Below are positions 1-64,000 of a stretch of DNA of 64,000 nt, piece after piece. Origin of the DNA: an uncultured Actinomycetes bacterium (GTDB lineage Bacteria > Actinomycetota > Thermoleophilia > Gaiellales > Gaiellaceae). The stretch is from NCBI GenBank assembly GCA_963793655.1, contig CAWCAV010000010.1, positions 285,455 through 349,454 on the forward strand, in the 5' to 3' direction. Position 1 is the first letter of the stretch. The number at the start of each line of letters is the position of its first letter. Below the pieces are notes generated by a model that was given only the letters and a program-made list of their open reading frames with translations, made no database searches and was not told where the DNA came from. The position numbers were made by a program, and so were the translations under genes.

Positions 1-551
1 GCCGTACGGCTTGATGAACTCCTGCCAGTGCGGTCGGGCGTTCATCACGATCTCGGCCACGACCGGCTCGCCCAGCTCGCCGCCGTCGAGGAGCGAGCTG
101 CAGCGCCCGCATCGACTGGTCGTAGCGCATGTTGTGGTTGACGCCGAGCTTCACGCCCGGCCTCGTCGCAGAGCCGCACCATCTCGACGGCCTCGTCGAG
201 GGTGAAGGCCACGGGCTTCTGCGCCAGGATCCCCTTCACGTGCGGCCGCTTCACGGCCTCGCGGACGATGCCGAGCTGCTGGTCGGGCGGGAACGCGATG
301 TCGACGATCTCGACCCGTTCGTCGTCGAGCAGCTGCTGCCACGTGTCGTACGTCGTGGCGACGCCCCGCTCTGCCGCCGCTGCCTGCGCGTTCGCCGGCG
401 TACGGGACGCGATCGCGACCACGTCGAAGCCTGCCTCCGCGTACGCGACGAGGTGGATGTCCTTCATGATGAATCCGGCGCCGACGCAGCCGATCCCGTA
501 GTCGGTCTTCGGCGGCAGGTTCGGCCCGGTGTTGAGGTCGATGGCTCCCAT
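1..551 (-). CDS. Gfo/Idh/MocA family oxidoreductase (3' partial, frameshifted)
   Basis: GIGCVGAGFI Rossmann start, VDIAFPP and AQKPVA motifs; runs off the window. Confidence 0.9.
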
Positions 552-560
552 GTCCGGCCT

Positions 561-1383
561 CTACGCGCGGACGCCGAGGTCGCGCATGATCTCCGCCGTG
601 CCGTCGTAGGCCTTCTGCGCCCACTCGACGATCTCGTCGGGGTTCGGGGCGTACTCGAGCTCGATCGAGACGGTTCCGTCGTAGCCGGTGTCGCGAATCG
701 CTGCGAGGTACTCCTTGATCGGGCGTGACGCCCATGCCCGCGGGCATGTCGCCGTGCACCTTGCCGTCGCAGTCGGAGAGGTGGATGTGGCCGATCAGAC
801 CCGTCATCTCGTCTACGTCCTCGAAGGAGGCGTCCGACAGGTGGAGGTGCGAGATGTCGGCGTTCGCGCGCACGGCCGGATGGTCGATCTCCTTGACGAA
901 GCGGACGAGCTCGTGGACGTCCTTGAGCAGCGCCTCGTTGAACGGCTCGAGCTCGAGCACGATCTCGAGGCCCTTCGAGTGCGCGTACTCGCCGGCCTCC
1001 CGACCATCTCCTTCGCCATGTCCCAGATCGCAGGCCGCGGGAAGACCTCGCCGTCCCAGTAGTACTCGCCGACGACGAGCAGGACGTTGCGCGCGCCCAG
1101 GAACGCACCCTGGTCGACGTACGCCTTGATGCGGTCGAGCGTGAAACGGCGCACCGACGGGTTGAAGTCGACGATCCCGAAGGCGACGCAGACGACGGAG
1201 CGGATCGGCAGGCCCGACCTCCTCGCACGCCTGCTTGATCTCGGCGCGCTCGTCGTCGGTGATGTCGAGCGGATCCTCGAAGATGTCGTACGTGTCGAAG
1301 CCGATCTCCTTCGCCTTGCGGATCCCCTCGAGACGACCGACCGGCGTGTCGAACCAGATCGAGCTGATGATTCCGAGCTCCAC
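561..1383 (-). CDS. Sugar phosphate isomerase/epimerase (xylose isomerase-like TIM barrel), frameshifted
   Basis: LELEPFN, ADISH, HIHLSD and HGDMPAG metal motifs stitched from several frames. Confidence 0.88.
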
Positions 1384-1401
1384 GGTTGCTCTCCCTTCTC
1401 G

Positions 1402-2332
1402 TTAGGCGGTTGTCCAGTGCATCCCGGACGCGTCCTCCCGGGCGCGGCCCTCGAGCACGAGGGCCTGGAGGTGCGCGCGCATCGTCCCTCCGAGCTCGTT
1501 CGCCATCGCCGTGAACGGGCCGAGCTCGGGGTCGGCGCGCCCGACGAGGTCGGCCAGGCTCAGCTCGCCGGACTCCTCGAGCGCCGCCGCGACGAACCGG
1601 CCGGCGTCCTCGACGAAGGCGACGGTGTCGGCGAGGAAGCGCTCGACCTCGGCCCCTTCCATCACGTCGTAGTGCGCCGTCAGGAGCCGCCGCGGCCGGA
1701 GTGCGGAGACCGTTCGCGCGGCGCGGAGGTAGCCCTCGACGTCGAAGTACGGCGGCGGGCTGATCACGTTGCCCTCCATGTCGAGCAGGCCGCGGCCCAT
1801 CACGGCGTCCATCACGATCGCGGTGCGGGACGCGGGATCCCAGAGCCCGACGTGCCCTGCCGTGTGCCCCGGAAGGTGGAGGACCTCCACGACGAGCTCG
1901 GGCCCGAGGCGGATCCTCTCCCCGCCCCGCAGGCGGATATCCACCGGGCGGTCGGGGCCCATGGCCTCGGCGAGCCATGTGAGCACGTCGGGCGGGTACG
2001 CGAGGCCGTGCGGGGCGTACCAGCCGTAGCGCTCGCGCAGGATCGCCTCGGCGCTCTCGATCCAGGGCACGTCGAGCTCGTGTGCCAGGAAGACGGCATG
2101 GGGAGCCGCGCTCCGGATTGCTGCGTTGCCGCCGAAGTGGTCGACGTCCGCGTGGGAGTTGAGGACGAAGTCGGGCTGATTGCTCCGCGAGGAACGGGAG
2201 GATCACCTCGGCGGGCGTGTCCTGAACGCCCGTGTCGACGAGGAGCGAGCGCTCCCCGGAGAGCAGGTACTGGGAGAACGGGCGCGGCCCGAGAACGCTC
2301 TCGATGCGGTGGATACCGGGTGCGACTTCCAT
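1402..2332 (-). CDS. MBL-fold metallo-hydrolase, frameshifted
   Basis: LVDTG, SHADVDHFGG, PGHTAGH and LTAHY motifs. Confidence 0.88.
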
Positions 2333-2438
2333 GGCGGTCAGACGGCGCCCTCTGGGCGCTTCGCGCATTCAACCGCGCGCGCGGGAACGGCGAGGGGCGA
2401 GGCGGCGAGCGGGAGGCGGCGCGGGGGACGAGTCGCCG

Positions 2439-3161
2439 TCACGCGCTCTCGACTTCGTCGGGGGCCAGCGCGTAGAGGCCGAGTACGAACTCGTGGTGGC
2501 GGCTCATCAGGTCGAAGAGGATGCTCCGCGCGAGGTCCGGCTCGCCCGCCTCGATCGCGTCGACGAGAGCGCCGTGCGCGTCGACGCTGAACTGGAGGCT
2601 GCCGAAACGCTGGATCCCTGCGGCCGCCGCGAGTTCGATGTCGGTGCGCAGGAGCGCGCGAAGGTCGCGGACAGCGTGAAGGAGGAATCGGTTGCTGGCG
2701 GCGCGAGCGAGCGCGAGGTGGAACTCGATGTCGGCTTCGGGGTACACGGCCGCGTCGGCCGCCGACTCCTGCATCCTCTCCACCGCGCCCCGCAGGTGTT
2801 CGACGTCCTCCGCGGATGCGCGCTCGGCCGCCATGCCGGCGAGGCCCAGCGCGAGGAGCTCACGGGCTTCGATCAGTTCCTCGATATCCTTCCGGCCCAC
2901 AGGGACGCCGTCGCGCTGGAGTGACGGGGCGAGCTCGGCAACGTATGTCCCACGTCCCGCCCTGGTCTCGACATGCCCGTCCCCGATCAGGATGCTGATC
3001 GCCTCGCGGGCCGCCCCGAGGCTGACGCCGTAGTGGGCGGCGAGATCGCGGTGGCCGGGGAGTTGATCGCCCGGTCGTAGCGCTCCTTGGGCGATCTGTG
3101 ACCGCAGCTCGTCGGCGATCTTCGCCGGCAGGCTGACTCGCGTTGAGGGCCGTGAGGCCAG
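2439..3161 (-). CDS. FadR/GntR family transcriptional regulator (probable CTG start)
   Basis: The ORF 2439-2900 frame extends upstream through LRPGDQLPGHRDLAAHYGVSLGAAREAI (wHTH) to a CTG preceded by GGGAGGG; FCD domain ADIEFH. Confidence 0.85.
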   Translation of the reverse strand: MASRPSTRVSLPAKIADELRSQIAQGALRPGDQLPGHRDLAAHYGVSLGAAREAISILIGDGHVETRAGRGTYVAELAPSLQRDGVPVGRKDIEELIEARELLALGLAGMAAERASAEDVEHLRGAVERMQESAADAAVYPEADIEFHLALARAASNRFLLHAVRDLRALLRTDIELAAAAGIQRFGSLQFSVDAHGALVDAIEAGEPDLARSILFDLMSRHHEFVLGLYALAPDEVESA

Positions 3162-3396
3162 TCGTTCCCTCCCTACTGTTCTGAACAGCGAGGCGCCCGA
3201 CGCTAACAGCGCGTGAGAGCGACGTCAACGACAGGTACTGCGGTGACGAACTCATTGATCTTCTAACATCCGCGCGGTGCATGCCGTCGTAGTGATCACA
3301 CTCTGGACAATCGCGGGAACCCTGGTATAGGGTCGCGCGCAAGAAGAGTTCGGAACTGTGACTCGCAGTTCCGCGTCCCCGACGAGGGAGGGCTTC

Positions 3397-5091
3397 ATGC
3401 ACGACGAAGAGAGGCTCGAGGAGCCTGCCGAGGCCGGCGTGGAAGGCGAGGTGGGAAGCGGGGACGGCGCAGCCGTCAGTCGCCTCACGTTCCTGGCTGG
3501 AGCCGGTGCCGCGGGCGCCGGGCTGCTTCTCGGATCCGCTGGTGCTGCCGCGGCGAAGGGCTTCGACAAGTCCGCGTACAACGCGCATCTCGGCAAGCGC
3601 GCCTTGTCGCGCGGCATGGTGGGAGGCCCCACCGGGTTCCCCGGGGCTTCGAGGTACCAGTACCCCGCGAACTCGGCCGAAGGGCGAGCGATCGCAGGCC
3701 TGCGTCGGCTCACGAACAACGGCCAGAACCCCATCACGCTCAGGTGGCGAATCTGGAACGGCGCCGTCGGTCAGTTGAACAAGCCGTATCCCACGAAGAC
3801 CGCCCCGAGCGTCGAGCAGCTCCTCGAGAAGGAAGCCGGCATCAAGCTCGAGTTCGTCCTCTCAACGCCGGACAACAATGATCAGAAGAACCTCCAGACC
3901 GTCTCGACGCGTGACGGAAGCCTCCAGATCCTCCAGACACAGACCAACCAGAACGGCGATCTGCGCGAGGCGGGCCTCCTCCGGCCGCTGGACGACTTCG
4001 TGGCGAAGTACAGGCCCGACTGGAATGACCCCAAGTGGGGTTACGCGGGCGGGAAGGCCACGACGGCGCTCTTCAACGAGTACAACGGCGAGGCAGTCTC
4101 GGTCTCGACGGACGGGGACTACCAGGTCTGGGTCTACCGGATCGACCTGTTCGACAACGCGAAGAACCAGCGGGACTTCAAGGCCAAGTACGGACGCGAC
4201 CTCGAGTTCCCGAAGACCTGGGAGCACCACGCACAGGTGGCGGAGTTCTTCACCCGGCCGGACCAGAAGCTCTACGGCTCCGTCGATCTGAAGAACCCGT
4301 TCTGGGGGTACGTCAACTGGATGATGCGATACGTCTCGAGCGGGCGGCCGAACCGCCAGTACTTCGACGCGCGGACGGCGAAGCCGCTGATCAACAGCCC
4401 CCAGGGCATCAGGGCGACGAAGGAGCACCTCGCCTCGATGGCGTGGACCTACCCGGACACGCTCTCCAAGGGCTGGCCGGAGGAGTACGCCGCGCTCGGT
4501 GCCGGGCAGGCGGCCATGGCCAGCGTGTTCTCGAACGCGACGAAGTTCATCGTCAAGGGCAGCCCCCTCGACAAGGGCTTCGGCAAGTTCCTGCGCCCCG
4601 AGCTCGCTCCGGGCCGAGTCGTCAACGGCAAGCTGGTGCGCCGGCCGGTGATCTACTTCAACTCGCAGTTCGGGGTCAATGCGTTCTCCGACAAGAAGTT
4701 CCACGAGGCGGCGTACCTCGTCCTCCAGTACATCTCGGGCGGCCGGATCTCGTCCTGGTACACCGGGAACCCCGGCGGGTACTTCGACCCCAACCGCCTC
4801 GCCCAGCTGAACGATCCGCTCGTCCGGGCCTCGTACAAGCCGTACGCGGCGGACAAGCTCAAGCAGCTCATCCCACGGACTGCGCCCACGATCGCCGGCA
4901 TGATCGGCGCGGCCGAGTACACCCAGGCGCTCGACACCGAGCTCCAGAAGGTGCTCTCGAAGCAGACGTCGGCGGAGGCGGCGATGGCGGCCGTGGCGAA
5001 CTCATGGGAGAAGATCACGAATCGCCGCGGGCGGGCCAAGCAGATCAGGGCGCTCAAGGCGCAGCAGGCGGCTTGGCCGAAGCTCCTCTGA
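3397..5091 (+). CDS. Sugar ABC transporter substrate-binding protein with Tat-like signal
   Basis: SRLTFL followed by hydrophobic/AxA signal; YRIDLF and PKTWE motifs; first gene of ABC operon. Confidence 0.88.
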   Translation: MHDEERLEEPAEAGVEGEVGSGDGAAVSRLTFLAGAGAAGAGLLLGSAGAAAAKGFDKSAYNAHLGKRALSRGMVGGPTGFPGASRYQYPANSAEGRAIAGLRRLTNNGQNPITLRWRIWNGAVGQLNKPYPTKTAPSVEQLLEKEAGIKLEFVLSTPDNNDQKNLQTVSTRDGSLQILQTQTNQNGDLREAGLLRPLDDFVAKYRPDWNDPKWGYAGGKATTALFNEYNGEAVSVSTDGDYQVWVYRIDLFDNAKNQRDFKAKYGRDLEFPKTWEHHAQVAEFFTRPDQKLYGSVDLKNPFWGYVNWMMRYVSSGRPNRQYFDARTAKPLINSPQGIRATKEHLASMAWTYPDTLSKGWPEEYAALGAGQAAMASVFSNATKFIVKGSPLDKGFGKFLRPELAPGRVVNGKLVRRPVIYFNSQFGVNAFSDKKFHEAAYLVLQYISGGRISSWYTGNPGGYFDPNRLAQLNDPLVRASYKPYAADKLKQLIPRTAPTIAGMIGAAEYTQALDTELQKVLSKQTSAEAAMAAVANSWEKITNRRGRAKQIRALKAQQAAWPKLL

Positions 5092-6122
5092 TCGACGAGG
5101 CCGAGTCGACGGGCCAGCAGGCGCCAAAGGGGCGCTTGCTGGCCCGCTTCGCGCGGTCGGAGGGAGCGGTCGCCCAGACCCTGATCACGCCGGGGCAGCT
5201 GCTGCTGCTCTTCGTGATCCTGTTCCCGGCGGTCGTCGCGATCTACATCTGGTTCACGGGCTGGACGCCCCAGAGCGGGACGCCATGGTACGACGCCTAC
5301 AGAGACTGGCTGTGGTTCGACAACTACTGGGAGGCGATCTCGGGGGACGCCTTTTGGTCAGCGCTGTGGCGGACCGTGCTCGTCACCGTGCTTGCCGTGA
5401 CAATCGAGTTCGCGCTCGGGTTCGCCCTCGCGCTGCTCGTCCTGAAGCAGTTCCGCGGGCGCGGCCTGCTCGTCGTCGTGTTCCTGCTGCCGATGATGGT
5501 CGTGCCGGCCGTGACGGGCTTCATCTTCTACATGCTCTTCCAGGGCGACGGGCCCGTGAACGCGGCCTTGTCGTGCGCTGTTGCCCGGGACGATCGACAT
5601 TGGCTGGCTGACGGACCCGGACATCGCGCTCTACTCCGTCGTCATCGCCGACATCTGGCAGTGGACGCCGCTGATGTTCCTGATCCTGCTCGCCGGGCTG
5701 GTGGCGTTACCGGAGGATCAGATGAACGCCGCCCGCATCCTCGGCGCGGGGTGGTTCTCCAGCTCCGCCACTCGTGCTGCCGATGATGAAGCCGATCATC
5801 CTGATCGCGCTGATCATCCGCGCGATGGAGGCGTTCAAGATCTTCGACTCCGCCTGGCTGCATGACACAGGGCGGCCCCGGCGACGCGACCCAGACGATC
5901 TCCGTCTACCTCTACCGGGAGACGTTCATCGGAACCCGCTGGGGATACGCGAGCGCTGTCGCGATCATCGTGCTGATCATCGTCAGCGTGATCGCGATGC
6001 GGGCGATCCGGCCGATCGAGGCCGCGTCGGAGGAGATCGCGGAGGAAGGCGCCCCGCCGCCGACGGGGGAGGTCGGCATCACGCTCGAGGAGGCCATCGA
6101 GGCTGAGGCTACGGCACGATGA
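5088..6122 (+). CDS. Sugar ABC transporter permease (MalF-like), frameshifted; start approximate
   Basis: DIWQWTP, LAGLVALPEDQMNAARILGA (EAA loop), TQGGPGDATQT. Confidence 0.88.
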
Positions 6123-6994
6123 CGCGGTCTCGAGGTACTCCGGAGAGGCGGCAAGGTGCTCTCGATCCTGCTCTTCGCGGTCGTCTTCCTGTTCCCGCTC
6201 TACTGGATCGTGACGATGGCGTTCAAGCCGCAGGACGAATGGCAGCCGGCGACGGCGTCTACTGGCTACCGCACGAACCCGACGCTCGAGAACTTCAAGA
6301 CGATCTTCGGCCGCGGAACGGAGACCGGGCTTCTTCGAGGCGGCGCCGACCGACGCCACGAACTCGATCGTGAACAGCCTCGTCGCTGCGACCGGCGGGA
6401 CGCTCCTCGCACTGCTCGTCGGGACGCTTCACGGCCTACGGGATCGCGCGCTACCGCGCGGGCGGCCGGATGCTGCCATTCCAGATCCTGCAGCTGCGCA
6501 TGTTCCCGCCGATCGCGATCATCATCCCGCTGCTGTTCATGTACGTCGTACCTGGAACTCGTCGACACGCTACATCGGGCTCATCTTGATCTACGGCGCG
6601 GTCACCTTCCCGTTCGTCGTGTGGCTGATGCGGAGCTTCTTCCAGGAGGTACCTCGCGAGATCGCGGAGGCGGCGATCGTGGACGGCTGCACGCCAGTGG
6701 GGCGCATTCTTCAAGGCCGTGCTGCCGCAGGTGCAAGGGCGGCCTGGCCGCGACGGCGCTGTTCGTGTTCATCCTCAACTGGAGCGACTTCCTGATCGCG
6801 CTCGTGCTCACGGCCGAACAACGTCGAGACCGCCCCCGTCTTCCTGAACGGGCTGCAGTCCGGCTGGGGCGGGCCAGGAGTACGGACCTCAGGCGGCGCT
6901 CGGACTGATCCTCATCATCCCGCCGGCGATCCTCGGGCTCGCGATCCAGCGCTACCTCGTACGCGGGCTGACCTTCGGCGCGATCAAGCGGTAG
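6119..6994 (+). CDS. Sugar ABC transporter permease (MalG-like), frameshifted
   Basis: FPLYWIV, EIAEAAIVDG, FILNWSDF, QRYLVRGLTFGAIK. Confidence 0.88.
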
Positions 6995-6996
6995 TC

Positions 6997-8031
<1,035 letters not shown>

Positions 8032-8032
<1 letters not shown>

Positions 8033-9153
8033 TGGCCGGGATCAGGCTCGACGGCGTGACGAAGCGGTTCGGGGCAGTGACGGCGCTCGACGACGTCTCT
8101 CTCGAGGTGGAGGATGGCGAGTTCTTCGCCGTTCTCGGCCCTCCCGGCGCAGGAAAGACGACGATGCTGCGCACGATCGTCGGCCTGGAGAAGCCCGACC
8201 AAGGCGACGTGTACGCCGGGGGCGAGCGCATCACCGACGTCTACCCCGGCGACCGGGACATCGCGATCATGTTCCAGAACCTCGCGCTCTACCCCGACAA
8301 GTCGGTGCGCGACAATCTCGCGTTCCCGCTGAGGCAGGCAAGAGTGCCGAAGCGGGAGATCGAGCGCCGCGTATCGGAGGTCGCGGCGGTGCTGAAGATC
8401 GAGCCCCTTCTCAAGCGCAAGCCCGCGAAGCTGTCGGGAGGCGAGCGTCAGCGGGTGGCGCTCGGCCGCGCGATGGTGCGCGACCCCCGGGCGCTCCTTC
8501 TCGACGAGCCGCTCTCCGCGCTCGACGCGCTGCTGCGCATGGAGATGCGCGCCGAGCTGAAGCGGCTCCAGCGCGAGCTCGGCCGCACGGTCGTCTACGT
8601 CACTCACGATCAGATCGAAGCGATGAGCATGGCAGATCGTGTTGCCGTCCTACGGCAGGGGCGGCTCCAACAGATCGCGCCCCCGGAGGACATCTACCAC
8701 CGGCCCGCCAACCGGTTCGTGGCGACGGTCGTCGGGTCGCCCCCTATGAACTTTCTCCACGGAGCCGCGGCCTGGGCCGACGGCCATCTCGAGGTGCACC
8801 ACACCCAATTCGACCTCGAGGTTGCCGCCGACGCCTCCACTCCTCTGCGCGGGCGCGTGGAGGAAGGCGCCGTGTGCATGATCGGCGTTCGCCCGGAGGA
8901 CGTCGGCGTCCGGTCGGAGGGCGGCATCCCTGCGACCGTCGTCACGACCGAGCCGCTCGGCGGTGAGACGGTCGTCGATCTCGAGCTCGGCGACAGGATC
9001 ACCAAGGCGCTGGTCGACCCGACGCTGGACCTCGCCGACGGCCAAGCCACGACGGTCGCGCTGGACGTCCGCCGTCTGCACCTGTTCGACCATGCCGGCG
9101 AGGCACTGCTCTCCGCGGCCGGCGACGACATCTTCGGCGTCCGGGTGCGATGA
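8032..9153 (+). CDS. Sugar ABC transporter ATP-binding protein
   Basis: GPPGAGKT, LSGGERQR, LLDEP, TOBE-like C-terminus. Confidence 0.95.
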
Positions 9154-9187
9154 CCGGACGCGACTCCGCGTCGAGACGAAGGAGGCC

Positions 9188-10440
9188 GTGGTGTTCACAG
9201 CGACGAAGGACCTGATGCTCCCCGCGACGGTGACGGGCTCGTGGCCGCGTCCCCGTTGGTACACGCAGAACATGTGGGGCCGGCCGCTCGACACCGCGAT
9301 GATGGATCCGTGGTTCCGCGAGCAGTTCGCCGACGCACACGCGATCGTGGTCTCCGACCAGGAGCGGGCCGGCCTCGACATCCTGACGACCGGGGACTAC
9401 CACCTCGACGAGGACGTCGCGGGCCGCTCGTGGCATCACTACCCGCTCCAGCGCTGGAAGGGGCTCGAGCACGAGGAGCTGCAGACGCGCGAACACGCGC
9501 TCGCCGCTGCTCTCCTACCCGGCGGGGACGATGCTCGACTCGATCTACAAGACATGGCGCTGGCCGCGCGTCGTCGGCAAGGTCGAGCACGACCCGAAGA
9601 ACCCGCTCGAGTACGCGAAGATCTGGCGGATCGCCCAGCAGAGCGCGGCGTCGGGCAAGCCGGTCAAGTTCGGGACGTGCTCCGCGCAGGTGCTGGCGTT
9701 CTTCCTCGACAGCCACACCGACCACTACGACCTCGACGACAAGAAGCAGCTGATCTGGGACATGGCGGAGGCGATGAACCTGGAGCTGCGGCAGCTGGCC
9801 GCGTCGGGCTGCAAGGTCATCCAGGTCGAGGAGCCGACGCTCCATTTCATAGCCTGCTACTACCCGGAGGAGACGGAGCTGCTCGACTTCCTCGTCGACT
9901 GCTTCAACCGCGAGATCGAGGGCCTCGACGACGTGGAGATCTGGATCCACACCTGCTGGGGCAATCCGAACATGCAGAAGGTCTTCAGCGACGAGTCGTA
10001 CGCGAACTCCGATCGAGATCTACCTCGAGCGCCTCAAGAGGCGACGTCTGGACGGTCGAGGCGACGGAGAACGACCTCCGCGAGCTCCCGCTCTTCGAGC
10101 CCTACCGGGACTCCCTGAAGAAGAAGGTCGCCGTCGGCGTGGTCGAGCCACCGCACGCTGCAGGCCGACTTCCCCGAGGTGGTCGCCGACCGGATCCGTC
10201 GAGCGCTGGAGTACATCCCCGCCGACAAGCTCGTGCTCTCGACCGACTGCGGCTTCGGCCGACAGGGATTCAACCGGCACCTCGCGTTCTACAAGGCGTC
10301 GGCGATCCCACAGGCGCGCAACATCGTGCTGCAAGGAGCTCGGCCTGGATCCGCGCTATATCGCCGCCCAGGACGACGGGCTCGCGTGGGACCAGCTGCC
10401 CGACGACGAGCCGTTCACCCACCTCAAGCCGCTGCGATAG
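9188..10440 (+). CDS. Cobalamin-independent methionine synthase II family (MetE C-terminal core only), frameshifted
   Basis: TVTGSWPRP, DQERAGLDILTTGDY, IQVEEP, Zn ligands HTCWGN...E...TDCGFG. Confidence 0.88.
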
Positions 10441-10453
10441 GAGAACCGACACC

Positions 10454-11296
10454 ATGCCACGCTTCGCCGTCTCGGAGTTCTCGACGCTCAATCTCGGCTT
10501 CGACGAGGACCTCGTCGCCTACGCGGCGGGCGGCGCCGAGGGAATCGGTCTCGCCGAAGCGAAGCTGCCCGACGGGGAGGACGTCGAGTCGCTCCGCAAG
10601 CTGCGCGAGAGCGGCCTCACCGCGACGATCTGCCTGCCGACGATGCTGTCGGTGCTCCCGATGCCGCCGTTCCCCGGGCCGGACGACCCGCACGAGCGAG
10701 TCGAGTCGCTCTGTGCATCGGTCAGGCGGCTCGCGGCCTTTGAGCCGGTGACGTTGCTCGTGCTCACCGGGCCCGCCGGCGACCGCGATCCGGCCGAAGC
10801 GCGGCAGATCGTCGTGGAGGGGTTGCGCGAGGTTGCCCGCACGGCCAGGGAGGTGGGCGTGCGGATCGCGCTCGAGCCGATCCACGCCTCGGCCCGCGAC
10901 GAGTTCACGATGGTCGACACGATCCCGGACACCATTGCGCTCGTGGAGGAAGTCGGCGAGCCGATGGGGATCATGTTCGATACCTGGCACCTGTGGGACA
11001 CGCCGAACGTGCTCGACCACATCCGTGCCGAGGCGCATCGGTTCCCGGCCGTCCACATCAACGACTGGCGGGAGGAGACCCGCGGCTGGGACGACCGCGC
11101 ACTCCCGGGCGAGGGGGTCATGGACCTGCCCGCGATCTTCGGCGCCCTCGAGGACGGCGGTTTCGACGGCTGGTTCGAGCTCGAGGTGTTCTCGACGGAG
11201 ACCTATCCGGACTCGTTGCTCAAGCTCGACCCTGCGGAGCTCGTGCGACGGGGGAAGGCGGGGTTCGAGGTCGCGTGGGCGTCGCGACGGGGCTGA
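10454..11296 (+). CDS. Sugar phosphate isomerase/epimerase family protein
   Basis: ALEPIH, FDTWH, VHIND, DRALPGEG, FELEVF. Confidence 0.9.
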   Translation: MPRFAVSEFSTLNLGFDEDLVAYAAGGAEGIGLAEAKLPDGEDVESLRKLRESGLTATICLPTMLSVLPMPPFPGPDDPHERVESLCASVRRLAAFEPVTLLVLTGPAGDRDPAEARQIVVEGLREVARTAREVGVRIALEPIHASARDEFTMVDTIPDTIALVEEVGEPMGIMFDTWHLWDTPNVLDHIRAEAHRFPAVHINDWREETRGWDDRALPGEGVMDLPAIFGALEDGGFDGWFELEVFSTETYPDSLLKLDPAELVRRGKAGFEVAWASRRG

Positions 11297-11330
11297 CGGG
11301 AGGAGACGTCACGAGCGACGCGCTCCCGGC

Positions 11331-11630
11331 TCACTCCTCGTGGATGCCGCCCGACCGTGCGAGACGGAGGAGGAGCTCACGATCGTGGGCGGCGTCGAGG
11401 CGCTCCACCTCCGCCGTCACCTCCGTCTCGAGATCCGCGCCACACGGCCTGGTGGTGCGGCGCCAGGCCTCGAGGTAGGCGTCGCTCTCGATCAGGCCGG
11501 CCGCCATCGCGGCCGCGTCGATCGCCTTCTGAAACCGGTCTGGAAGCTCGCGGCGCGCCGTGGTCAGCCCGTCGCTGGCGGTGACCTGGGCCGGGATGTC
11601 GCGCCACAGGATCGTGGTCAGCTCAGCCAC
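11331..11630 (-). CDS. Small 'virulence factor' domain protein typical of corrinoid/MTHFR clusters
   Basis: WRDIPAQV...RFQKAIDAAAM...YLEAW; gene context. Confidence 0.8.
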   Translation of the reverse strand: MAELTTILWRDIPAQVTASDGLTTARRELPDRFQKAIDAAAMAAGLIESDAYLEAWRRTTRPCGADLETEVTAEVERLDAAHDRELLLRLARSGGIHEE

Positions 11631-12270
11631 GGCGTTGCTCCTCGACGAAGCGCTCCAGTGCCGGCCGCAACCCGCCGTAGCCCGTGCGACGCAACTCGAA
11701 GCCGAGGCCGAGTCGTTCCGCCGCGGCCTCGGCTTGCACGACCAGGGTGGGGTCGTCCGTCTGGGCGAGATAGACCAGTCGCCGGTAGTTGCCGAACACG
11801 TCGTCGCGAAGCTCGGGGTGCCGGTCGAGCCCGAGGCCGCGGATCACGAGCGCGTCGAAGTGCCGGACGAGGAAATCAGTGAGATAGAAGGTGCCCGGCT
11901 CCGCCTCCTGCAGCTCGTCCCAGGCCGCGGCGCCGGCGTAGAAGGCGTAGCAGTGCGCTCCGGGAAGCCGCTCGACGCCGTGCTGCTCGAGCACCGCGTC
12001 GAGGGCGCCGGCCGTACCACAGTCGGCGTACGCGACGAAGACGGCGTCGTAACCGGCTGCCAACTCGCGGAGCATCGCGTCGACGGCGCCCGCGATCGCG
12101 CGTGGCTCGTTGTGCAGGCGTGCGGGCAGGCACCGCACGTCGACGTGCGTCCACCCGTTGAGCCGGACGACGGCGAGCACCTCGCGCGCGACCGCACCGC
12201 AGGCGACGACCAGCCGGGTGGGCTCGGCCTCGGGGGAGGAGGCAGCCTCATGGTCGACGAGGGTGCTCAT
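11623..12270 (-). CDS. DUF1638 domain protein
   Basis: ACGAVARE, CLPARLHN, YADCGT, HCYAFY, GTFYLTDF. Confidence 0.85.
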   Translation of the reverse strand: MSTLVDHEAASSPEAEPTRLVVACGAVAREVLAVVRLNGWTHVDVRCLPARLHNEPRAIAGAVDAMLRELAAGYDAVFVAYADCGTAGALDAVLEQHGVERLPGAHCYAFYAGAAAWDELQEAEPGTFYLTDFLVRHFDALVIRGLGLDRHPELRDDVFGNYRRLVYLAQTDDPTLVVQAEAAAERLGLGFELRRTGYGGLRPALERFVEEQRRG

Positions 12271-14159
12271 CCGAGCGCAGGGAAGGACAGCTCGTCCAGG
12301 AACCGGTCGTTGAAGTCTGGCCGGTCGGACAGCTCGACATACGACACGCTGTCCAGCATCGCGGTGGCCGCGTGGCGCTCCTGCATCGAGAGGAGCGCCA
12401 TCTTCGCTCCTTCGCCCGCAACGTTGCCGGCGGGCACGATACGCGTGCGCGGCAGGTGGGGGACGAGGCCGATGCGGATCGCGCTCGCCGGGGAGAGGAA
12501 CGACCCGAACGAGCCCGCGAGCAGCACCTGCTGGATCTCCGACTCGTCGATCCCGAGCTCGTCGACGAGCAGCCGCCAGCCGGTAGCGATGGCCGCCTTC
12601 GCGAACTGGAGCTCCCGCACGTCGCGCTGTGAGAGGAAGACAGCGTGCGCCGGATCGCGCTCCTCGCCCGTCCAGTGGAGGACGAACGCCCGCTCCTTGT
12701 CGTCGCGTGTGATCAGGCGTGCGGCGAGCGCCGGTGAGAGCTCGGCTGCGCTCTCGTCGTCGACGAAGCGTCCGCTCGCGTCGAGCAACCCGACTCGGAC
12801 GAGCTCGGCGACGGTGTCGACGAGGCCCGACCCGCATATGCCTGCGGGCTCGACGTCTCCGATGACTCCCAGCTCGAGACCCTCGGGCACGATCCGGACG
12901 ACCTCGACGGCGCCCTCCGCCGCCCGCATGCCGCACTTGATCTGGGCCGCCTCGAACGCCGGGCCCGCCGGCGCCGCGGTGCAGAGCAGCCGCTCGGACG
13001 AGCCGAGTGCGATCTCGCAGTTGGTGCCGACGTCGATGAACAGCCGCAGGCGCTTGTCACGCGTCATCCCGGTCGCGAGAAGCCCGGCGACGATGTCGCC
13101 GCCGACGTAGGCTCCGAGGGCGGGGAGGACGTTGGCGCGCGCCCGCGGGTGGAGGCGCAGCCCGAGCTCGGACGCGGGGAAGTCTGGGTAGTCGCGTGTG
13201 GCCAGGATGAAGGGCGCCACGCCGACCGGCTCGGGGTCGATGCCGAGCACGATCTGCGTCATCGTCGCGTTGCCGGCGAGCGCCACCTCATAGACCTGCT
13301 CGAGCGGGATGCCGCCTTCCTCGCAAACCTCCTCGGCCAGACCCTGCAGCGTCTCGGCGGCGAGCGCACGGAGCCGCCCGAGCGCGTCGGGGTCGAGCAT
13401 GGTGGCGGAGATGCGCGTGATCACGTCCGCGCCGAACGGCTGCTGCTTGTTGAGCGTGGAGCGGACGGCGACGGGGGTGCCCGTGCCGACGTCGAGGAGC
13501 GTCGCGACCACGGTCGTCGTGCCGAGGTCGAACGCGATCGCGTGCAGCGAGCCCGTCGTGTCGCCAGGCTCGACGTCGATCAGCAGATCGTCGACGACAA
13601 CGGCCGTCACGCGGTAGTGCGAGGAGCGCAGGACGCCGGGCAGCCTTCGCAGGACACCGGCCTCCACACGGAGCTCGAGGTCGTCGACGGCGTCGCGGAT
13701 CCGCTCGAGGTCCGTCCGCTGGTCGGACAGCGAAGGCGTCTCGAGCTCGACGTAGCGCTTCTGCAGCGCGGGATGGAGGATCACCTGACGGCCGACGCCG
13801 ACCGTCGCCGCCTTCGGCCGCGTGACGAGCGGGGGCACCTCGATCACGAGGTCGTGCTCGGCCTGGGCGCGGCAAGCGAGCCGCCAGCCGTCGGCCAGCT
13901 CGGCCTCCGAGAACGCGCGGGCGTCGAGCGGCGAGGACGGGACGGCGCCCTCGACGACCTGCACCTTGCACTTCTTGCAGGTGCCGTGCCCACCGCATGT
14001 GGAGTCGATCGCGATCCCGTTCCAGGACGCGGCGTCGAAGACCGTGACGCCCGGCGGCACCCGAACGGCCGTGCCCGAAGGCTCGAAACGGAGCGCGACG
14101 CGGGCCGGCAGGTCAGCCGTGCCCTCGGCGGTGTCCGGCGGCTCCACGATCAGGCTCAC
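12267..14159 (-). CDS. Corrinoid reductive activator (RACo/RamA-like, 2Fe-2S + ASKHA/DUF4445)
   Basis: CGGHGTCKKC...RLAC ferredoxin; DLGTTT, DVGTNCE, AGPAFE, GICGSG, AGSFG. Confidence 0.93.
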   Translation of the reverse strand: MSLIVEPPDTAEGTADLPARVALRFEPSGTAVRVPPGVTVFDAASWNGIAIDSTCGGHGTCKKCKVQVVEGAVPSSPLDARAFSEAELADGWRLACRAQAEHDLVIEVPPLVTRPKAATVGVGRQVILHPALQKRYVELETPSLSDQRTDLERIRDAVDDLELRVEAGVLRRLPGVLRSSHYRVTAVVVDDLLIDVEPGDTTGSLHAIAFDLGTTTVVATLLDVGTGTPVAVRSTLNKQQPFGADVITRISATMLDPDALGRLRALAAETLQGLAEEVCEEGGIPLEQVYEVALAGNATMTQIVLGIDPEPVGVAPFILATRDYPDFPASELGLRLHPRARANVLPALGAYVGGDIVAGLLATGMTRDKRLRLFIDVGTNCEIALGSSERLLCTAAPAGPAFEAAQIKCGMRAAEGAVEVVRIVPEGLELGVIGDVEPAGICGSGLVDTVAELVRVGLLDASGRFVDDESAAELSPALAARLITRDDKERAFVLHWTGEERDPAHAVFLSQRDVRELQFAKAAIATGWRLLVDELGIDESEIQQVLLAGSFGSFLSPASAIRIGLVPHLPRTRIVPAGNVAGEGAKMALLSMQERHAATAMLDSVSYVELSDRPDFNDRFLDELSFPALG

Positions 14160-15019
14160 GGCGCCGCAGCCGCCTGTGCCTCCCGGTGCGCGGCGATCCA
14201 GGCCATACCCCACTCGTCGCGTCCGAGCAGCAGGTCGGCGGCGCGGCAGGCGTCGACGGTCTGGGCGGTCCGGGCGTCCATGATCGCGCTCGTGAGGCCC
14301 GCGTACGAGGCGATCACGAGGAACGCGGCGTTCAGCGCGTGCCGGCCGGGCAGGCCGAACGAGGTGTTGGACGCGCCGAGCGTCATGTTCAGGCCGAACT
14401 CATCACGGATGCGGCTGATCGTCTCGAGCGTGACGACGACCGCCTGCGGGTCGGCGCCGACGGTCATCGCGAGTGGGTCGATCACGATGTCCTCCATCGG
14501 CACCTCGTACTCGCCGTGCACGATGTCGACGAGCCGGCGGCACACTTCGAGACGCTCGTCGGCCGTCTGCGGGATGCCGGTCTCGTCGTTCACGAGGCAG
14601 ATCACGGCGGCGCCGTGCTCCTTGACGAGCGGGAGCACCCGCTCGAGCCGGTCGCGCTCGCACGTGACCGAGTTGACGAGCGCCTTGCCCTCGTAGACGG
14701 CGAGCCCGGCCTCGAGCGCCTCGACGATCGAGGAGTCGATGCAGATCGGCACGTCCGCGTGGTTCTGCACGAGCATGACCGCACGGGCGAGCAGATCAGC
14801 CTCGTCGGTCAGCGGGACACCCATGTTCACGTCGAGCACGTGCGCGCCCATCGCAACCTGGTCGTCGACGTCCTTGGCGATCTCGGACAGGTCGCCTGCC
14901 CGCAGCGCCTCGGCGAACGCCTTCCGCCCGGTCGGGTTGATCCGCTCGCCGATGATGCAGAACGGCTGGTCGGCCCCGATCGTGACCTGCTTAGACCGGG
15001 AGCTGAGCACGGTATGCAT
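14156..15019 (-). CDS. Methyltetrahydrofolate:corrinoid methyltransferase (pterin-binding, AcsE/MetH folate domain-like)
   Basis: IIGERINPTG, LDVNMG, CIDSS, VNSVT, GASNTSFGLP. Confidence 0.92.
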   Translation of the reverse strand: MHTVLSSRSKQVTIGADQPFCIIGERINPTGRKAFAEALRAGDLSEIAKDVDDQVAMGAHVLDVNMGVPLTDEADLLARAVMLVQNHADVPICIDSSIVEALEAGLAVYEGKALVNSVTCERDRLERVLPLVKEHGAAVICLVNDETGIPQTADERLEVCRRLVDIVHGEYEVPMEDIVIDPLAMTVGADPQAVVVTLETISRIRDEFGLNMTLGASNTSFGLPGRHALNAAFLVIASYAGLTSAIMDARTAQTVDACRAADLLLGRDEWGMAWIAAHREAQAAAAP

Positions 15020-15933
15020 GCGCTCGCCTCTCCTCCTTGGTGGGGATGCCGAGATCGCGGCAGAGCTGCGAGACGGCACCGTCGTGACGAAAGTCGGTGA
15101 TGTGGAGCCCGCGCACGCCAGGGAGCGACAGCGCGTGCTCCGCCTGCTCGAGCGCAAGCTCGTAGGCGGCCTCGCTCTGATCGGCAGCCTGTCGGACCCG
15201 GGCGAGCGTCCCCGCGGGCACGTCGATGCCGGGGACGCTGGAATCCATGAACGACAGGGCGCGCGCGCTGCGCACGAGCACGATCGTCGGGAGCAGTGCC
15301 GCCTGCTCCGTGAAGCCACCGCCGTCGAGCGCGCGAACGAACGACTCGAGCCGGTCGGGGTGGTAACAGATCTGGAGCTGCAGGAAGCGCGCTCCCGCGG
15401 TGATCTTCTTCGCCGCGCGGCGTGCGCGGTGCTCGAGCGGCGGGGCGGCGGGGTTCTCGACCGCTCCGACGAACAGCTGTTGCGCGAGCCCGGCCGGCCG
15501 GCCGGAGAGGTAGCGGCCTTCGGAGAGCCCGGTGGCGACCCGGACGAGCTGCGGCCCGTCGAGGTCGAACACGCGTCGCGCCTCCGGCTCGTCCCCCGCG
15601 GTCACGTCGTCGCCGGTCATGCAGCAGACGTTCGCGACGCCGTGCAGCGCGGCGCCGACGATGTCGGCCTGACAGGCGATCCGGTTCTTGTCGCGGGCGA
15701 CGACCTGGAGCACCGGCTCGATGCCGAGCCGGACGCAGCGCGACCGCGACGGCGACGTTCGACGCATGCGCGTGCGCCGCGGGGTTGTCGGTTGCGTTGA
15801 CGGCGTCGGCCCACGATGCGACCTCCGCGACGCGCTCGCCGAACGCGGCGACGTCGCCGCCGTCGACCGTCGGCGCCTCAGCGGTGAGAATCGTGCTCTC
15901 GCCGTCCTCGACGAGGTCCCGCAGCCGGCTCAC
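14991..15933 (-). CDS. metF: Methylenetetrahydrofolate reductase, frameshifted
   Basis: NATDNP, RDKNRIACQ, MTGDD, KKITAGARFLQLQ. Confidence 0.88.
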
Positions 15934-16317
15934 CTGGGCTCCTCCGCGTCCGGGCGGCGCTCCCAGCCGACGGGCCGTAGCCTATCCCGGCCGGTCAGCA
16001 GGTTGACCCATGACGACGTGCCTTGCAGGCGATTGTCGACCGGCGGGCGCAGCTGTTCGAAGTGCGGACCGCCAGGAGGCGGGAAGCAGGGGCAGGGTGC
16101 GGGAGCGGTGCTCCGCCTTCACCCAGACGCAGCGCATCTCGGGCTTCACCTCGCAGTGGCCGTTCTCGCGGACGCCGCCGCAGGGCCCGTTTCGCAGCGT
16201 CTTGGGACACGTCATCGGGCACGTCATTCCCGTGTCGTGGAGCACGCACTGGCCGCACATCCGACAGCCGAAGACCGGCTTCTTGACGGCGTGCTCGACG
16301 AAGGCGACGATTCCCAT
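15930..16317 (-). CDS. MTHFR-associated Cys-rich small subunit (MetV-like), frameshifted
   Basis: GCRMCGQC, CPMTCPKTLRNGPCGG, CEV...CVW; GTGA-coupled to metF. Confidence 0.85.
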
Positions 16318-16324
16318 TGCGGTC

Positions 16325-16992
16325 TCAGGCGAGGGCCACGGGCCCGGCGCTGCTCGAGAAGCTCCTTCGCGCGCTTCGTGGCGCTCGCCGCGTCGGGCGC
16401 GTAGCCGTCGGCGCCGACCACGTCGGCGTACTCCTGGGTCACAGGCGCGCCACCGACCATGATGATCACGTCGTCGCGCAGCCCGGCCTTCTCGATCGCC
16501 TCGATGTTCACCTTGAACATCGGCATCGTCGTCGTCAGGAACGCCGAGAAGCCGACGACGTCGGGCTTGTGCTCCTGGATCGCCTCGATGAACGTCTCGG
16601 GCGCGACCTGCACGCCGATGTCGACCACGTTGAAGCCGGCGCCCTCGAGCATGATGTCGACGAGGTTCTTGCCGATGTCGTGCACGTCGCCCTTGACCGT
16701 GCCCATCAGGAACGTGCCGATCGGCTCCGACGTCGGTCTTCGCAAGCAGCGGACGCAGCAGCTCGAGCGCGCCGGACATCGCGCGACCGGCGATCAGCAT
16801 CTCCGGCACGAAGAAGTCGCCGCGCTCGAAGCGGGCTCCGACCTCTTCCAGCGCCGGGATCAGCGCCTCGAACAGCATCGTCTCGGGGTGCATTCCCGCG
16901 GCGATCCCCTGCTCCGTGAGCCCCACGACCTCGGGCTTGTTCCCGACCAGGGTGTAGTCGTAGAGACCCTGGAGGATCTCGTCGGCGTTCAT
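16325..16992 (-). CDS. Stand-alone corrinoid (B12-binding) protein, frameshifted
   Basis: Cap domain FVPEML plus GDVHDIGKNLV and GGAP B12 motifs. Confidence 0.93.
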
Positions 16993-17806
16993 GACTCCTC
17001 GTACTCCTTCCGGATGGTAGAGACGGATCAGCTCGGACAGCGCGCGAGCCTCCTCGACGACTTGTTGGGCGACATCGCCGAGCCGCTCCCGTGCTCGTGC
17101 GCACCGTCGGCGCGGAGACGGAGATCGCGGCGATCACCGAGCCCGCGAGCCCCGTACACGGGCGCAGCGGCCGAGCAGAGGCCTTCGTCGAGCTCCTCCC
17201 ACGTCGTCGCGTAGCCGTCCCGCCGAACCCGATCGAGTTCGGCGAACAGGGCTTCCAGAGAGGTGATCGTCTCGAGGACCGAGGCGAGCGAGGCGGCCGA
17301 ACGGGGGCTGGGCGGCACCGAAAGCCATGAAGACCTTGCCCATCGACGACGCGTGGATCGGGATGCGACGGCCGACCCAGTTGCCGGCTCCCGAGGGGGT
17401 GATTGCTGTCGACCTGCGCGAGGCGCGCGACGCCCGCGGGAGTCGGGATGCCGATGTTCGCCGTCTCCCCCGTTGTCGCGCCGAGCCGCTCGAGGAACGG
17501 CAGCGCAAGGGTCGCGAGATCCCCGACGGCCGAGTCCCTGCGCGCGTACTCGACGAGTACCGGGCCGGGGCGAAAGCCCCCGCCGCGCCGACGTTGCGCG
17601 AGCCCGTTCCGCTCGAGCGCGCGCAGGAGGCGAGCGGCGGTGGTCTTCGGCAGCTGGGTCTCCTCCATCAGGCCCGAAAGGCTGACCGCGTCGTCGCTCT
17701 CGACCAGGCGAACGAGGATCCGCGCGGCTCTGTCGATGGACTGGCTTCCGTCTTCGATCTTGGTCATCGGTACCGGATCATGGTACCAAACCTGCGCTTC
17801 GCTCAT
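16989..17806 (-). CDS. IclR family transcriptional regulator, frameshifted
   Basis: QSIDRAARIL HTH, GETANI, HASSMGK, GLCSAAAPV, AAISVS. Confidence 0.9.
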
Positions 17807-18184
17807 GTATATGGTCGTCTCATCGGCTAGGATAGTACGGGTGAGTGCCGCATGGTGGAACTCGAGCCGGTCGGGACGACGCCGCGAGGCTGTGGACGCG
17901 GCAGCGGTTCGGATCGCTCCTCATGATCCCGGACGGGCCTCCGTGACTGCATGCTCGCCGGCCATTCGGCGCGGGGCGTGGCGGTGTGCGACAGCCGTGT
18001 GCTCTCCGGCGGCCGCATGCCTGAGCGAGCCCGTCGTGGCGCAAGCGCCGATCAGGCACTCTAGGCCCGAGCGAGGAAGCGAGATAACGGCGCCTCTCGG
18101 CGATCAGCTCCGCTCCGAGGCGCTCGCACATCTCGACCAGTCGACGGCCGGACGCCCAGTCGTGCAGAGCAAAGGAGAACGACC

Positions 18185-19362
18185 GTGAAGACCGCCGAGC
18201 GCACACGCATCGCCTTCCAGCGTGGAACTCCCGACCGCGTGCCGATCCACTGCTGGCTCGGGCTGCCGCTGATCAAGAAGCTCCGGCCGGCCCGACAAGT
18301 CGTTTCTCGACCTGTTCGAGCTCTGGATCGACGACCCGATGGGCTCGATCGTGAAGATGCAGCAGGATCTCGGGCTCGACCCGATGATCACGACCTACAG
18401 CCAGCACATCGGCGAGCACGAGATCTGGCCGCGCATGCTGTTCCCGCGCCCGTACGAGACCGACACGTGGGTCGAGACGTTCGAGGTCACGGGCAGCGGC
18501 GACGGCTGGCGCGAGCACTCCCACACGATCCGCACGCCGGACGGCGACCTCGACTACTCGTACCGCACCGAGGACGGCTTCGGCACGTCGTGCCACGACT
18601 TCCTGCTCAAGGGGGACGAGCCGGAGACGAAGCTCCCCGCCCTGCGTCACTTCCCGTCCGCCGACCTGTACGACATGACCGTGCTCGACGGGCATGGTCG
18701 AGAAGGTCGGCGACGAGGCCTGGTGGCTGCATCACGTGATCGGGCCCGTGGGACATGGCGGCCGAGATCCGCGGGCTCGTCGACCTCTCGATGGACATCT
18801 ACGACCGGCCCGCGTTCGTCCACGACCTGATGCGCATCTGCACCGACTGGCTCAAGGGCTTCTACCGCCGGCTCGGTGAGACCGGGCATCCACTCGATCT
18901 CGATGAACGAGACGTGGACGGGCGTCGGCGTCGCGCGCGACCATTTCGTCGAGTTCATGAAGCCGTACGAGCCGGAGTGCGTGCAGGCCGCGCACGACGC
19001 CGGCTACCTGGTCAGCTTCCACAACTGCGGCCGCGCGACGCTCCTGCTCGAGGACATCGCCGACACGGGGCCGGACGCCGTCGAGACGCTCACCTCCGAG
19101 CCGCTCCTCCGGCGACGTCGACCTCGCAGACGCGAAGCAGCGAATCGGCGACCGCGTCTGCCTCTTCGGCGGGTTCAACGAGCACCTCCTCCACGAGGGC
19201 GACGCCGACGCCGTCGAGCGCCGAGGTGCAGCGCTGCCTCGACGCGGCGATGGCGGGCGGCGGCTACGTCCTTCGCTCGACCGGGCCAGATCTTCGACGC
19301 CAAGCCGGGCCTGATCGAGCTCATGTGCGAGACGGTCGCGCGAGCACGGCCGCTACAACTGA
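18185..19362 (+). CDS. Uroporphyrinogen decarboxylase-family (MtaA/CmuA-like) methyltransferase, frameshifted
   Basis: [27 protein letters not shown]; divergent from corrinoid operon. Confidence 0.8.
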
Positions 19363-19377
19363 GCGCGGGAGCAGGCG

Positions 19378-21348
19378 ATGGACGCGCCCGACCTCTTCGA
19401 CGTCGAGACCGCCGCCGACGGGCCCGGCCGGGGCGCTGCCGCTGACGGCCGACGTTCCTGCGGGACAGCCCGTCCGGCGACGTGTTCGGCCTCTCGCAGA
19501 ACGCCGGCATGGGCTGGGAGGCGTCGAAGGTCGGGCGGGACCAGTTCCTGATCCTCTCGACGCTCAGGGCGGCGTCCGCGCCGACGACGGCACGCCCGTC
19601 GCGCTCGGGTACCACACGGGCCACTGGGAGGTCGGCCTGCTCGTGCGCGAGGCAGCGCTCGAGCTCGACCGGCTCGGCGGGCTGCCCTTCGCGGCGCACG
19701 TCTCGGATCCGTGCGACGGCCGCAGCCAGGGGACGACAGGGATGTTCGACTCCCTGCCGTACCGCAACGACGCGGCGCTCGTGCTACGACGACTCGTCCG
19801 CAGCCTGCCGCGACCGCCGCGGGCGTGATCGGCGTCGGCACCTGCGACAAGGGACTGCCGGCGATGACGATGGCGCTCGCGTCGTTCCGCGATCTCGCCG
19901 GCGCCGTCGTGCCCGGCGGCGTCACGCTGCCGCCCCGCCACGGGGAGGACGCAGGCGCGGTGCAGACGCTCGGCGCGCGGTTCGCCCACGGGCTGGTCGA
20001 CGCTGCGACGAGGCAGCCGACCTCGGCTGCCGCGCCTGTGCCTCGCCCGGCGGCGGCTGCCAGTTCCTCGGAACGGCGGCGACGGCGCAGGTCGTAGCCG
20101 AGGCGCTCGGCCTCACAGTGCCGCACGCGGCGCTCGCGCCGTCGGGGCAGCCGATCTGGCTCGACGTCGCGCGGCGCACCGCCGGCGCCGTGCACGACGC
20201 AGTGGCGCGACGGGCGCACGCTCGGCGACGTGCTGACCGACGAGGCCATCGAGAACGCGATGCTCGTCCACGCCGCGTTCGGCGGCTCGACGAACCTCCT
20301 GATCCACATCCCGGCGATCGCGCACGCAGCCGGGCTGCGCCGGCCGACCGTCGACGACTGGCGGCGGGTCAACGCGTCGGTGCCGCGGCTCGTCGACGCG
20401 CTGCCGAACGGGCCGAACAACCACCCGACGGTGCGCGTCTTCCTCGCGGGCGGGGTGCCCGAGGTGATGCTGCACCTGCGCCGGCTCGGGCTGCTCCACG
20501 TGCGATGCGCGGACGGTCGACGGGCCGCACCTGGGACGAGGTGCTCGACGAGTGGGAGGCGAGCGAGCGGCGGGCAGCGGCTTCGCGCCCGGCTGCTCGA
20601 GGCGGACGGAGTCGACCCGGACGACGTCATCTGCCCGCCCGGCGCGGGCACGCGAGAAGGGGATGACGTCGACGGTGTGCTTCCCGGAGGGGAACCTCGC
20701 GCCCGGCGGCAGCGTGATCAAGAGCACCGCGATCGACCCGCAGCGCTCGACGAGGACGGCATCTACCGGCTGACCGGGCCGGCCCGCGTGTTCACGAGCG
20801 AGCGCGACGCGATCGCGGCGATCAAGGGCAGCCGCGGGTGAGCCGATCGAGCCCGGCGACGTCGATCGTCCTCGCCGGTCGCGGGCCGCTCGGCTCCGGG
20901 ATGGAGGAGACCTACCAGCTGACGTCCGCGCTCAAGTTCCTGCCCTTCGGCGGCAGGTCGCGCTCGTCACCGACGCACGATTCTCGGGCGTCTCGACCGG
21001 AGCGTGCATCGGTCACGTCAGCCCGGAGGCGCTCGAGGGAGGGCCGATCGGTCGGCTCGTCGACGGCGACCTCATCCGGGTCGTCGTCGACCGCGAGCGT
21101 CTGGTCGCGTCCGTCGACCTCGTCGGGCACGGGGACGAGGAGTGGACGGCAGAGGAGAGCGGCGGCGGTGCTCGCCGGCCGCTCCGTCCGCGACGACATC
21201 GCCGCCGGATCCGAGGCTGCCGGCCGACACCGCGCTGTGGGCGCGCCTGCAGTCGGTCAGCGGCGGTCTGTGGGGCGGCTGCGTCTACGACGTCGAGGCG
21301 ATCGAGCGTCGGCTCTCGGCCGACCCGGTGGCCGCGCAGCACGCGTAG
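19378..21348 (+). CDS. YjhG/YagF-type sugar-acid (xylonate-like) dehydratase, IlvD/Edd family, frameshifted
   Basis: [55 protein letters not shown]. Confidence 0.88.
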
Positions 21349-21490
21349 CCGCGAAGCGGGCGGGAAGGGGCCGGTCACGGCGCCCACGACGCTCACGGGT
21401 CGATCACGTCCTCTTTCAAGGTGTCTCTGCGTGCGCGCGCGGATCGTCCGTGGCGAGTGAGGCTGATCCAGACCCGGGACGCAGCCCAGG

Positions 21491-21560
21491 GGTCGACCCG
21501 TTCGAACGGAGCTCGTTCGTGTACCGACCAGGGTCGTCGGTTCGAGCCCGCCTTGCACCA
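21491..21560 (+). repeat. Dispersed hairpin + tRNA-3'-half-like element, copy 1
   Basis: Shares CGAACGGAGYTCGTTCGNGTACMGACC...GGTCGNCGGTTCGA...ACCA with 47312-47390. Confidence 0.55.
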
Positions 21561-21634
21561 TCCGTGGGTTACCGACGATCGCCGCTCTATGCTCACGTCG
21601 ATTGTGAGCCAACGTGTCGAGGTTGCACGAGCGC

Positions 21635-22559
21635 ATGCCGGACTACGAGATCGCAGTAGCGGGCGGAGGGCCAGCCGGTCTCACCGCAGCGCTCTTCGCC
21701 GCCCGCCACGGCCGGAGCACGGTCCTGCTCGATCCGCTCGGCTCGGGCGGCGCGATCCTCAACACTGAGCGAGTCGAGGACTTTCCCGGCTTCCCGGAAG
21801 GGGTGCCGGGCTTCGAGCTCGGCCCTCGGATGCAGGGGCAGGTCATCGACGCCGGCGGCGCGTTCGAGCTGAGCGAGGTGACGCGCATCGAACCGCGCGG
21901 CGGCGACTGGAGTCTCGTCACCGACGCCGGTGAGGTCGGCGCATCCGCAGTCATCGTCGCCACCGGGTCGAGGCCCCGCAAGCTCGGCGTGCCGCGCGAG
22001 GAGGCGTTCGAGGGCAGGGGGCTCAGCACGTGCGCGAGCTGCGACGGCCCGCTCTACCGGGGCAAGCGCGTCGCAGTGTGCGGCGACGGCGACTCGGCGC
22101 TCATCGAGACGCTCGAGCTCGTGCGACACGACGTGCGGGTGGTGCTCATCCACCCCGACGAGGCCCTCGCGGGCCAGGAGGCGTACAGCCGTCGCGTGCG
22201 GGAGAGCGCGCAGGTCGAGGTCAAGGCACCGGACGGTGCTCGAGGAGATCCTCGGAGACGGACAGGTCGACGGCATCCGCGTGCGCGACCTCGTGACGGG
22301 GGACTCGTCGACCCTTCCCGTTGCAGGGGTCTTCGCGAACGTCGGTCGTCTCCCGAACACCGGGATGCTCGAAGGGGTCGTTGACCCTGGACGAGCACGG
22401 GTGCATCCCCACGGACATCTGGATGCGCACCGAGCGCGAGGGCCTGTTCGCAGCCGGTGACGTCCGAGCGGACGCGCCGGGCCAGGCGATCACCGCTGCC
22501 GGCGACGGCGCGACGGCCGCCCTCGCCGCGCACCGCTACCTCGCGAATCGCGCACGTGA
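21635..22559 (+). CDS. Thioredoxin reductase-like FAD/disulfide oxidoreductase, frameshifted; end approximate
   Basis: GGGPAG, IVATGS, TCASCDG redox motif, FAAGDVR, AAGDG. Confidence 0.88.
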
Positions 22560-22570
22560 GCGCCCGACCT

Positions 22571-24236
22571 CTAGCGCCAGGCGTCGATCGAGACCGCCGC
22601 CTTCTGCCCCTTGTTCGTCCGGAACTTCGCGCGCATCGGGGAGCCCATGAAGATGCTGAAGTGCCCGTTCGTCTCGCCGCCGGCGACGACGATGTTGATC
22701 CGGTCGGGCTCGAAGACCGGGATCAGCTCGTCGGGCGGCGCGTTCCAGTAGCTCGCGAACGGCTCGACGCCCGCCTCGACCTCCTCGTGGATCAGGTTGA
22801 GCATCGACGTGGTCCCAGAAGCGCCGCTGCGGGATCCTGCGCGTTCTCGTGGATCCAGAGGGCGAGCTTCTCCTTCGTGTCGAAGCCCCTCTCGACGAAC
22901 TCGCGCGCGACGATCGGGTCGAGCACGAGCGTGCACGCCCATCCCGGGCTCGAGCCCGCAGATCATCGCCTTGAGCTTCTCCTCCCAGTACGTGCGCAGG
23001 TACTCGGCCCAGACGTTGCCCCAGATGTACGAGACGGTGACCGTGCTCTCGTCCCGGTCGTAGCCGTGCTGCACGTGGTACGGCTCCCACGGGCTCGCTT
23101 CCTCGTTCTCGGCGAACGTGATGCAGTTGTAGGAGAAGTTGCAGCCCTGCGAGCCGGCGTACGTCTCGCCCGGCACCGAGCCGCCCTGGAGGTTCTGCGA
23201 GAGCGAGCCCGAACGCGCGGCCGATCGCCGAGTTGGCGTGGTTGTACGGCCCCATCGCGCCGATGCCGCTGTTCATCCCGATCTCGTGCCGGATCGGCCC
23301 GTTGACGACGACCATGTTGCCCATCGAGGACATGCTGCTCTGGCGCCCGGTGTCGCCGCTCGAGGCGAGCGCGAGGATCACCGGGAAGTACTCCGGCGCG
23401 GCGCCCGCCATGACGGCGTTCACCGCGACCTTCTCGACGTCGAAGTGCCAGTGCTCCATGCCGATCGTCGGCCGGAGCTTGCCGACCATCTCGTCGGGCG
23501 CGTGGCTCGTCCCCGCCAGCATCCGCTCGACGCGCTCCTCGGTCGGCAGGACGATCGGCAGGAAGTCCGTGTAGCGGCGCTCCCGGAAGAGCGCGTGCAT
23601 CTCCTCCTCGCTCGCCGCCTCGACGTAGCGCGGCGTCGAGCGGTCCCAGTCCTCGCCGCGCAGCTCGTCGGTCGGGAACGGGACGCGTGAGCTGGTCGAA
23701 GACCTCGGCCATGAACGGCCGGCCGTGGACGGGGTCGTCGCCCTCGACGTACTGCCGCAGCACGGCCGGCGGCGTGTTCATCAGCGGCGTCGGGCACGAA
23801 CACCTGCCGCGCGCTCGGCATGCCCTGCGTCTTCACGCGTGTTGCGCACGAGGTGCGCGAACACGTTCAGGTGGACGCCCACGGTCGGGACGCCGTACTT
23901 CGACTCCAGATCGACGACGTGGCCGGAGACCTCCGGCGCGCAGCCCGGTCAGGTGCCGACGCCGATGATGGCCGCGTCGCCCTCGGCCTTGATCCGCTCG
24001 CACAGCTCGGGATCGGGGATGTGCTGGTTGCGCCACCGGACGACCTCCGTCCGGATCGCCGGGCCGGTGCTCCTCGAACCAGCCGTGGAGCTGCGCCATG
24101 AAGTTGTCCGAGTTCGCGAAGCCGACGTCGACGAGGAAGAGCTTCTTCCCCTCGAGCGTGTCGAGGCCGGCGCCATCCCGCGCGCGCTCACCTTCGGCGG
24201 GTATCCCTCGGGGTTCAGGACCCTGAACATGGCCAA
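22571..24236 (-). CDS. UGSC-family selenoprotein (UxxC) fused to a large conserved domain; Sec at 23949-23951, plus indel frameshifts
   Basis: [19 protein letters not shown] continues in frame; SECIS 11 nt downstream; C-terminal [23 protein letters not shown] and ENEEASPW blocks; GAGGAGG RBS before TTG. Confidence 0.82.
23922..23951 (-). promoter_or_regulatory. Bacterial SECIS element with its UGA codon
   Basis: UGA + 11 nt + GCCGG-AGGUCU-CCGGC hairpin; spacing and loop match E. coli fdhF SECIS as recalled. Confidence 0.8.
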
Positions 24237-24287
24237 CTCGCACCTCCTCGGACCGCGGTCGATGCTACTCGATCGGCGATCTCTGCC

Positions 24288-25050
24288 TCACTCGCCGGCC
24301 CTGGCTCGTCGACGCCGCCTCGCCGATCGAGACCTGCTGCTCGCCCAGGTAGCTGGCGATCAGGAGCTCGCGGTCGGCGCTGCAGCACCTTCGCGCGGTC
24401 GTGGAGGACGATCTCGCCGTGCGAGAGCACGTAGCCGCGGTCGGCGATCTCGAGCGCGAGCTGGACGTGCTGCTCGACGAGCAGCACGCCGCAGCCCGTG
24501 TCGAGCGCGTACTGGCGCACGACCGGCAGCAGGCGCCTCGACGATCACGGGGGCGAGCCCGAGCGAGAGCTCGTCGAGCAGCAGCAGGCGCGGCCGGCGG
24601 GCGAGCCCGCGCGCGACGGCGAGCATCTGCTGCTCGCCGCCCGAGAGGAGCCCGACGCGCCGCGTGCGCAGCTCTCCGAGCTTCGGGAAGTACTCGTACG
24701 CGCGCTCCTCGTCGAGGCGCTCGCCGCGGTAGCCGAGGCGGAAGTGCTCGGCGACGGTGAGCCCGAAGAAGAGCCCGCGGCCCTCGGGGACGTGCACGAT
24801 CCCGCGGCGCGCCCGCTGCGTCGGGCGAGACGCGCGCGATGTCGCGCGCCGGCGAAGGCGATGCGCCCGCTCATCGGACGGACGAGCCCCGAGATCACCC
24901 TCAGCGTCGTCGTCTTGCCGGCCCCGTTCGGCGCCGAGCAGGGCGACCACCTCGCCCGGCGCCGACGGTCAGGTCGAGCGTCGCGGATCGACCGCCGCGC
25001 CGGTCGTAGCCGGCGGTCAGGCCCTCGATGCTCAGCACCGCGTCGCTCAT
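24288..25050 (-). CDS. Branched-chain-type ABC transporter ATP-binding protein (LivF-like), frameshifted
   Basis: [36 protein letters not shown]. Confidence 0.88.
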
Positions 25051-27892
25051 CGACGCTGTCGACCACCGGCTCCGAGCTCGGCCGCCGCGCTGCCCGAGAT
25101 AGGCCTCGATCACCCGCGGGTCGCGGCGCACGTCCTCGGGCGTGCCCGTGCGCGATCACCTTGCCCGAACTCGAGCACGACCACGTAGTCGCAGATCCCG
25201 AGCACGAGGCCCATGTCGTGGTCGACCAGCAGCATCGCCGTGCCGGCGTCGACCACTCGCGCGCAGCTGGCGCGCCGAGCTCCTCGCTCTCGTGCGTGTC
25301 GAGCCCCGCCGCCGGCTCGTCGAGGCAGAGGAGCCGCGGCTCGGCCGCGAGCGCGCGCGCGACCCCGACCAGCTTGCGCTGGCCCTGCGTGAGCTCGTCG
25401 GGCATCGCGTCCGCCGTCGCCTCGAGGCCGAGCAGCTCGAGGCCGCGTCGCGCCGCCGTCGTGCTCGCGACCGGCCGCGAGAGCACCTCGCTTGACCGTC
25501 GCCCACACCGACGGGCGGTAGGCGGCGACCGCGAGGTTCTCGCCGCACGGTCAGGTCGTCGAACAGCTCGATCGACTGCCACGTCCGCGCGAGCCCGCGC
25601 CGCGCGCGCTCGTGCGCGCGCCAGCCCGTCGAGCAGCTCGCCCGTCGAGCTCGACGCTGCCCGCCGTACGGCACGAAGCCCGATGATCGCGTCGATGAAG
25701 GTCGTCTTGCCGGCGCCGTTCGGCCCGATCAGCCCGACGAGCTGACCCTCCGGCGACCGTCGAGGTCGACGTCGTCGAGCGCCCGCACGCCGCCGAAGCG
25801 CGACCGAGATTCCGGTTCGCGGCGAGGACGGCGGCGCCTGGCTCGCTGCGGCTGCGGCCGGGTGCGCGAGGGATGCCACGGTCGCGCACGGTCGGCGTCG
25901 GCGTGCGCCGCCCCGGCGCGGCCGCCTCGGCGGCGAGCCGCCGCTGCTTCTGCTGCTTCTTCTTGTAGCCCGTGCCCGGCGATGCCCTCCGGGTTGACGA
26001 GCAGGGTGACGATCAGCGCGAAGCCGCCGACGAGCAGCGCCCAGTTCCCGGACAGGCCCGAACCACTCGTCGAAGGCATGCGGGAAGAGGCCCTCGGTCG
26101 CGCCGACGCCCGCGAGGACGGCCCCGGAGACCATCGTGATGCCCGCCGAAGTAGGCGAAGGCGATCAACCCGAGCGCCACCAGGGCCCCGAAGCGGCTGT
26201 AGCTGACCGAGCCCGAAGTTGTAGGCGTAGAGCGCCCCGGCCATCCCGGCGATGAACGCGGCGATCCCGAAGCCGGCGAGCTTCGTGTTGCGCACGTTGA
26301 TCCCGGCCGCCGCCGCGGCGCGCTCGTTGGAGCGCACGGCGAGCATCCGCTGTCCCAGGCTCGCGCGCCGCACGTTGGCGACGAGCAGGCCGAGGGCCAG
26401 CGTCGCCGCGAGGACGAGGAAGCCGAAGACCGGGCTCGGGAGCTTGTCGTCCAGGCCCCTGAACGAGGCGTCGGGAGCCGAGGTCGATGCCCGCCGAGCT
26501 TCGGCTGCTGGACCGGCGAGCCCGTCCCCCGCCGCCCCACCGCGCGTTGACGAAGCCGAACTGCTCGATCGCGACGGCGGCCGCGAGCGTCACGACCGCC
26601 AGGCTGACGCCGCGGACGCGCAGGGCCGAGACGCGCGACGAGCGAGCCCGACGACCGTCGCCGTGACGCCGCGCCGATGAGCGAGCGAGATCGGGAACTC
26701 GCCCAGATGCCGCCGACGTCCGTCGTCAGGTGCGACATCGTGAAGCCCGGCGACGCCGGCGAGCGCGAGCTGCACGACCGAGATCTGGCCGACGAAGCCG
26801 ATGATGACGACGAGCGAGAGGCAGATGACGATCGCCGAGCAGCGAGATGATCAGCGCCTGCCGGAAGTCGTACGGGAAGCACGATCAGCGCAGACGACGC
26901 CGACGACCGCGCGATCGCCGTCGGCCGGAGCAGCCGCTCGGGCCGGGGCACGGCCGGGCAGTCGCTGCTCGACGCAGCTCGCCGCGGCCGGGCAGGCTCG
27001 CCCCGCGCAGGAAGAGCGCCAGGACGATGACGAGGAAGACGAAGAGCTCGGGCAGCCCCCGAAGCGGCGCCCCGCCCTTGTCGGTCGGGAACCAGCTCTG
27101 CGTCGACCAGTAGATCGAGGAGCGCCTGGATCACGCCGATCGCGAGCCCGGCGAAGCACGCGATGAAGAACGACGTGAAGCCGGCGAGCAGCGCGGCGCC
27201 GAGCGCCGGCACGACCTGGAACGCCAGCGTCTGCGCGTCGAGCGCGATCAGCGGCGCGACCAGCACGCCGAGCCCACCGGCGACGACGCGATGCAAGGAC
27301 GGTGTTCGCGACCGCCAGGCGGCTCGGCGAGAGGCCGGCGAGCATGGCCGAGACCTCGTTCTCCGACGCCGCCCGCGTCGACAGCCCGAAGGGCGTCCAG
27401 CGGAAGAGCGCGGCCAGCGCCGCTGCCACGACGATCACGATCCCCGCGAGGCAGGAAGCGGTCGACCGGGACGACGCGGCCGAAGATCATGACGGTGTCG
27501 GTCGGAAGGACCGACGGCGCCGACTTCAGGCTGTTGCCGAAGATCGACGATCATCCCCGCCTCGCAGCACCAGCAGGAGACCGAGCGACGCAGCCAGCTT
27601 CGCGAGCGGCGCCGTGTTCCGGAGCGGGCGGAAGATGGTCAGCTCGATCAGGACGCCGAACGCGGCCATGCAGGCCAGCGTCAGGACGAACGCCGGGGCG
27701 GTCGAGAGCTGGAAGCCGAAGTAGTCCGGTCCTGAGCGCCCAGAAGATGTAGGCGGCGAGCATCGCGATCGCGCCCGTCGCGACGTTGATGACCCCGGAG
27801 CCGCGGTAGATCAGGACGACGCCGAGGGCGATGCTCGCGATGAGCGCGCCGGCGCCGAGGCCCAGCGCCGCGAAGAGCAGGACGTCCCGCAT
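25047..27892 (-). CDS. Fused double permease + ATPase of a branched-chain-type ABC transporter, heavily frameshifted
   Basis: IYRGSGVINVA (LivH-like), GQISVVQLA and AVRSNERAAAAAG (LivM-like), GPNGAGKTT and LDEPAAG (LivG-like). Confidence 0.78.
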
Positions 27893-27963
27893 CCGATCTC
27901 AGTCTCTCGACGAGCGCGGTGGGCCCGGCTCGTCGGGGGCCCACCGACCGGTCTCGTCGAGCC

Positions 27964-29250
27964 CTACTTCGCCCCTGGCGGCTTCAGCCAGCCCGTGGCC
28001 ACCTTCCACTTGCCCTGACCCACGTAGTTGTAGAACTGGGTCTGGTTGCCGCAGGCGGCCGGCTCCCCGGGGACGACCTTGCCGCAGGCGATCTGCGGCG
28101 GCCCCAGCACGAGGGGGCCGCGAAACGCCTTGAACCCCGCGGTGATCGTCGCCGGGCTGATCTTGCGCGTACGGGCATCGCGTTCATGATCTTCACGGTC
28201 GCGAGGAGCTGCTCCCAGGCGCCCTCCGCGAAGACCCAGAGCAGGTCGTTCACGGTCGCCCCGTACTGGATGCCCTTCTTCAGGTACAGCTTCGACTGCG
28301 GCCCCGGCAGGTTCACCAGCGTCTGGGCGATCCCGTACGTCCACTTCGGGAATGTCGCCGCCTGCGTACGCAGCCCGCGGCAGGAACGTGCAGATCGGCG
28401 TCGAGAGCACCGGCTTCGAGTAGTTGATCTGGTCGATCGCCCTCGCGAACGGGACGCACGTCGTGAAGCCGAGCGCCGCGATGATCATGTCGGCCGAGCT
28501 CGCCTGGGTCGCCGCCCCGAGCAGGTCGGTCGCGAGCGGCGGGACGCCGATCATCGTGACCTTGACCCCGACCTGCTCCATGCGCCTTCTTGAGCGCCTG
28601 CGCCGCCGTGTCGGCGCCCGGGTCGGTCGGGTAGACGATCGGCGGTGGTCTTCACCTTGGGCAGGTACTGCTTCGTGTAGGTGCCGAAGGGGCCGAGCAC
28701 GCTCGTCTGGCTGCCGTTCAGGAAGAACGTGTTCTTCGCCGTCGGGTCGGCCGCGTTCGCGGTGACGACGCCGACGATCGGCTTCGTGCCCTTCACGGTC
28801 GCGTAGATCGACTGGTTCCCGACGGTCACGAACCCGTAGAGGATCGCCATCGTGCCCTTGTCGTTGACCATCTGCTGGCCGCAGCGCACGCCTTCCTCCT
28901 CTGCCTGCGCCCAGAAGCACTCGTTGAGCTTGACCGGGTGGCCGTGGACGCCGCCGAGCTCGGCGTTCACCATCTTCACCCCGGCGCGAATGACGTTCGT
29001 CGCCTGCGGGAAGTTGAAGTTGGGCGGGCCGCCCTGGCCGTTGATGAAGCCGATGGTGACGGGCGCCAGCTTCGGGTTCGCCTTGCCCTTGCCGCCGACA
29101 TACGACCTGGTAATTCAGGACCTGCGGCGGCGAGACGGCGCTCGTGGCCGCGACGGCCGAGACGGTCGCCGATGAGCACCGTCACGACTGCGAGCAACGG
29201 CCATCAGGCGTCGGCGTCGGCGATTCTCGACGATGGTTGCGCGGACGCAT
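27964..29250 (-). CDS. ABC transporter substrate-binding protein (Leu/Ile/Val fold), frameshifted
   Basis: PVTIGFIN, VNAELGGVHGHPVKLNEC; AGGAGG RBS; upstream of permease. Confidence 0.8.
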
Positions 29251-29476
29251 ACGTACTTCCTCCTTCTGCCGATCTACGGCATGCCGTCGAAGTGCCCGTG
29301 CGTCCGCGATCGCGCGAACGACCTCAGATGGGTCGCGGCCTCCTCGAATGGCTCGCGGCGTCGCTCACTCTCGGCTCACTCCCGCTCTCTGGACGTCACG
29401 ATCGAGCGAGATTACTCCGCTCGTAACGAAAGTGTCAACAAAAATGTCGATGACAGGCTCGCCGACCTGCCAGACG

Positions 29477-30382
29477 TCATGTCGAGCGCTGGTCGAGCAC
29501 CGTGCGGAAGATCGGGTTGGAGAGCAGGAAGCGGATGTCGTCCGCCCGCTCGTCGTCGAGCGGCTCGTCCGGAAACGAGGCGAGCATCGCGCGGAAGCGC
29601 TCGTCGGCGCCCTCGCGGAACTCCCGGTGGGTGAAGATGTACAGGTCGTCGCGGCGGATGCCTCGCGAGCACGCGCTCTCCGCATTCCCGCGGGTCCATC
29701 CAGAGCGGCGAGTTGGGGCGCTCCTCGAGCTCCTGCTCGAGCTCCGTGTAGCCGGAGTCGGCGTACCGCTCGGGCCGCGTCCTGCCGCCCTCGCGGATGT
29801 TCGTCTGCACCGGCCCGGGACAGAACGCGGAGACGCCGATCCCCTCTCCGGCGATCTCGCTCGCGGAGCGCCTCGGAGAGCCCGATCACCGCGGCCTTGG
29901 CCGTGATGTAGATCGCGGCGCCGGGGATCGGCAGGACGCCGGCCATCGACGAGGTGTTGACGATGTGCCCGCCCTCGCCGTGGTCGAGCATGCCGTGGCA
30001 GGAACGTCTGGATCCCGTTGACGACGCCGCCGAGCAGCACACCCAGGCCCCAGTCCCAGTCGTCGTAGCGCGCCAGCGTGACCGGCCCGAGGATGCCCAT
30101 GCCGGCGTTGTTGCAGAGCACGTGCACGTTGCCGAAGACGCGCTCCGCCTCGTCGGCCGCGCGCGCGAAGCCCTCGCGGTCGGTGACATCGAGCTCGATC
30201 GCGTGCACGTTCTGCCGCCGCCCGCTCTCGGCCAAGCGCTCCAGAGCGGTCTCGAGGTGGTCGGGACGGAGGTCGGCGATCACGACGTTCATCCCCGCTG
30301 CGACGAACGCCTCGCTCATACCGAGCCCGATCCCGCTCGCACCGCCGGTGACGAACGCGGTCTTGCCGGCGACCTCTTCCAT
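29477..30382 (-). CDS. SDR oxidoreductase (LigL-like), frameshifted
   Basis: TGGASGIG, NNAG, NTSS, YITAK. Confidence 0.88.
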   Translation of the reverse strand: MEEVAGKTAFVTGGASGIGLGMSEAFVAAGMNVVIADLRPDHLETALERLAESGRRQNVHAIELDVTDREGFARAADEAERVFGNVHVLCNNAGMGILGPVTLARYDDWDWGLGVLLGGVVNGIQTFLPRHARPRRGRAHRQHLVDGRRPADPRRRDLHHGQGRGDRALRGAPRARSPERGSASPRSVPGRCRRTSARAAGRGPSGTPTPATRSSSRSSRSAPTRRSGWTRGNAESACSRGIRRDDLYIFTHREFREGADERFRAMLASFPDEPLDDERADDIRFLLSNPIFRTVLDQRST

Positions 30383-30387
30383 GCGGC

Positions 30388-31279
30388 CTAGCGGTCGCCC
30401 GGCCAGGAGGCGAGGGCGCGCGCCTTCCCTGCGCGCCGGCTGTCCTCGACCGCCAACCGGTCCGCGGGCACCGGCTCGTCGGGGAATGCGGCGATGATCT
30501 CGTCGAAGATCCCGCGCAGCTCGTCTCGATGGTCGGGGTGGGTGAAGACGTAGAAGTCGTTCCGCTTGATCGCGCGCAGGATCTTCGCGCCGATCTCGTC
30601 CGGGTCCATCCCGGCCTCGTGCAGACCGGGGAGGATGCGCATGAACTCCTCGTCGGCCGGGGTCACGTCGGTCGAGAGCTCCGCAGGCCGGATCAGGTCG
30701 CTCTCGTAGATCTTGCTCCTGACGAGGCCGGGGCAGACCATCGAGACGCCGATCCCGTGCGGTAGCAGGCTCCAGCGCAGCGCGTCGGACAGCCCGTGCA
30801 CTGCGAACTTCGCCGTCGTGTAGATCCCGGCGCCCGGACCGGCGACGAGCGCGGCCATCGACGCCGTGTTGACGACGTGCCCGCCCTCGCCGTGCGCCTT
30901 GATCCTGGGCACGAAGGTGACGACCCCGTTGACCACCCCGCCGAGGTTGACGCCGAGCACCCAGTCCCAGTCCTGGTAGGTCGCCTCGGCGATGTCGTTG
31001 AAGAGGTTGATGCCCGCGTTGTTGCAGAGGACGTGCACGTTCCCGAGCGATGCGCTCTGTCTCGTCTGCGGCGCGCGCGAAGGCCTCCCGGTCGGTGACG
31101 TCCAGCCGGATCGCATGGACGTCACCCCCGAGCTCGGCCGTCGCCTCCTCGAGATGGTCGGCCCGCATGTCGGCGATCGCCACCTTCATCCCGGCGCCGA
31201 CGAAGGCCTTGGCCATGCCGAGCCCGACTCCGCTCCCACCTCCGGTGATGAAGGCGACTCTGCCTTCGACGTCCCGCAT
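30388..31279 (-). CDS. SDR oxidoreductase (LigD/LigO-like), one frameshift
   Basis: TGGGSGVG, NNAG, NTAS, YTTAK. Confidence 0.88.
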
Positions 31280-31360
31280 CGGCTTCGAGACCTTATAGGC
31301 TCGGTCGCGCACAGCCCAGCATCGGGAGGAGGCGCCGATGGCGACGAGGAGGCGACGGCG

Positions 31361-32500
31361 GTGGTGAGAGCGGACGTCGTGGGAAGCCTGCTGCGGCCCG
31401 AGTACCTCCGGGAGGCGAGGGCGGCCGCGCTGGCCGGAACGATCGAAGCCGATGAGCTGCGTGCAGCGGAGGACCGCGCGGTGCTCGAGGCGATCGCACT
31501 CCAGGAGGGTGCAGGGATCGAGGCGATCACGGACGGCGAGTACCGGCGGCACGGGTGGATCGCGTTGATCCCGATCATCGACGACCCGCTCTTCAGGGCG
31601 CCCGTGAGCGGCTTCGAGTTCCTCGACGCCGACTCCGGCTGGCGCAACCTCTGGAAGACGGGCTCGGGCGAGCCCGCCGACACCTCCGGGCTGCCTCCCG
31701 AGGAGCCGTTCGTCACTCGGCGGCTCGAGGTCGACCGCGACATCGTCACGGACGAGTTCGCGTTCCTGAAGGCGAACGCCCACGCGCGCGCGAAGTACAC
31801 GATCCCGGCGCCGAGCTGGCATCGCATCTACTGGCATCCCGAGCACTCGTCCGACGCGTATCCGACGTCGGACGACTTCATCGCCGACGTCACCCGCATC
31901 CTCCGCGAGCACGTCGTCGACCGGCTGGTCGCGCTCGGCTGCGACTACATCCAGATCGACGCGCCCAACTACGCCCAGTGGCACATCGACCCGGTGAACC
32001 GAGCGGCGTTCGAGGAGCACGGGCACGACATGGCGCACGAGCTCGTCGCGGATGCCGAGTTCGACAGCATGGTCTTCGAGGGCCTCACCGGCGTGACGCG
32101 GGCGATGCACATGTGCCGCGGCAACGCGCCGGGCGGCATGTGGGCTGCGACCGGGGGCTACGAGGCGATCTCGAAGGAGGTCTTCCCGCGCCTCCGGAAC
32201 CTCGACCGGCTCCTGCTCGAGTACGACTCGGACCGCGCCGGCACCTTCGAGCCGCTTGCTGACGTGCTCCCGACTCATCAGGTCGTGCTCGGGCTCGTGA
32301 CGACGAAGGACGGCACGCCCGAGGATCCGAAGGACCTCGTCGCCCGTGTAGAGGAGGCGACCCGGTACGTGCCGCTCGAGCGGTTGGCGGTCAGCCCGCA
32401 GTGCGGGTTCGCGTCCGGTGTGATCGGCGCGATGACCGCCGAGCAGCAGGAGGCGAAGCTGCGGCTCATCGGGGACGTCGCCCGGCAGGTCTGGGGGTAG
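31361..32500 (+). CDS. Cobalamin-independent methionine synthase II family (MetE-like Zn-thiol alkyltransferase core)
   Basis: ADVVGSLLRP, ITDGEYRR, IQIDAP, HMCRGN...LEYD...PQCGFAS. Confidence 0.9.
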   Translation: MVRADVVGSLLRPEYLREARAAALAGTIEADELRAAEDRAVLEAIALQEGAGIEAITDGEYRRHGWIALIPIIDDPLFRAPVSGFEFLDADSGWRNLWKTGSGEPADTSGLPPEEPFVTRRLEVDRDIVTDEFAFLKANAHARAKYTIPAPSWHRIYWHPEHSSDAYPTSDDFIADVTRILREHVVDRLVALGCDYIQIDAPNYAQWHIDPVNRAAFEEHGHDMAHELVADAEFDSMVFEGLTGVTRAMHMCRGNAPGGMWAATGGYEAISKEVFPRLRNLDRLLLEYDSDRAGTFEPLADVLPTHQVVLGLVTTKDGTPEDPKDLVARVEEATRYVPLERLAVSPQCGFASGVIGAMTAEQQEAKLRLIGDVARQVWG

Positions 32501-32502
32501 CG

Positions 32503-33688
32503 TCAGCCGTCCCGGTGCCGCTCGACGACGAACGCCTCGTCGTTGAACCAGAGCGCGCCGTGCTCGTGCAGGACGTCCTGCGTGACCCCGAGGTAGCGCC
32601 CCTCGCGGAGCGCCTCCTCGAGGCGCTCGTCCTCGATCTGGTTCACGTAGATGACGGCGTTCCAGGCGGCGAAGAGCGTTGAGGTGCCGATCCGGTCTCC
32701 GATCTCGGAGGGCAGGGTGTGCATCCGGTAGCGGAACACCGCCTCGGCGTCGGTGGGATCGGCGAGGTCGTAGTCACCCGGCCTCGTCGCCGAGCGCCGC
32801 CCGCAGCGTCTCGATCAGCGCGTGGCGGTCGACGGTGAACGGCATCTCGCCCGGCCAGAGCCGCTCGACGATCTCGGCGGCCGGATCGCGGCCCCATGAC
32901 TGAACCGTCAGGAGGCGGCCGCCGGGCGCCAGGCTCCTGGTCAGCGGCGCCAGGATCTTCTCGACCTTGAAGGCAGCGCCCATGCGCGCGCGCCACGGTT
33001 GCGACGCGAGCACGAAGTCGTACGACGTGTCGCGCTGCCGGACCCGGCCGATGACGTCGTCGAGCAGGAACTCGTGGTCGCGGCGGTAGAGCACGAGGAC
33101 CGACGGCTGCTGCGGCACCGGGTTGCCGGTCTCCGGATTCGGGCTCGTCCCCCAGCCCGAAGCGAGGATGGGCCCGAGCGCCTCGATCTGCTCGCCGAGC
33201 TCGTGCGCGGATGCGCCTTCGAGCGGCACCTCCCGCCAGCTGAGAATCGCGGCCCTCTCCGGATCGCTCGGCTGGAGCGCGGGCGCGTCGGCGTAGGACA
33301 GGTTCGTGACGACGAGCACCGTGTGGGGGTGCTCGACGAAGCGGTCCGGCATCTTCTCGAGCCCGAGGCGGACGTCCTCGAGGCTGATCTCCTTCGCCAC
33401 CGCGAGCACGGGCACGGTCGGAAAGCGGTGGTGCACCGTCCGGAGCACGCGCGAGAGCACGGTCCCGTCGCCCATGCCCGCGTCGAAGAGGCGAAGCGCC
33501 GGAGGTGTCGGCCGCAGCTCCGTCAGCTCGTCGGCGCAGCGGGCCGCGATGACGGCCTTCTCGTTGCACGTGGTGACGAAGGCCAGGTACTTCTGGCGGT
33601 TGTCGTAGAAGCGAAACGGGGTCGACTCGGCCGCACGGGTCGGCTGCGCGGGCTTCGTCGGGCGCGATTGGTCGCTCGGCTCACCCAA
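32503..33688 (-). CDS. Class I SAM-dependent methyltransferase-like protein, frameshift near 32750
   Basis: FDAGMGDG motif I; YDFVLASQ, LAPGGRLL. Confidence 0.7.
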
Positions 33689-34620
33689 AGACGATCACCG
33701 CGCGGCCGCGCAGGCCGCCGGCCTCCATGCGGCGTTGCGCGTCGGCCGCCTGCTCCGGGGGATACGTGTCGGCGACCCGCAGCGCCAGCACGCCCCGCTC
33801 CGCGAGCTCGCGCGCCTCCAGCAGCCAGTCCGTCCGGTCGAGCACGGTCCCGACCATGACCCGCTGGATCCGGATGCCCTCCTCGACGTCGTCGCCGTCC
33901 CAGCCCCTGACGACGGCGATGCGCGCCGCCGCCGCGGATGGCCGCGAACATGCCGCGCCCGAGGAGCGCCGTGTCGAAGACGGCGTCGACACCCTCGGGA
34001 ACAACGTCGCGCACCGCGGCCGCGAGCTCGGCGCCACGCGGCAGAACGACAGCGGCGCCGAAGCTTCGGACGAGCTCCTCGTCCTCCGGGCTTGCGTCGG
34101 CGAGCACGCGGAGCCCGCGGTCCTTCGCGATGCCGATCACGTAGGAGGCGAGCAGGCCCGCGCCTCCGGTGACGGCGAGCGTCTGGCCCTCGACGAGGCC
34201 GAGAAGGTCGAGGCCGTGCAGCGCCGTTAACCCGTTCATCGGCAGCGTCGCCGCCTGCTCGAGCGTGGCGCCCTGCGGGACGGGAACCACGGACGCCGCG
34301 GGGACGACCAGAAGCGCCGCCTGCGCGCCGCCCTCCGCTCGCCGCGGGGACAGTGCGGCCATCGCCTCGTCGCCGACCGAGAGGTGCTCCACTCCGGCTC
34401 CGACCGACTCGACGGTGCCGGCGGCGTCCATGCCGGGAACCCAGGGTGCGGGCTGTCCCTCGACGCCGAGCTGTCGTACGGCGATGTCCGCCGGGTTCAC
34501 GGCGGCCGCCCTGACGGCGAGCCGGACCTCGCCCGGCCCGACATCCCGGACCTCGCGCTCGACCACGCGCAGGATCTCCGGCCCACCCGGCCGGGTGATC
34601 CCCACCGCTCGCGTCGTCAT
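33681..34620 (-). CDS. NADP-dependent MDR/quinone oxidoreductase, frameshifted
   Basis: AAVNPAD, PGMDAAGTV, TGGAG, VDAVFD. Confidence 0.88.
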
Positions 34621-34730
34621 CACCACGGCGTCACACCCTATGTGCTCCGACCGTGTCGAGCGTGGGAGCTGTATCTGATTATAAACTAACAAATGTGTTC
34701 TTCTTTCTTAAGTTGAGCTACGATCAGACG

Positions 34731-35447
34731 GTGCTCTCTCGTCACCACACCGCGGAGGCGATCGCCGACCTCGTGCGTCTGAGGCGAGTCGAACGCGTCC
34801 TCGACCACCCGCAGGCGGACGAGCTACGGGTGGTGGGTGAGCACCTCCGCGCTCTCGTCGGGCTGACGGTTCGGCCCAGCCTGGCCGCCCGCGCTCTCGG
34901 CATCAGCCACCCGGCGCTCAGCCGCTGGCTCGAGAGCGGGGACATCGCCACGGTCATCACGCCCGAAGGGCGACGGGAGATCCCGCTCTCCGAGCTGCTC
35001 GCGCTCCTCGACGACCTCGATCAGCTGGACGAGGGCGAGCGCGAAGGGCGGCCGCTCTCGCGGGTGATCCGTGCACGCCACCGTCGGGCCGAGACAGCCG
35101 TGGACGCCGACCGCCTTCTGCCGCCCGTTCGAGCACGCGGTCACCGCCCCGCCGAGCTGCGGGCGCTGGCCTACCACCGTCTCGTCGCGGACCGCCTCGA
35201 CGAGGACCTTGTCGCCGAGGCGAGTCGTCGGATCGCTCGCTGGCGAGAGACCGGCCGTATCCATCCGTCGTGGGCCGACGCATGGGAGGACATCCTCGCG
35301 GAGCCTCTGCCCGCGATCGCGAGAGCCATCGCCTCCGACACGCCCAAGGCGCGTGAGCTACGCCAGACATCGCCGTTCGCGGGCGCGCTCAACGAGCAGG
35401 AGCGCACCCGGCTCGGCCGTGCGGTGCGGGAGCGCATCCGCTCGTGA
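34731..35447 (+). CDS. HTH-containing putative antitoxin
   Basis: SLAARALGISHPALSRW HTH; C-terminal AYHR...ELRQTSPFAG; GTGA-coupled to the NTase gene. Confidence 0.65.
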   Translation: MLSRHHTAEAIADLVRLRRVERVLDHPQADELRVVGEHLRALVGLTVRPSLAARALGISHPALSRWLESGDIATVITPEGRREIPLSELLALLDDLDQLDEGEREGRPLSRVIRARHRRAETAVDADRLLPPVRARGHRPAELRALAYHRLVADRLDEDLVAEASRRIARWRETGRIHPSWADAWEDILAEPLPAIARAIASDTPKARELRQTSPFAGALNEQERTRLGRAVRERIRS

Positions 35448-35983
35448 AGCGGGAGGAGCTCGAGCACGTCCTGAGGGCCGCAGCGGACATTGTCGAGGAT
35501 GAGCTCGTCGTGATCGGGAGCCAGGCGATCCTCGCCGAGCACCCGAACGCCCCGGCGTCACTCCTCCGCTCGGTCGAGGTCGACCTCTATCCGTTGACGC
35601 AGCCGGAGCGGGCCGACGAGATCGACGGCGCGCTCGGCGACGGCTCGCGTTTCCACGAGACCTACGAGTACTACGCGCATGGCGTCGGGCCCGAGACCGC
35701 CATCGCCCCGGCCGGGTGGCAGGGGCGGACGCTCCGTCTGGAGCTTCCCCCGATCCGGCGCACGCGCGAGAACGTCGTGGCCTGGTGCATGGCTTCGCAC
35801 GACCTCGTGCTGGCGAAGCTGGCTGCTGGACGCCTGCACGACCTCGAGTTCGCCGTTGACGCCATCCGTGAGGGGCTCGTCGACCGCCAGCAGCTCGAGC
35901 TGGGAGTCGCGCTGATGCCCGAGAGTCACCGCGAGGCCACGCGGGATCGACTGGCGATTGCGCTCGCGCGCACGAACGCATGA
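35444..35983 (+). CDS. DUF6036-like nucleotidyltransferase (putative toxin)
   Basis: VVIGSQA...SVEVDL pol-beta-type motif; DLVLAKL..R..D. Confidence 0.72.
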   Translation: MKREELEHVLRAAADIVEDELVVIGSQAILAEHPNAPASLLRSVEVDLYPLTQPERADEIDGALGDGSRFHETYEYYAHGVGPETAIAPAGWQGRTLRLELPPIRRTRENVVAWCMASHDLVLAKLAAGRLHDLEFAVDAIREGLVDRQQLELGVALMPESHREATRDRLAIALARTNA

Positions 35984-36005
35984 GACGCAGCCCACCAGCA
36001 GGCGG

Positions 36006-37584
36006 CTACTCTCGCTCGCCCAGAGCGACCGCGAGCGACCGACACAGGGTTTCGTGCGCCTCGAGCTCGCGCTCGACGGGAGCGAGGACGAGGTCGTCGG
36101 CGACCGCCTCGATCCCCGGTCGCAGCGCGCGCGCCGCCGCCCGCCGCCGGCGGCGGGCGCCCACGGCGTTGAGAGCTCGGGTGCCGAACGAGAGGACCAC
36201 GCCCAGCACGAGCCCGCCGAGCACGAGCCACGTTGCGATCGGCGCTCCGCCGAGCTCCGGCAGGGGTACGACATCTTCGATGTGCAGGTAGCCGGCTACG
36301 CCGGCGAGCGCGATCCAGAGAGTGCCGACGACTGCCGCGGCGACGAGGAGCCACTGGAGGAGAGATGCCGCGCGCCACCAGCGAGGTGCACGGGTGTCGA
36401 GCTTCGCAGAGCCGACCGCCTGGTCGAGCCGATCGACAACGCGCGCTGTCGCCGGCCGAAGCGGCGCGGCGGACGAGTGTCGGCCAGGGTGCGGGAAGCC
36501 CTTCGCTCGCACTGTCGGCGACCTGACGTACGGCGGTGGCGACCTGTGCCAGCTGCACGTCCGACGCGGGCGGAAGGGAGGTTCTGCCTACGCCGGCCGC
36601 CCCATCGCCGAGGCGCAGGCGACGGAGAGGGTCGGGCTTCAGGCGACGCACCCAGCGGGCGAGGGGCCAGCCGCTCGCCAACGCTCCGCGGTGGCGGTGC
36701 GCTTCGCCGACGGCCTCGACGACCCGTGGGACTCCGGCCGCTTCGGCGAGGGCGGTCACCAGCGCCTCTCGATCGGTGCGCTCGACGCGTGTCCGCCCCG
36801 AGGAGCCGCACCAGCGGCGGAGCGAGGCCGCCGCTGCTGCCGCGTCCGCCGAGAGGCGCTCGACGGCTGCCTTCCGCGAGGCGACGCGACGGGCCAGAAG
36901 CCCACGGAGCTCGTCGACGCCGGCACCCGTTCTCGCCGAGACGACGAGGACGGGCGACTCGTCCAGCCCGTCCTCCGTGAGCAGGCGAGCGGTGTCGCGT
37001 CGCAACGCGTCGATCTCCTCCGGAGGGAGGAGGTCGGCCTGGTTGAGGACGACGGCCATCGACTCGTCGTGGGCGGCGAGCGGCCGGAGGTAGCCGTCGT
37101 GAAGCGCGGCGTCTGCGTACTTCTGCGGCTCGACGACCCAGACGAGGAGATCCGCGAGCTCGACGATCCTGTCCACCTCGAGCCGGTGCGCAGCCTCGAC
37201 GGAGTCGAAGTCGGGCAGGTCGAGAAGCACCAGGCCGCTCAGTCCGTCCTCGTCCAGGCGATGACGCCTCTTGATCTCGAGCCAGTCGAGCAGGGCATCC
37301 GCACCGTCGCCCCAGACCGCCGCCTGCCCCGTCGACGTCGTCGGCCTGCGCCGCCCGACGGCCGCGAGCTCTGTTCCGCTCAGGGTGTTGAAGAGCAGCG
37401 ACTTGCCGGCGCCCGTGGGGCCGACGAGCGCGACGACGGTCGACTCGACCCCGAGGCCGAGCCGCGCTTCCGCCTTCTCGGTCACGCGCCGCGCGCGCTC
37501 GACTGCCTCTGGATCGAGCCGTCCGTCCGCGACGAGGACGGCCTCTGCCAACGCGGCCAGGCGCCGGTCGAGCGCGAGGCTCAC
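36006..37584 (-). CDS. Dynamin-like/YfjP-type GTPase with C-terminal TM helices, frameshift near 36440
   Basis: GPTGAGKS, RPTT, DLPDFDS, QKYAD, LNQAD. Confidence 0.85.
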
Positions 37585-39302
37585 GATGCCCGTCGAACGC
37601 CGTCGATCGCGCTGTGGAGGCGTGCGACGGCCTCCGGCTCGGGGGCCTTGCCGTCGAGCACTGCGGCGAAGCGCTCGGTCTCGTCTCGAAGCAGATTGTC
37701 GACCCGTTCCGTGAGGTCGTCGCGGGCTCGTGCCGCGAGGGAGCGCACCGCCTGGTCGCCCAGGAGCGCCTCGAGGAGCTTGTGCCCGACGGCCGACGTG
37801 CCACCGGCGACGACCGCCTCGAGGCCCGTGATCCCGCCCGTGCTCGCGAAGACCGCCAGCATCACCGTGAGCCCGGCCCCGTTCACGCCGAGCGAGGCGA
37901 GTCGCGCGGTCGTGCGCTTCGCGGCCCCCTCCGTCCGGACGAGGTCCATGACGTACCCCTGCCAGGCGCGCACCTGCTCGCGCGTGTCGTCGCGAAGCTC
38001 GTCGGACGCACGCGTGAGCCCGGGCGCGCCATCGACGAGCGCCCTCCCCGCAGGGCTCTCGCTCCAGGCGTGTGCGGCACGCTCCGCAGCGCGCTCGGCC
38101 GCTGCGCGGACGACCGCCTCGAGCCGGTGCTCGACTGCCTCTCGAAGCTGCTCCCCGGCCGGCTCGCGACCCGTGACGAGGCTCGTCAGTCGATCCCGCA
38201 CCGCCGCGAGTCGCGTCTGCAGCTCTCGCATGAGGTCGCCGGTGCCGACCACCTCGTGCCACCGGGCGACGACCTCGCCTCGAAGGAGCGAGCCGCTCCG
38301 AAGCGCATCCTCGACATCCTGGCGCGCAGAGGCGTACGCGAGATCCGCCGCCGCGCGGAGGTCCGCCGCCGCCGCAAGCTGCTCCGAAGCCGCCCGCTCA
38401 ACCGCGCCCGCACGAGCGGGAAGGCTGCGCAGGGCGCCGCTCAGCGTTCTGCGAATCAGGTCGCCCCGCGCCTCGGCGTCTGCGGCAAGAGCGTCGAGCC
38501 ACCGTCGCACCGGGGCGAGCTCCGCCGCCGGCAGGCGCCCCTCCTCGAGCCGTGTCTCCCCGACGACGAGCAGCACGGCGTCGATCCGCTCTTCCCGGAT
38601 CATCTCCCCGAGGTGCGCCGTCACCTCGCGCTCGGCGTCGTCCGGGACGCGATTGAGCACGATCGAGAGCGCCGTGCCCCGCTCTCGTGCCGTTGCGAGG
38701 AATTCCCACGGCACGGCGTCCGCGTAGCGCGCTGCCGTGGTCACGAACAGCCAGGCGTCGGCGGCTGCGAGAAGCTGTGTCGCCAGCGCGCGGTTCTCGG
38801 CGAGCACGGAGTCGATGTCCGGCGAGTCGAGAAGCGCGAGACCCGGTTGGAGCTCCGGCGCCGGCACGACCAGGAGCGTGCCGGGCGTCGGGGCGCCGCC
38901 CGTCACTCTCGGCAGGCCGGGCAGGATCCGGTCGCCCTCGAACCAGCGCACGTCGTCGGGGTGGCAGACGAGAACCGGCCCGCGCGTCGTGGGCCGGAGC
39001 ACGCCCGATGGGCTGACCTCCGCGCCGACGAGGCTGTTGAGAATCGTGGACTTCCCGGCGCCGGTCGACCCGCCGACGACCATGAGAACCGGCGCGTCCA
39101 TCTGATCCAGGCGCGGCAGGAGGTAGTCGTCGGTCTGGCCGACGATGTCGTCCCGCGCGGCACGGGCCCGACCCGAGTCCGGGAGCTCGAGCTGGAGCCG
39201 GAGCGCGGCGAGGTCGTCGCGGAGCCGGCGCAGGGCGTCGGGAAGCTCGGGTCTCAAGGTCGCGGTTCGCGGGAGGACGGGGGGCATCATCGCATCGTTC
39301 AT
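37581..39302 (-). CDS. Dynamin family GTPase
   Basis: GSTGAGKS, RPTT, DSPDIDS, ARYAD, LNRV; helical C-terminus. Confidence 0.88.
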   Translation of the reverse strand: MNDAMMPPVLPRTATLRPELPDALRRLRDDLAALRLQLELPDSGRARAARDDIVGQTDDYLLPRLDQMDAPVLMVVGGSTGAGKSTILNSLVGAEVSPSGVLRPTTRGPVLVCHPDDVRWFEGDRILPGLPRVTGGAPTPGTLLVVPAPELQPGLALLDSPDIDSVLAENRALATQLLAAADAWLFVTTAARYADAVPWEFLATARERGTALSIVLNRVPDDAEREVTAHLGEMIREERIDAVLLVVGETRLEEGRLPAAELAPVRRWLDALAADAEARGDLIRRTLSGALRSLPARAGAVERAASEQLAAAADLRAAADLAYASARQDVEDALRSGSLLRGEVVARWHEVVGTGDLMRELQTRLAAVRDRLTSLVTGREPAGEQLREAVEHRLEAVVRAAAERAAERAAHAWSESPAGRALVDGAPGLTRASDELRDDTREQVRAWQGYVMDLVRTEGAAKRTTARLASLGVNGAGLTVMLAVFASTGGITGLEAVVAGGTSAVGHKLLEALLGDQAVRSLAARARDDLTERVDNLLRDETERFAAVLDGKAPEPEAVARLHSAIDGVRRAS

Positions 39303-39475
39303 GGGGGATCCGCGATCCGGGCGAATCCGCGACGAACCGTTGGACACGTTCCGCAACGTCGCCCGACGAGGAACGGGACGCGTTGAAGGCATGCATCAGG
39401 GCACCGAACAGCAGGTCGAAGCCAAGCCGCTGGCTCCGAACCAGCGCCGCGGTCACGTCCGCTGGCTCGACGCAT
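39299..39475 (-). CDS. Putative small Cys-rich protein (58 aa)
   Basis: GGAGGAGG RBS, CPDAC...CGTC, ATGA overlap with dynamin start. Confidence 0.4.
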   Translation of the reverse strand: MRRASGRDRGAGSEPAAWLRPAVRCPDACLQRVPFLVGRRCGTCPTVRRGFARIADPP

Positions 39476-39621
39476 CAAGCACCTCCTCCGCCGCCAGCGA
39501 TCGCTTCTAGCCGTTTGCGCCTTCTCGACCGGAATCCGGGGCGCGCCGCCTGCCAAACGTCGCGCAACGTAGGGCTGCGGCGAGCCTTGGACGTGCTCTG
39601 GGCGCGAGCCGCCAGCCGCTC

Positions 39622-39725
39622 CTAGCGCATCGCGAGGCGCTGCTGAACGAGCTGGATCGCCATCGACCCTTCGCCGACCGCCGAAAGCGTGCGCCGCCGT
39701 CGGGACGGTATCCCGACCGAATATC
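39622..39725 (-). pseudogene. C-terminal remnant of a thioredoxin-reductase-like gene
   Basis: DIRSG...SAVGEGSMAIQLVQQRL* resembles the TrxB C-terminal motif; no upstream body. Confidence 0.55.
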
Positions 39726-39773
39726 GTTGCGGCGACGCGGCTGCGCGGACAGTGCCGTGGTTAGCCTGCGGCG

Positions 39774-40778
39774 ATGCGCTGGCTCTCGCGGCTCGCAGCG
39801 TCTCGCGCCGCCCGTGTCGGCGCCGTGCTCGTCGCGATCGGCGCGCTCCTCCTCACCGCAGAGCTTCTCCTCCGAGGCGGCGAGCAGGCCGCGCCTCCCC
39901 CGCCCGCTCCTGCCCCAACGGCGCCCCCGCCGACAACGCCCGTGCCACCCTCGCCGTCTCCACCACCGACGGCGCCACCGCCTCCGCCGCCCGAGCCCAC
40001 GCCTCCACCGCCCGCGTCGGTGGCGTTTTCGTGGAGGTCGGCCGGTGCGCTCGTGTGGCACGAGACCGACGTCGAGCCGACCCTGCTCGGCCGCATCCTG
40101 CGCGAGGCGGGGTTCGGTTGGGTCGCGGTGCGGGTGCAGGACGGGACGGTCGAGGATCCGGTGGAGGCCGACTGGGTCTACCGCTTCCGGCTCGCGAGCG
40201 GCCTGCCGGTGGGCGGCTGGGGCGTTCTCCGCACCGAGCCCGAGGCTGAGGCCAGGCTCGGGAGCGAGCTCGTGACGCGCTACGGGCTCGACTTCTACGT
40301 GGCCAATCCGGAGGTCGAGTACGAGTTCAGCGGCGCCGACGGTCCGAGCGACGAGCGAAGCGGACGGTCGAGCCGCTTCGTCGGGACGTTCCGAACGCTG
40401 AGGCCGTCGCCGTTCCCGCTCGGTCTCTCCTCCTATTGCCGGCCAGACCATCACGACATCGACTGGGCAGCCTGGCGCGGTGTGGACGCAGTCTTCCTGC
40501 CACAGGCGTATGTGAACGACATCGGCGCGGAGGGCTCACCGCCTGCGTGCGTCGCCGCGTCGCGCGGTGTCTTCGCGCGGGACGTCATCCACCCGACGAT
40601 CGGCATGCACATCGGTCTTCGGGGCACCGTGGACGTCGCGACGTACGTCGACCTTCTCGCACGCGCCGGGACGGTCGGCTTCTCGGTCTACCTCGCCGAG
40701 ACCCGGATGACCGACGCGGACTGGCGCGCGCTCGGCGCGGCGATCGACCAACGAGGGATCGCGGCGAGACCGGGATGA
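39774..40778 (+). CDS. Membrane-anchored Pro-rich protein with putative glycoside hydrolase-like barrel
   Basis: N-terminal TM, long Pro linker, GFGWVAVRV, GGWG, ANPEVEYE, FLPQAY. Confidence 0.6.
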   Translation: MRWLSRLAASRAARVGAVLVAIGALLLTAELLLRGGEQAAPPPPAPAPTAPPPTTPVPPSPSPPPTAPPPPPPEPTPPPPASVAFSWRSAGALVWHETDVEPTLLGRILREAGFGWVAVRVQDGTVEDPVEADWVYRFRLASGLPVGGWGVLRTEPEAEARLGSELVTRYGLDFYVANPEVEYEFSGADGPSDERSGRSSRFVGTFRTLRPSPFPLGLSSYCRPDHHDIDWAAWRGVDAVFLPQAYVNDIGAEGSPPACVAASRGVFARDVIHPTIGMHIGLRGTVDVATYVDLLARAGTVGFSVYLAETRMTDADWRALGAAIDQRGIAARPG

Positions 40779-40946
40779 CCTTCCGCCTCGGCTGTGCGCT
40801 TCGACCCGTCGACGGTCCGCGAGCTGAGCGCTCGAACCAGCCGAAGATCAGGCTTGTGACGCCTATTCCCCACGACGCGAAGCGCGCGGTGACCGCCGCT
40901 CGCCGCTTCCACCAGGTTGGTCGGGTGCGCTCGCTACGGTAGGGCC

Positions 40947-41678
40947 GTGACGGGGAACCTCCTCCACGGCTGGCGCGTGGAGGAGTACGGCCGCTCGCGG
41001 GACGGCGTCGCCCTGCGGGCGTTCCTGCCGGCAGGAAGCGGCCCGACCGCAGGTCTGCTGGTCGCGGCCCAGCACGGCGAGGAGGCGGTGACGGCCCTGC
41101 TCGCACGTCGCCTGCTCGAGCGGGTCTCGGGAGACGCGACTCGCTGGGTGGTGGTGCCCGTCGCCAACCCGGATGGGCTGATCAACGGCACGAGGCAGAA
41201 CGCGGCCGGAGTCGACCTGAACCGCAATTTTCCTGCCGCGACGTGGCGATCGGACGACTCGTTCACGTATCCGCCCGGGATCGAGGATGAACGGCGAGTG
41301 GTCGCGAACCGCACGAATCTCTCCACACCGGGCGAGCACCCCGGTTCGGAGCCCGAGACGCAGGCGCTGATGAGCTTCGTCGAGCGCGTGCAGCCGCCGC
41401 TCGTGATCGACGTCCACAGCCCTCTCGAGCTCCTGCTTCCGCGCGGCGATGTCCCTCCGGCCATCGTCGAGTCGCTGAGCCGTGCTGCCGACCTGCCGAT
41501 CGTCGACGACGTCGGGGGGCCGTGCCCAGGCGCGTTCGACGACTGGCTCCTCGAGGTCGGGATTCCGGCGATCGTCTACGAGGTCGAGCACGCCGGGCTG
41601 CCCGCCCTCTGTGCTCGTCACCTGCCCGGTCTCGAGGCGCTTCTGCGCTCCCCGAACGGCGGCGTCAGACCATCCTGA
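40947..41678 (+). CDS. M14 zinc carboxypeptidase (MpaA-like)
   Basis: QHGEE, NPDG, RQNAAGVDLNRNF, SEPET, IDVHS. Confidence 0.88.
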   Translation: MTGNLLHGWRVEEYGRSRDGVALRAFLPAGSGPTAGLLVAAQHGEEAVTALLARRLLERVSGDATRWVVVPVANPDGLINGTRQNAAGVDLNRNFPAATWRSDDSFTYPPGIEDERRVVANRTNLSTPGEHPGSEPETQALMSFVERVQPPLVIDVHSPLELLLPRGDVPPAIVESLSRAADLPIVDDVGGPCPGAFDDWLLEVGIPAIVYEVEHAGLPALCARHLPGLEALLRSPNGGVRPS

Positions 41679-42611
41679 CCGGCCCCGGTCGGCGGCGCCG
41701 GGGAGGCCGGACGTACTCGACCCGGGTCACTGCCGCCCGCTTGTGCGTCGTCAGCTCCCCGGTGTAGGGCGCGTCGAAGGTGCCCGAGGTCGGCGGCACG
41801 TCGCAGTAGTCGCGTCCGACCGCGACGGTGAGGTAACGCAGGCCGGCGCGGCGGTCGTGGGTGGGGTCGATGGGAACGGCGCGCAACGCCTCCCCGTCCT
41901 GTGGATGCTGGACGAGCACCTCCACCCACGCGTGCGTGCCCCCGTCGCCGAGCACGTGGCCGGAGACGTACCGGGCGGGCAACCCGCACAGCCGGCAGAG
42001 AGCCAGCATGCAGTGCGCGTAGTCCTGGCAGACCCCGATACCGCCCGCCCACGCCTCCGCCGCGGTCGTCGTGACCGCGGTCACACCCCAGCGGTACTCG
42101 AGGTGCTCGTAGACGCGGCGGCTGATCCGTTCGGCGAGCTCGAGGCCCAGCGCGCCGGTGCTGCGGAGCTCATCGGCCACCGCGCGCAGGGCGTCGTCGG
42201 GGCGGGTGAGCCGCGAGGTGTCGGCGAAGCGCTGGTCGAAGGAGATCGCGTCGGGCGCGTCCTTGCCGTCGACCGCGGCCTCGCGCTCGACGACGGCCCA
42301 CGTCGTGAACGTCGCCTCGCGCTCCACGTGCTCAAGGCTGAGGTCGAGGACGACGTTCCCGAACGTGTCGTACGAGCGCTCGGTGTCGACGTCGCAGCCC
42401 GAGACGCGGATCTTGTGCGTGAGCAGGCGCTGGTCTTCGTGGTAGTCGGGCGGTACGACCATGAGCCGGTGACGCAGCGCCGTGATCGGTCCCGGATACT
42501 CGTAGGAGAAGCTCTGCTGGATCAGGACGGTCGTCTGCCGGACGTTCGGCCAGTCGATCTCGTCGTCGTCGATGCTGCCGAGCGTGGCGATCAGGTCGCC
42601 GAGCGTCTCAT
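41665..42611 (-). CDS. Transglutaminase family protein 3 (start uncertain)
   Basis: GVCQDYAH, THAWVE, IDPT, GRDY. Confidence 0.9.
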
Positions 42612-43468
42612 TGGTCGCGGCGGGCCTCCAGCACGAGCGGCTCCACCGCCAGCTCGGCATCGTCGGGCACCTCGTCCGTCCAGACGGCCATGCGCCGCAG
42701 GCTAGCGGGGCCGTAGGTCGTCACCATGGCGACGTCGACGGCGTCGCGGCCGCGGCCGATCGGCAGCCGCCCGATGCGGGGGGTGTTGAAGCGCGCGTCG
42801 AACGTCCACCAGCTCGAGCCGAGCCACACCTCGAACCAGGCATGGAAGTCCATCGGCGGATACGGGCCGGGGATGCCGATGTCGGGCATGTAGCCGAAGA
42901 CGTAGCGGGCGGGGATGCCGAGTGCCCGGCAGAACGTCACGCCCAGATGGGCGAAGTCGCGGCACATACCGCCGCGCCGCTCGAAGACCTCGAGCGTGGT
43001 CGTGGCGGGCACGCTCTCGACGCCGTACGCGACGTTGCCGTGGATCCAGTCGCACACCGCCTGCACGCGCTCCACCCCCGGCGCGGTGCCGCCGAAGAGC
43101 TTCCACGCCCGGTCGGACATCGTGTCGGACTCGCAGAGCCTGCTCGCGAGCAGCCAGTGGAGCAGCTCGTCGGGGAGCGCCTCGACGCGGTGTTGCACGT
43201 CGTCCGGACCGGGCACGGGATCAGGGTCGGGCGCAACGGTCACCAGTGCGTCGTACGAGAACGTGGAGACTCCCTCCGGAAGCAGGAGGCGGCGGCAGCG
43301 GTTGCCGTAGAGGTCGACGAAGCTCGTCGCCTCGACCGCCGGCTCGCTGCTCCAGCGCTCGGCGACGATGCCGCCCGCCGCTTCGAAATGCGGCTCGACG
43401 AGCACGACCGCCGCGGTGGGACTCGACGCCTCGTGCTCGAACCGGCAGCCCAGCCGTAGCCTCATCAT
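42608..43468 (-). CDS. Transglutaminase family protein 2
   Basis: GMCRDFAH, DFHAWFE, FDAR, GRDAVD. Confidence 0.92.
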   Translation of the reverse strand: MMRLRLGCRFEHEASSPTAAVVLVEPHFEAAGGIVAERWSSEPAVEATSFVDLYGNRCRRLLLPEGVSTFSYDALVTVAPDPDPVPGPDDVQHRVEALPDELLHWLLASRLCESDTMSDRAWKLFGGTAPGVERVQAVCDWIHGNVAYGVESVPATTTLEVFERRGGMCRDFAHLGVTFCRALGIPARYVFGYMPDIGIPGPYPPMDFHAWFEVWLGSSWWTFDARFNTPRIGRLPIGRGRDAVDVAMVTTYGPASLRRMAVWTDEVPDDAELAVEPLVLEARRDQ

Positions 43469-44571
43469 GCGTCGCCCTCCCGATGCTGCTGCTGCTGCTG
43501 CGGCTGCTGACTCGGGGGCCCGTCCTCCGGCCGTAGCTGCGCTCGCGGCGGCGGCAGCTCATCGACCCAGAGCGTCTCGGTCCTCCCGCCCATCGCCTGC
43601 GTCATCACCGCGCCGCGCTGGAATTGCCGCATCGCGCCGAGGTTCTGGATCGCGACCAGCCTGGCGGTGGGCTCGTCGTCGACGCGCAGGTGCGGCGCTG
43701 GACCGAGCCCTCCGAGCGACTCGCAGGTCACCTCCACCTCGAGCTCCGCGTGGCCGCCGCCCTGGTAGGTGCCGCGCAGCACCGCGACGTCGGCGTAGTC
43801 GCGTCCCACGCCCAGCTTGACATGTCGCCCCGTGCACGGCGTGCCGAGCGTCGCGTCGATACCGAGCCAGCCGTAGGGCGGGACGTACGCCTCGGCCCAG
43901 GCGTGCGAGGCGCTCGCAACGGCGACGCCGCCGAGGTAGCCGCTGACGTAGCGAGCCGGCAGGCCCGCGTGGCGGCAGAGCGAGATCAGCACGTGCGCGA
44001 AGTCCTGGCAGACGCCGGATCCCCCGGCGAGCACCTCGGCGACGGAGCTCTCGACGGTCGTGGTGCCGATCCGGTACTCGAGCCGTGCGCGCACGTGGTC
44101 GGCGGCGCGTGTGAGAAAGGCGAGCGCGCTCGTCTCCGGATCCTCGGCGAGGAGCGCCTCGGCGACAGCGGCCGACTCGTCCGCGAGCGGGACGTAGGCG
44201 CTCGGGCCGAGGAACTCGGCGAGGTCGTCCGCCAGCGCCTCGTTGCCCACGAGCTCCCGGATCGAGGGCGACGCGTCCGGCTCGCCCTCGGCCGGGCCGG
44301 CGAGAGGCTCGTCGGCGTCCGCGTGGGTGACGACGTCGCTCGTCGCCTCGATCACGAGGCGGTCGTGCAGGTACGCGACGCCGAAGTCGTGGACGGCATT
44401 GCCGTAGTAGTCCCGAAACGAGATCACGGTCGCGGGCGGCTCGATCAGGAGGTCGAAGTCGAGCAGGGTCTGCTTCGCGCCGGCGAGCGGCTGCAGCCGC
44501 ACCTCGTTGAAGCTCTCGAAGACCTCGCTCGCGTAGCGGTAGCTCGTCCGGTGGCGGATCCGGTACCTCAC
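43465..44571 (-). CDS. Transglutaminase family protein 1 with Gln-rich C-terminal extension
   Basis: YRIRHRTSYRY N-domain, GVCQDFAH, SHAWAE, GRDYADV; tail SQQPQQQQQH. Confidence 0.92.
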   Translation of the reverse strand: MRYRIRHRTSYRYASEVFESFNEVRLQPLAGAKQTLLDFDLLIEPPATVISFRDYYGNAVHDFGVAYLHDRLVIEATSDVVTHADADEPLAGPAEGEPDASPSIRELVGNEALADDLAEFLGPSAYVPLADESAAVAEALLAEDPETSALAFLTRAADHVRARLEYRIGTTTVESSVAEVLAGGSGVCQDFAHVLISLCRHAGLPARYVSGYLGGVAVASASHAWAEAYVPPYGWLGIDATLGTPCTGRHVKLGVGRDYADVAVLRGTYQGGGHAELEVEVTCESLGGLGPAPHLRVDDEPTARLVAIQNLGAMRQFQRGAVMTQAMGGRTETLWVDELPPPRAQLRPEDGPPSQQPQQQQQHREGDA

Positions 44572-45620
44572 GCCATCACGTCCTGCGCGGTCAGAGGCCG
44601 GTGGGCGAAGAACTCGTCCTCGACCCGGTCGCCGATGCGATAGCAGCGGCGTTGGATGTCGAGCAGGGATGCGTGCAGGCCCTGATCGAGCAGGTCGTCG
44701 AGCCGCTGGTAGGCGAACTCCGCGTGCAGGCGGCCCACCTCTCGCCGCGCCTCGCTCTCGGTGCTCGCGCCCGGCATCGGCTCGGAGCCGTTGTAGCCGG
44801 GGGCCTGCTCGCTGATGTGGGCGAGGGCGGCGTCGACCTTCCCGATCGAGAACCGGATCGAACGTGGCAGGACGGCGGAGAGGATGAGCAGCTCGATCAC
44901 CGCGCTCGGCCGGATGCCTCTGCTCTGGATGCGGTGGTACGACTCGTACGCGGAGAGCGAGCGCAGCAGCGTGCCCCACGGCTGCGGGTCGTGCGCCGCC
45001 GCGGCCAGGGCGTGGCGATCGCCGCGCTCGACGTTCGCGCCGACGAGGAGCCGGTAGTTCACGTCGATCGTGCGCGCCGTCCACTCCGCCCGCTCCAGGA
45101 ACTTGCCTGCCTGGAGGAAGTACCAGCCCTCCTCGCGGGGCATCGTCGAGTCGGTGATCCCCTGCAGCAGCTGGCTGAAATCGACGATCGAGCGGCAGAA
45201 GCGCGTGGTGCTCTCGGCGCCGGACGCCGCCTGCCGCCGCCGACCGGGCCGCTGGACGTCGAGATGGAAACGGTTGAGCGCCTCCCACATCTCGGTCGCC
45301 ATCTGGTGGCGCATCGTGTGCGCGTTGTCGCGCGCCCGCGCGATGCACTCCACGATCGAGTTCCCGTTCTCGGACGAGAAGATCAGATGCACCGGCACGG
45401 TCTCCTCGTCGCCCTCCGGGCCTCCGGGCGGGAAGGCCGGGCGCTCGCCGACGATGTCGAGCAGCGCCGCCCAGTGGCGCTGCCGGCGCGCCTCCGCCTC
45501 CGTGGTCGAGCCCATCACGAGGGTGTGCCTGAACGTCGCCTCGGTGAGCCGGGCGGTCTGCTCGGCGCGCTCGACGTAGCGCCCGATCCAGTACAGCGAC
45601 TCCGCCATCCGGCTCAGCAT
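44568..45620 (-). CDS. Alpha-E domain protein (DUF403)
   Basis: MLSRMAESLYWIGRYVERAE, ARDNA, LERAE, PRSI. Confidence 0.95.
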   Translation of the reverse strand: MLSRMAESLYWIGRYVERAEQTARLTEATFRHTLVMGSTTEAEARRQRHWAALLDIVGERPAFPPGGPEGDEETVPVHLIFSSENGNSIVECIARARDNAHTMRHQMATEMWEALNRFHLDVQRPGRRRQAASGAESTTRFCRSIVDFSQLLQGITDSTMPREEGWYFLQAGKFLERAEWTARTIDVNYRLLVGANVERGDRHALAAAAHDPQPWGTLLRSLSAYESYHRIQSRGIRPSAVIELLILSAVLPRSIRFSIGKVDAALAHISEQAPGYNGSEPMPGASTESEARREVGRLHAEFAYQRLDDLLDQGLHASLLDIQRRCYRIGDRVEDEFFAHRPLTAQDVMA

Positions 45621-45633
45621 GGTCTGCGTCCGC

Positions 45634-47137
45634 TCACTGGAGCACCCAGGTGTCCTTGCTGCCGCCGCCCTGGCTCGAGTTGACGACGAGCGAGCCGCGG
45701 ACGAGAGCGACGCGGGTCAGGCCGCCGGGCAGCACGCTGATCCCGTCCGGCCCGCTCAGGACGTACGGCCGCAGATCGACGTGCCGGCCCTGCAGCGTGC
45801 CGGACTCGCCTGCTCGTCGGGCACGAAGGTCGGATGCCGCGAAAGCGGGATCACCGGCTGGGCGATGTAGTCGCGCGGGCTCGCGACGATGCGGGAGCGG
45901 AACTCCTCGAGCTCGCCCTCGTCCGCGGTCGGCCCCATCAGCATCCCGTAGCCGCCGCTCTCGTTCGCCGCCTTCACGACCAGCGAGTCGAGGTTGTGGA
46001 GAACATGATCGAGTTCCTCGGGATCGCTCGGCAGGTACGTCGGCACGTTGTCGAGGATCGGCTCCTCGCCGAGGTAGTAGCGGATGATCTCCGGGACGTA
46101 CCGGTAGACCACCTTGTCGTCGGCGACGCCCGTGCCGATCGCGTTCGCCAGCGTGACGTTGCCCGTGCGGACCGCGCCGAGCAGCCCCGCGACGCCGAGC
46201 ATCGACTCGGAGCGGAAGGCGAGCGGATCGAGGAACTCGTCGTCGATCCGGCGGTAGATGACGTCCACCTGCCGCCGCCCGGTCGTGGTGCGCATGTAGA
46301 CGCGGTTCTCCAGCACGAAGAGGTCGCGGCCCTCGACGAGCTCGACCCCCATCTGCTGGGCGAGGAAGGCATGCTCGAAGTAGGCGGAGTTGTAGATGCC
46401 CGGCGTCAGCACCACCACGCCCGGCCCGCCGGCGGCACCGGGGATGGCCCGTCGCGGCGAGAGGCCGACGAGGTTGTCGAGGAGCTGTCCTGCGTAGGAG
46501 TCGACCGAGCGGACGCCGAGCTCGGCGAACCAGTCGGGCAGCGTCCGCGTCATGATCTGCCGGTTCGCGAGCACGTACGAGACGCCGCTGGGTGTGCGCA
46601 GGTTGTCCTCGAGGACCATCCAGCGACCGTCGTCGCCCCGGATCAGATCGCAGCCCGCGACATGGATGTACTGGTCGTCGGGAACATCGATGCCGACGAC
46701 CTCACGGCGGAAATGGCGAGCCAGGACGACGAGCCGGCGCGGCACGATCCCGTCTCGCAGGATCTCCTGCCCGTGGTAGACGTCGTGGAGGAACCGGTTC
46801 AGCGCCCGGATGCGCTGTCGCAGGCCCGCCTCGACGACCGCCCACTCGTCGGCAGGGAGGATGCGGGGAATCGGGTCGAACGGCAGGATCCGCTCGGCGC
46901 CCTGCTCGCCGTCGGAGTAGACCGTGAACGTCACACCGCGGTGCAGGAACGACCGGTTCGCGAGCTCCGTCGCGCGCCGAAGGTCGGGGCCGTCCATCGA
47001 CGCGATCTGCGCGATGAGCTCCGCGTAGTGGGCCGCGGTACCACGACGCCGTCGGAACCGCGCTCGAACGCCTCGTCGTAGAAGCCGCCGGTGTCGTAGC
47101 CGTCCCGGAGCACGCCGCCGGGTGCCGACTGCGGCAT
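45634..47137 (-). CDS. Circularly permuted type 2 ATP-grasp protein, frameshifted at both ends
   Basis: [47 protein letters not shown]. Confidence 0.95.
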
Positions 47138-47311
47138 CGCCGGCCTCGTCAACCCGCTGCCCCGCTGCGCCGAGCTCGCCTCAAGCTATCCACCTGGAGC
47201 AGAACCTAGCTGCTGCCCCCAAGCGGCCCTCGTTCGGCGCCTTGTCGGCGCACTGGGTGCGGGCCTGGTGGGCGTTAGCCAATTGGCGCTGACCTACCAT
47301 CGAGAGATCAA

Positions 47312-47390
47312 GGTCGCCTCGTCGAACGGAGTTCGTTCGGGTACAGACCCCGGAGGTCGGCGGTTCGACTTCCATCCTGGGGCGCAACCA
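47312..47390 (+). repeat. Dispersed hairpin + tRNA-3'-half-like element, copy 2
   Basis: Similar to 21491-21560; ends GGGGCGCAACCA. Confidence 0.55.
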
Positions 47391-47713
47391 GGAGGTCGAA
47401 CTCGTCCGAACCGGCGAGCCGAATCGGCCGGAAATCAGCATGAGCAAGCGGTCGGCGACCCCCAGCCTGCAAATTGGGTCCCGGTGGTGGTCTGGGTGGG
47501 TCGCTGTGCCGCTCGCTGAGCGTTCAAGCGGGATGGGGCGCGTGCGTTCGGTCGACGGCTTTTTGGTGTGCTGAGCGCCGTCGCGTCGTCGCTGAACCGG
47601 TTCCAGTCGGGCGGCCCGCCGAAAGCGGAAACGGCCGCACCGGCCGATCCGACGTGGACAAGCTGGACGAAGGGGTCGTTCGACACCGGCATTTCAGTCG
47701 TAGCGTCCGAGGC

Positions 47714-47986
47714 ATGGGGGATGGGTGGACATTTGCTGTGACGCTCGTCAAGCCGGGCCTCGCAGTTCCCTACTTTGAGGTCGGGACGTACCGCTACACC
47801 GGTGCGTCGTTTCCCCATGTGGGAGACATCGTTACGATCACGAAAGCCACCACCGACGCCGAGGAACGGGAGGAAATGATTGCCTACGTGACTCGAGTTG
47901 ACCCAACGTCGGAAACGCCGATCAGAGTCACGGAAGCCACTGGCGTGACGTCCACGTCGCCCGACGACTTCACCGTTGTGGACTAG
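47714..47986 (+). CDS. Small hypothetical protein
   Basis: Protein-like composition (PHVGDIVTIT...AYVTRVD). Confidence 0.55.
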   Translation: MGDGWTFAVTLVKPGLAVPYFEVGTYRYTGASFPHVGDIVTITKATTDAEEREEMIAYVTRVDPTSETPIRVTEATGVTSTSPDDFTVVD

Positions 47987-48067
47987 CCACTACCTCGTTT
48001 CCCATCGCAGGCCACCTCGCACGGCGCGTGTACCGACCGACGAGAAGCGTGACGGCGGCCTCCGACC

Positions 48068-48277
48068 CTAGGCGGCGGTGGCCGCCCGCGGCTGCTGCTT
48101 CGTGACGTCGTGCACGGGGACAATCTCCGGCGGCGCGGCCGTGGGAGTGGTCTTCAGATACGGCTCCCGGGGGTTGCAGTCGCCGAGCCCGTACGCGCCG
48201 ATGATCCCCAGGACGCGCCCGCACAGCTCTTCGGTCTCTGTGGGTTCGACGTGTGTCACGTTTGCCTCCTCCGCCAT
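48068..48277 (-). CDS. Small hypothetical protein
   Basis: ATG start, plausible composition. Confidence 0.4.
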   Translation of the reverse strand: MAEEANVTHVEPTETEELCGRVLGIIGAYGLGDCNPREPYLKTTPTAAPPEIVPVHDVTKQQPRAATAA

Positions 48278-48489
48278 GTCGCTTCACGCGGGCTGGAGGC
48301 AGCGCGGTTGCCGGTCAACGCAGGCTCCGATGCCTCGCAATCGGCCCGCCCGAACGGTACGACGTGGGGTGGACGCCCGCGCCGTAGGCCGAATTGTCGC
48401 GCCGTCAGCGACATCTTCCGAGCCTCGATGCATCGCGCACGCGACTCGGAAGTGCGATTTCTTCGCTAACAGCGAGGAATTGAGAGCGT

Positions 48490-48747
48490 CTATGCGAGCC
48501 CTTCGCGCTGTCGCCAGGCGTGCTCCTGGAGTAGCACGCGACGGAGCTCGGCCAATGCGCCGGCCGGTCGATTGTCGAGCACCCAGACGATTGCCTCGCG
48601 CTCGAGGATGGTGAGCGCAACGTCGGGAACGTCGCTGGCAACAGCGCCCTCGAGACTTTCGGCGGTGTCGGTGAAGCCGCCGCGGCGCAGAAGGCGCGCA
48701 AGGTCGAGAGCGGCCTCGTCGGCGATCTCGATGCCTGCGAGTCGCAT
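48490..48747 (-). CDS. Small conserved hypothetical protein (Gaiella-type)
   Basis: MRLAG...LARLLR...ALTILEREAI...LAELRRVLLQEH pattern recognised from memory. Confidence 0.65.
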   Translation of the reverse strand: MRLAGIEIADEAALDLARLLRRGGFTDTAESLEGAVASDVPDVALTILEREAIVWVLDNRPAGALAELRRVLLQEHAWRQREGLA

Positions 48748-48849
48748 CTGCCAGCCGGTTCTTGACGACGCGTGCGAGTGGCAAACCCGTGGCGGGTGTG
48801 TCGAGCTGTGTCTGGCCGGAAATGCGATGACGATCGGAGGCGGAGCAAC

Positions 48850-49265
48850 GTAAGGGTCACCCAGAACGGAACCTTTACGGTTGCGGTTGGCGAAACTGGC
48901 GCGGCCAAGACGCTGCCGTTGACGGGCGTCACAGTCGCGGGGAAGTGCGAGCTGGTGACTGCACCACCGGCTCCGTCTGAGGGCGGTCTGGCGAGGATCC
49001 TTCTTCGGCGTCAAGTGGGACGATGGACGCGGTTGCCTCCTCCGGGACGGGGCGGACAGGTCGGTACGTTCGGGGGTACGACTGGGACGACCGGGCCCGC
49101 CGCAGTAGCTGGCAAGCGGCGCGTCCAGCGCCATCGCGAATGGGGTTGGATCGGCGATCGTGACGGCGAACGGCGCAACCGCAACGATCACATTTGGAAC
49201 GCACGTCGACACGACCACGAAGAGCTGCGCGTACCTGTGGCAGGCGACGGAGGCGCCGAACTAAA
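48850..49265 (+). pseudogene. Fragment of a secreted beta-rich protein
   Basis: VTQNGTFTVAVG...AGKC and ATITFGTH...SCAYLWQA in different frames; no start. Confidence 0.4.
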
Positions 49266-49287
49266 CAGGGGCTGAGATCCGAAGGTC

Positions 49288-49316
49288 AAAGGGGTCGCCG
49301 ATGAGGCGGCCCCTTT
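49288..49316. terminator. Probable bidirectional intrinsic terminator
   Basis: AAAGGGGTCGCC-GATGA-GGCGGCCCCTTT. Confidence 0.7.
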
Positions 49317-49442
49317 CGTTGGCGCGACTGCGACGATCAGAGCAGCTCGTAGTGCCAGCGGTTGCGCACCAGCCGCGCGCAGCGTGTCAGACGCTTGTCA
49401 GATCAGGAATGTTCGGGGGCCGGGCAGTACAGGCGCGACCTT

Positions 49443-49484
49443 CCCTCGCGTGCATGCGCGTGCGCGCGATAAAGAGGTAAGCGT
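49443..49484 (+). repeat. Dispersed motif with 22-nt alternating purine-pyrimidine tract, copy 1
   Basis: CCCTCGCGTGC...GTGCGCGCGAT..AGAGGTA shared with 58958-59002. Confidence 0.6.
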
Positions 49485-49595
49485 CGGGACCGGCGGGCGC
49501 CAGGCCCGCCGCGGAACGGCGGCTCGCCGGGGCTGGAACCACGTTGCCTGCCCGCGGAGCCACCGCCGCACGTGCACGGTACGCGCATCAATCCG

Positions 49596-49943
49596 TCAGG
49601 CCACGTCTTCGATGATCTCGACCAGCTCGTCCAGGCGGTAGCCCTGGTGGCGGGCGAAGTCGACGAGCTCCCTCGCTCGCTGGACGACGGCGCCACGTTC
49701 GGGCGTTCCTGCAACCGAGATGCCACGTCCGCGCCGGAACTCGAGCAGTCCCTCGTCGCGGAGCACCCGTAGCGAACGCAGCACGGTGTTCGTGTTGACG
49801 CCGAGGACGGCGGCGAGATCCTTGGCAGGCGGGAGGCGCTCTCCCGGCTTTGCCTCTCCGTCGGCGATCGCGCGTCGGATCTCGCCGGCGACCTGCTCGT
49901 AGAGATCGGTGGGATCGCGTCTGTCGACCTTGACATTCAGCAT
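49596..49943 (-). CDS. GntR family regulator (YtrA subfamily)
   Basis: LYEQV...PGERLPPAKDLAAVLGVNTNTV, short C-terminus. Confidence 0.93.
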   Translation of the reverse strand: MLNVKVDRRDPTDLYEQVAGEIRRAIADGEAKPGERLPPAKDLAAVLGVNTNTVLRSLRVLRDEGLLEFRRGRGISVAGTPERGAVVQRARELVDFARHQGYRLDELVEIIEDVA

Positions 49944-49944
49944 G

Positions 49945-49963
49945 GTGCTAGTAATACTAGCGC
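49945..49963. promoter_or_regulatory. Palindromic YtrA-type operator between divergent genes
   Basis: GCTAGTA-A-TACTAGC adjacent to the GntR start. Confidence 0.65.
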
Positions 49964-49984
49964 AATAGAGTCAGGGAGGCAGCC

Positions 49985-51228
49985 ATGACCGTTACCGCTC
50001 CGCCTCGCCCGCCCCGTCCGAGCGATCCCGTCGATCGCGAGGAGCTCGAGGCGCTCGTCGAGGCGCTGATCGAAGAGGCGAGGCAGCGCGCGCGCCGGCG
50101 ACGGCGCATGTACGCGGCCGTCCTTGTCGGCGTTGCTCGTCAGTCGCCGTGGTCTTCGTCGTTGGGCGGACCGCGCAGCAGAAGCGGACCGCTTCCCCGC
50201 GCTGGCCGCACGATCAGGTGCTGCGCCGGGGCGCCCAACTCGAAGATCGCGTTCGCGTCTTAGTCCGCCGGGGGTCAGCCGGGTCTTAGCGGGTAGAGAT
50301 CTACGTCATCAACCCCGATGGAAGCGGGAGCGGAGGCGGAGAGTGGTACGAGACGCCTGCGTTGACCACGACTCTACGCACCTGCCTGGTCACCCGACCG
50401 TCGAAAGCTCGTATTCGCGAACCGGGTCGAGCGCAGCGCAAGTGAGTGAGGCCGGGCGGTCTCTGCAAAAGGAGATATTCGTGGTCAACGCCGATGGGAG
50501 CGGGCAGCAGAGGTTGACGCGAAAGGCGGGGGCCGATTCGACCATCCGGCCTGGTCGCCGGACGGCGGAAGATCGCCTTCCTCGGGCCGGCGCAACGGGC
50601 ACGGACTGGAACGTCTTCGTGATGAACGCCGACGGAAGTGAGCAGCGAAGCTGGCGGCCGCCGGGGCACGAGCTTGGGCCGGGGTGGTCGCCCGACGGGC
50701 AGACGATCGTATTCAGTGCCCCGCCGCGCCACTCGGCTTCGACCACGGACGTCTACGTCATCAACGCCGAGGGGGGCGGGCAGCGGAACCTGACGCACAC
50801 GCCGACGACGAGGTCGATCCCGCCTGGTCGCCCGACGGGCAGCAGATCGCTATCGCCTTAACGTGCTTGCGGCTCCGACATCTGGCTCATGAACGCCGAT
50901 GGGAGCGGCCAGCGCAGGTTGACGAGCGGTGCGGCGCACGATCGCGTTCCCAACTGGTCGCCCGACGGGCGGACGATCGCCTTCACGGGCGTCGGCGGCA
51001 TCTACACCGTCCACGCCGACGGCACTGGGCTGCGCAAGCTCACCGGCCCCGGCCTACGGTCCCAAATGGTCGCCGGACGGACGGCAGATCGCCTTCATCA
51101 GTGAGCGCGACGATCCCGCCCACCGCACCTCCGACGTCTTCGTCATGAACGCCGACGGCAGCGGGCAGCGAAACCTCACGCACACCCCGAACGTCTCGGA
51201 ACACACCACGTCCTGGGCTCCCGGCTAG
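49985..51228 (+). CDS. TolB-like beta-propeller (PD40 repeats) membrane protein, multiply frameshifted
   Basis: Repeated WSPDG..IAF and VMNADGSGQRNLT; N-terminal ALIEEARQRARRRR + TM. Confidence 0.8.
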
Positions 51229-51356
51229 AAGCGGCGAGGCAGGTTGCCGCTGTGGCGGTCGACCACGCCGCATGACGCACGATCGGAAGCTGGCGCGGGT
51301 TCGATGCCCACCGGCCTTCTTGTTTGCGTCCTCGCGAAACGCGTGCGAGCGGCCGG

Positions 51357-51669
51357 TCAGTGATTGGCGCGGCGGAGGGACTTCTGGTGCGCCGCCCAGG
51401 ATCCGGGCTTCCCGTAGGGGACGCACTTGGTGGTGCCCGATGGCATGACGTACACCTCGCACGCCGGTCCGACGCTCGCGGGCTTGTGGGAGGACGGGCA
51501 GCGCGACAAACCAGATAGTCGCGGCGGCGAGCCCACAGACAATGATCAGGAGCGGGAGCACACTACTCGGCTGGCCCGCCCGCTGGCTTGCAACAGCGAC
51601 CTCGGGCAATCCGTAGGCATACACAGGTCTGGCCGCAGACATCGTTGAAACCTCCCCCATACGAGTCAT
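51357..51669 (-). CDS. Small membrane protein, frameshifted; start uncertain
   Basis: TM segment then CEVYVMPSGTTKC. Confidence 0.45.
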
Positions 51670-51707
51670 CAACTCTTCCCCATACGAGGCACCACCTCTT
51701 CCCCCAT
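51655..51707. repeat. Three imperfect direct repeats, about 23-bp period
   Basis: CCCCATACGAG at 51655 and 51678; CTCTTCCCC at 51673 and 51696. Confidence 0.55.
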
Positions 51708-51903
51708 CTGGGGAGCCTCAGGCTCGACTCGGGTTCAGTCCCGGGCACCTCGAGGTGCTGACGGAAGCGCCCGGCACCACTGCCATCGATCTCACCGAGA
51801 AGAACCGAGCGTGCTCTGCAGCGTAGTCCTCGACGAATCGACTGGCCAGGGCCGCGAGCCAGATGCCCCCGCGGCCCTGGGGAAGCCAGTCCTCCTGACC
51901 TTC

Positions 51904-52568
51904 CTACGGGATTGTTGGGCAGCTCGCAGGCTGCGGCTGGTCGATTCGAATTCCGGTGTTCGGTGTCCCAGCCGGCAGGTAGTAGAGGGCATAGACAACG
52001 AGTGGCTCCGAGCCGTCTCTCGGTAGTTGTGAACCTCCGTGGTCGGCTGGAAGAAGCTGGTGCCGGTGGCGTACTTGTGGGCGGGACATCCAGAGACGCC
52101 GTGGTAGAGTGTTCCTTCACCCTGGGCGACCGAGACCAGCGTCGGGCCGGGATGGGTGTGCCACCCGGTGTGTCCTCCGGGGGCAATCGTCAGCTGTTGG
52201 AACGCCATATCGCAGGGGGACGCGGCACCACAGGACATAAGACGCTGGACGGTCTCGACCTGAAAGCTGACGCGCTTCCTCAGCGTCTTCTTTCCGACAC
52301 GTACCTGCACCGTCCTCGTGACCGTGGTCGTCTGCGGAACACCTATGACGGTCTCGTGCGTGAGCGGTCCGCGTGCGACAATCGGACCACCGACGATCGA
52401 GGCACCCGGCGTCGCCGAGGCCGCCCGACGCCAAGCGCGACGGCCACGGTGACGAGAGCTCCAAGGACCGCACCGAGCATGACCAACCGGTGCCCTCGAG
52501 CTTTCGCCGAGCCCTCCCGTACGAGCGAACCGCTCGTCCCTGTTGTCCTGCTCCGAAGGAAACTTCAT
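51904..52568 (-). CDS. Secreted cupin domain protein, frameshifted
   Basis: IAPGGHTGWHTHPGP...QGE...VHNY. Confidence 0.8.
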
Positions 52569-52962
52569 GTCCGTCCTCCTGTTGGTGGAGCTTCGGAGGC
52601 TAGGCCTGCAGCGCGTGATCAAACACGGTGTCACCTGGCTAATGCGAGGGAGGCTTGCCCTCCAACGTTCAGGGTGGTGGCTCCCTGACTTGGATCCGGT
52701 CCGCCGTGCGTACCCGTGAGTGTCGTGCGGCGATGTTCCCCGCTCTTGGTTTCTCCCCGGCGAGGCCGAGACGGGGGCCGAGACGGTCGCTAGACAGGCG
52801 CGCTCGAAGCGCGCGCGCTGGGAGCATCGGGCGGCAGGACCAGGAGCTGCGCGTCCTCCGCCAACGAGTGCACTAGGCTACGTCCGCCTCAGCCTCGGCG
52901 GTCAAGCGGAAACACCACACGGCGGGAGCAAGGCTCTCGCGTCGTAGCCCATGGTGAGCTGC

Positions 52963-54115
52963 TCACGAGGGCTGCAACGAGGGTGGCTCCGTCGCAGGCT
53001 CGCGGATGCCGAGCACGTTGAACGCCGGGACCGGGCGCTGGAAGCCCTTGAGCGTGAACTCGCCGACCGGCTCGACCTCGACGTCGTCCTCGACCTCCGC
53101 GTAGAGGCGCTGCGCGATCAGGATCTGGCCGCCGGTCGCCTCGTCGGCGAGCCGCGAGGCGAGATTCGTCACCGCGCCGATCGCCGCGTAGTCGGAGCGC
53201 CCCTCGAAGCCGACCTCGCCGCAGGTCGCGTAGCCGAGCGCGATGCCGACGCCGAAGTCGAGCTCGTAGCCGCGCTTCCGCCAGCGCGGCGTCAGCTCGG
53301 CCATCTCCTCGCGCAGCGCGCAGCGCCAGCCGCACGGCCCGCAGCGGCGCGTCGGGGATCTCGATCGGGTCGTTGAAGAAGAGCTGGACGCCGTCGCCCT
53401 CGAGGAAGCCGACCGTCGCGTCGAAGCGGCTCGACGAGGCGGCCGATCGTCGTCGTGGAACTCGCCGAGCACGCGCATCAGCTCCTCCGGCTCGACGGCG
53501 TCGACGAAGCTCGTCCAGCCGCGCAGGTCGGCGAAGAGCATCGCGACCTGCCGGCGGTGGCTGCGCAGGATCGACTCGTCGCCCGAGGAGACGATCGCGT
53601 CGGCGAGCTGCGGCGAGAGGAACCGCCGCAGCCGCTGCAGCCGCTCGAGCTCCTCGACCTGCGTCTGCACGCGCTCCTCGAGCGTCCGGTTCAGCTCGAG
53701 CAGCTCGCGGCCTGGCCTTGATCGTGTCGTGGTAGCGCTTGATCCGGAGCAGCGACCGGACGCGGGTCGAGCAGCTCGTCGTGGTTGAACGGCTTCGGGA
53801 TGAAGTCGTCCGCGCCGGCCTCGATCGCCTTCGTCTTCTCCGGCCCCTCGCTCGCCGTGAGCATGATCACCGGCAGCACCGCCGTCTCCTCGTGCTCGCG
53901 GAGCTGCCGGCAGACGGCGTAGCCGTCGGGCTGCGGCATCATCACGTCGAGCAGGACGAGGTCCGGCTTCGCCGACTCGGCGAGCTCGAGCGCCGCACGG
54001 CCGTCGGTGGCCGAGACGACGTCGTAGCCGTGCGGCTACGAGCACGGCCTCGAGCAGGCGCACGTTCTCCGGGACGTCGTCGACGACGAGGATCCGTCGC
54101 CGCGTCGTCGCTCAT
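52963..54115 (-). CDS. Response regulator receiver + class III nucleotidyl cyclase, frameshifted
   Basis: LVVDD, LLDVMMP, FIPKPF; [27 protein letters not shown]. Confidence 0.9.
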
Positions 54116-54494
54116 CGAGCGTCTCTCCTCGCAGTAGCGCCTCACGGTCGCGACGAGCTCGGCGACGTCCACCGGCTTCGAGAGGTAGCCGTCGAAGCCG
54201 GCGGCGAGGAAGCGCTCGCGGTCTCCCTCCATCGCCTGCGCGGTCAGGGCGAGCACCGGCATCGACGGCGGTCCGCTCGTCCGCCCGCAGGCGGCCGAGC
54301 GCCTCGACGCCGTCGATGTCCGGGAGCTGGATGTCCATGAGCACGAGGTCGGGCGGTGCTCGGTCGCCAGCTCGACCGCGCGTTCGCCGGTCGTCGCCTC
54401 GAGCGTGCGGTAGCCCGGTCGCCTGGAGCACGTCGCGGAACAGCTTCATGTTCTTCTCGTTGTCCTCGACGACGAGGATCTGCGCGCCCGTCAT
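54112..54494 (-). CDS. Single-domain response regulator (DivK-like), frameshifted; end approximate
   Basis: [29 protein letters not shown]. Confidence 0.88.
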
Positions 54495-56121
54495 CGCTCG
54501 ACCGCCTCCACGGGCAGCGTGAACACGAACGTGCTGCCCTTGCCGAGCTCGCTCTCGACCCAGATGCGGCCGCCGTGCAGCTCGACGAGGCGCTTCGAGA
54601 GCGCGAGCCCGAGACCGGTTCCCTCGCGCTGCTCGCGCCCGGCCTCGGTCTGCTGGAACTCCTCGAAGATCCGCTCGTGATCCTCGGGGGCGATGCCGGG
54701 GCCGGTGTCGGCGACGGAGACCCTCACCTCGCCGTTCGCCTGCGTCGCGCTGACGTCGACCAGCCCGCCCGCGGGCGTGAACTTCACGGCGTTCGAGAGC
54801 AGGTTGAAGATGACCTGCCTGATCCGGCGCTCGTCGCCGGTGACGACGTCGAGGCCGCCGTTCGGCGTGGAGCGTCGACCTGACGCCGTTCCTGGTCGCC
54901 CGCTCGCGCACCATCGACGACGCCGCGCTCGAGCGCGTCGCCGCAGCGAGAACGGCGCGACCTCGAGCTCGCACCTGGCCCGCCTCGACCTTGGACAGGT
55001 CGAGGACGTCGTTGATGAGCGAGAGCAGGTGGTTGCCCGAGGCGAGGATGTCGTCGAGGTACTCCGCCTGCTTCTCGTTGACCTCGCCGAACATCCCTTC
55101 GCGCAGCACCTGCGAGAAGCCGATGATCGCGTTCAGCGGCGTCCGCAGCTCGTGCGACATGTTGGCCAGGAACTCCGACTTGTGCTGGCTGGCCGTCTCG
55201 AGCTCCCGGTAGAGGCGCTGGAGCTCGTCGTTCATCCGGTTCACGTTCGCCGCCAGCGCGCCGAGCTCGTCGCGGTTCGTGACGTCCACGTGCCCCGAGA
55301 AGTCGCCCGACGCGATCGCGGCCAGCCGGGAGTCGATCCGCTGGATCGGGCCGATCACCGACCACGAGAGGACGAACCCCAGCAGCAGCGCGAGGACGAT
55401 CGCCCCCGCCGCGACGCCGATGAACAGGTTGCGCGAGCGCGCGTACGCGCTCGCGTTCTGGGCGATCAGGGCGTCCGTCTTCGCCGTCGTGGCATTCGCG
55501 AGCTCGGTCGCAGGTTGGTTGAGGTCGATGGCGAGCAGCTCGGCCTCGCGCCCGAAGGGACGTCGCTCGTGGCGAGCCGGCCTCGCGGCGCTCGATGATC
55601 TCTCGCATCACGCTCGAGAGCTGCTCGCCGGTCGCCCGGATCCGCGCAGGGAGCGCTCGTCCTCGGGCGGCGGCCGGAATCCGAGATTGTCGGGGAAGGT
55701 CGACGCCGGGATCTGTGCGGCGGCGCTCGCGATCGCCCGGTCGATCGCCAGGCCGGCTGCGTCGTCCTCCGTCCGATTCAGGTCCGGGAGACCTTGTAGA
55801 AGTCGCCGCCGACGTTCTCCGCGAGCAGCAGGCGAACGTGGCAGGCGTCGCTCCGGAGCTTGCCGTAGGCGAAGGCTCGTTCCTGGAGCGTTCCGAGCGT
55901 CTCCACTCGCTCGTTCGACTGCCCGAGGAGTCGCAGCCCGAGCACGCCCAGCGACGACGACGAGCAGGGCCGTGCCCACGAAGGCGACGAGCAGCTTGGC
56001 GTGGACCCCGGCCGGCACGCGGCCGACAGCCCGGACGAGGGGGTTGTCGGCAGGGCTCAGCAGCCGGCGTCTCGAGGCGCCGGCTGCTGTCGTCCCTGCG
56101 GCACGCGGGCTCCGCCGACAA
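54491..56121 (-). CDS. HAMP-domain sensor histidine kinase, frameshifted
   Basis: Two TMs, [34 protein letters not shown]. Confidence 0.9.
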
Positions 56122-56125
56122 GTGC

Positions 56126-56624
56126 TCAGATCTTCAGCTCTGACGTGCTTCCGACGAAGTTCGTGATCAGCCAGCGGCCGTCGATCCTCGCGACGTCGAG
56201 ATTCGCCGGCCGTGACCGCGCGACCTTCCCGGTCTCGACGTCGATGAAGTGGCACTCGAAGTGGAGCGTGCCCCGGTCGCCGTCGACCGTGACCTTGAGC
56301 TTGTAGGCGGGATGGTCGGACACCCAGTGCGTCTCGGGCTTGAACGCCGCCGACTTCAACCAGACCTGCCGGATCTGCTCCTTCCCCGTCACCGTCTTCC
56401 CGGGCCGAACGTGCCGGTCGCATTCGGTGCGAACAGGCCCACCATCTGGTCGATGTCCTTCTTCGAGATCGCCTCGTGGAAGGTCCTCTCGATCTGGCTG
56501 ATCTGCGTAGAGATCGGCCTGCTGTTGGAGCGCCTGTCGGAGGCCGAGCTCGAGCTCGAGCCTCCGCAGGCCGAGAGCGCGACAACGAGTGCCACGAGTG
56601 CGCCTCCGATCAGAGTGTCCGCAT
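56126..56624 (-). CDS. NTF2/SnoaL-like lipoprotein, frameshifted
   Basis: LSAC lipobox; FHEAISKKDID, TGKEQI, DGRWLI. Confidence 0.75.
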
Positions 56625-56761
56625 TGCAGTCCTCCTCCTTCCCCGGGTCGTCTCGGCGCCGCCGCACGTGACGATGTTCACATGTTGCGATCGCTCCGTC
56701 TAGTGTCTGGCAACCGAAGATCGAGGACCGGCGCGCGGACGCCAACCGTGCCCGCCGGTGC

Positions 56762-56780
56762 GTGCCAGGGGTGCTGGCAC
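56762..56780. promoter_or_regulatory. Inverted repeat, candidate response-regulator site
   Basis: GTGCCAG-N5-CTGGCAC upstream of the lipoprotein-kinase-cyclase operon. Confidence 0.4.
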
Positions 56781-56810
56781 ACCGTGGGCGAGTCCGGCCC
56801 GGTCGAATCC

Positions 56811-57223
56811 TCAGTGTCGGGCTGCCGCAGTAGCGGCGCACCTGCCCGGGAACTCGCGCACGTCGATCGGCTTCTCGAGATAGCCGGCGAACCGGCGGCG
56901 AGCAGCCGAGTCGCCGCCGTCGCGTAACGGCAGCGCGCTCAGCGCGACGACGGGAATGTGGCCGTTCGCTCTCCCTCCCGGAGCGCGCGCGCGACGTCCG
57001 TCCCGTCCATGTCCGGGAGGCGGAGGTCGAGCAGGATCACGTCCGGCAGGCGCTCGGTCGCGAGGGCGATCGCGGCCGGCCGCTCGCCGCCTCGAGCGTC
57101 CGGAGCCCGGCGGCGCGAAGCACGTCCCGGGCGAGCTTCCGGTTCTTCTCGTTGTCGTCGACGATGAGGACGAGCGGAGCTGCCGGGAGGCGCGGCGCCC
57201 TCGGGCTTGGAGGACGACGTCAC
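56811..57223 (-). CDS. Single-domain response regulator, frameshifted
   Basis: LIVDDNEKN, LLDLRLPDMDG, YLEKPI. Confidence 0.85.
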
Positions 57224-57238
57224 CGCCGTATCCTCGCC

Positions 57239-57903
57239 GTGCCGATCCGGATCGTGCTCGCCGAGGACCAGTACCTCGTCCGCGAGGGGCTGCGGCGCCT
57301 GCTCGAGACGCAAGACGACCTCGAGGTCGTGGCCGTGTGCGGCGACCTCGACTCGCTGCTCGCGCGGTGGACGCCGAGCGGCCCGACGTCGTCGTCACGG
57401 ACATCCGCATGCCGCCGGGGAACACGGACGAGGGGATCCAGGCCGCGACGCGGCTGCGCGAGACGAACCCCGAGGTCGGCGTCGTCGTGCTCAGCCAGTA
57501 CGCGGTCCCGAGCTACGTGCTCGCGCTCCTGGAGGGCGGGAGCGAGCGCCGCGCCTACCTCCTGAAGGAGCGGGTCAAGGATCTCGACCAGCTCGTCGCC
57601 GCGATCCACGCCGTCGCGGACGGCGGCTCGGTCTTCGACCCGAAGGTCGTCGAGGCGCTGGTGGCGGAGAACGCGCGCGGCGAGGAGTCGCCGCTCAACG
57701 AGCTGACTCCGCGCGAGCGGGACGTGCTGCGCGAGATGGCCGAGGGGAAGAACAACGCCGCGATCGCCGAGGCGCTCGTCCTGACCGAGCGGTCGGTCGA
57801 GAAGGTGATCCACTCGATCTTCCTCAAGCTCGGGCTGACGTGGGAGACGGCGGTCCACAAGCGCGTCAAGGCCGTCGTCCTCTACCTCGCGGAGAGCAAC
57901 TAG
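57239..57903 (+). CDS. NarL/LuxR family response regulator, one frameshift
   Basis: VLAED, TDIRMPP, YLLKE, LTPRERDVL HTH. Confidence 0.93.
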
Positions 57904-58594
57904 CGTCATCGCCCAGCGGGAGCGAGCGGAGACGCAATGACGGCCGCCGTGGTGCGGCGACGCGATCGTCAGCCGGCCGCCGAGGGCCTCGACACGGTCC
58001 TGCAGCCGGTCGAGATCCGCTCGACCCGACTCGGCGGCCTGAGCTCGAACGTGAGAGCGTCGTCCCCCTCGCGCACGTTGATCGTCACCCTTTCGTCGCC
58101 GCCGGCACGCGCGAGCAGGCGAGCCAGCACAGGTAGACGGTCATCGCGACCTCCGGCGGGTAGCTCGAGGCCGCGGCGACGTCGACGGTGGCGGGACGCC
58201 GGCATTCACCGCGGCCGAGCGCAGCAGCGCCGGCAAGCCCGCCGCCTCGAGGGTCGCCGGGTAGATGCGCTGCGCAAGGAGCGCCGTCTCGTCGAGCGCC
58301 TGCTGCACGTCGCGACCATCTCTTCGAGGAGCGCTGGCGCCGCGCGGGATCGGAGTCCGCCGCTAGCCCGGCGAGCTGCAAGGTGACGCGAGCGCGACCA
58401 AGTGCTGGTGGACGCCGTCGTGCAGATCACGCTCGATCGTGCGTCGGTCGGCATCCGCGGCCAGGACGAGCCGCCTGTGCGAGCGCGAGCTCCTCGAGCT
58501 CGACGCGCAGTCGATCGAGCTCCCGTTGCACGTCGACCTGCCCAGCTTCAGTTTGACCACCTCCCTAAGGCTGACTGCCAGGTAGTTGTCCGTC
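57900..58594 (-). CDS. Sensorless HisKA_3-type histidine kinase (short or degenerate), frameshifted
   Basis: RRTIERDLHDGVHQHLVAL, IYPA..GGL; poorly formed ATPase domain. Confidence 0.65.
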
Positions 58595-58957
58595 ATCGTC
58601 TACAGCGGCGTCAAGTGCCCAGCACCCCTCGTCGACGGAGGCGAAATCCACACAGTCGCGTAGACGACGGCGCCGGCGACCCGAACAACAAGCCGATCGA
58701 GGTGTCGACGTCGTGGCGTCCACGTCCGCTCGCCCTCGGCGGGCAGGTCGGCAAGGCGGACTGGCGTAATGGCGATTGAGGCGGGGGCGTTCATCGTGGT
58801 GCCGTTCAGCTGAGTTCCTCAGCGAGCCCGCGACTGTTTGAAGTCGGCTGAGTTCACTGCGTCCCGGCGATTCAGCCCGCCGAGTAGCCAGCCGCCGGAA
58901 CAGGTCCCACGTCGATCTAAGGAATCGGCGGGGTGGGGTACCCTCGAGCCGGTCGTG

Positions 58958-59130
58958 CCCTCGCGTGCGCGCACGTGCGCGCGATGGGGAGAGGTATGGC
59001 GTTCTCCCTCGCGACCGACCGCGATCAGGCCCCACACCCATCGCGATCGCGGAGGGGTGTGGGGGGCACCCTCCCGCCGCCGTTGTCCGTCGCGTGTGCG
59101 CGCGTGCACGTGGGAGAAAGACGTAGGCGC
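58958..59130 (+). repeat. Dispersed motif with 22-nt alternating purine-pyrimidine tracts, copies 2 and 3
   Basis: Tracts at 58962-58983 and 59091-59112, both starting (T)CGCGTG. Confidence 0.6.
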
Positions 59131-59300
59131 TAGGGACGACGCGCGCCGGGTCATGTCCGCGCCACAACGTCTGCGACGGTGAGCGGGGGTATGTCGATCC
59201 CGGTCTGACCTCGAATCCGAGAACCGTCGACGGGCCGCGCTCGGCGCGAGCCCGCCGCTCGGCGTCAGCGGTGGGCTCGGCCGATACGCGGCGATGCAAC

Positions 59301-59935
59301 TCAGTCGTGGATCTCGAACGGCACGACAGCGATGTTCGAGGCAACGCCGTACGCCTCGAGGTCGACCGCGTTGATGCGACCGTCGCGGTTCGCATCGGGA
59401 ACGACGGCCGGTGCGTCGTTGTAGATCCCGTCCTTGTTCTTGTCGGCCGCGACCGCGACCCGCAGCACCGAGTGGACGTTCTGCCGAAGCTCGGTGCTCC
59501 GACGATCCAGGTGTCCCAGATCTCGTTCGTCTTCTGGTTCGTGAAGCCGGTCAGGTTGAAGAGGTTGGCGAGGTTCTGGGCGTTCTTGGCGCCGACCGTG
59601 GTGGTCGAGAGGAGCACGATCAGGCCCGGAACTTCTCGTCCACGCCGGGCGCGAAGGCGCCGGGGAAGGGAGCCTGATTCTGGTGGGTCGTCGGTCCGGT
59701 CAGCTGGAAGTCGGCCCCACTCGCCGCGAGGCTCGGGTACCGGAGTGCGAGATCGACGAAGAAGCCCTTGCTCTGCTTTCCGGCGACGTCGCCCTCCCGC
59801 GGTGAGAAGACCTCGACCTGGACGCCGAGCGGCCTTCCTCGAGGCCTTCTTCGCGTTGGCCGCAGTAGCGGTCGTCGCGACAACGGCTGCGAGCGCGACA
59901 AGGGAGAGGGCGGTGAGCAGCGTTCGCTTGTACAC
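59301..59935 (-). CDS. Secreted hypothetical protein with two DxNxDG Ca-binding-like motifs, frameshifted
   Basis: Signal peptide; DKNKDG and DANRDGRIN. Confidence 0.7.
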
Positions 59936-60138
59936 GGAATCTCCTTTTCTCGTGGTTGCATTGCTCAGAACCAAGGACACCGTGAATGGGCGTCCTATTC
60001 CCGGAGAGCGCGAAGCTCTTCTCGCCACGCCCGACGGTGCGGGATCAGGGGAAGGGGCACCGTGCCGATGTCGTTCCAGGACGGCGGCCACCGAAGACGG
60101 AGGCAGCCCGTGCACTCTCGCGCGTGGTCGCTTGAGCG

Positions 60139-60507
60139 CTACGCAGCGATCGGGCGCGACGCTTCGGCCGCGATGACGGGCTCGCACGCCCGCGATACGA
60201 GATCGTCGATCGGCCTCATCGAGCGCTCTGACCGAGCGGCGCTCACGATCCTGTCGGCCGTGAAGGTCGGCAACGCATCGGCGATTGCCTGAAGGGGATC
60301 TGCGTCGCCGACGCGACCCTCGACGTGAGCTGCGGTTCGCTGCAGCTCCCCGACAAGTGCGGCCAGCCGCTTCTCCGCCCGGCCGCGAGCGGGGTCTTCG
60401 TCCGACAGCCACTGCCGGAGCCAGGAGTTCAGCACCGGCGCAACGACGAAACGTCGGCGTGCGCCGACCCTGCGGGGAACGACGACGTCGATGGCGACGA
60501 AGAGCAC
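60139..60507 (-). pseudogene. USP-like protein fragment
   Basis: VVAPVL..W.SDED..R..AEKRL, GRVGDADPLQAIADAL; ends appear degraded. Confidence 0.5.
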
Positions 60508-60715
60508 GTGGGTCTGGCGTGGTTCTTGCCGGGAGCAAGGAACCTCGTCCAGGGGGCGAGTCGCGCAGGACGGTCGATGCGGCCGCGTTGTCGAGGGTCG
60601 CGGAGTCCGTGGACGATCGTGTCTTCCCCTCGGAGCGCTTGACCCTCGTCGGTGGAGACACCGGCAGCCCGGCCGCGTATTCCTGAAGTGGCGGATCCAG
60701 CGCGGAGGTCGAGAT

Positions 60716-61672
60716 TCATGGGTTGACGACGTTGATCGGCTCGCCTGCGGCGAACGCGTTGATCTGGTCGAAGACGTCGGCGAACTGCAGATCCCACTCC
60801 TCGCGGGTGACGTAGCCGATGTGGGGCGTGCACAGGACGTTGTCCAAGTCGAGCAGCGGGTGCGACGGGTCGCGGAGCGGCTCCTCCTCGAACACGTCGA
60901 CCGCCGCCATCCCCGGCCGGCCGCTGTGCAGCGCGGCGACGAGCGCGCCCGGCTCGATCAGGCCCGCGCGGCTCGTGTTGACGAGCAGCGCGTCGGCTTC
61001 ATCCGGTCCAGATCTGCCTCGTGACGATGCCCGCGTGGCTGGCACGAGCCGCAGGTGCAGCGAGAGGACGTCGCAGTCGGCGAAGAAGACCTCTCTGCTC
61101 GCCGCCATCTCGAGTCCATCGGCGCGCGCCCGCTCGAGCGATTCCGGTCGCGCCCAGACGAGCATCCGCATGCCGAACGCCGCGCCATAGCCGGCGACGA
61201 CCTTCGCGATCCGCCCGTAGCCGTAGACGCCGAGCGTCTTGCCGATCAGCGAGTGGCCGACGCCCGCCTGCCACTCGCCCGCCTTGCAGGACGCCACCTG
61301 CTGAGGGATCTGCCGCATCGCCGCGAGCACCAGAGCCCATGTGAGCTCTGCGGTCGAGTACGACGGCGATCCGGCGTGCATGTTCGAGCAGACCGTGATG
61401 CCGAGGCGCGTGCACGCCTCCACGTCGATGTGCGGGTAGACGCTGCGCTGGCTGATCAGGCGCAGGTGTGGCAGGCGCTCGAGCAGCGGCGCGCGGAACT
61501 CGGTGCGCTCGCGGATCAGGACGAGCGCATCGAAGCCCTGCAGCCGTTCGGCGAGGCGATCGGTGTCCTGGACGTGGTCGTTGAAGACCGTCACCTCGTG
61601 GCCGTCGAGCCTTTCGAAGCACGGCAGCGTGCGCAGCGTGTCGAACCAGTCGTCGAGGATCGCGACCTTCAT
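60716..61672 (-). CDS. D-2-hydroxyacid dehydrogenase family protein
   Basis: RERT, GYGRI, VNTSR, AVDVF..EP, TPHIGY. Confidence 0.93.
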
Positions 61673-61844
61673 CGATTACTGCCCTCGCGAGCAGGGCTGT
61701 CGAGGGTAACCCACCGATGCGTTCATCGTCGTGGGACCTGGCGGAGAACACGATCGAGACTCACCTCCGTAGCATCCGCAAGTTCGAGATCCGGTCGCGC
61801 TCGTAGCTCGCTCGCGCTCTCTAGCGGTTCCCGGCAGCCCGCTT

Positions 61845-61877
61845 CTCACGGAGTTCCTCACGGGCGCTCCGTGAGGC
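61845..61877 (+). repeat. 33-bp triple CTCAC-box motif, copy 1
   Basis: CTCACGG-N5-CTCACGG-N5-CCGTGAG. Confidence 0.65.
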
Positions 61878-62193
61878 GGCCCCCGTACGCGCCCCGATCC
61901 TTCCCGAGACAGCACAGTGACCCTGCGCCCAAGGCACAAGACACAAAGGAGACTAGATGCACGTGATCCGGAAAGACGCCGTTGAGCTACTAGGAGCTTG
62001 AAGGTGATGATCACCGAGACCGTCGCCCCGATCCGACATAGCTGAAGCGGCGCCAGCATCCGGTGTGGGCGAGCGACGACTTCCACGCCTGGGGCGGCGC
62101 TGATCCAGCCGTTCGCTTCGGCGACGAGATCGAACTCGCTCGCCTGCACGGAGCGAACGAAACAAGTGGTTAACGACTCAGAAAGGAAGAACC

Positions 62194-62736
62194 ATGTACC
62201 CTCGCACAATCGGCATGCGACGGTGGGTGCTATGCGCCCTCGCCGTCACCGCCCTCGCGCTTTCCGCGTCAGCACTGGCAGCCAGCGACGGCCAAACCGG
62301 CTTCGGCTTCAATGCAAGGGACATCAGCGGCTTCCCGAATGGTGCGGCGACACTCACGGGCGGCGGGGCGTACAACCCCGTGACCGGCTTCGTCAAGTCC
62401 GCGGGTGGCTTCGGATGCACGAGCGACGTTCTTCAGGGCCCCCTTACCGGGTGTCTTACGGGCGAAGGCGTTCGCTGGGATACGGTCGAGCTCCGCAGAA
62501 GCACGACCTTCAAGTGCACCGGGGCGGCGGCGGAGCTACTGAAGACCGCAACCACCAACGAGAACACGGTTGTCCTCCTCGCAGACTTCTACCGGGCCGG
62601 TGACGGTAACGACGAATCCTTCACCGCGCAGATGATCGTCTCCGCCGACGACATTGCACCGGACATCGCCGGGATCCAGAACGTCTGGATTCAGGGTGTT
62701 GGCTGCACCTCCGCGATTACAAACTTCAGCAACTAA
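62194..62736 (+). CDS. Secreted hypothetical protein
   Basis: RBS, signal peptide ALA-A, four Cys in the mature region, intact ORF. Confidence 0.75.
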   Translation: MYPRTIGMRRWVLCALAVTALALSASALAASDGQTGFGFNARDISGFPNGAATLTGGGAYNPVTGFVKSAGGFGCTSDVLQGPLTGCLTGEGVRWDTVELRRSTTFKCTGAAAELLKTATTNENTVVLLADFYRAGDGNDESFTAQMIVSADDIAPDIAGIQNVWIQGVGCTSAITNFSN

Positions 62737-62829
62737 GGCCGCCCCAAGCTCGACGGCAGCTCGGTAGCCCCGGCCACATCGGTGGCCGGGGCAACTCCCT
62801 TGGATCAGCATCCCAACAGACCGAGCGCC

Positions 62830-63180
62830 ATCCCGGGCTACGAGAGCGATCTCAAGCAGCGCGTGCTGCCCGACCTCGGTACCAGGCGTATCTCAAGTAG
62901 CGACGTAAGACGGCTCGTCACCCGTCTCCAGGGTGAGGGGCTGGCGGCTCGCGCGTCGGAACATCATCAACATGGCGGTTATCCGCCAACCGGCACGATG
63001 AGACGGAACAACCCGTCTCGGCACCGCAAGCTGCCCGAGGCGAACGGCAAGCGCCAGCGCGTCCTCTCGGTTGCTCGAGGGGCCGCGCTCCCGAAGGCAC
63101 TTCCGGAAACGGATCGCGCGCTGTGGGCTACCGCGCTCTTCCACGCGTTCGATGCCTTCCTGGCACGCCAGGTCGGCTGA
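62830..63180 (+). pseudogene. Tyrosine integrase remnant (core-binding region)
   Basis: YESDLKQRVLPDLG, DVRRLV..L...GLA, NP, RVLS, ALWATALF; catalytic domain absent. Confidence 0.65.
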
Positions 63181-63220
63181 ACGGCCGTGCTCATATCGAT
63201 TAGCGATCGCAGGCCGCAAT

Positions 63221-63253
63221 CTCACGGGCTTTCTCACCGGTTGTCGGTGAGGC
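63221..63253 (+). repeat. 33-bp triple CTCAC-box motif, copy 2
   Basis: CTCACGG-N5-CTCACCG-N5-CGGTGAG. Confidence 0.65.
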
Positions 63254-63428
63254 AGTGGTTGCCGCGCATCTGGATCCTGGGGGAAAGGAGGCGACTTGGG
63301 CCACGAACCCCCCAACCAGCTCGGCGTCATCCAGACCGACCGCGCGCGTGGCTCTTCGCCGTGCTGTCCACGCCCATTGGATTCGAGGCATGCGCGAAAG
63401 GGACCCGGGTCTGCGGAAAAGAGGAGAG

Positions 63429-63710
63429 ATGACGTCTGCTCTCCCACGCGTCCGTGAGCTGGCCGAGCGCGCGTCGAACGGGACGCACGTGCGGCTGCTC
63501 TGGCGGCAGGGAACGAGGCAGCTGTGGGTCGAGGTGCGGGAAGCGGACGACCGGGTGCTCGCGATCCCGGTGCAGCCGGAGCGGGCGCTCGATGCTTTCC
63601 ATCACCCGTACGCCTACGCGGGCGCGCACCGTCTCCTTCGCCGAGTCGAGTCGCTCGCGTCCTGTGAGGGCGGACCGCAGGCAGCGGGGAAGGATCGCCA
63701 TGAGCAGTGA
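63429..63710 (+). CDS. Small conserved hypothetical protein
   Basis: GAGGAG RBS; RELAER..NG..V.LLW...ALDAFHHPYAY. Confidence 0.7.
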   Translation: MTSALPRVRELAERASNGTHVRLLWRQGTRQLWVEVREADDRVLAIPVQPERALDAFHHPYAYAGAHRLLRRVESLASCEGGPQAAGKDRHEQ

Positions 63711-64000
63711 CCCCTGTCCGACGGTCGCCCAGCTCGAGCACATCGCGCTGGCGACCAACGATGTCGAGCGCCTCCGCGACTTCTACCTGCAGCTCGGGGG
63801 CGTGGCCTCGGCGCCTTGCGCGGACCCCGACACCGGTCTTCGCAGCTGCGTGCTGGATTTCTGCGGCGTTCGCTGGAGTTGCTCGAGCGGCCCGGCGATG
63901 GCGAACGCCACGATGGCGATGGACAGTCGTCAGGGCTTCTGCACCTCGGCTTCGCGCTCGGATCCGCCGACGCCGTCGACGAGCTCAGCGGAGTCATCGC
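63700..64000 (+). CDS. VOC/glyoxalase family protein (3' partial, frameshifted)
   Basis: LEHIALATNDVERLRDFY, GLLHLGFALGSADAVDEL. Confidence 0.8.
   Translation, partial: MSSDPCPTVAQLEHIALATNDVERLRDFYLQLGGVASAPCADPDTGLRSCVLDFCGVRWSCSSGPAMANATMAMDSRQGFCTSASRSDPPTPSTSSAESS

Follow-up and report, generated by a model that had tools for sequence, protein, structure and literature searches.

The eight genes of the cassette are all present between positions 21635 and 32500 of the window, the stretch of 64,000 nucleotides from an uncultured Actinomycetes bacterium that was analysed here (Table 1). The two tandem SDR genes (SDR_A and SDR_B), the ABC importer, and the UxxC selenoprotein are all on the minus strand, as had been claimed in an earlier note on this DNA, and they are flanked, again as described there, by a convergent TrxR-like gene and a divergent MetE-like gene. 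Indeed, there is no GST gene in the window, where the GST N-domain family PF13409 is without a match; the same genome has five matches elsewhere. Co-orientation is no proof of a single transcript, given the conserved promoter-like site between SDR_B and the binding-protein gene, where TTGACA is invariant in 10 of 10 leaders. A scan with Rfam of the window and of locus L009 found no family reaching its gathering score, which would mean that the conserved leader contains no riboswitch of a known class.

Table 1. Positions of the cassette genes and associated features in the window.
Feature	Position	Strand	Remarks
TrxR-like flavoprotein	21635..22551	+	CxxC motif; frameshifted in window assembly
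Long-form UGSC selenoprotein, ~553 aa	22571..24230	-	PF24696; Sec domain and ~360-aa domain
SECIS-like hairpin	23922..23937	-	Paired in 20/20 sequences
Selenocysteine TGA, in-frame, U-P-G-C motif	23949..23951	-	TGA in 96/98 homologous N-domains
ABC ATPase, LivF type	~24265..25050	-	
Fused branched-chain-type permeases and ATPase	25047..27892	-	PF02653, PF00005, PF12399
Substrate-binding protein, Peripla_BP_6 (type-1)	27964..29250	-	PF13458
Sigma-70-like promoter site, conserved	29409..29438	-	TTGACA, 18-nt spacer
SDR_B, LigL/LigN-type C-alpha dehydrogenase homologue	29477..30382	-	
SDR_A, LigO/LigD/3IOY-type C-alpha dehydrogenase homologue	30388..31279	-	
MetE C-terminal-domain-like zinc thiol transferase	~31338..32500	+	
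Candidate accessory genes: one ORF and an MDR-type oxidoreductase	32774..34610	-	Outside the cassette bounds first given

Nearly all of the cassette genes are frameshifted in the window assembly, and the proteins were assigned to families by means of their orthologues in a relative, G024, which are intact. The frameshifts are probably long-read assembly errors, because the G024 copies are intact and the single extra bases, for example at 22384, 22936, and 23204, are absent from short-read contigs of related strains. When compared with 52 kb of G024, the window gives a match nowhere but at 21638-32502 (87% nucleotide identity), and the grouping of these genes is therefore not due to chance. The dehydratase and IclR genes to the left of 21600 were considered as cassette members and were ruled out, as conservation with the cassette is missing. 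The two candidate accessory genes are probable members, since other genomes have them within the cassette: one matches at 79% the L098 gene that separates UGSC from TrxR and one matches at 68% the gene following TrxR in L026.

The neighbourhood, on whose conservation the earlier note had made its reading depend, has all of its genes in 22 of the 23 related genome loci, the single incomplete locus being a 6.6-kb contig. In three loci (L038, L071, L098) the cassette is rearranged yet retained, with the SDR pair immediately before the selenoprotein gene. Most copies of the cassette have one selenoprotein. Contigs from soil RNA libraries span 30 of 30 bins of the region; they derive from related strains and have small word shares, and transcription cannot be inferred from contigs.

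When 251 genomes of the order were checked for co-occurrence of UGSC and SDR genes, as had been suggested, close orthologues of UGSC, SDR_A (at least 70%), and the MetE-like protein (at least 79%) were found in one identical set of five genomes; the carriers of the cassette are related organisms and these counts are not independent. TrxR-like genes accompany the UGSC family across loci, as was expected of them. This pair is widespread without Lig-type SDRs, which are present in 3 of 79 metagenome loci (many of them short) and in none of 25 distant UGSC loci, and no SDR-UGSC pairing across phyla was seen among the loci examined. In the case of L080, the transporter is as in the cassette and the UGSC protein matches at 67%, but the SDR is of the classical type.

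The in-frame UGA encodes selenocysteine, as seen from the alignment with Cys homologues, from the hairpin, and from the Sec machinery, with selA, selB, and tRNA-Sec all in the genome. The 2 of 98 homologous N-domains without TGA have Cys at this position. The SECIS-like hairpin has a 6-bp stem, which starts 12 nt past the TGA, and a 4-nt loop with G first. It is called on its conservation; the stem has one compensatory change, which is reached by 28 of 500 shuffles, and folding of the whole region gave unconvincing z-scores (0.79, -2.12, -0.71, and -1.27).

The read-through selenoprotein of G024 scores 63.5 bits against PF24696 (cut-off 25) and 19.8 bits against NF041046 (cut-off 125), the latter scored solely on the half past the TGA. 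UGSC is among the most abundant of the uncharacterised selenoprotein families of bacteria; the GOS survey counts 255 sequences (PMC2398784). The cassette protein shares with this family (PF24696/NF041046), and with the 'UGSC/Unknown_1' fusion in the same survey, the UxxC motif and a fused C-terminal domain. It differs in that a probable Trx-fold is given there (PMC2398784), whereas the model here is flavodoxin-like, and in that the motif of the cassette subfamily is UPGC and its catabolic context is fixed; no function of the family is in print. The selenoprotein sequence has no meaningful match among solved structures. For the N-domain, fold searches found flavodoxin/Rossmann-like matches of a generic kind and nothing else (the best with Z 10.6, rmsd 4.1, and 136 aligned; TM at most 0.2 with Foldseek), and the best for the ~360-aa C-domain was Z 4.1 with TM at most 0.23, which does not in itself prove a new fold.

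The region around Sec (strand, UxxC, helix, GxP.V motif) is similar to that of GrdB/PrdB-like proteins (hhalign probability 95, E 4e-8, 69 columns), and is so with Cys masked (probability 65, E 6e-5; best of 30 shuffles 5.6). There is no match to PF07355, the GrdB/PrdB family, at E<=1 among 100 UGSC family members, and none in G000. This profile similarity supports a protein that works like GrdB/PrdB, not one that is a member of their family; the cassette is without GrdA, GrdC, GrdE, or a pyruvoyl proprotein, and the 360-aa C-terminal domain is unrelated. The GrdB/PrdB enzymes both make and break selenoethers (PMC10298544, PMC10838667). The proposed likeness would extend to attack by the selenolate on the carbon alpha to a carbonyl and to recycling of a selenenyl-sulfide.

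The motifs attributed to the SDRs, YDDWDW, YQDWDW, and RPERY..SGY, are present, and the resemblance to LigL and LigD/O that the earlier note had suggested is seen in the pairwise scores against solved structures, by which the two proteins are placed in the Lig subfamily and far from XecD. The best match of SDR_B is LigL at 264 bits, and SDR_A matches 3IOY (310 bits), LigO (240 bits), and LigD (224 bits), with Lig-type structures at the top of both searches and a clear gap to other SDRs. Of the enzymes compared, the C-alpha dehydrogenases of sphingomonads come closest to both SDR_A and SDR_B. In SDR_B, 6 of 7 tested residues of LigL have retained equivalents (Asp36, Ser144, Tyr158, Lys162, Pro188, and Arg222), the tetrad Asn115 is replaced by Leu, and the non-essential Asp95 by Gly. 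In SDR_A the full N-S-Y-K tetrad and Asp36 are kept, and the equivalent of Arg222 is missing; loss of this residue abolishes the activity of LigL on GGE, and Arg222 is not conserved across LigL, LigD, and LigO. The closest relative of SDR_B in the plasmid collection is a protein of Sphingobium sp. V4 (59.9%), whose gene forms a tandem pair with that of a LigO orthologue, with LigF and LigG orthologues no more than 6 kb away.

The TrxR-like protein scores 276 bits against TIGR01292, under the cut-off of 343. It has retained CxxC, with HPDE in place of the HRR..R that the housekeeping TrxR encoded in these genomes has, presumably the basic NADPH-binding motif of TrxR. From its sequence this is not a canonical NADPH thioredoxin reductase. 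In L026, L027, L032, and L038 a different TrxR-like paralogue (47-52%) fills the position. In the MetE-like protein the zinc ligands H-x-C, E, and C are kept in alignment to 3RPD, and S, E, and D fall on Ser22, Glu73, and Asp188, the homocysteine-binding residues. These features are shared with the core (folate-independent) methionine synthases and with epoxyalkane:CoM transferase, from which the cassette protein differs as a specialised paralogue that scores under every NCBIfam cut-off. Its identity is 79-90% within the cassette and at most 47% outside it, as of a cassette-specific paralogue, and its probable role is that of an accessory homocysteine alkyl/methyl transferase.

Sphingomonads use the stereo-complementary C-alpha dehydrogenases LigD/L/N/O and then glutathione beta-etherases, of which there are two stereospecific types, and reductive beta-O-4 cleavage has been characterised there with glutathione transferases. 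Most Actinobacteria do not have glutathione. The carrier genomes, which are incomplete MAGs, have no orthologues of LigE, LigF, or GshB, which fits the proposal of a glutathione-free system. The best LigF match in carriers is 45 bits, to the N-domain only (28 handles), as against 187-485 bits for control records of the plasmid collection, and the best for LigE is 37 bits, also at N-domain level. GshB is over the cut-off of TIGR01380 in 0 of 26 carriers and in 3 of 14 controls; this model was used instead of PF02955, which is too unspecific for glutathione synthesis and gave weak ATP-grasp matches only. MshC is over its cut-off in none of 5 carriers, so that mycothiol is no evident substitute. 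LigM-type demethylases are present in 24 of 24 carriers and in 8 of 24 non-carriers.

The likeness to the sphingomonad pathway (LigD/L/N/O, LigE/F/P, LigG or Nu-class GST) is in the tandem, stereo-complementary C-alpha-dehydrogenase homologues, with their NAD-selecting Asp, and in the LigM-type demethylases, acting downstream, of the carriers. The cassette is unlike it in its host, a Gaiellales-type Actinomycetota, and in holding a non-homologous selenoprotein together with the TrxR-like protein, the MetE-like protein, and an ABC importer.

With a probability of about one half, the cassette serves to import lignin-derived beta-aryl ether dimers and to cut the ether by means of Sec in place of glutathione. 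A guaiacylglycerol-type dimer would enter by the ABC importer, and SDR_B would oxidise its (S) and SDR_A its (R) C-alpha alcohol to the ketone with NAD+, as their family and the fit of their residues suggest. The UGSC selenolate would then attack C-beta, with expulsion of the phenol, to leave a carbon-selenium adduct, a chemistry to which the similarity to GrdB/PrdB points. The Cys three residues past Sec would resolve this adduct to an aryl-propanone and a selenenyl-sulfide, which the TrxR-like flavoprotein would re-reduce, probably with the NADH from the dehydrogenase step, and the route would then be redox-neutral. Every testable sequence-level prediction of the earlier note, which put forward the substitution of Sec for glutathione, was borne out, while the reaction itself is still inferred and other GST-fold proteins are encoded by 24 of 24 carriers tested. 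Further points against this model are the Leu at the tetrad Asn of SDR_B, the many UGSC/TrxR pairs that lack Lig-type SDRs, the classical SDR of L080, and the one selenoprotein of most copies, where sphingomonads have two etherases. The MetE-like gene, with linkage as tight as that of the SDRs, is outside this core model and is unexplained. No paper tying a UGSC/SDR cassette to lignin ether cleavage was found in the open-access literature.

It is unlikely that a lignin-derived substrate is cut other than at beta-O-4, with the SDRs interconverting C-alpha stereoisomers or oxidising an aryl-glycerol or aryl-propanediol, and the selenoprotein reductively removing another group beside the ketone, such as a hydroxyl. 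Lig-clade SDRs do have further reactions, since LigD/LigL with LdpB/LdpC invert the stereocentres of beta-1 dimers (PMC12997858). The best relative of SDR_A in Novosphingobium RL4 has lignostilbene-dioxygenase, decarboxylase, and SnoaL genes as neighbours, a SnoaL-like gene repeatedly adjoins TrxR (12 loci), and the LigM enrichment is compatible with any lignin-derived substrate. However, the nearest plasmid relative of SDR_B accompanies ligO, ligF, and ligG, no lignostilbene dioxygenase was noticed at the cassette loci in an unsystematic look, and aryloxide leaves more readily than hydroxide.

A substrate unrelated to lignin is improbable. The UGSC/TrxR pair would in this case be a general reductase (of a thioether, disulfide, sulfoxide, or halide), and the SDRs would have been taken on for some other aromatic or sulfur compound. 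UGSC relatives are found together with transporters of the NMT1, peptide, and TRAP types and with a wide range of other enzymes, and members of the same SDR subfamily, in Variovorax, have unrelated neighbours, but the residue-level match to LigL and the V4 enzyme and the LigM-type genes in every carrier tested argue against it.

It is about as improbable that the MetE-like zinc enzyme is itself the etherase, with homocysteine as the nucleophile on the ketone, and that the selenoprotein and TrxR-like protein reductively cleave the resulting thioether in the role of LigG/Nu-GST. Such a relay would make use of the retained zinc ligands and homocysteine-binding residues of this cassette-specific paralogue, it would find all four enzyme types of the sphingomonad route represented in the cassette, and homocysteine S-methyltransferase fusions adjoin TrxR in L030, L045, and G386. 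The MetE-like gene is transcribed divergently, however, and no MetE-family enzyme is known to displace aryloxide from a secondary carbon. An epoxyalkane:coenzyme M-type pathway, the alternative offered in the earlier note, agrees in outline in its enzyme classes (MetE-like transferase, R/S dehydrogenases, disulfide reductase) but is very improbable, as SDR_B scores only 82 bits against XecD, XecE is absent among the 60 matches listed, the ~308-aa reductase is of the low-molecular-weight TrxR type and unlike the large 2-KPCC-type enzyme, and no alkene monooxygenase was noticed, in passing, near any locus.

On the preferred reading, of ether cleavage by Sec, the long-form UGSC proteins could, more tentatively, be an unrecognised class of GrdB/PrdB-like reductive lyases whose substrate domain has no structural match, and of which this subfamily would be a single-polypeptide, glutathione-free beta-etherase with a redox-neutral NADH cycle in soil Gaiellales. 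If this is true, soil actinobacteria would have a second, selenium-based way of breaking the most common bond in lignin, and there would be a simpler biocatalyst for which glutathione is not required. It would also be the first function for the UGSC family.

The eight genes described in the earlier note are all present in a six-frame translation of the window, and its bounds agree with window 21638-32502, the sole stretch in common with 52 kb of the same-genus genome G024. The source assembly is a MAG (57% complete, 11 contigs) in which nearly all of the cassette genes are frameshifted; the frames are intact in G024. At several of the break points in the window there are single extra bases, absent from short-read contigs of related strains, and we read the breaks as probable long-read errors; most tests used the G024 orthologues (locus L009) instead. 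Relatives have MAG labels of Gaiella, Gaiellaceae, or Actinomycetes.

A scan of GTDB species genomes identified 23 loci, 22 of which have the MetE-like gene, both SDRs, binding protein, permease, ATPase, UGSC, and TrxR-like gene, the other being a 6.6-kb contig. Among 251 genomes of the order, drawn evenly, SDR_A is present at ≥70% identity in 5, with UGSC matches in the same 5 and one 51% paralogue elsewhere, and the MetE-like gene at ≥79% in these 5 plus a fragment in G471. The neighbourhood is thus conserved, as had been expected, although the genomes are kin and the carrier counts are therefore not independent events; two of the five are duplicates from the earlier count (G523 is G355, G549 is G360). 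MetE-like matches of any kind occur in 115 of the 251, a tally including one unpublished genome (G404), and are mostly more distant paralogues (≤47%). In G471, a UGSC search found none and the MetE-like fragment overlaps a truncated TrxR, which looks like the scar of a whole-cassette deletion, or an assembly join. The repeated core in L071 is probably an assembly duplication. The SDR pair is immediately ahead of the selenoprotein gene in L038, L071, and L098, and in L026, L027, L032, and L038 the selenoprotein is followed by a different TrxR-like paralogue (47-52%).

Features in and around the cassette, in the window and at other loci (L numbers)
Feature	Location	Strand	Observation
Leader ahead of binding-protein gene	window 29235-29450	-	Conserved; tandem direct repeats containing TTGACA span the -35 site, possible operator; optional GC-rich insert (~80 nt) missing from L026 and L032; no match to Rfam families
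ORF	window 32774-33688	-	No Pfam match at 1e-6; possible accessory gene
ORF counterparts	L098:11374-12471; L025:639-1228		Within cassette (79% identity); adjoining cassette
MDR-type oxidoreductase	window 33681-34610	-	Counterpart L026:12348-13283
IclR-like regulator, unassigned frameshifted ORF, dihydroxy-acid/6-phosphogluconate dehydratase	window 16459-20841		Not conserved with cassette
SnoaL-like protein, secreted-looking	L028:12383-12958		Adjoins TrxR-like gene; also at 11 other loci
Homocysteine S-methyltransferase fused to SAM-methyltransferase domain	L030:13402-15117; L045:11426-13162; L195:4055-5830		Adjoins TrxR-like gene
TrxR/MetE junction (G471)	L211:9803-10770		N-terminal TrxR part overlaps MetE C-terminal fragment; adjoins M24 peptidase as in L035-L037
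Repeated cassette core	L071:5632-20265		Two near-identical copies, one metagenome contig

MDR-type oxidoreductases recur around the cassette in varying positions, and several loci (e.g. L024, L030, L036, L041) have a second MDR subfamily between UGSC and TrxR.

The resemblance of the SDRs to LigL and LigD/LigO, previously suggested, is borne out by pairwise scores, these and 3IOY being the top solved matches. SDR_B matches LigL at 264 bits (LigO 233, LigD 221, 3IOY 219, next ≤150, XecD 82), while SDR_A matches 3IOY, probably Saro_0793, at 310 (LigO 240, LigD 224, LigL 201). PDB codes were assigned to the Lig enzymes following PMC4858972. Saro_0793 and Saro_0794 are described as LigO-like and LigN-like, with 6- and 9-fold induction by the lignin model dimer GGE (PMC5892560). 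Both SDRs keep the NAD-favouring Asp. Arg222, essential in LigL (PMC4858972), has an equivalent in SDR_B and none in SDR_A, which would fit an (S)/(R) pair; the residue is not conserved among LigL, LigD, and LigO. The tetrad Asn position in SDR_B is Leu, conserved in G386, which counts against this reading. A search of a plasmid collection matched 12 records. The closest relative of SDR_B there (Sphingobium sp. V4, 59.9% identity) has the substrate lid and C-terminus in common with it and is in tandem with a LigO orthologue, with LigF and LigG orthologues nearby. Of the V4 and Novosphingobium RL4 records, RL4 holds the best relative of SDR_A (53%), with a lignostilbene-dioxygenase-family gene, an amidohydrolase, and a SnoaL protein as neighbours. 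Beta-1 dimers, too, are substrates of LigD and LigL (PMC12997858). The SDRs thus indicate lignin-dimer catabolism, but are compatible with more than one cleaved bond.

That the UGA encodes selenocysteine is supported on several grounds. With TGA read through, the G024 gene encodes 553 aa with a PF24696 match over cut-off; of 98 homologous N-domains, 96 keep the in-frame TGA and 2 have Cys instead, and selA, selB, and tRNA-Sec are present in all five genomes tested, including that of the window. At 12 nt past the TGA lies a hairpin that is paired in 20/20 sequences; its synonymous sites are invariant, one change is compensatory, and the structure presumably fits the bacterial SECIS rule. The confident AlphaFold model (pLDDT 96.6) predicts a flavodoxin-like domain at about residues 28-190; fold searches gave no clear match for the 360-aa second domain. 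PMC2398784 records a UGSC fusion and guesses a Trx-like fold, and in PMC13188914 the family appears among those without a characterised member. When 93 UGSC N-domains are combined in a profile, it matches 22 GrdB/PrdB-like Sec regions (probability 95, E 4e-8; from 26 PF07355 matches, less three weak or broken and one without a locus), a signal kept after Cys masking and above 30 shuffles. In glycine and proline reductases, selenoethers are both made and broken, and a selenenyl-sulfide arises (PMC10298544); displacement of fluoride from fluoroacetate has been proposed for a GrdB-type enzyme (PMC10838667). An attack on the carbon alpha to a carbonyl thus has a precedent. Two UGSC paralogues are in tandem in L077, L078, and L195 (G386; 67-75%) and could be a stereo-complementary pair. 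In translations of L084, L099, and L106, more distant UGSC genes adjoin selA/selB/selD-like genes.

The TrxR-like protein keeps CxxC and scores under the TrxR cut-off, canonical TrxR being encoded separately in carrier genomes. In the clade of the window HPDE replaces HRR..R, which suggests an electron donor other than NADPH; this would probably be NADH from the SDRs. Of 79 metagenome loci, 31 have TrxR-like genes, and in 20 of these UGSC is <70% identical, so that the UGSC-TrxR pair is a wider module. The proposed co-occurrence of UGSC and SDRs holds for the 5/251 order genomes above. Lig-type SDRs are in 3 of the metagenome loci, where UGSC is ≥74% identical each time, and in 0/25 distant UGSC loci. 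They mark one UGSC subfamily, others adjoining other transporters.

GshB is found at cut-off in 0/26 carriers, MshC is under cut-off in 5/5, and LigF and LigE queries give N-domain-level matches only in carriers. GST-fold proteins are nonetheless encoded in 24/24 carriers, with none in the window, in agreement with the earlier note. The MetE-like protein keeps the zinc ligands and three homocysteine-binding residues (residues as in PMC7857596) and could serve in methyl-group capture, or could be the etherase of a homocysteine relay. LigM-type O-demethylases, searched with a query that was verified on the solved LigM, are in 24/24 carriers versus 8/24 non-carrier relatives, or 21/24 versus 5/24 at ≥70% identity, a comparison biased by the carrier-derived query; in L029, L034, and L039 the gene is ≤10 kb from the cassette.

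The open-access literature search found no paper linking Lig-type SDRs, a UGSC selenoprotein, and ether cleavage; actinobacterial isolates are reported to cleave a model ether, the only characterised case being oxidative, in Acinetobacter (PMC8861056). The first step of the cassette resembles that of the sphingomonad beta-etherase pathway and its proposed second step resembles GrdB/PrdB, but it is a member of neither. The module is real and conserved, and lignin-derived aromatics are very likely its substrates (about 0.8, jointly over three readings); direct Sec-dependent ether cleavage, at even odds, is the best single model.

Follow-up and report, generated by a model that had tools for sequence, protein, structure and literature searches.

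A UGSC-family selenoprotein with a GrdB/PrdB-related selenocysteine domain in a conserved actinobacterial gene cassette, and its possible role in beta-aryl-ether cleavage

The window, i.e. the whole stretch of 64,000 nucleotides that was analysed, derives from an uncultured member of the Gaiellaceae (assembly GCA_963793655.1, contig CAWCAV010000010.1, positions 285,455 to 349,454 of the forward strand). Its minus strand encodes a selenoprotein in which a UGSC-family domain is fused to a large domain previously designated 'Unknown_1'. The gene is flanked by genes for a thioredoxin-reductase-like (TrxR-like) flavoprotein, the components of an ABC importer, two C-alpha-dehydrogenase-like SDRs and a MetE-like protein. 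The coordinates of these genes, and of the features within the selenoprotein gene, are provided in Table 1.

Table 1. Features of the selenoprotein gene and of the surrounding cassette, in window positions.
Feature	Position	Strand	Remarks
Thioredoxin-reductase-like flavoprotein, CASCD motif	21635..22560 (end approximate)	+	transcribed towards the selenoprotein gene; assembled copy frameshifted
UGSC-Unknown_1 fusion selenoprotein gene	22571..24236	-	TTG start, TAG stop
'Unknown_1' domain, ~aa 195-552	22574..23650 (approximate)	-	no Pfam family; confidently modelled
UGSC domain, ~aa 27-190	23663..24158 (approximate)	-	predicted alpha/beta flavodoxin-like fold; GrdB/PrdB Sec-domain homologue
SECIS hairpin	23922..23937	-	stem of 6 bp; GGUC as loop, +18 to +21 downstream of the UGA
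Cys99 codon	23940..23942	-	putative resolving cysteine of UxxC
In-frame UGA	23949..23951	-	putative Sec96 of U-P-G-C; TGA in relatives, TGC in Cys forms
Indels in the assembled selenoprotein gene	near 24167, 24063, 23837, 23794, 23682, 23204, 22936, 22839, 22806		
Ribosome-binding site GAGGAGG	24243..24249	-	6 nt before the TTG start
LivF-like ABC ATPase	24290..25050	-	
Fused branched-chain-type permease + ATPase	25058..27892	-	935 aa in the intact locus L022
Solute-binding protein, PF13458	27964..29250	-	
SDR2, C-alpha-dehydrogenase-like	29477..30382	-	best solved match 4yae; Arg aligned to LigL Arg222
SDR1, C-alpha-dehydrogenase-like	30388..31279	-	best solved matches 3ioy and 4ya6
MetE-like protein (PF01717)	31349..32500	+	divergent from the SDRs

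The intact orthologue L019 encodes 552 residues with one UGA, and the start codon at the same position in relatives is either ATG or TTG. The assembled gene is not one open frame, as it carries nine single-base indels (one deletion and eight insertions), and the same nine were obtained against 16 of 16 intact relatives by global alignment. Correction yields a length of 1666 - 7 = 1659 nt, which corresponds to 552 aa plus the stop codon. A reading made earlier from the sequence alone had proposed a single fusion of about 550 aa, a size that agrees with L019 but, because of these indels, is right only after correction. The cassette neighbours carry between 1 and 18 frameshifting indels per kb in the assembly (1.1 at the lowest), nearly all of them +1, and are 84–92% identical to an intact relative. 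The indels in the selenoprotein gene are probably assembly errors, for which low-depth long-read consensus is a likely source. Eight of the nine are absent from contigs of related strains (among the rows listed, the best run sharing 0.32 of words), a comparison that by its nature does not separate error from pseudogene in this particular strain. RNA-library contigs of relatives cover it as well, which does not prove expression; the UGA is not among the differences listed for them, a small part of the total. The nearest named relatives of the gene are from Gaiellaceae/Gaiellales-type Actinomycetota.

On the minus strand, the frame around the UGA reads GVGT-U-PGC, and the position 23949 at which the list of open reading frames had been seen to stop is this in-frame codon (23951–23949). 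The sequence-only reading had suspected a hidden selenoprotein and had proposed aligning homologues for Cys or Sec at this column and searching the genome for the Sec machinery, and both analyses bore it out. TGA occupies the column in 39 of 39 related loci from the genome collection (26 close ones and 13 acidobacterial ones with 37–40% identity), and full-length Cys-form homologues, which include P0106, P0117, P0119, P0123 and P0125, have TGC there. In the source genome (G000, 57% complete), selA and selB adjoin the tRNA-Sec gene (selC) on contig C11 and selD is also present, with the three protein families scoring over their cut-offs; SelA likewise did so in five of the five related genomes tested. 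The genome encodes a second selenoprotein, the alpha subunit of a formate dehydrogenase, whose gene also contains a UGA in frame (L044; G000:C11:337423-339291). Together with the conserved hairpin described below, these data identify the gene as that of a real selenoprotein of a known family, and its UGA is almost certainly read as selenocysteine, as judged from comparative sequence data. Close database relatives are mostly called at 430–444 aa because the called starts lie after the UGA, and since gene callers cut at this codon the enzyme generally appears as a pair of hypothetical proteins.

The hairpin (GCCGGA-GGTC-TCCGGC) has its first base 11 nt after the UGA and spans 23937–23922, as the sequence-only reading had it; the form given there, GCCGG-AGGUCU-CCGGC, differs only in that the closing A–U pair is assigned to the loop. 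Its loop of 4 nt beginning with GG, its stem of 6 bp, its distance of 17 nt from the UGA and its energy of -10.9 kcal/mol all lie within the bacterial SECIS model as given in PMC13188914 (loop of 3–9 nt, stem of 4–16 bp, G in the first two loop positions, 16–37 nt from the UGA and MFE <= -7.5 kcal/mol), the values having been compared one by one. Only 13 of the 76,666 TGA triplets in the genome are followed, in the tested register, by a GGTC loop on a stem of at least 6 bp, so the hairpin is beyond chance. Its 18 nt are identical in all 26 close loci, and codons +4 to +9 form the longest fully invariant codon run among the 16 intact relatives, in which a single codon is kept in only 10% of the other invariant four- or sixfold columns. 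In 12 distinct sequences with GGTC at the same place, 72 of 72 stem cells pair and double changes occur at three of the six pairs, the complete pairing being conditional on the choice of sequences with GGTC at +18; slid registers of the same set pair in 14–50 of 72 cells. The SECIS census comprised 37 distinct sequences, two of which (the second match in L041 and the match in L042) are probably spurious pattern matches. In the Cys-form loci, the stem is weakened to three or four of six pairs in six of six cases.

The earlier description of the element as fdhF-like held for spacing and loop, since the enterobacterial fdhF SECIS, taken from the sequence printed in PMC4489274, shares the 11 nt between UGA and upper stem as well as the AGGUCU apex. 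It did not hold for the remainder, as the present hairpin lacks the bulged U and its GGUC starts at +18 instead of +19, i.e. one base nearer the UGA. The SECIS of the genome's own formate dehydrogenase has a GGUCU loop on an unbulged upper stem. An Rfam scan of window positions 21000-33500 returned 0 matches, and a promoter and terminator scan gave signals at chance level.

Assignment to the UGSC family, as a domain with a UxxC motif, had been part of the sequence-only reading and was confirmed by PF24696 (gathering cut-off 25 bits), which scored 34 bits with the gene as assembled and 66 bits with the intact orthologue. The protein shares the fused domain with other members, and its close database relatives are named 'UGSC family (seleno)protein'. 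It differs in its motif, which is UPGC, in its defined cassette context, and in falling far under the cut-off of the UGSC equivalog NF041046 (125 bits, against 25.6 bits as assembled and 49 bits for the intact orthologue). The family was first named in PMC1976440, and the metagenome surveys in PMC1976440 and PMC2398784 place it among the most abundant selenoproteins of ocean and freshwater. Where they treat UGSC, PMC1976440, PMC9312934 and PMC13188914 give it as uncharacterised, in accordance with the earlier statement that it has no established function. The fusion of the Sec domain to a large conserved domain, likewise recognised from the sequence, was published in 2008 as UGSC fused to 'Unknown_1' (PMC2398784, Fig. 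S1A), so this type of gene was already known. The published Unknown_1 block matches residues ~270-321 of the present protein by eye, without a program score. The conserved Cys column highlighted in PMC2398784, which was taken to be the only all-Cys column of that block, appears to correspond here to Ala278; of 106 rows, 67 have Ala and 34 have Cys at this position. The family comprises 3903 representatives at E up to 0.001, and 36 large-domain matches were found in a single acidobacterial genome (G588, the genome of L042), which also holds two Lig-like SDRs, located elsewhere. A query of the ESM Atlas with a Cys-form homologue retrieved only UGSC or unnamed clusters. In G057, the UGSC fusion is tandemly duplicated (L010 and L147), both copies having the UGA and the same hairpin. 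At L067, L068 and L070, which are from other genomes of the class, the large domain apparently carries a redoxin-like domain (CPTS or CPTC) in place of the UGSC domain.

AlphaFold2 models had a pLDDT of 95.6 for the whole protein and 95.1 for the large domain. The Sec domain was modelled as five alternating beta-alpha units, with receiver and flavodoxin-like proteins as the top structural matches (8s7v_H: Z 10.7, rmsd 4.2, 136 aligned residues). Thioredoxin was absent among the best 50 matches listed for the whole model, in contrast with the 'likely Trx-like fold' given in PMC2398784. For the large domain, neither VIA-align (best Z 3.4 with 7xky_A, a class I fumarate hydratase; rmsd 5.8, 170 aligned) nor Foldseek (best E 1.4e-3) produced a usable match, and a profile search of PDB sequences yielded nothing under E 0.12. 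The lack of a match among solved structures does not prove a new fold. A putative conserved pocket of this domain comprises D223, the S300-S303 loop, R339, Y368, E375, W382 and H386.

The origin of the Sec domain was addressed with hhalign, in which its profile (39 rows) aligned with 26 GrdB-like and PrdB-like proteins, fetched with PF07355, at 96.5% with a pairwise E of 9e-10 over 95 columns. The alignment places U on U and also matches the downstream elements E-x-G-x-P-T and R-x-x-x-x-P-x-P. With all cysteines masked, the value was 94.5%; the two GrdB/PrdB subsets taken separately gave 93.2% and 94.5%; and none of 30 column shuffles exceeded 0.8%. When searched together with the 46,274 ORFs of the genome, the GrdB/PrdB rows came immediately after the fragments of the gene itself and outranked nearly all of these ORFs. 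The reverse search, with a GrdB profile against UGSC proteins, was weak (best E 3e-4; P0271 0.27), and PF07355 itself had 0 matches in G000 and none reported among the 106 family members. On the basis of these profile comparisons, the UGSC Sec domain is homologous to that of GrdB/PrdB. This ancestry, tested with controls, is added here; papers found to name both UGSC and GrdB draw no link between the two in their passages on UGSC. The GrdB profile shows no relationship to the large domain (0.2%), and the scanned cassette genes included none recognisable as of grdA/C/D/E or prdA type. GrdB-type chemistry is described in PMC10838667 as selenolate attack on a polarised carbon. It is quite probable that the present protein performs a GrdB-like reductive cleavage of some alpha-substituted ketone, a formulation that takes in the other-substrate and thioether alternatives discussed below.

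The cassette is kept among the 26 close loci, where the SDR pair is found in 24, the TrxR-like gene in 25, the MetE-like gene in 24 and the solute-binding protein in 23; gaps coincide with short contigs, and in G057 the remainder lies on another contig. That many soil actinobacteria retain the importer, the reductase and the two types of dehydrogenase as one set is the second new element. The stop of the LivF-like ATPase lies within ~52 nt of the selenoprotein start in 19 relatives, and the ABC genes immediately precede the selenoprotein gene in 22 of the 26 close loci. The earlier proposal that the gene is the last of an ABC importer operon therefore stands for these 22 loci; in three others the ABC genes are on the opposite strand, beyond the TrxR-like gene, and in one the contig ends. 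Because these four loci retain SDR1-SDR2-UGSC-TrxR on one strand, the two SDRs and the TrxR-like gene, which the sequence-only reading had not named, are the more telling partners. The TrxR-like gene belongs to two subtypes and is co-oriented with the selenoprotein gene in 7 loci but convergent with it in 18; the association has thus persisted through both rearrangement and replacement. In a quick tree of 58 rows, TrxR-like genes also flank the sister Cys-form clade and two further branches. A record labelled Verrucomicrobiota (L007) bears the cassette with ~81% protein identity to the actinobacterial copies, which may reflect misbinning or transfer. At L188:10019-17069, a UGA-containing UGSC fusion gene is directly followed by SelD-like, TrxR-like, selA and selB genes.

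The two SDRs were compared with solved structures using the intact L022 orthologues as queries. They scored 201–310 bits against 3ioy and three structures annotated as 'C alpha-dehydrogenase', among which we take 4ya6 to be LigO and 4y98 to be LigD, compared with at most 162 bits against other solved SDRs. The numbering of 4yae fits LigL, and the SDR2 arginine that aligns with LigL Arg222 is also present in the window copy; this residue is reported as essential in LigL (PMC4858972). The neighbouring SDRs are consequently classed as C-alpha-dehydrogenase-like, with GGE oxidation as their predicted activity. Co-occurrence was assessed in 200 genomes of the class, for each of which 11 SDR candidates were scored: 17 have the Sec fusion (leaving out six with weaker or different architectures only), 14 a Lig-like SDR and 13 both, these genomes being kin and not independent. 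Within family f6, the Sec fusion is present in 11 of the 12 genomes with the SDR, and in two the genes are adjacent. Among 27 metagenome loci retrieved with a UGSC query alone, seven have Lig-like SDRs within ~400 nt, and at several of these seven a pair of UGSC paralogues is accompanied by two or three SDRs. The flanking SDRs tested from L194 and L212 (one metagenomic, one from f6) matched 4y98 best, with 316 and 366 bits; these pairs involve a different SDR subtype and a different starred UGSC branch (~40% identity). Across the tree, a Lig-like SDR is nearby in only 15 of 58 rows (29 have none and 14 lie on short contigs), and it is absent from four of five acidobacterial UGSC carriers.

Glutathione synthetase (gshB) scored over its cut-off in none of the five genomes tested, one of which was the incomplete G000. 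GST-family genes do occur in these genomes, and two of them (from G057 and G123) matched generic GSTs and no beta-etherase in the PDB; no GST Pfam match was obtained in the 106 UGSC family members. Since the cassette holds two lignin-type dehydrogenases, an importer and a TrxR-like gene, the selenoenzyme may split lignin-type ethers. The specific proposal, which we advance as tentative, is that it could reductively cleave the beta-aryl-ether bond next to a ketone in lignin-type fragments without glutathione. Slightly more tentative is the joint claim that abundant uncultured soil actinobacteria might possess a complete glutathione-free system for the lignin beta-O-4 linkage, composed of importer, stereo-complementary dehydrogenase pair, GrdB-related etherase and lyase, and dedicated TrxR-like recycler, with the 360-residue domain as a candidate new fold.

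According to this proposal, SelB and tRNA-Sec, which are encoded in the genome, would read the UGA under guidance of the hairpin, and the importer would take up an aromatic dimer. SDR1 and SDR2, given their similarity to the Lig enzymes, would generate the alpha-ketone by oxidation of the alpha-R and alpha-S alcohols, as in the LigO/LigD and LigL/LigN reactions. The Sec96 selenolate would then attack the carbon beside the carbonyl and expel the aryloxide, a step modelled through domain homology on the GrdB-type attack on activated alpha-carbons, with the large domain as putative substrate binder. Subsequently, Cys99 would attack selenium and the product would leave via an enolate, so that a Se–S bond remained, by analogy with the glutathione lyase step for which NaGST-Nu is described as attacking a thioether through an enolate (PMC5892560). 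Finally, the TrxR-like neighbour, linked at the gene level, is predicted to interact with the selenoprotein and would re-reduce the motif with NAD(P)H. In net terms, one protein would stand in place of LigE/F plus LigG.

The reference for comparison is the sphingomonad beta-etherase pathway (LigD/L/N/O, LigE/F/P, and LigG or NaGST-Nu; as outlined in PMC4858972 and PMC5892560). The cassette resembles it in its two C-alpha-dehydrogenase-like SDRs, one with the LigL arginine, and the net reductive cleavage proposed here would be the same. The cassette differs in that it contains no GST and in that the Sec enzyme and TrxR-like protein would replace the GSTs and glutathione; LigE and LigF are GST-family proteins, so that any likeness with UGSC lies in proposed function and not in membership. 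PMC4858972 assigns separate etherases to the two beta-stereoisomers, whereas only a single UGSC gene lies in the cassette (two in G057), and one enzyme would have to handle both isomers. Further points against the etherase reading are that the MetE-like gene is left without a role, that the family is far wider than its SDR link, that other contexts occur (a Neorhizobium UGSC copy follows malonate genes, and the sister Cys-form clade has another SDR type), that GST-family genes are present, that the Unknown_1 Cys column appears to be Ala here, and that neither the cassette nor the rest of the window yielded a recognisable further gene of lignin catabolism.

The same GrdB-like chemistry and SDR-UGSC-TrxR logic might instead serve another imported substrate, in which oxidation of an alcohol would prepare an adjacent C–O, C–N or C–S bond for reductive cleavage; we consider this somewhat unlikely. 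In its favour are the size and expansion of the family, the want of an informative solved relative for the importer, and the non-Lig SDRs that adjoin other members: in the sister Cys-form clade, a different SDR (~30% identity) lies between TrxR and UGSC. Against this, both cassette SDRs clearly group with C-alpha-dehydrogenases, SDR2 keeps the GGE-contacting arginine, and the Lig-type pairing recurs on another branch. A general thiol or selenol oxidoreductase, which would act on disulfides, sulfoxides or peroxides to maintain neighbouring proteins and have no small-molecule lyase role, is the default view in the UGSC sections of PMC2398784 and PMC1976440 and accords with the UxxC motif, the TrxR-like partner and the redoxin domains fused to the large domain elsewhere; it is unlikely, as the homology is to GrdB/PrdB and the gene, located in a catabolic import cassette, encodes a 360-aa conserved domain.

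Proteins of the MetE family perform zinc-thiolate alkyl transfer, and in a two-step route the MetE-like zinc protein would put a small thiol on the keto-ether, with the selenoenzyme as a thioether lyase that attacks sulfur in the manner of LigG or NaGST-Nu. The distribution of the close MetE-like orthologues, found in the class sample only in cassette genomes, and the documented enolate chemistry of NaGST-Nu speak for this route. It is nonetheless quite unlikely, because family f6 pairs UGSC with LigD-like SDRs yet has a MetE-like match in 0 of 36 genomes at E 1e-30. That the gene is a pseudogene here, or that the UGA either terminates translation or reflects a sequencing error, is highly improbable despite the nine indels and the fact that the nearest reads are from relatives, since all neighbours are similarly frameshifted, the TGA is common to every related locus and the hairpin is intact here but weakened in the Cys forms.

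A search of non-subscription papers found none that joins beta-aryl-ether or etherase chemistry to selenoproteins. The GrdB homology and the cassette turn an 'unknown redox protein' into a question for one assay. If the etherase reading is true, bacteria without glutathione would break lignin's main bond by selenium chemistry, with consequences for carbon turnover in soil and the prospect of a biocatalyst that recycles its cofactor; otherwise, the protein simply adds one more ordinary member to a known family.

Elsewhere in the window, positions 11385-17719 hold a corrinoid-dependent methyltransferase cluster (DUF1638, a RACo (ASKHA) activator, a pterin-binding methyltransferase, MTHFR, a B12-binding protein and an IclR regulator), which presumably resembles methyl-ether or methylamine demethylation systems. 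A link between this cluster (11.4–17 kb) and the selenoprotein was dropped, as only one of 39 loci shares any part of it within flanks of 8 kb. ARAGORN called a candidate tRNA with a CTA anticodon (tRNA-Pyl) at G000:C4:1015697-1015770. The window further contains a frameshifted YjhG/YagF-like xylonate dehydratase gene (19400-20840), a dynamin-like gene adjoining a second GTPase (36940-39239), and a series of adjacent genes for a circularly permuted ATP-grasp, an alpha-E protein and three transglutaminase-like proteins (41710-47030).
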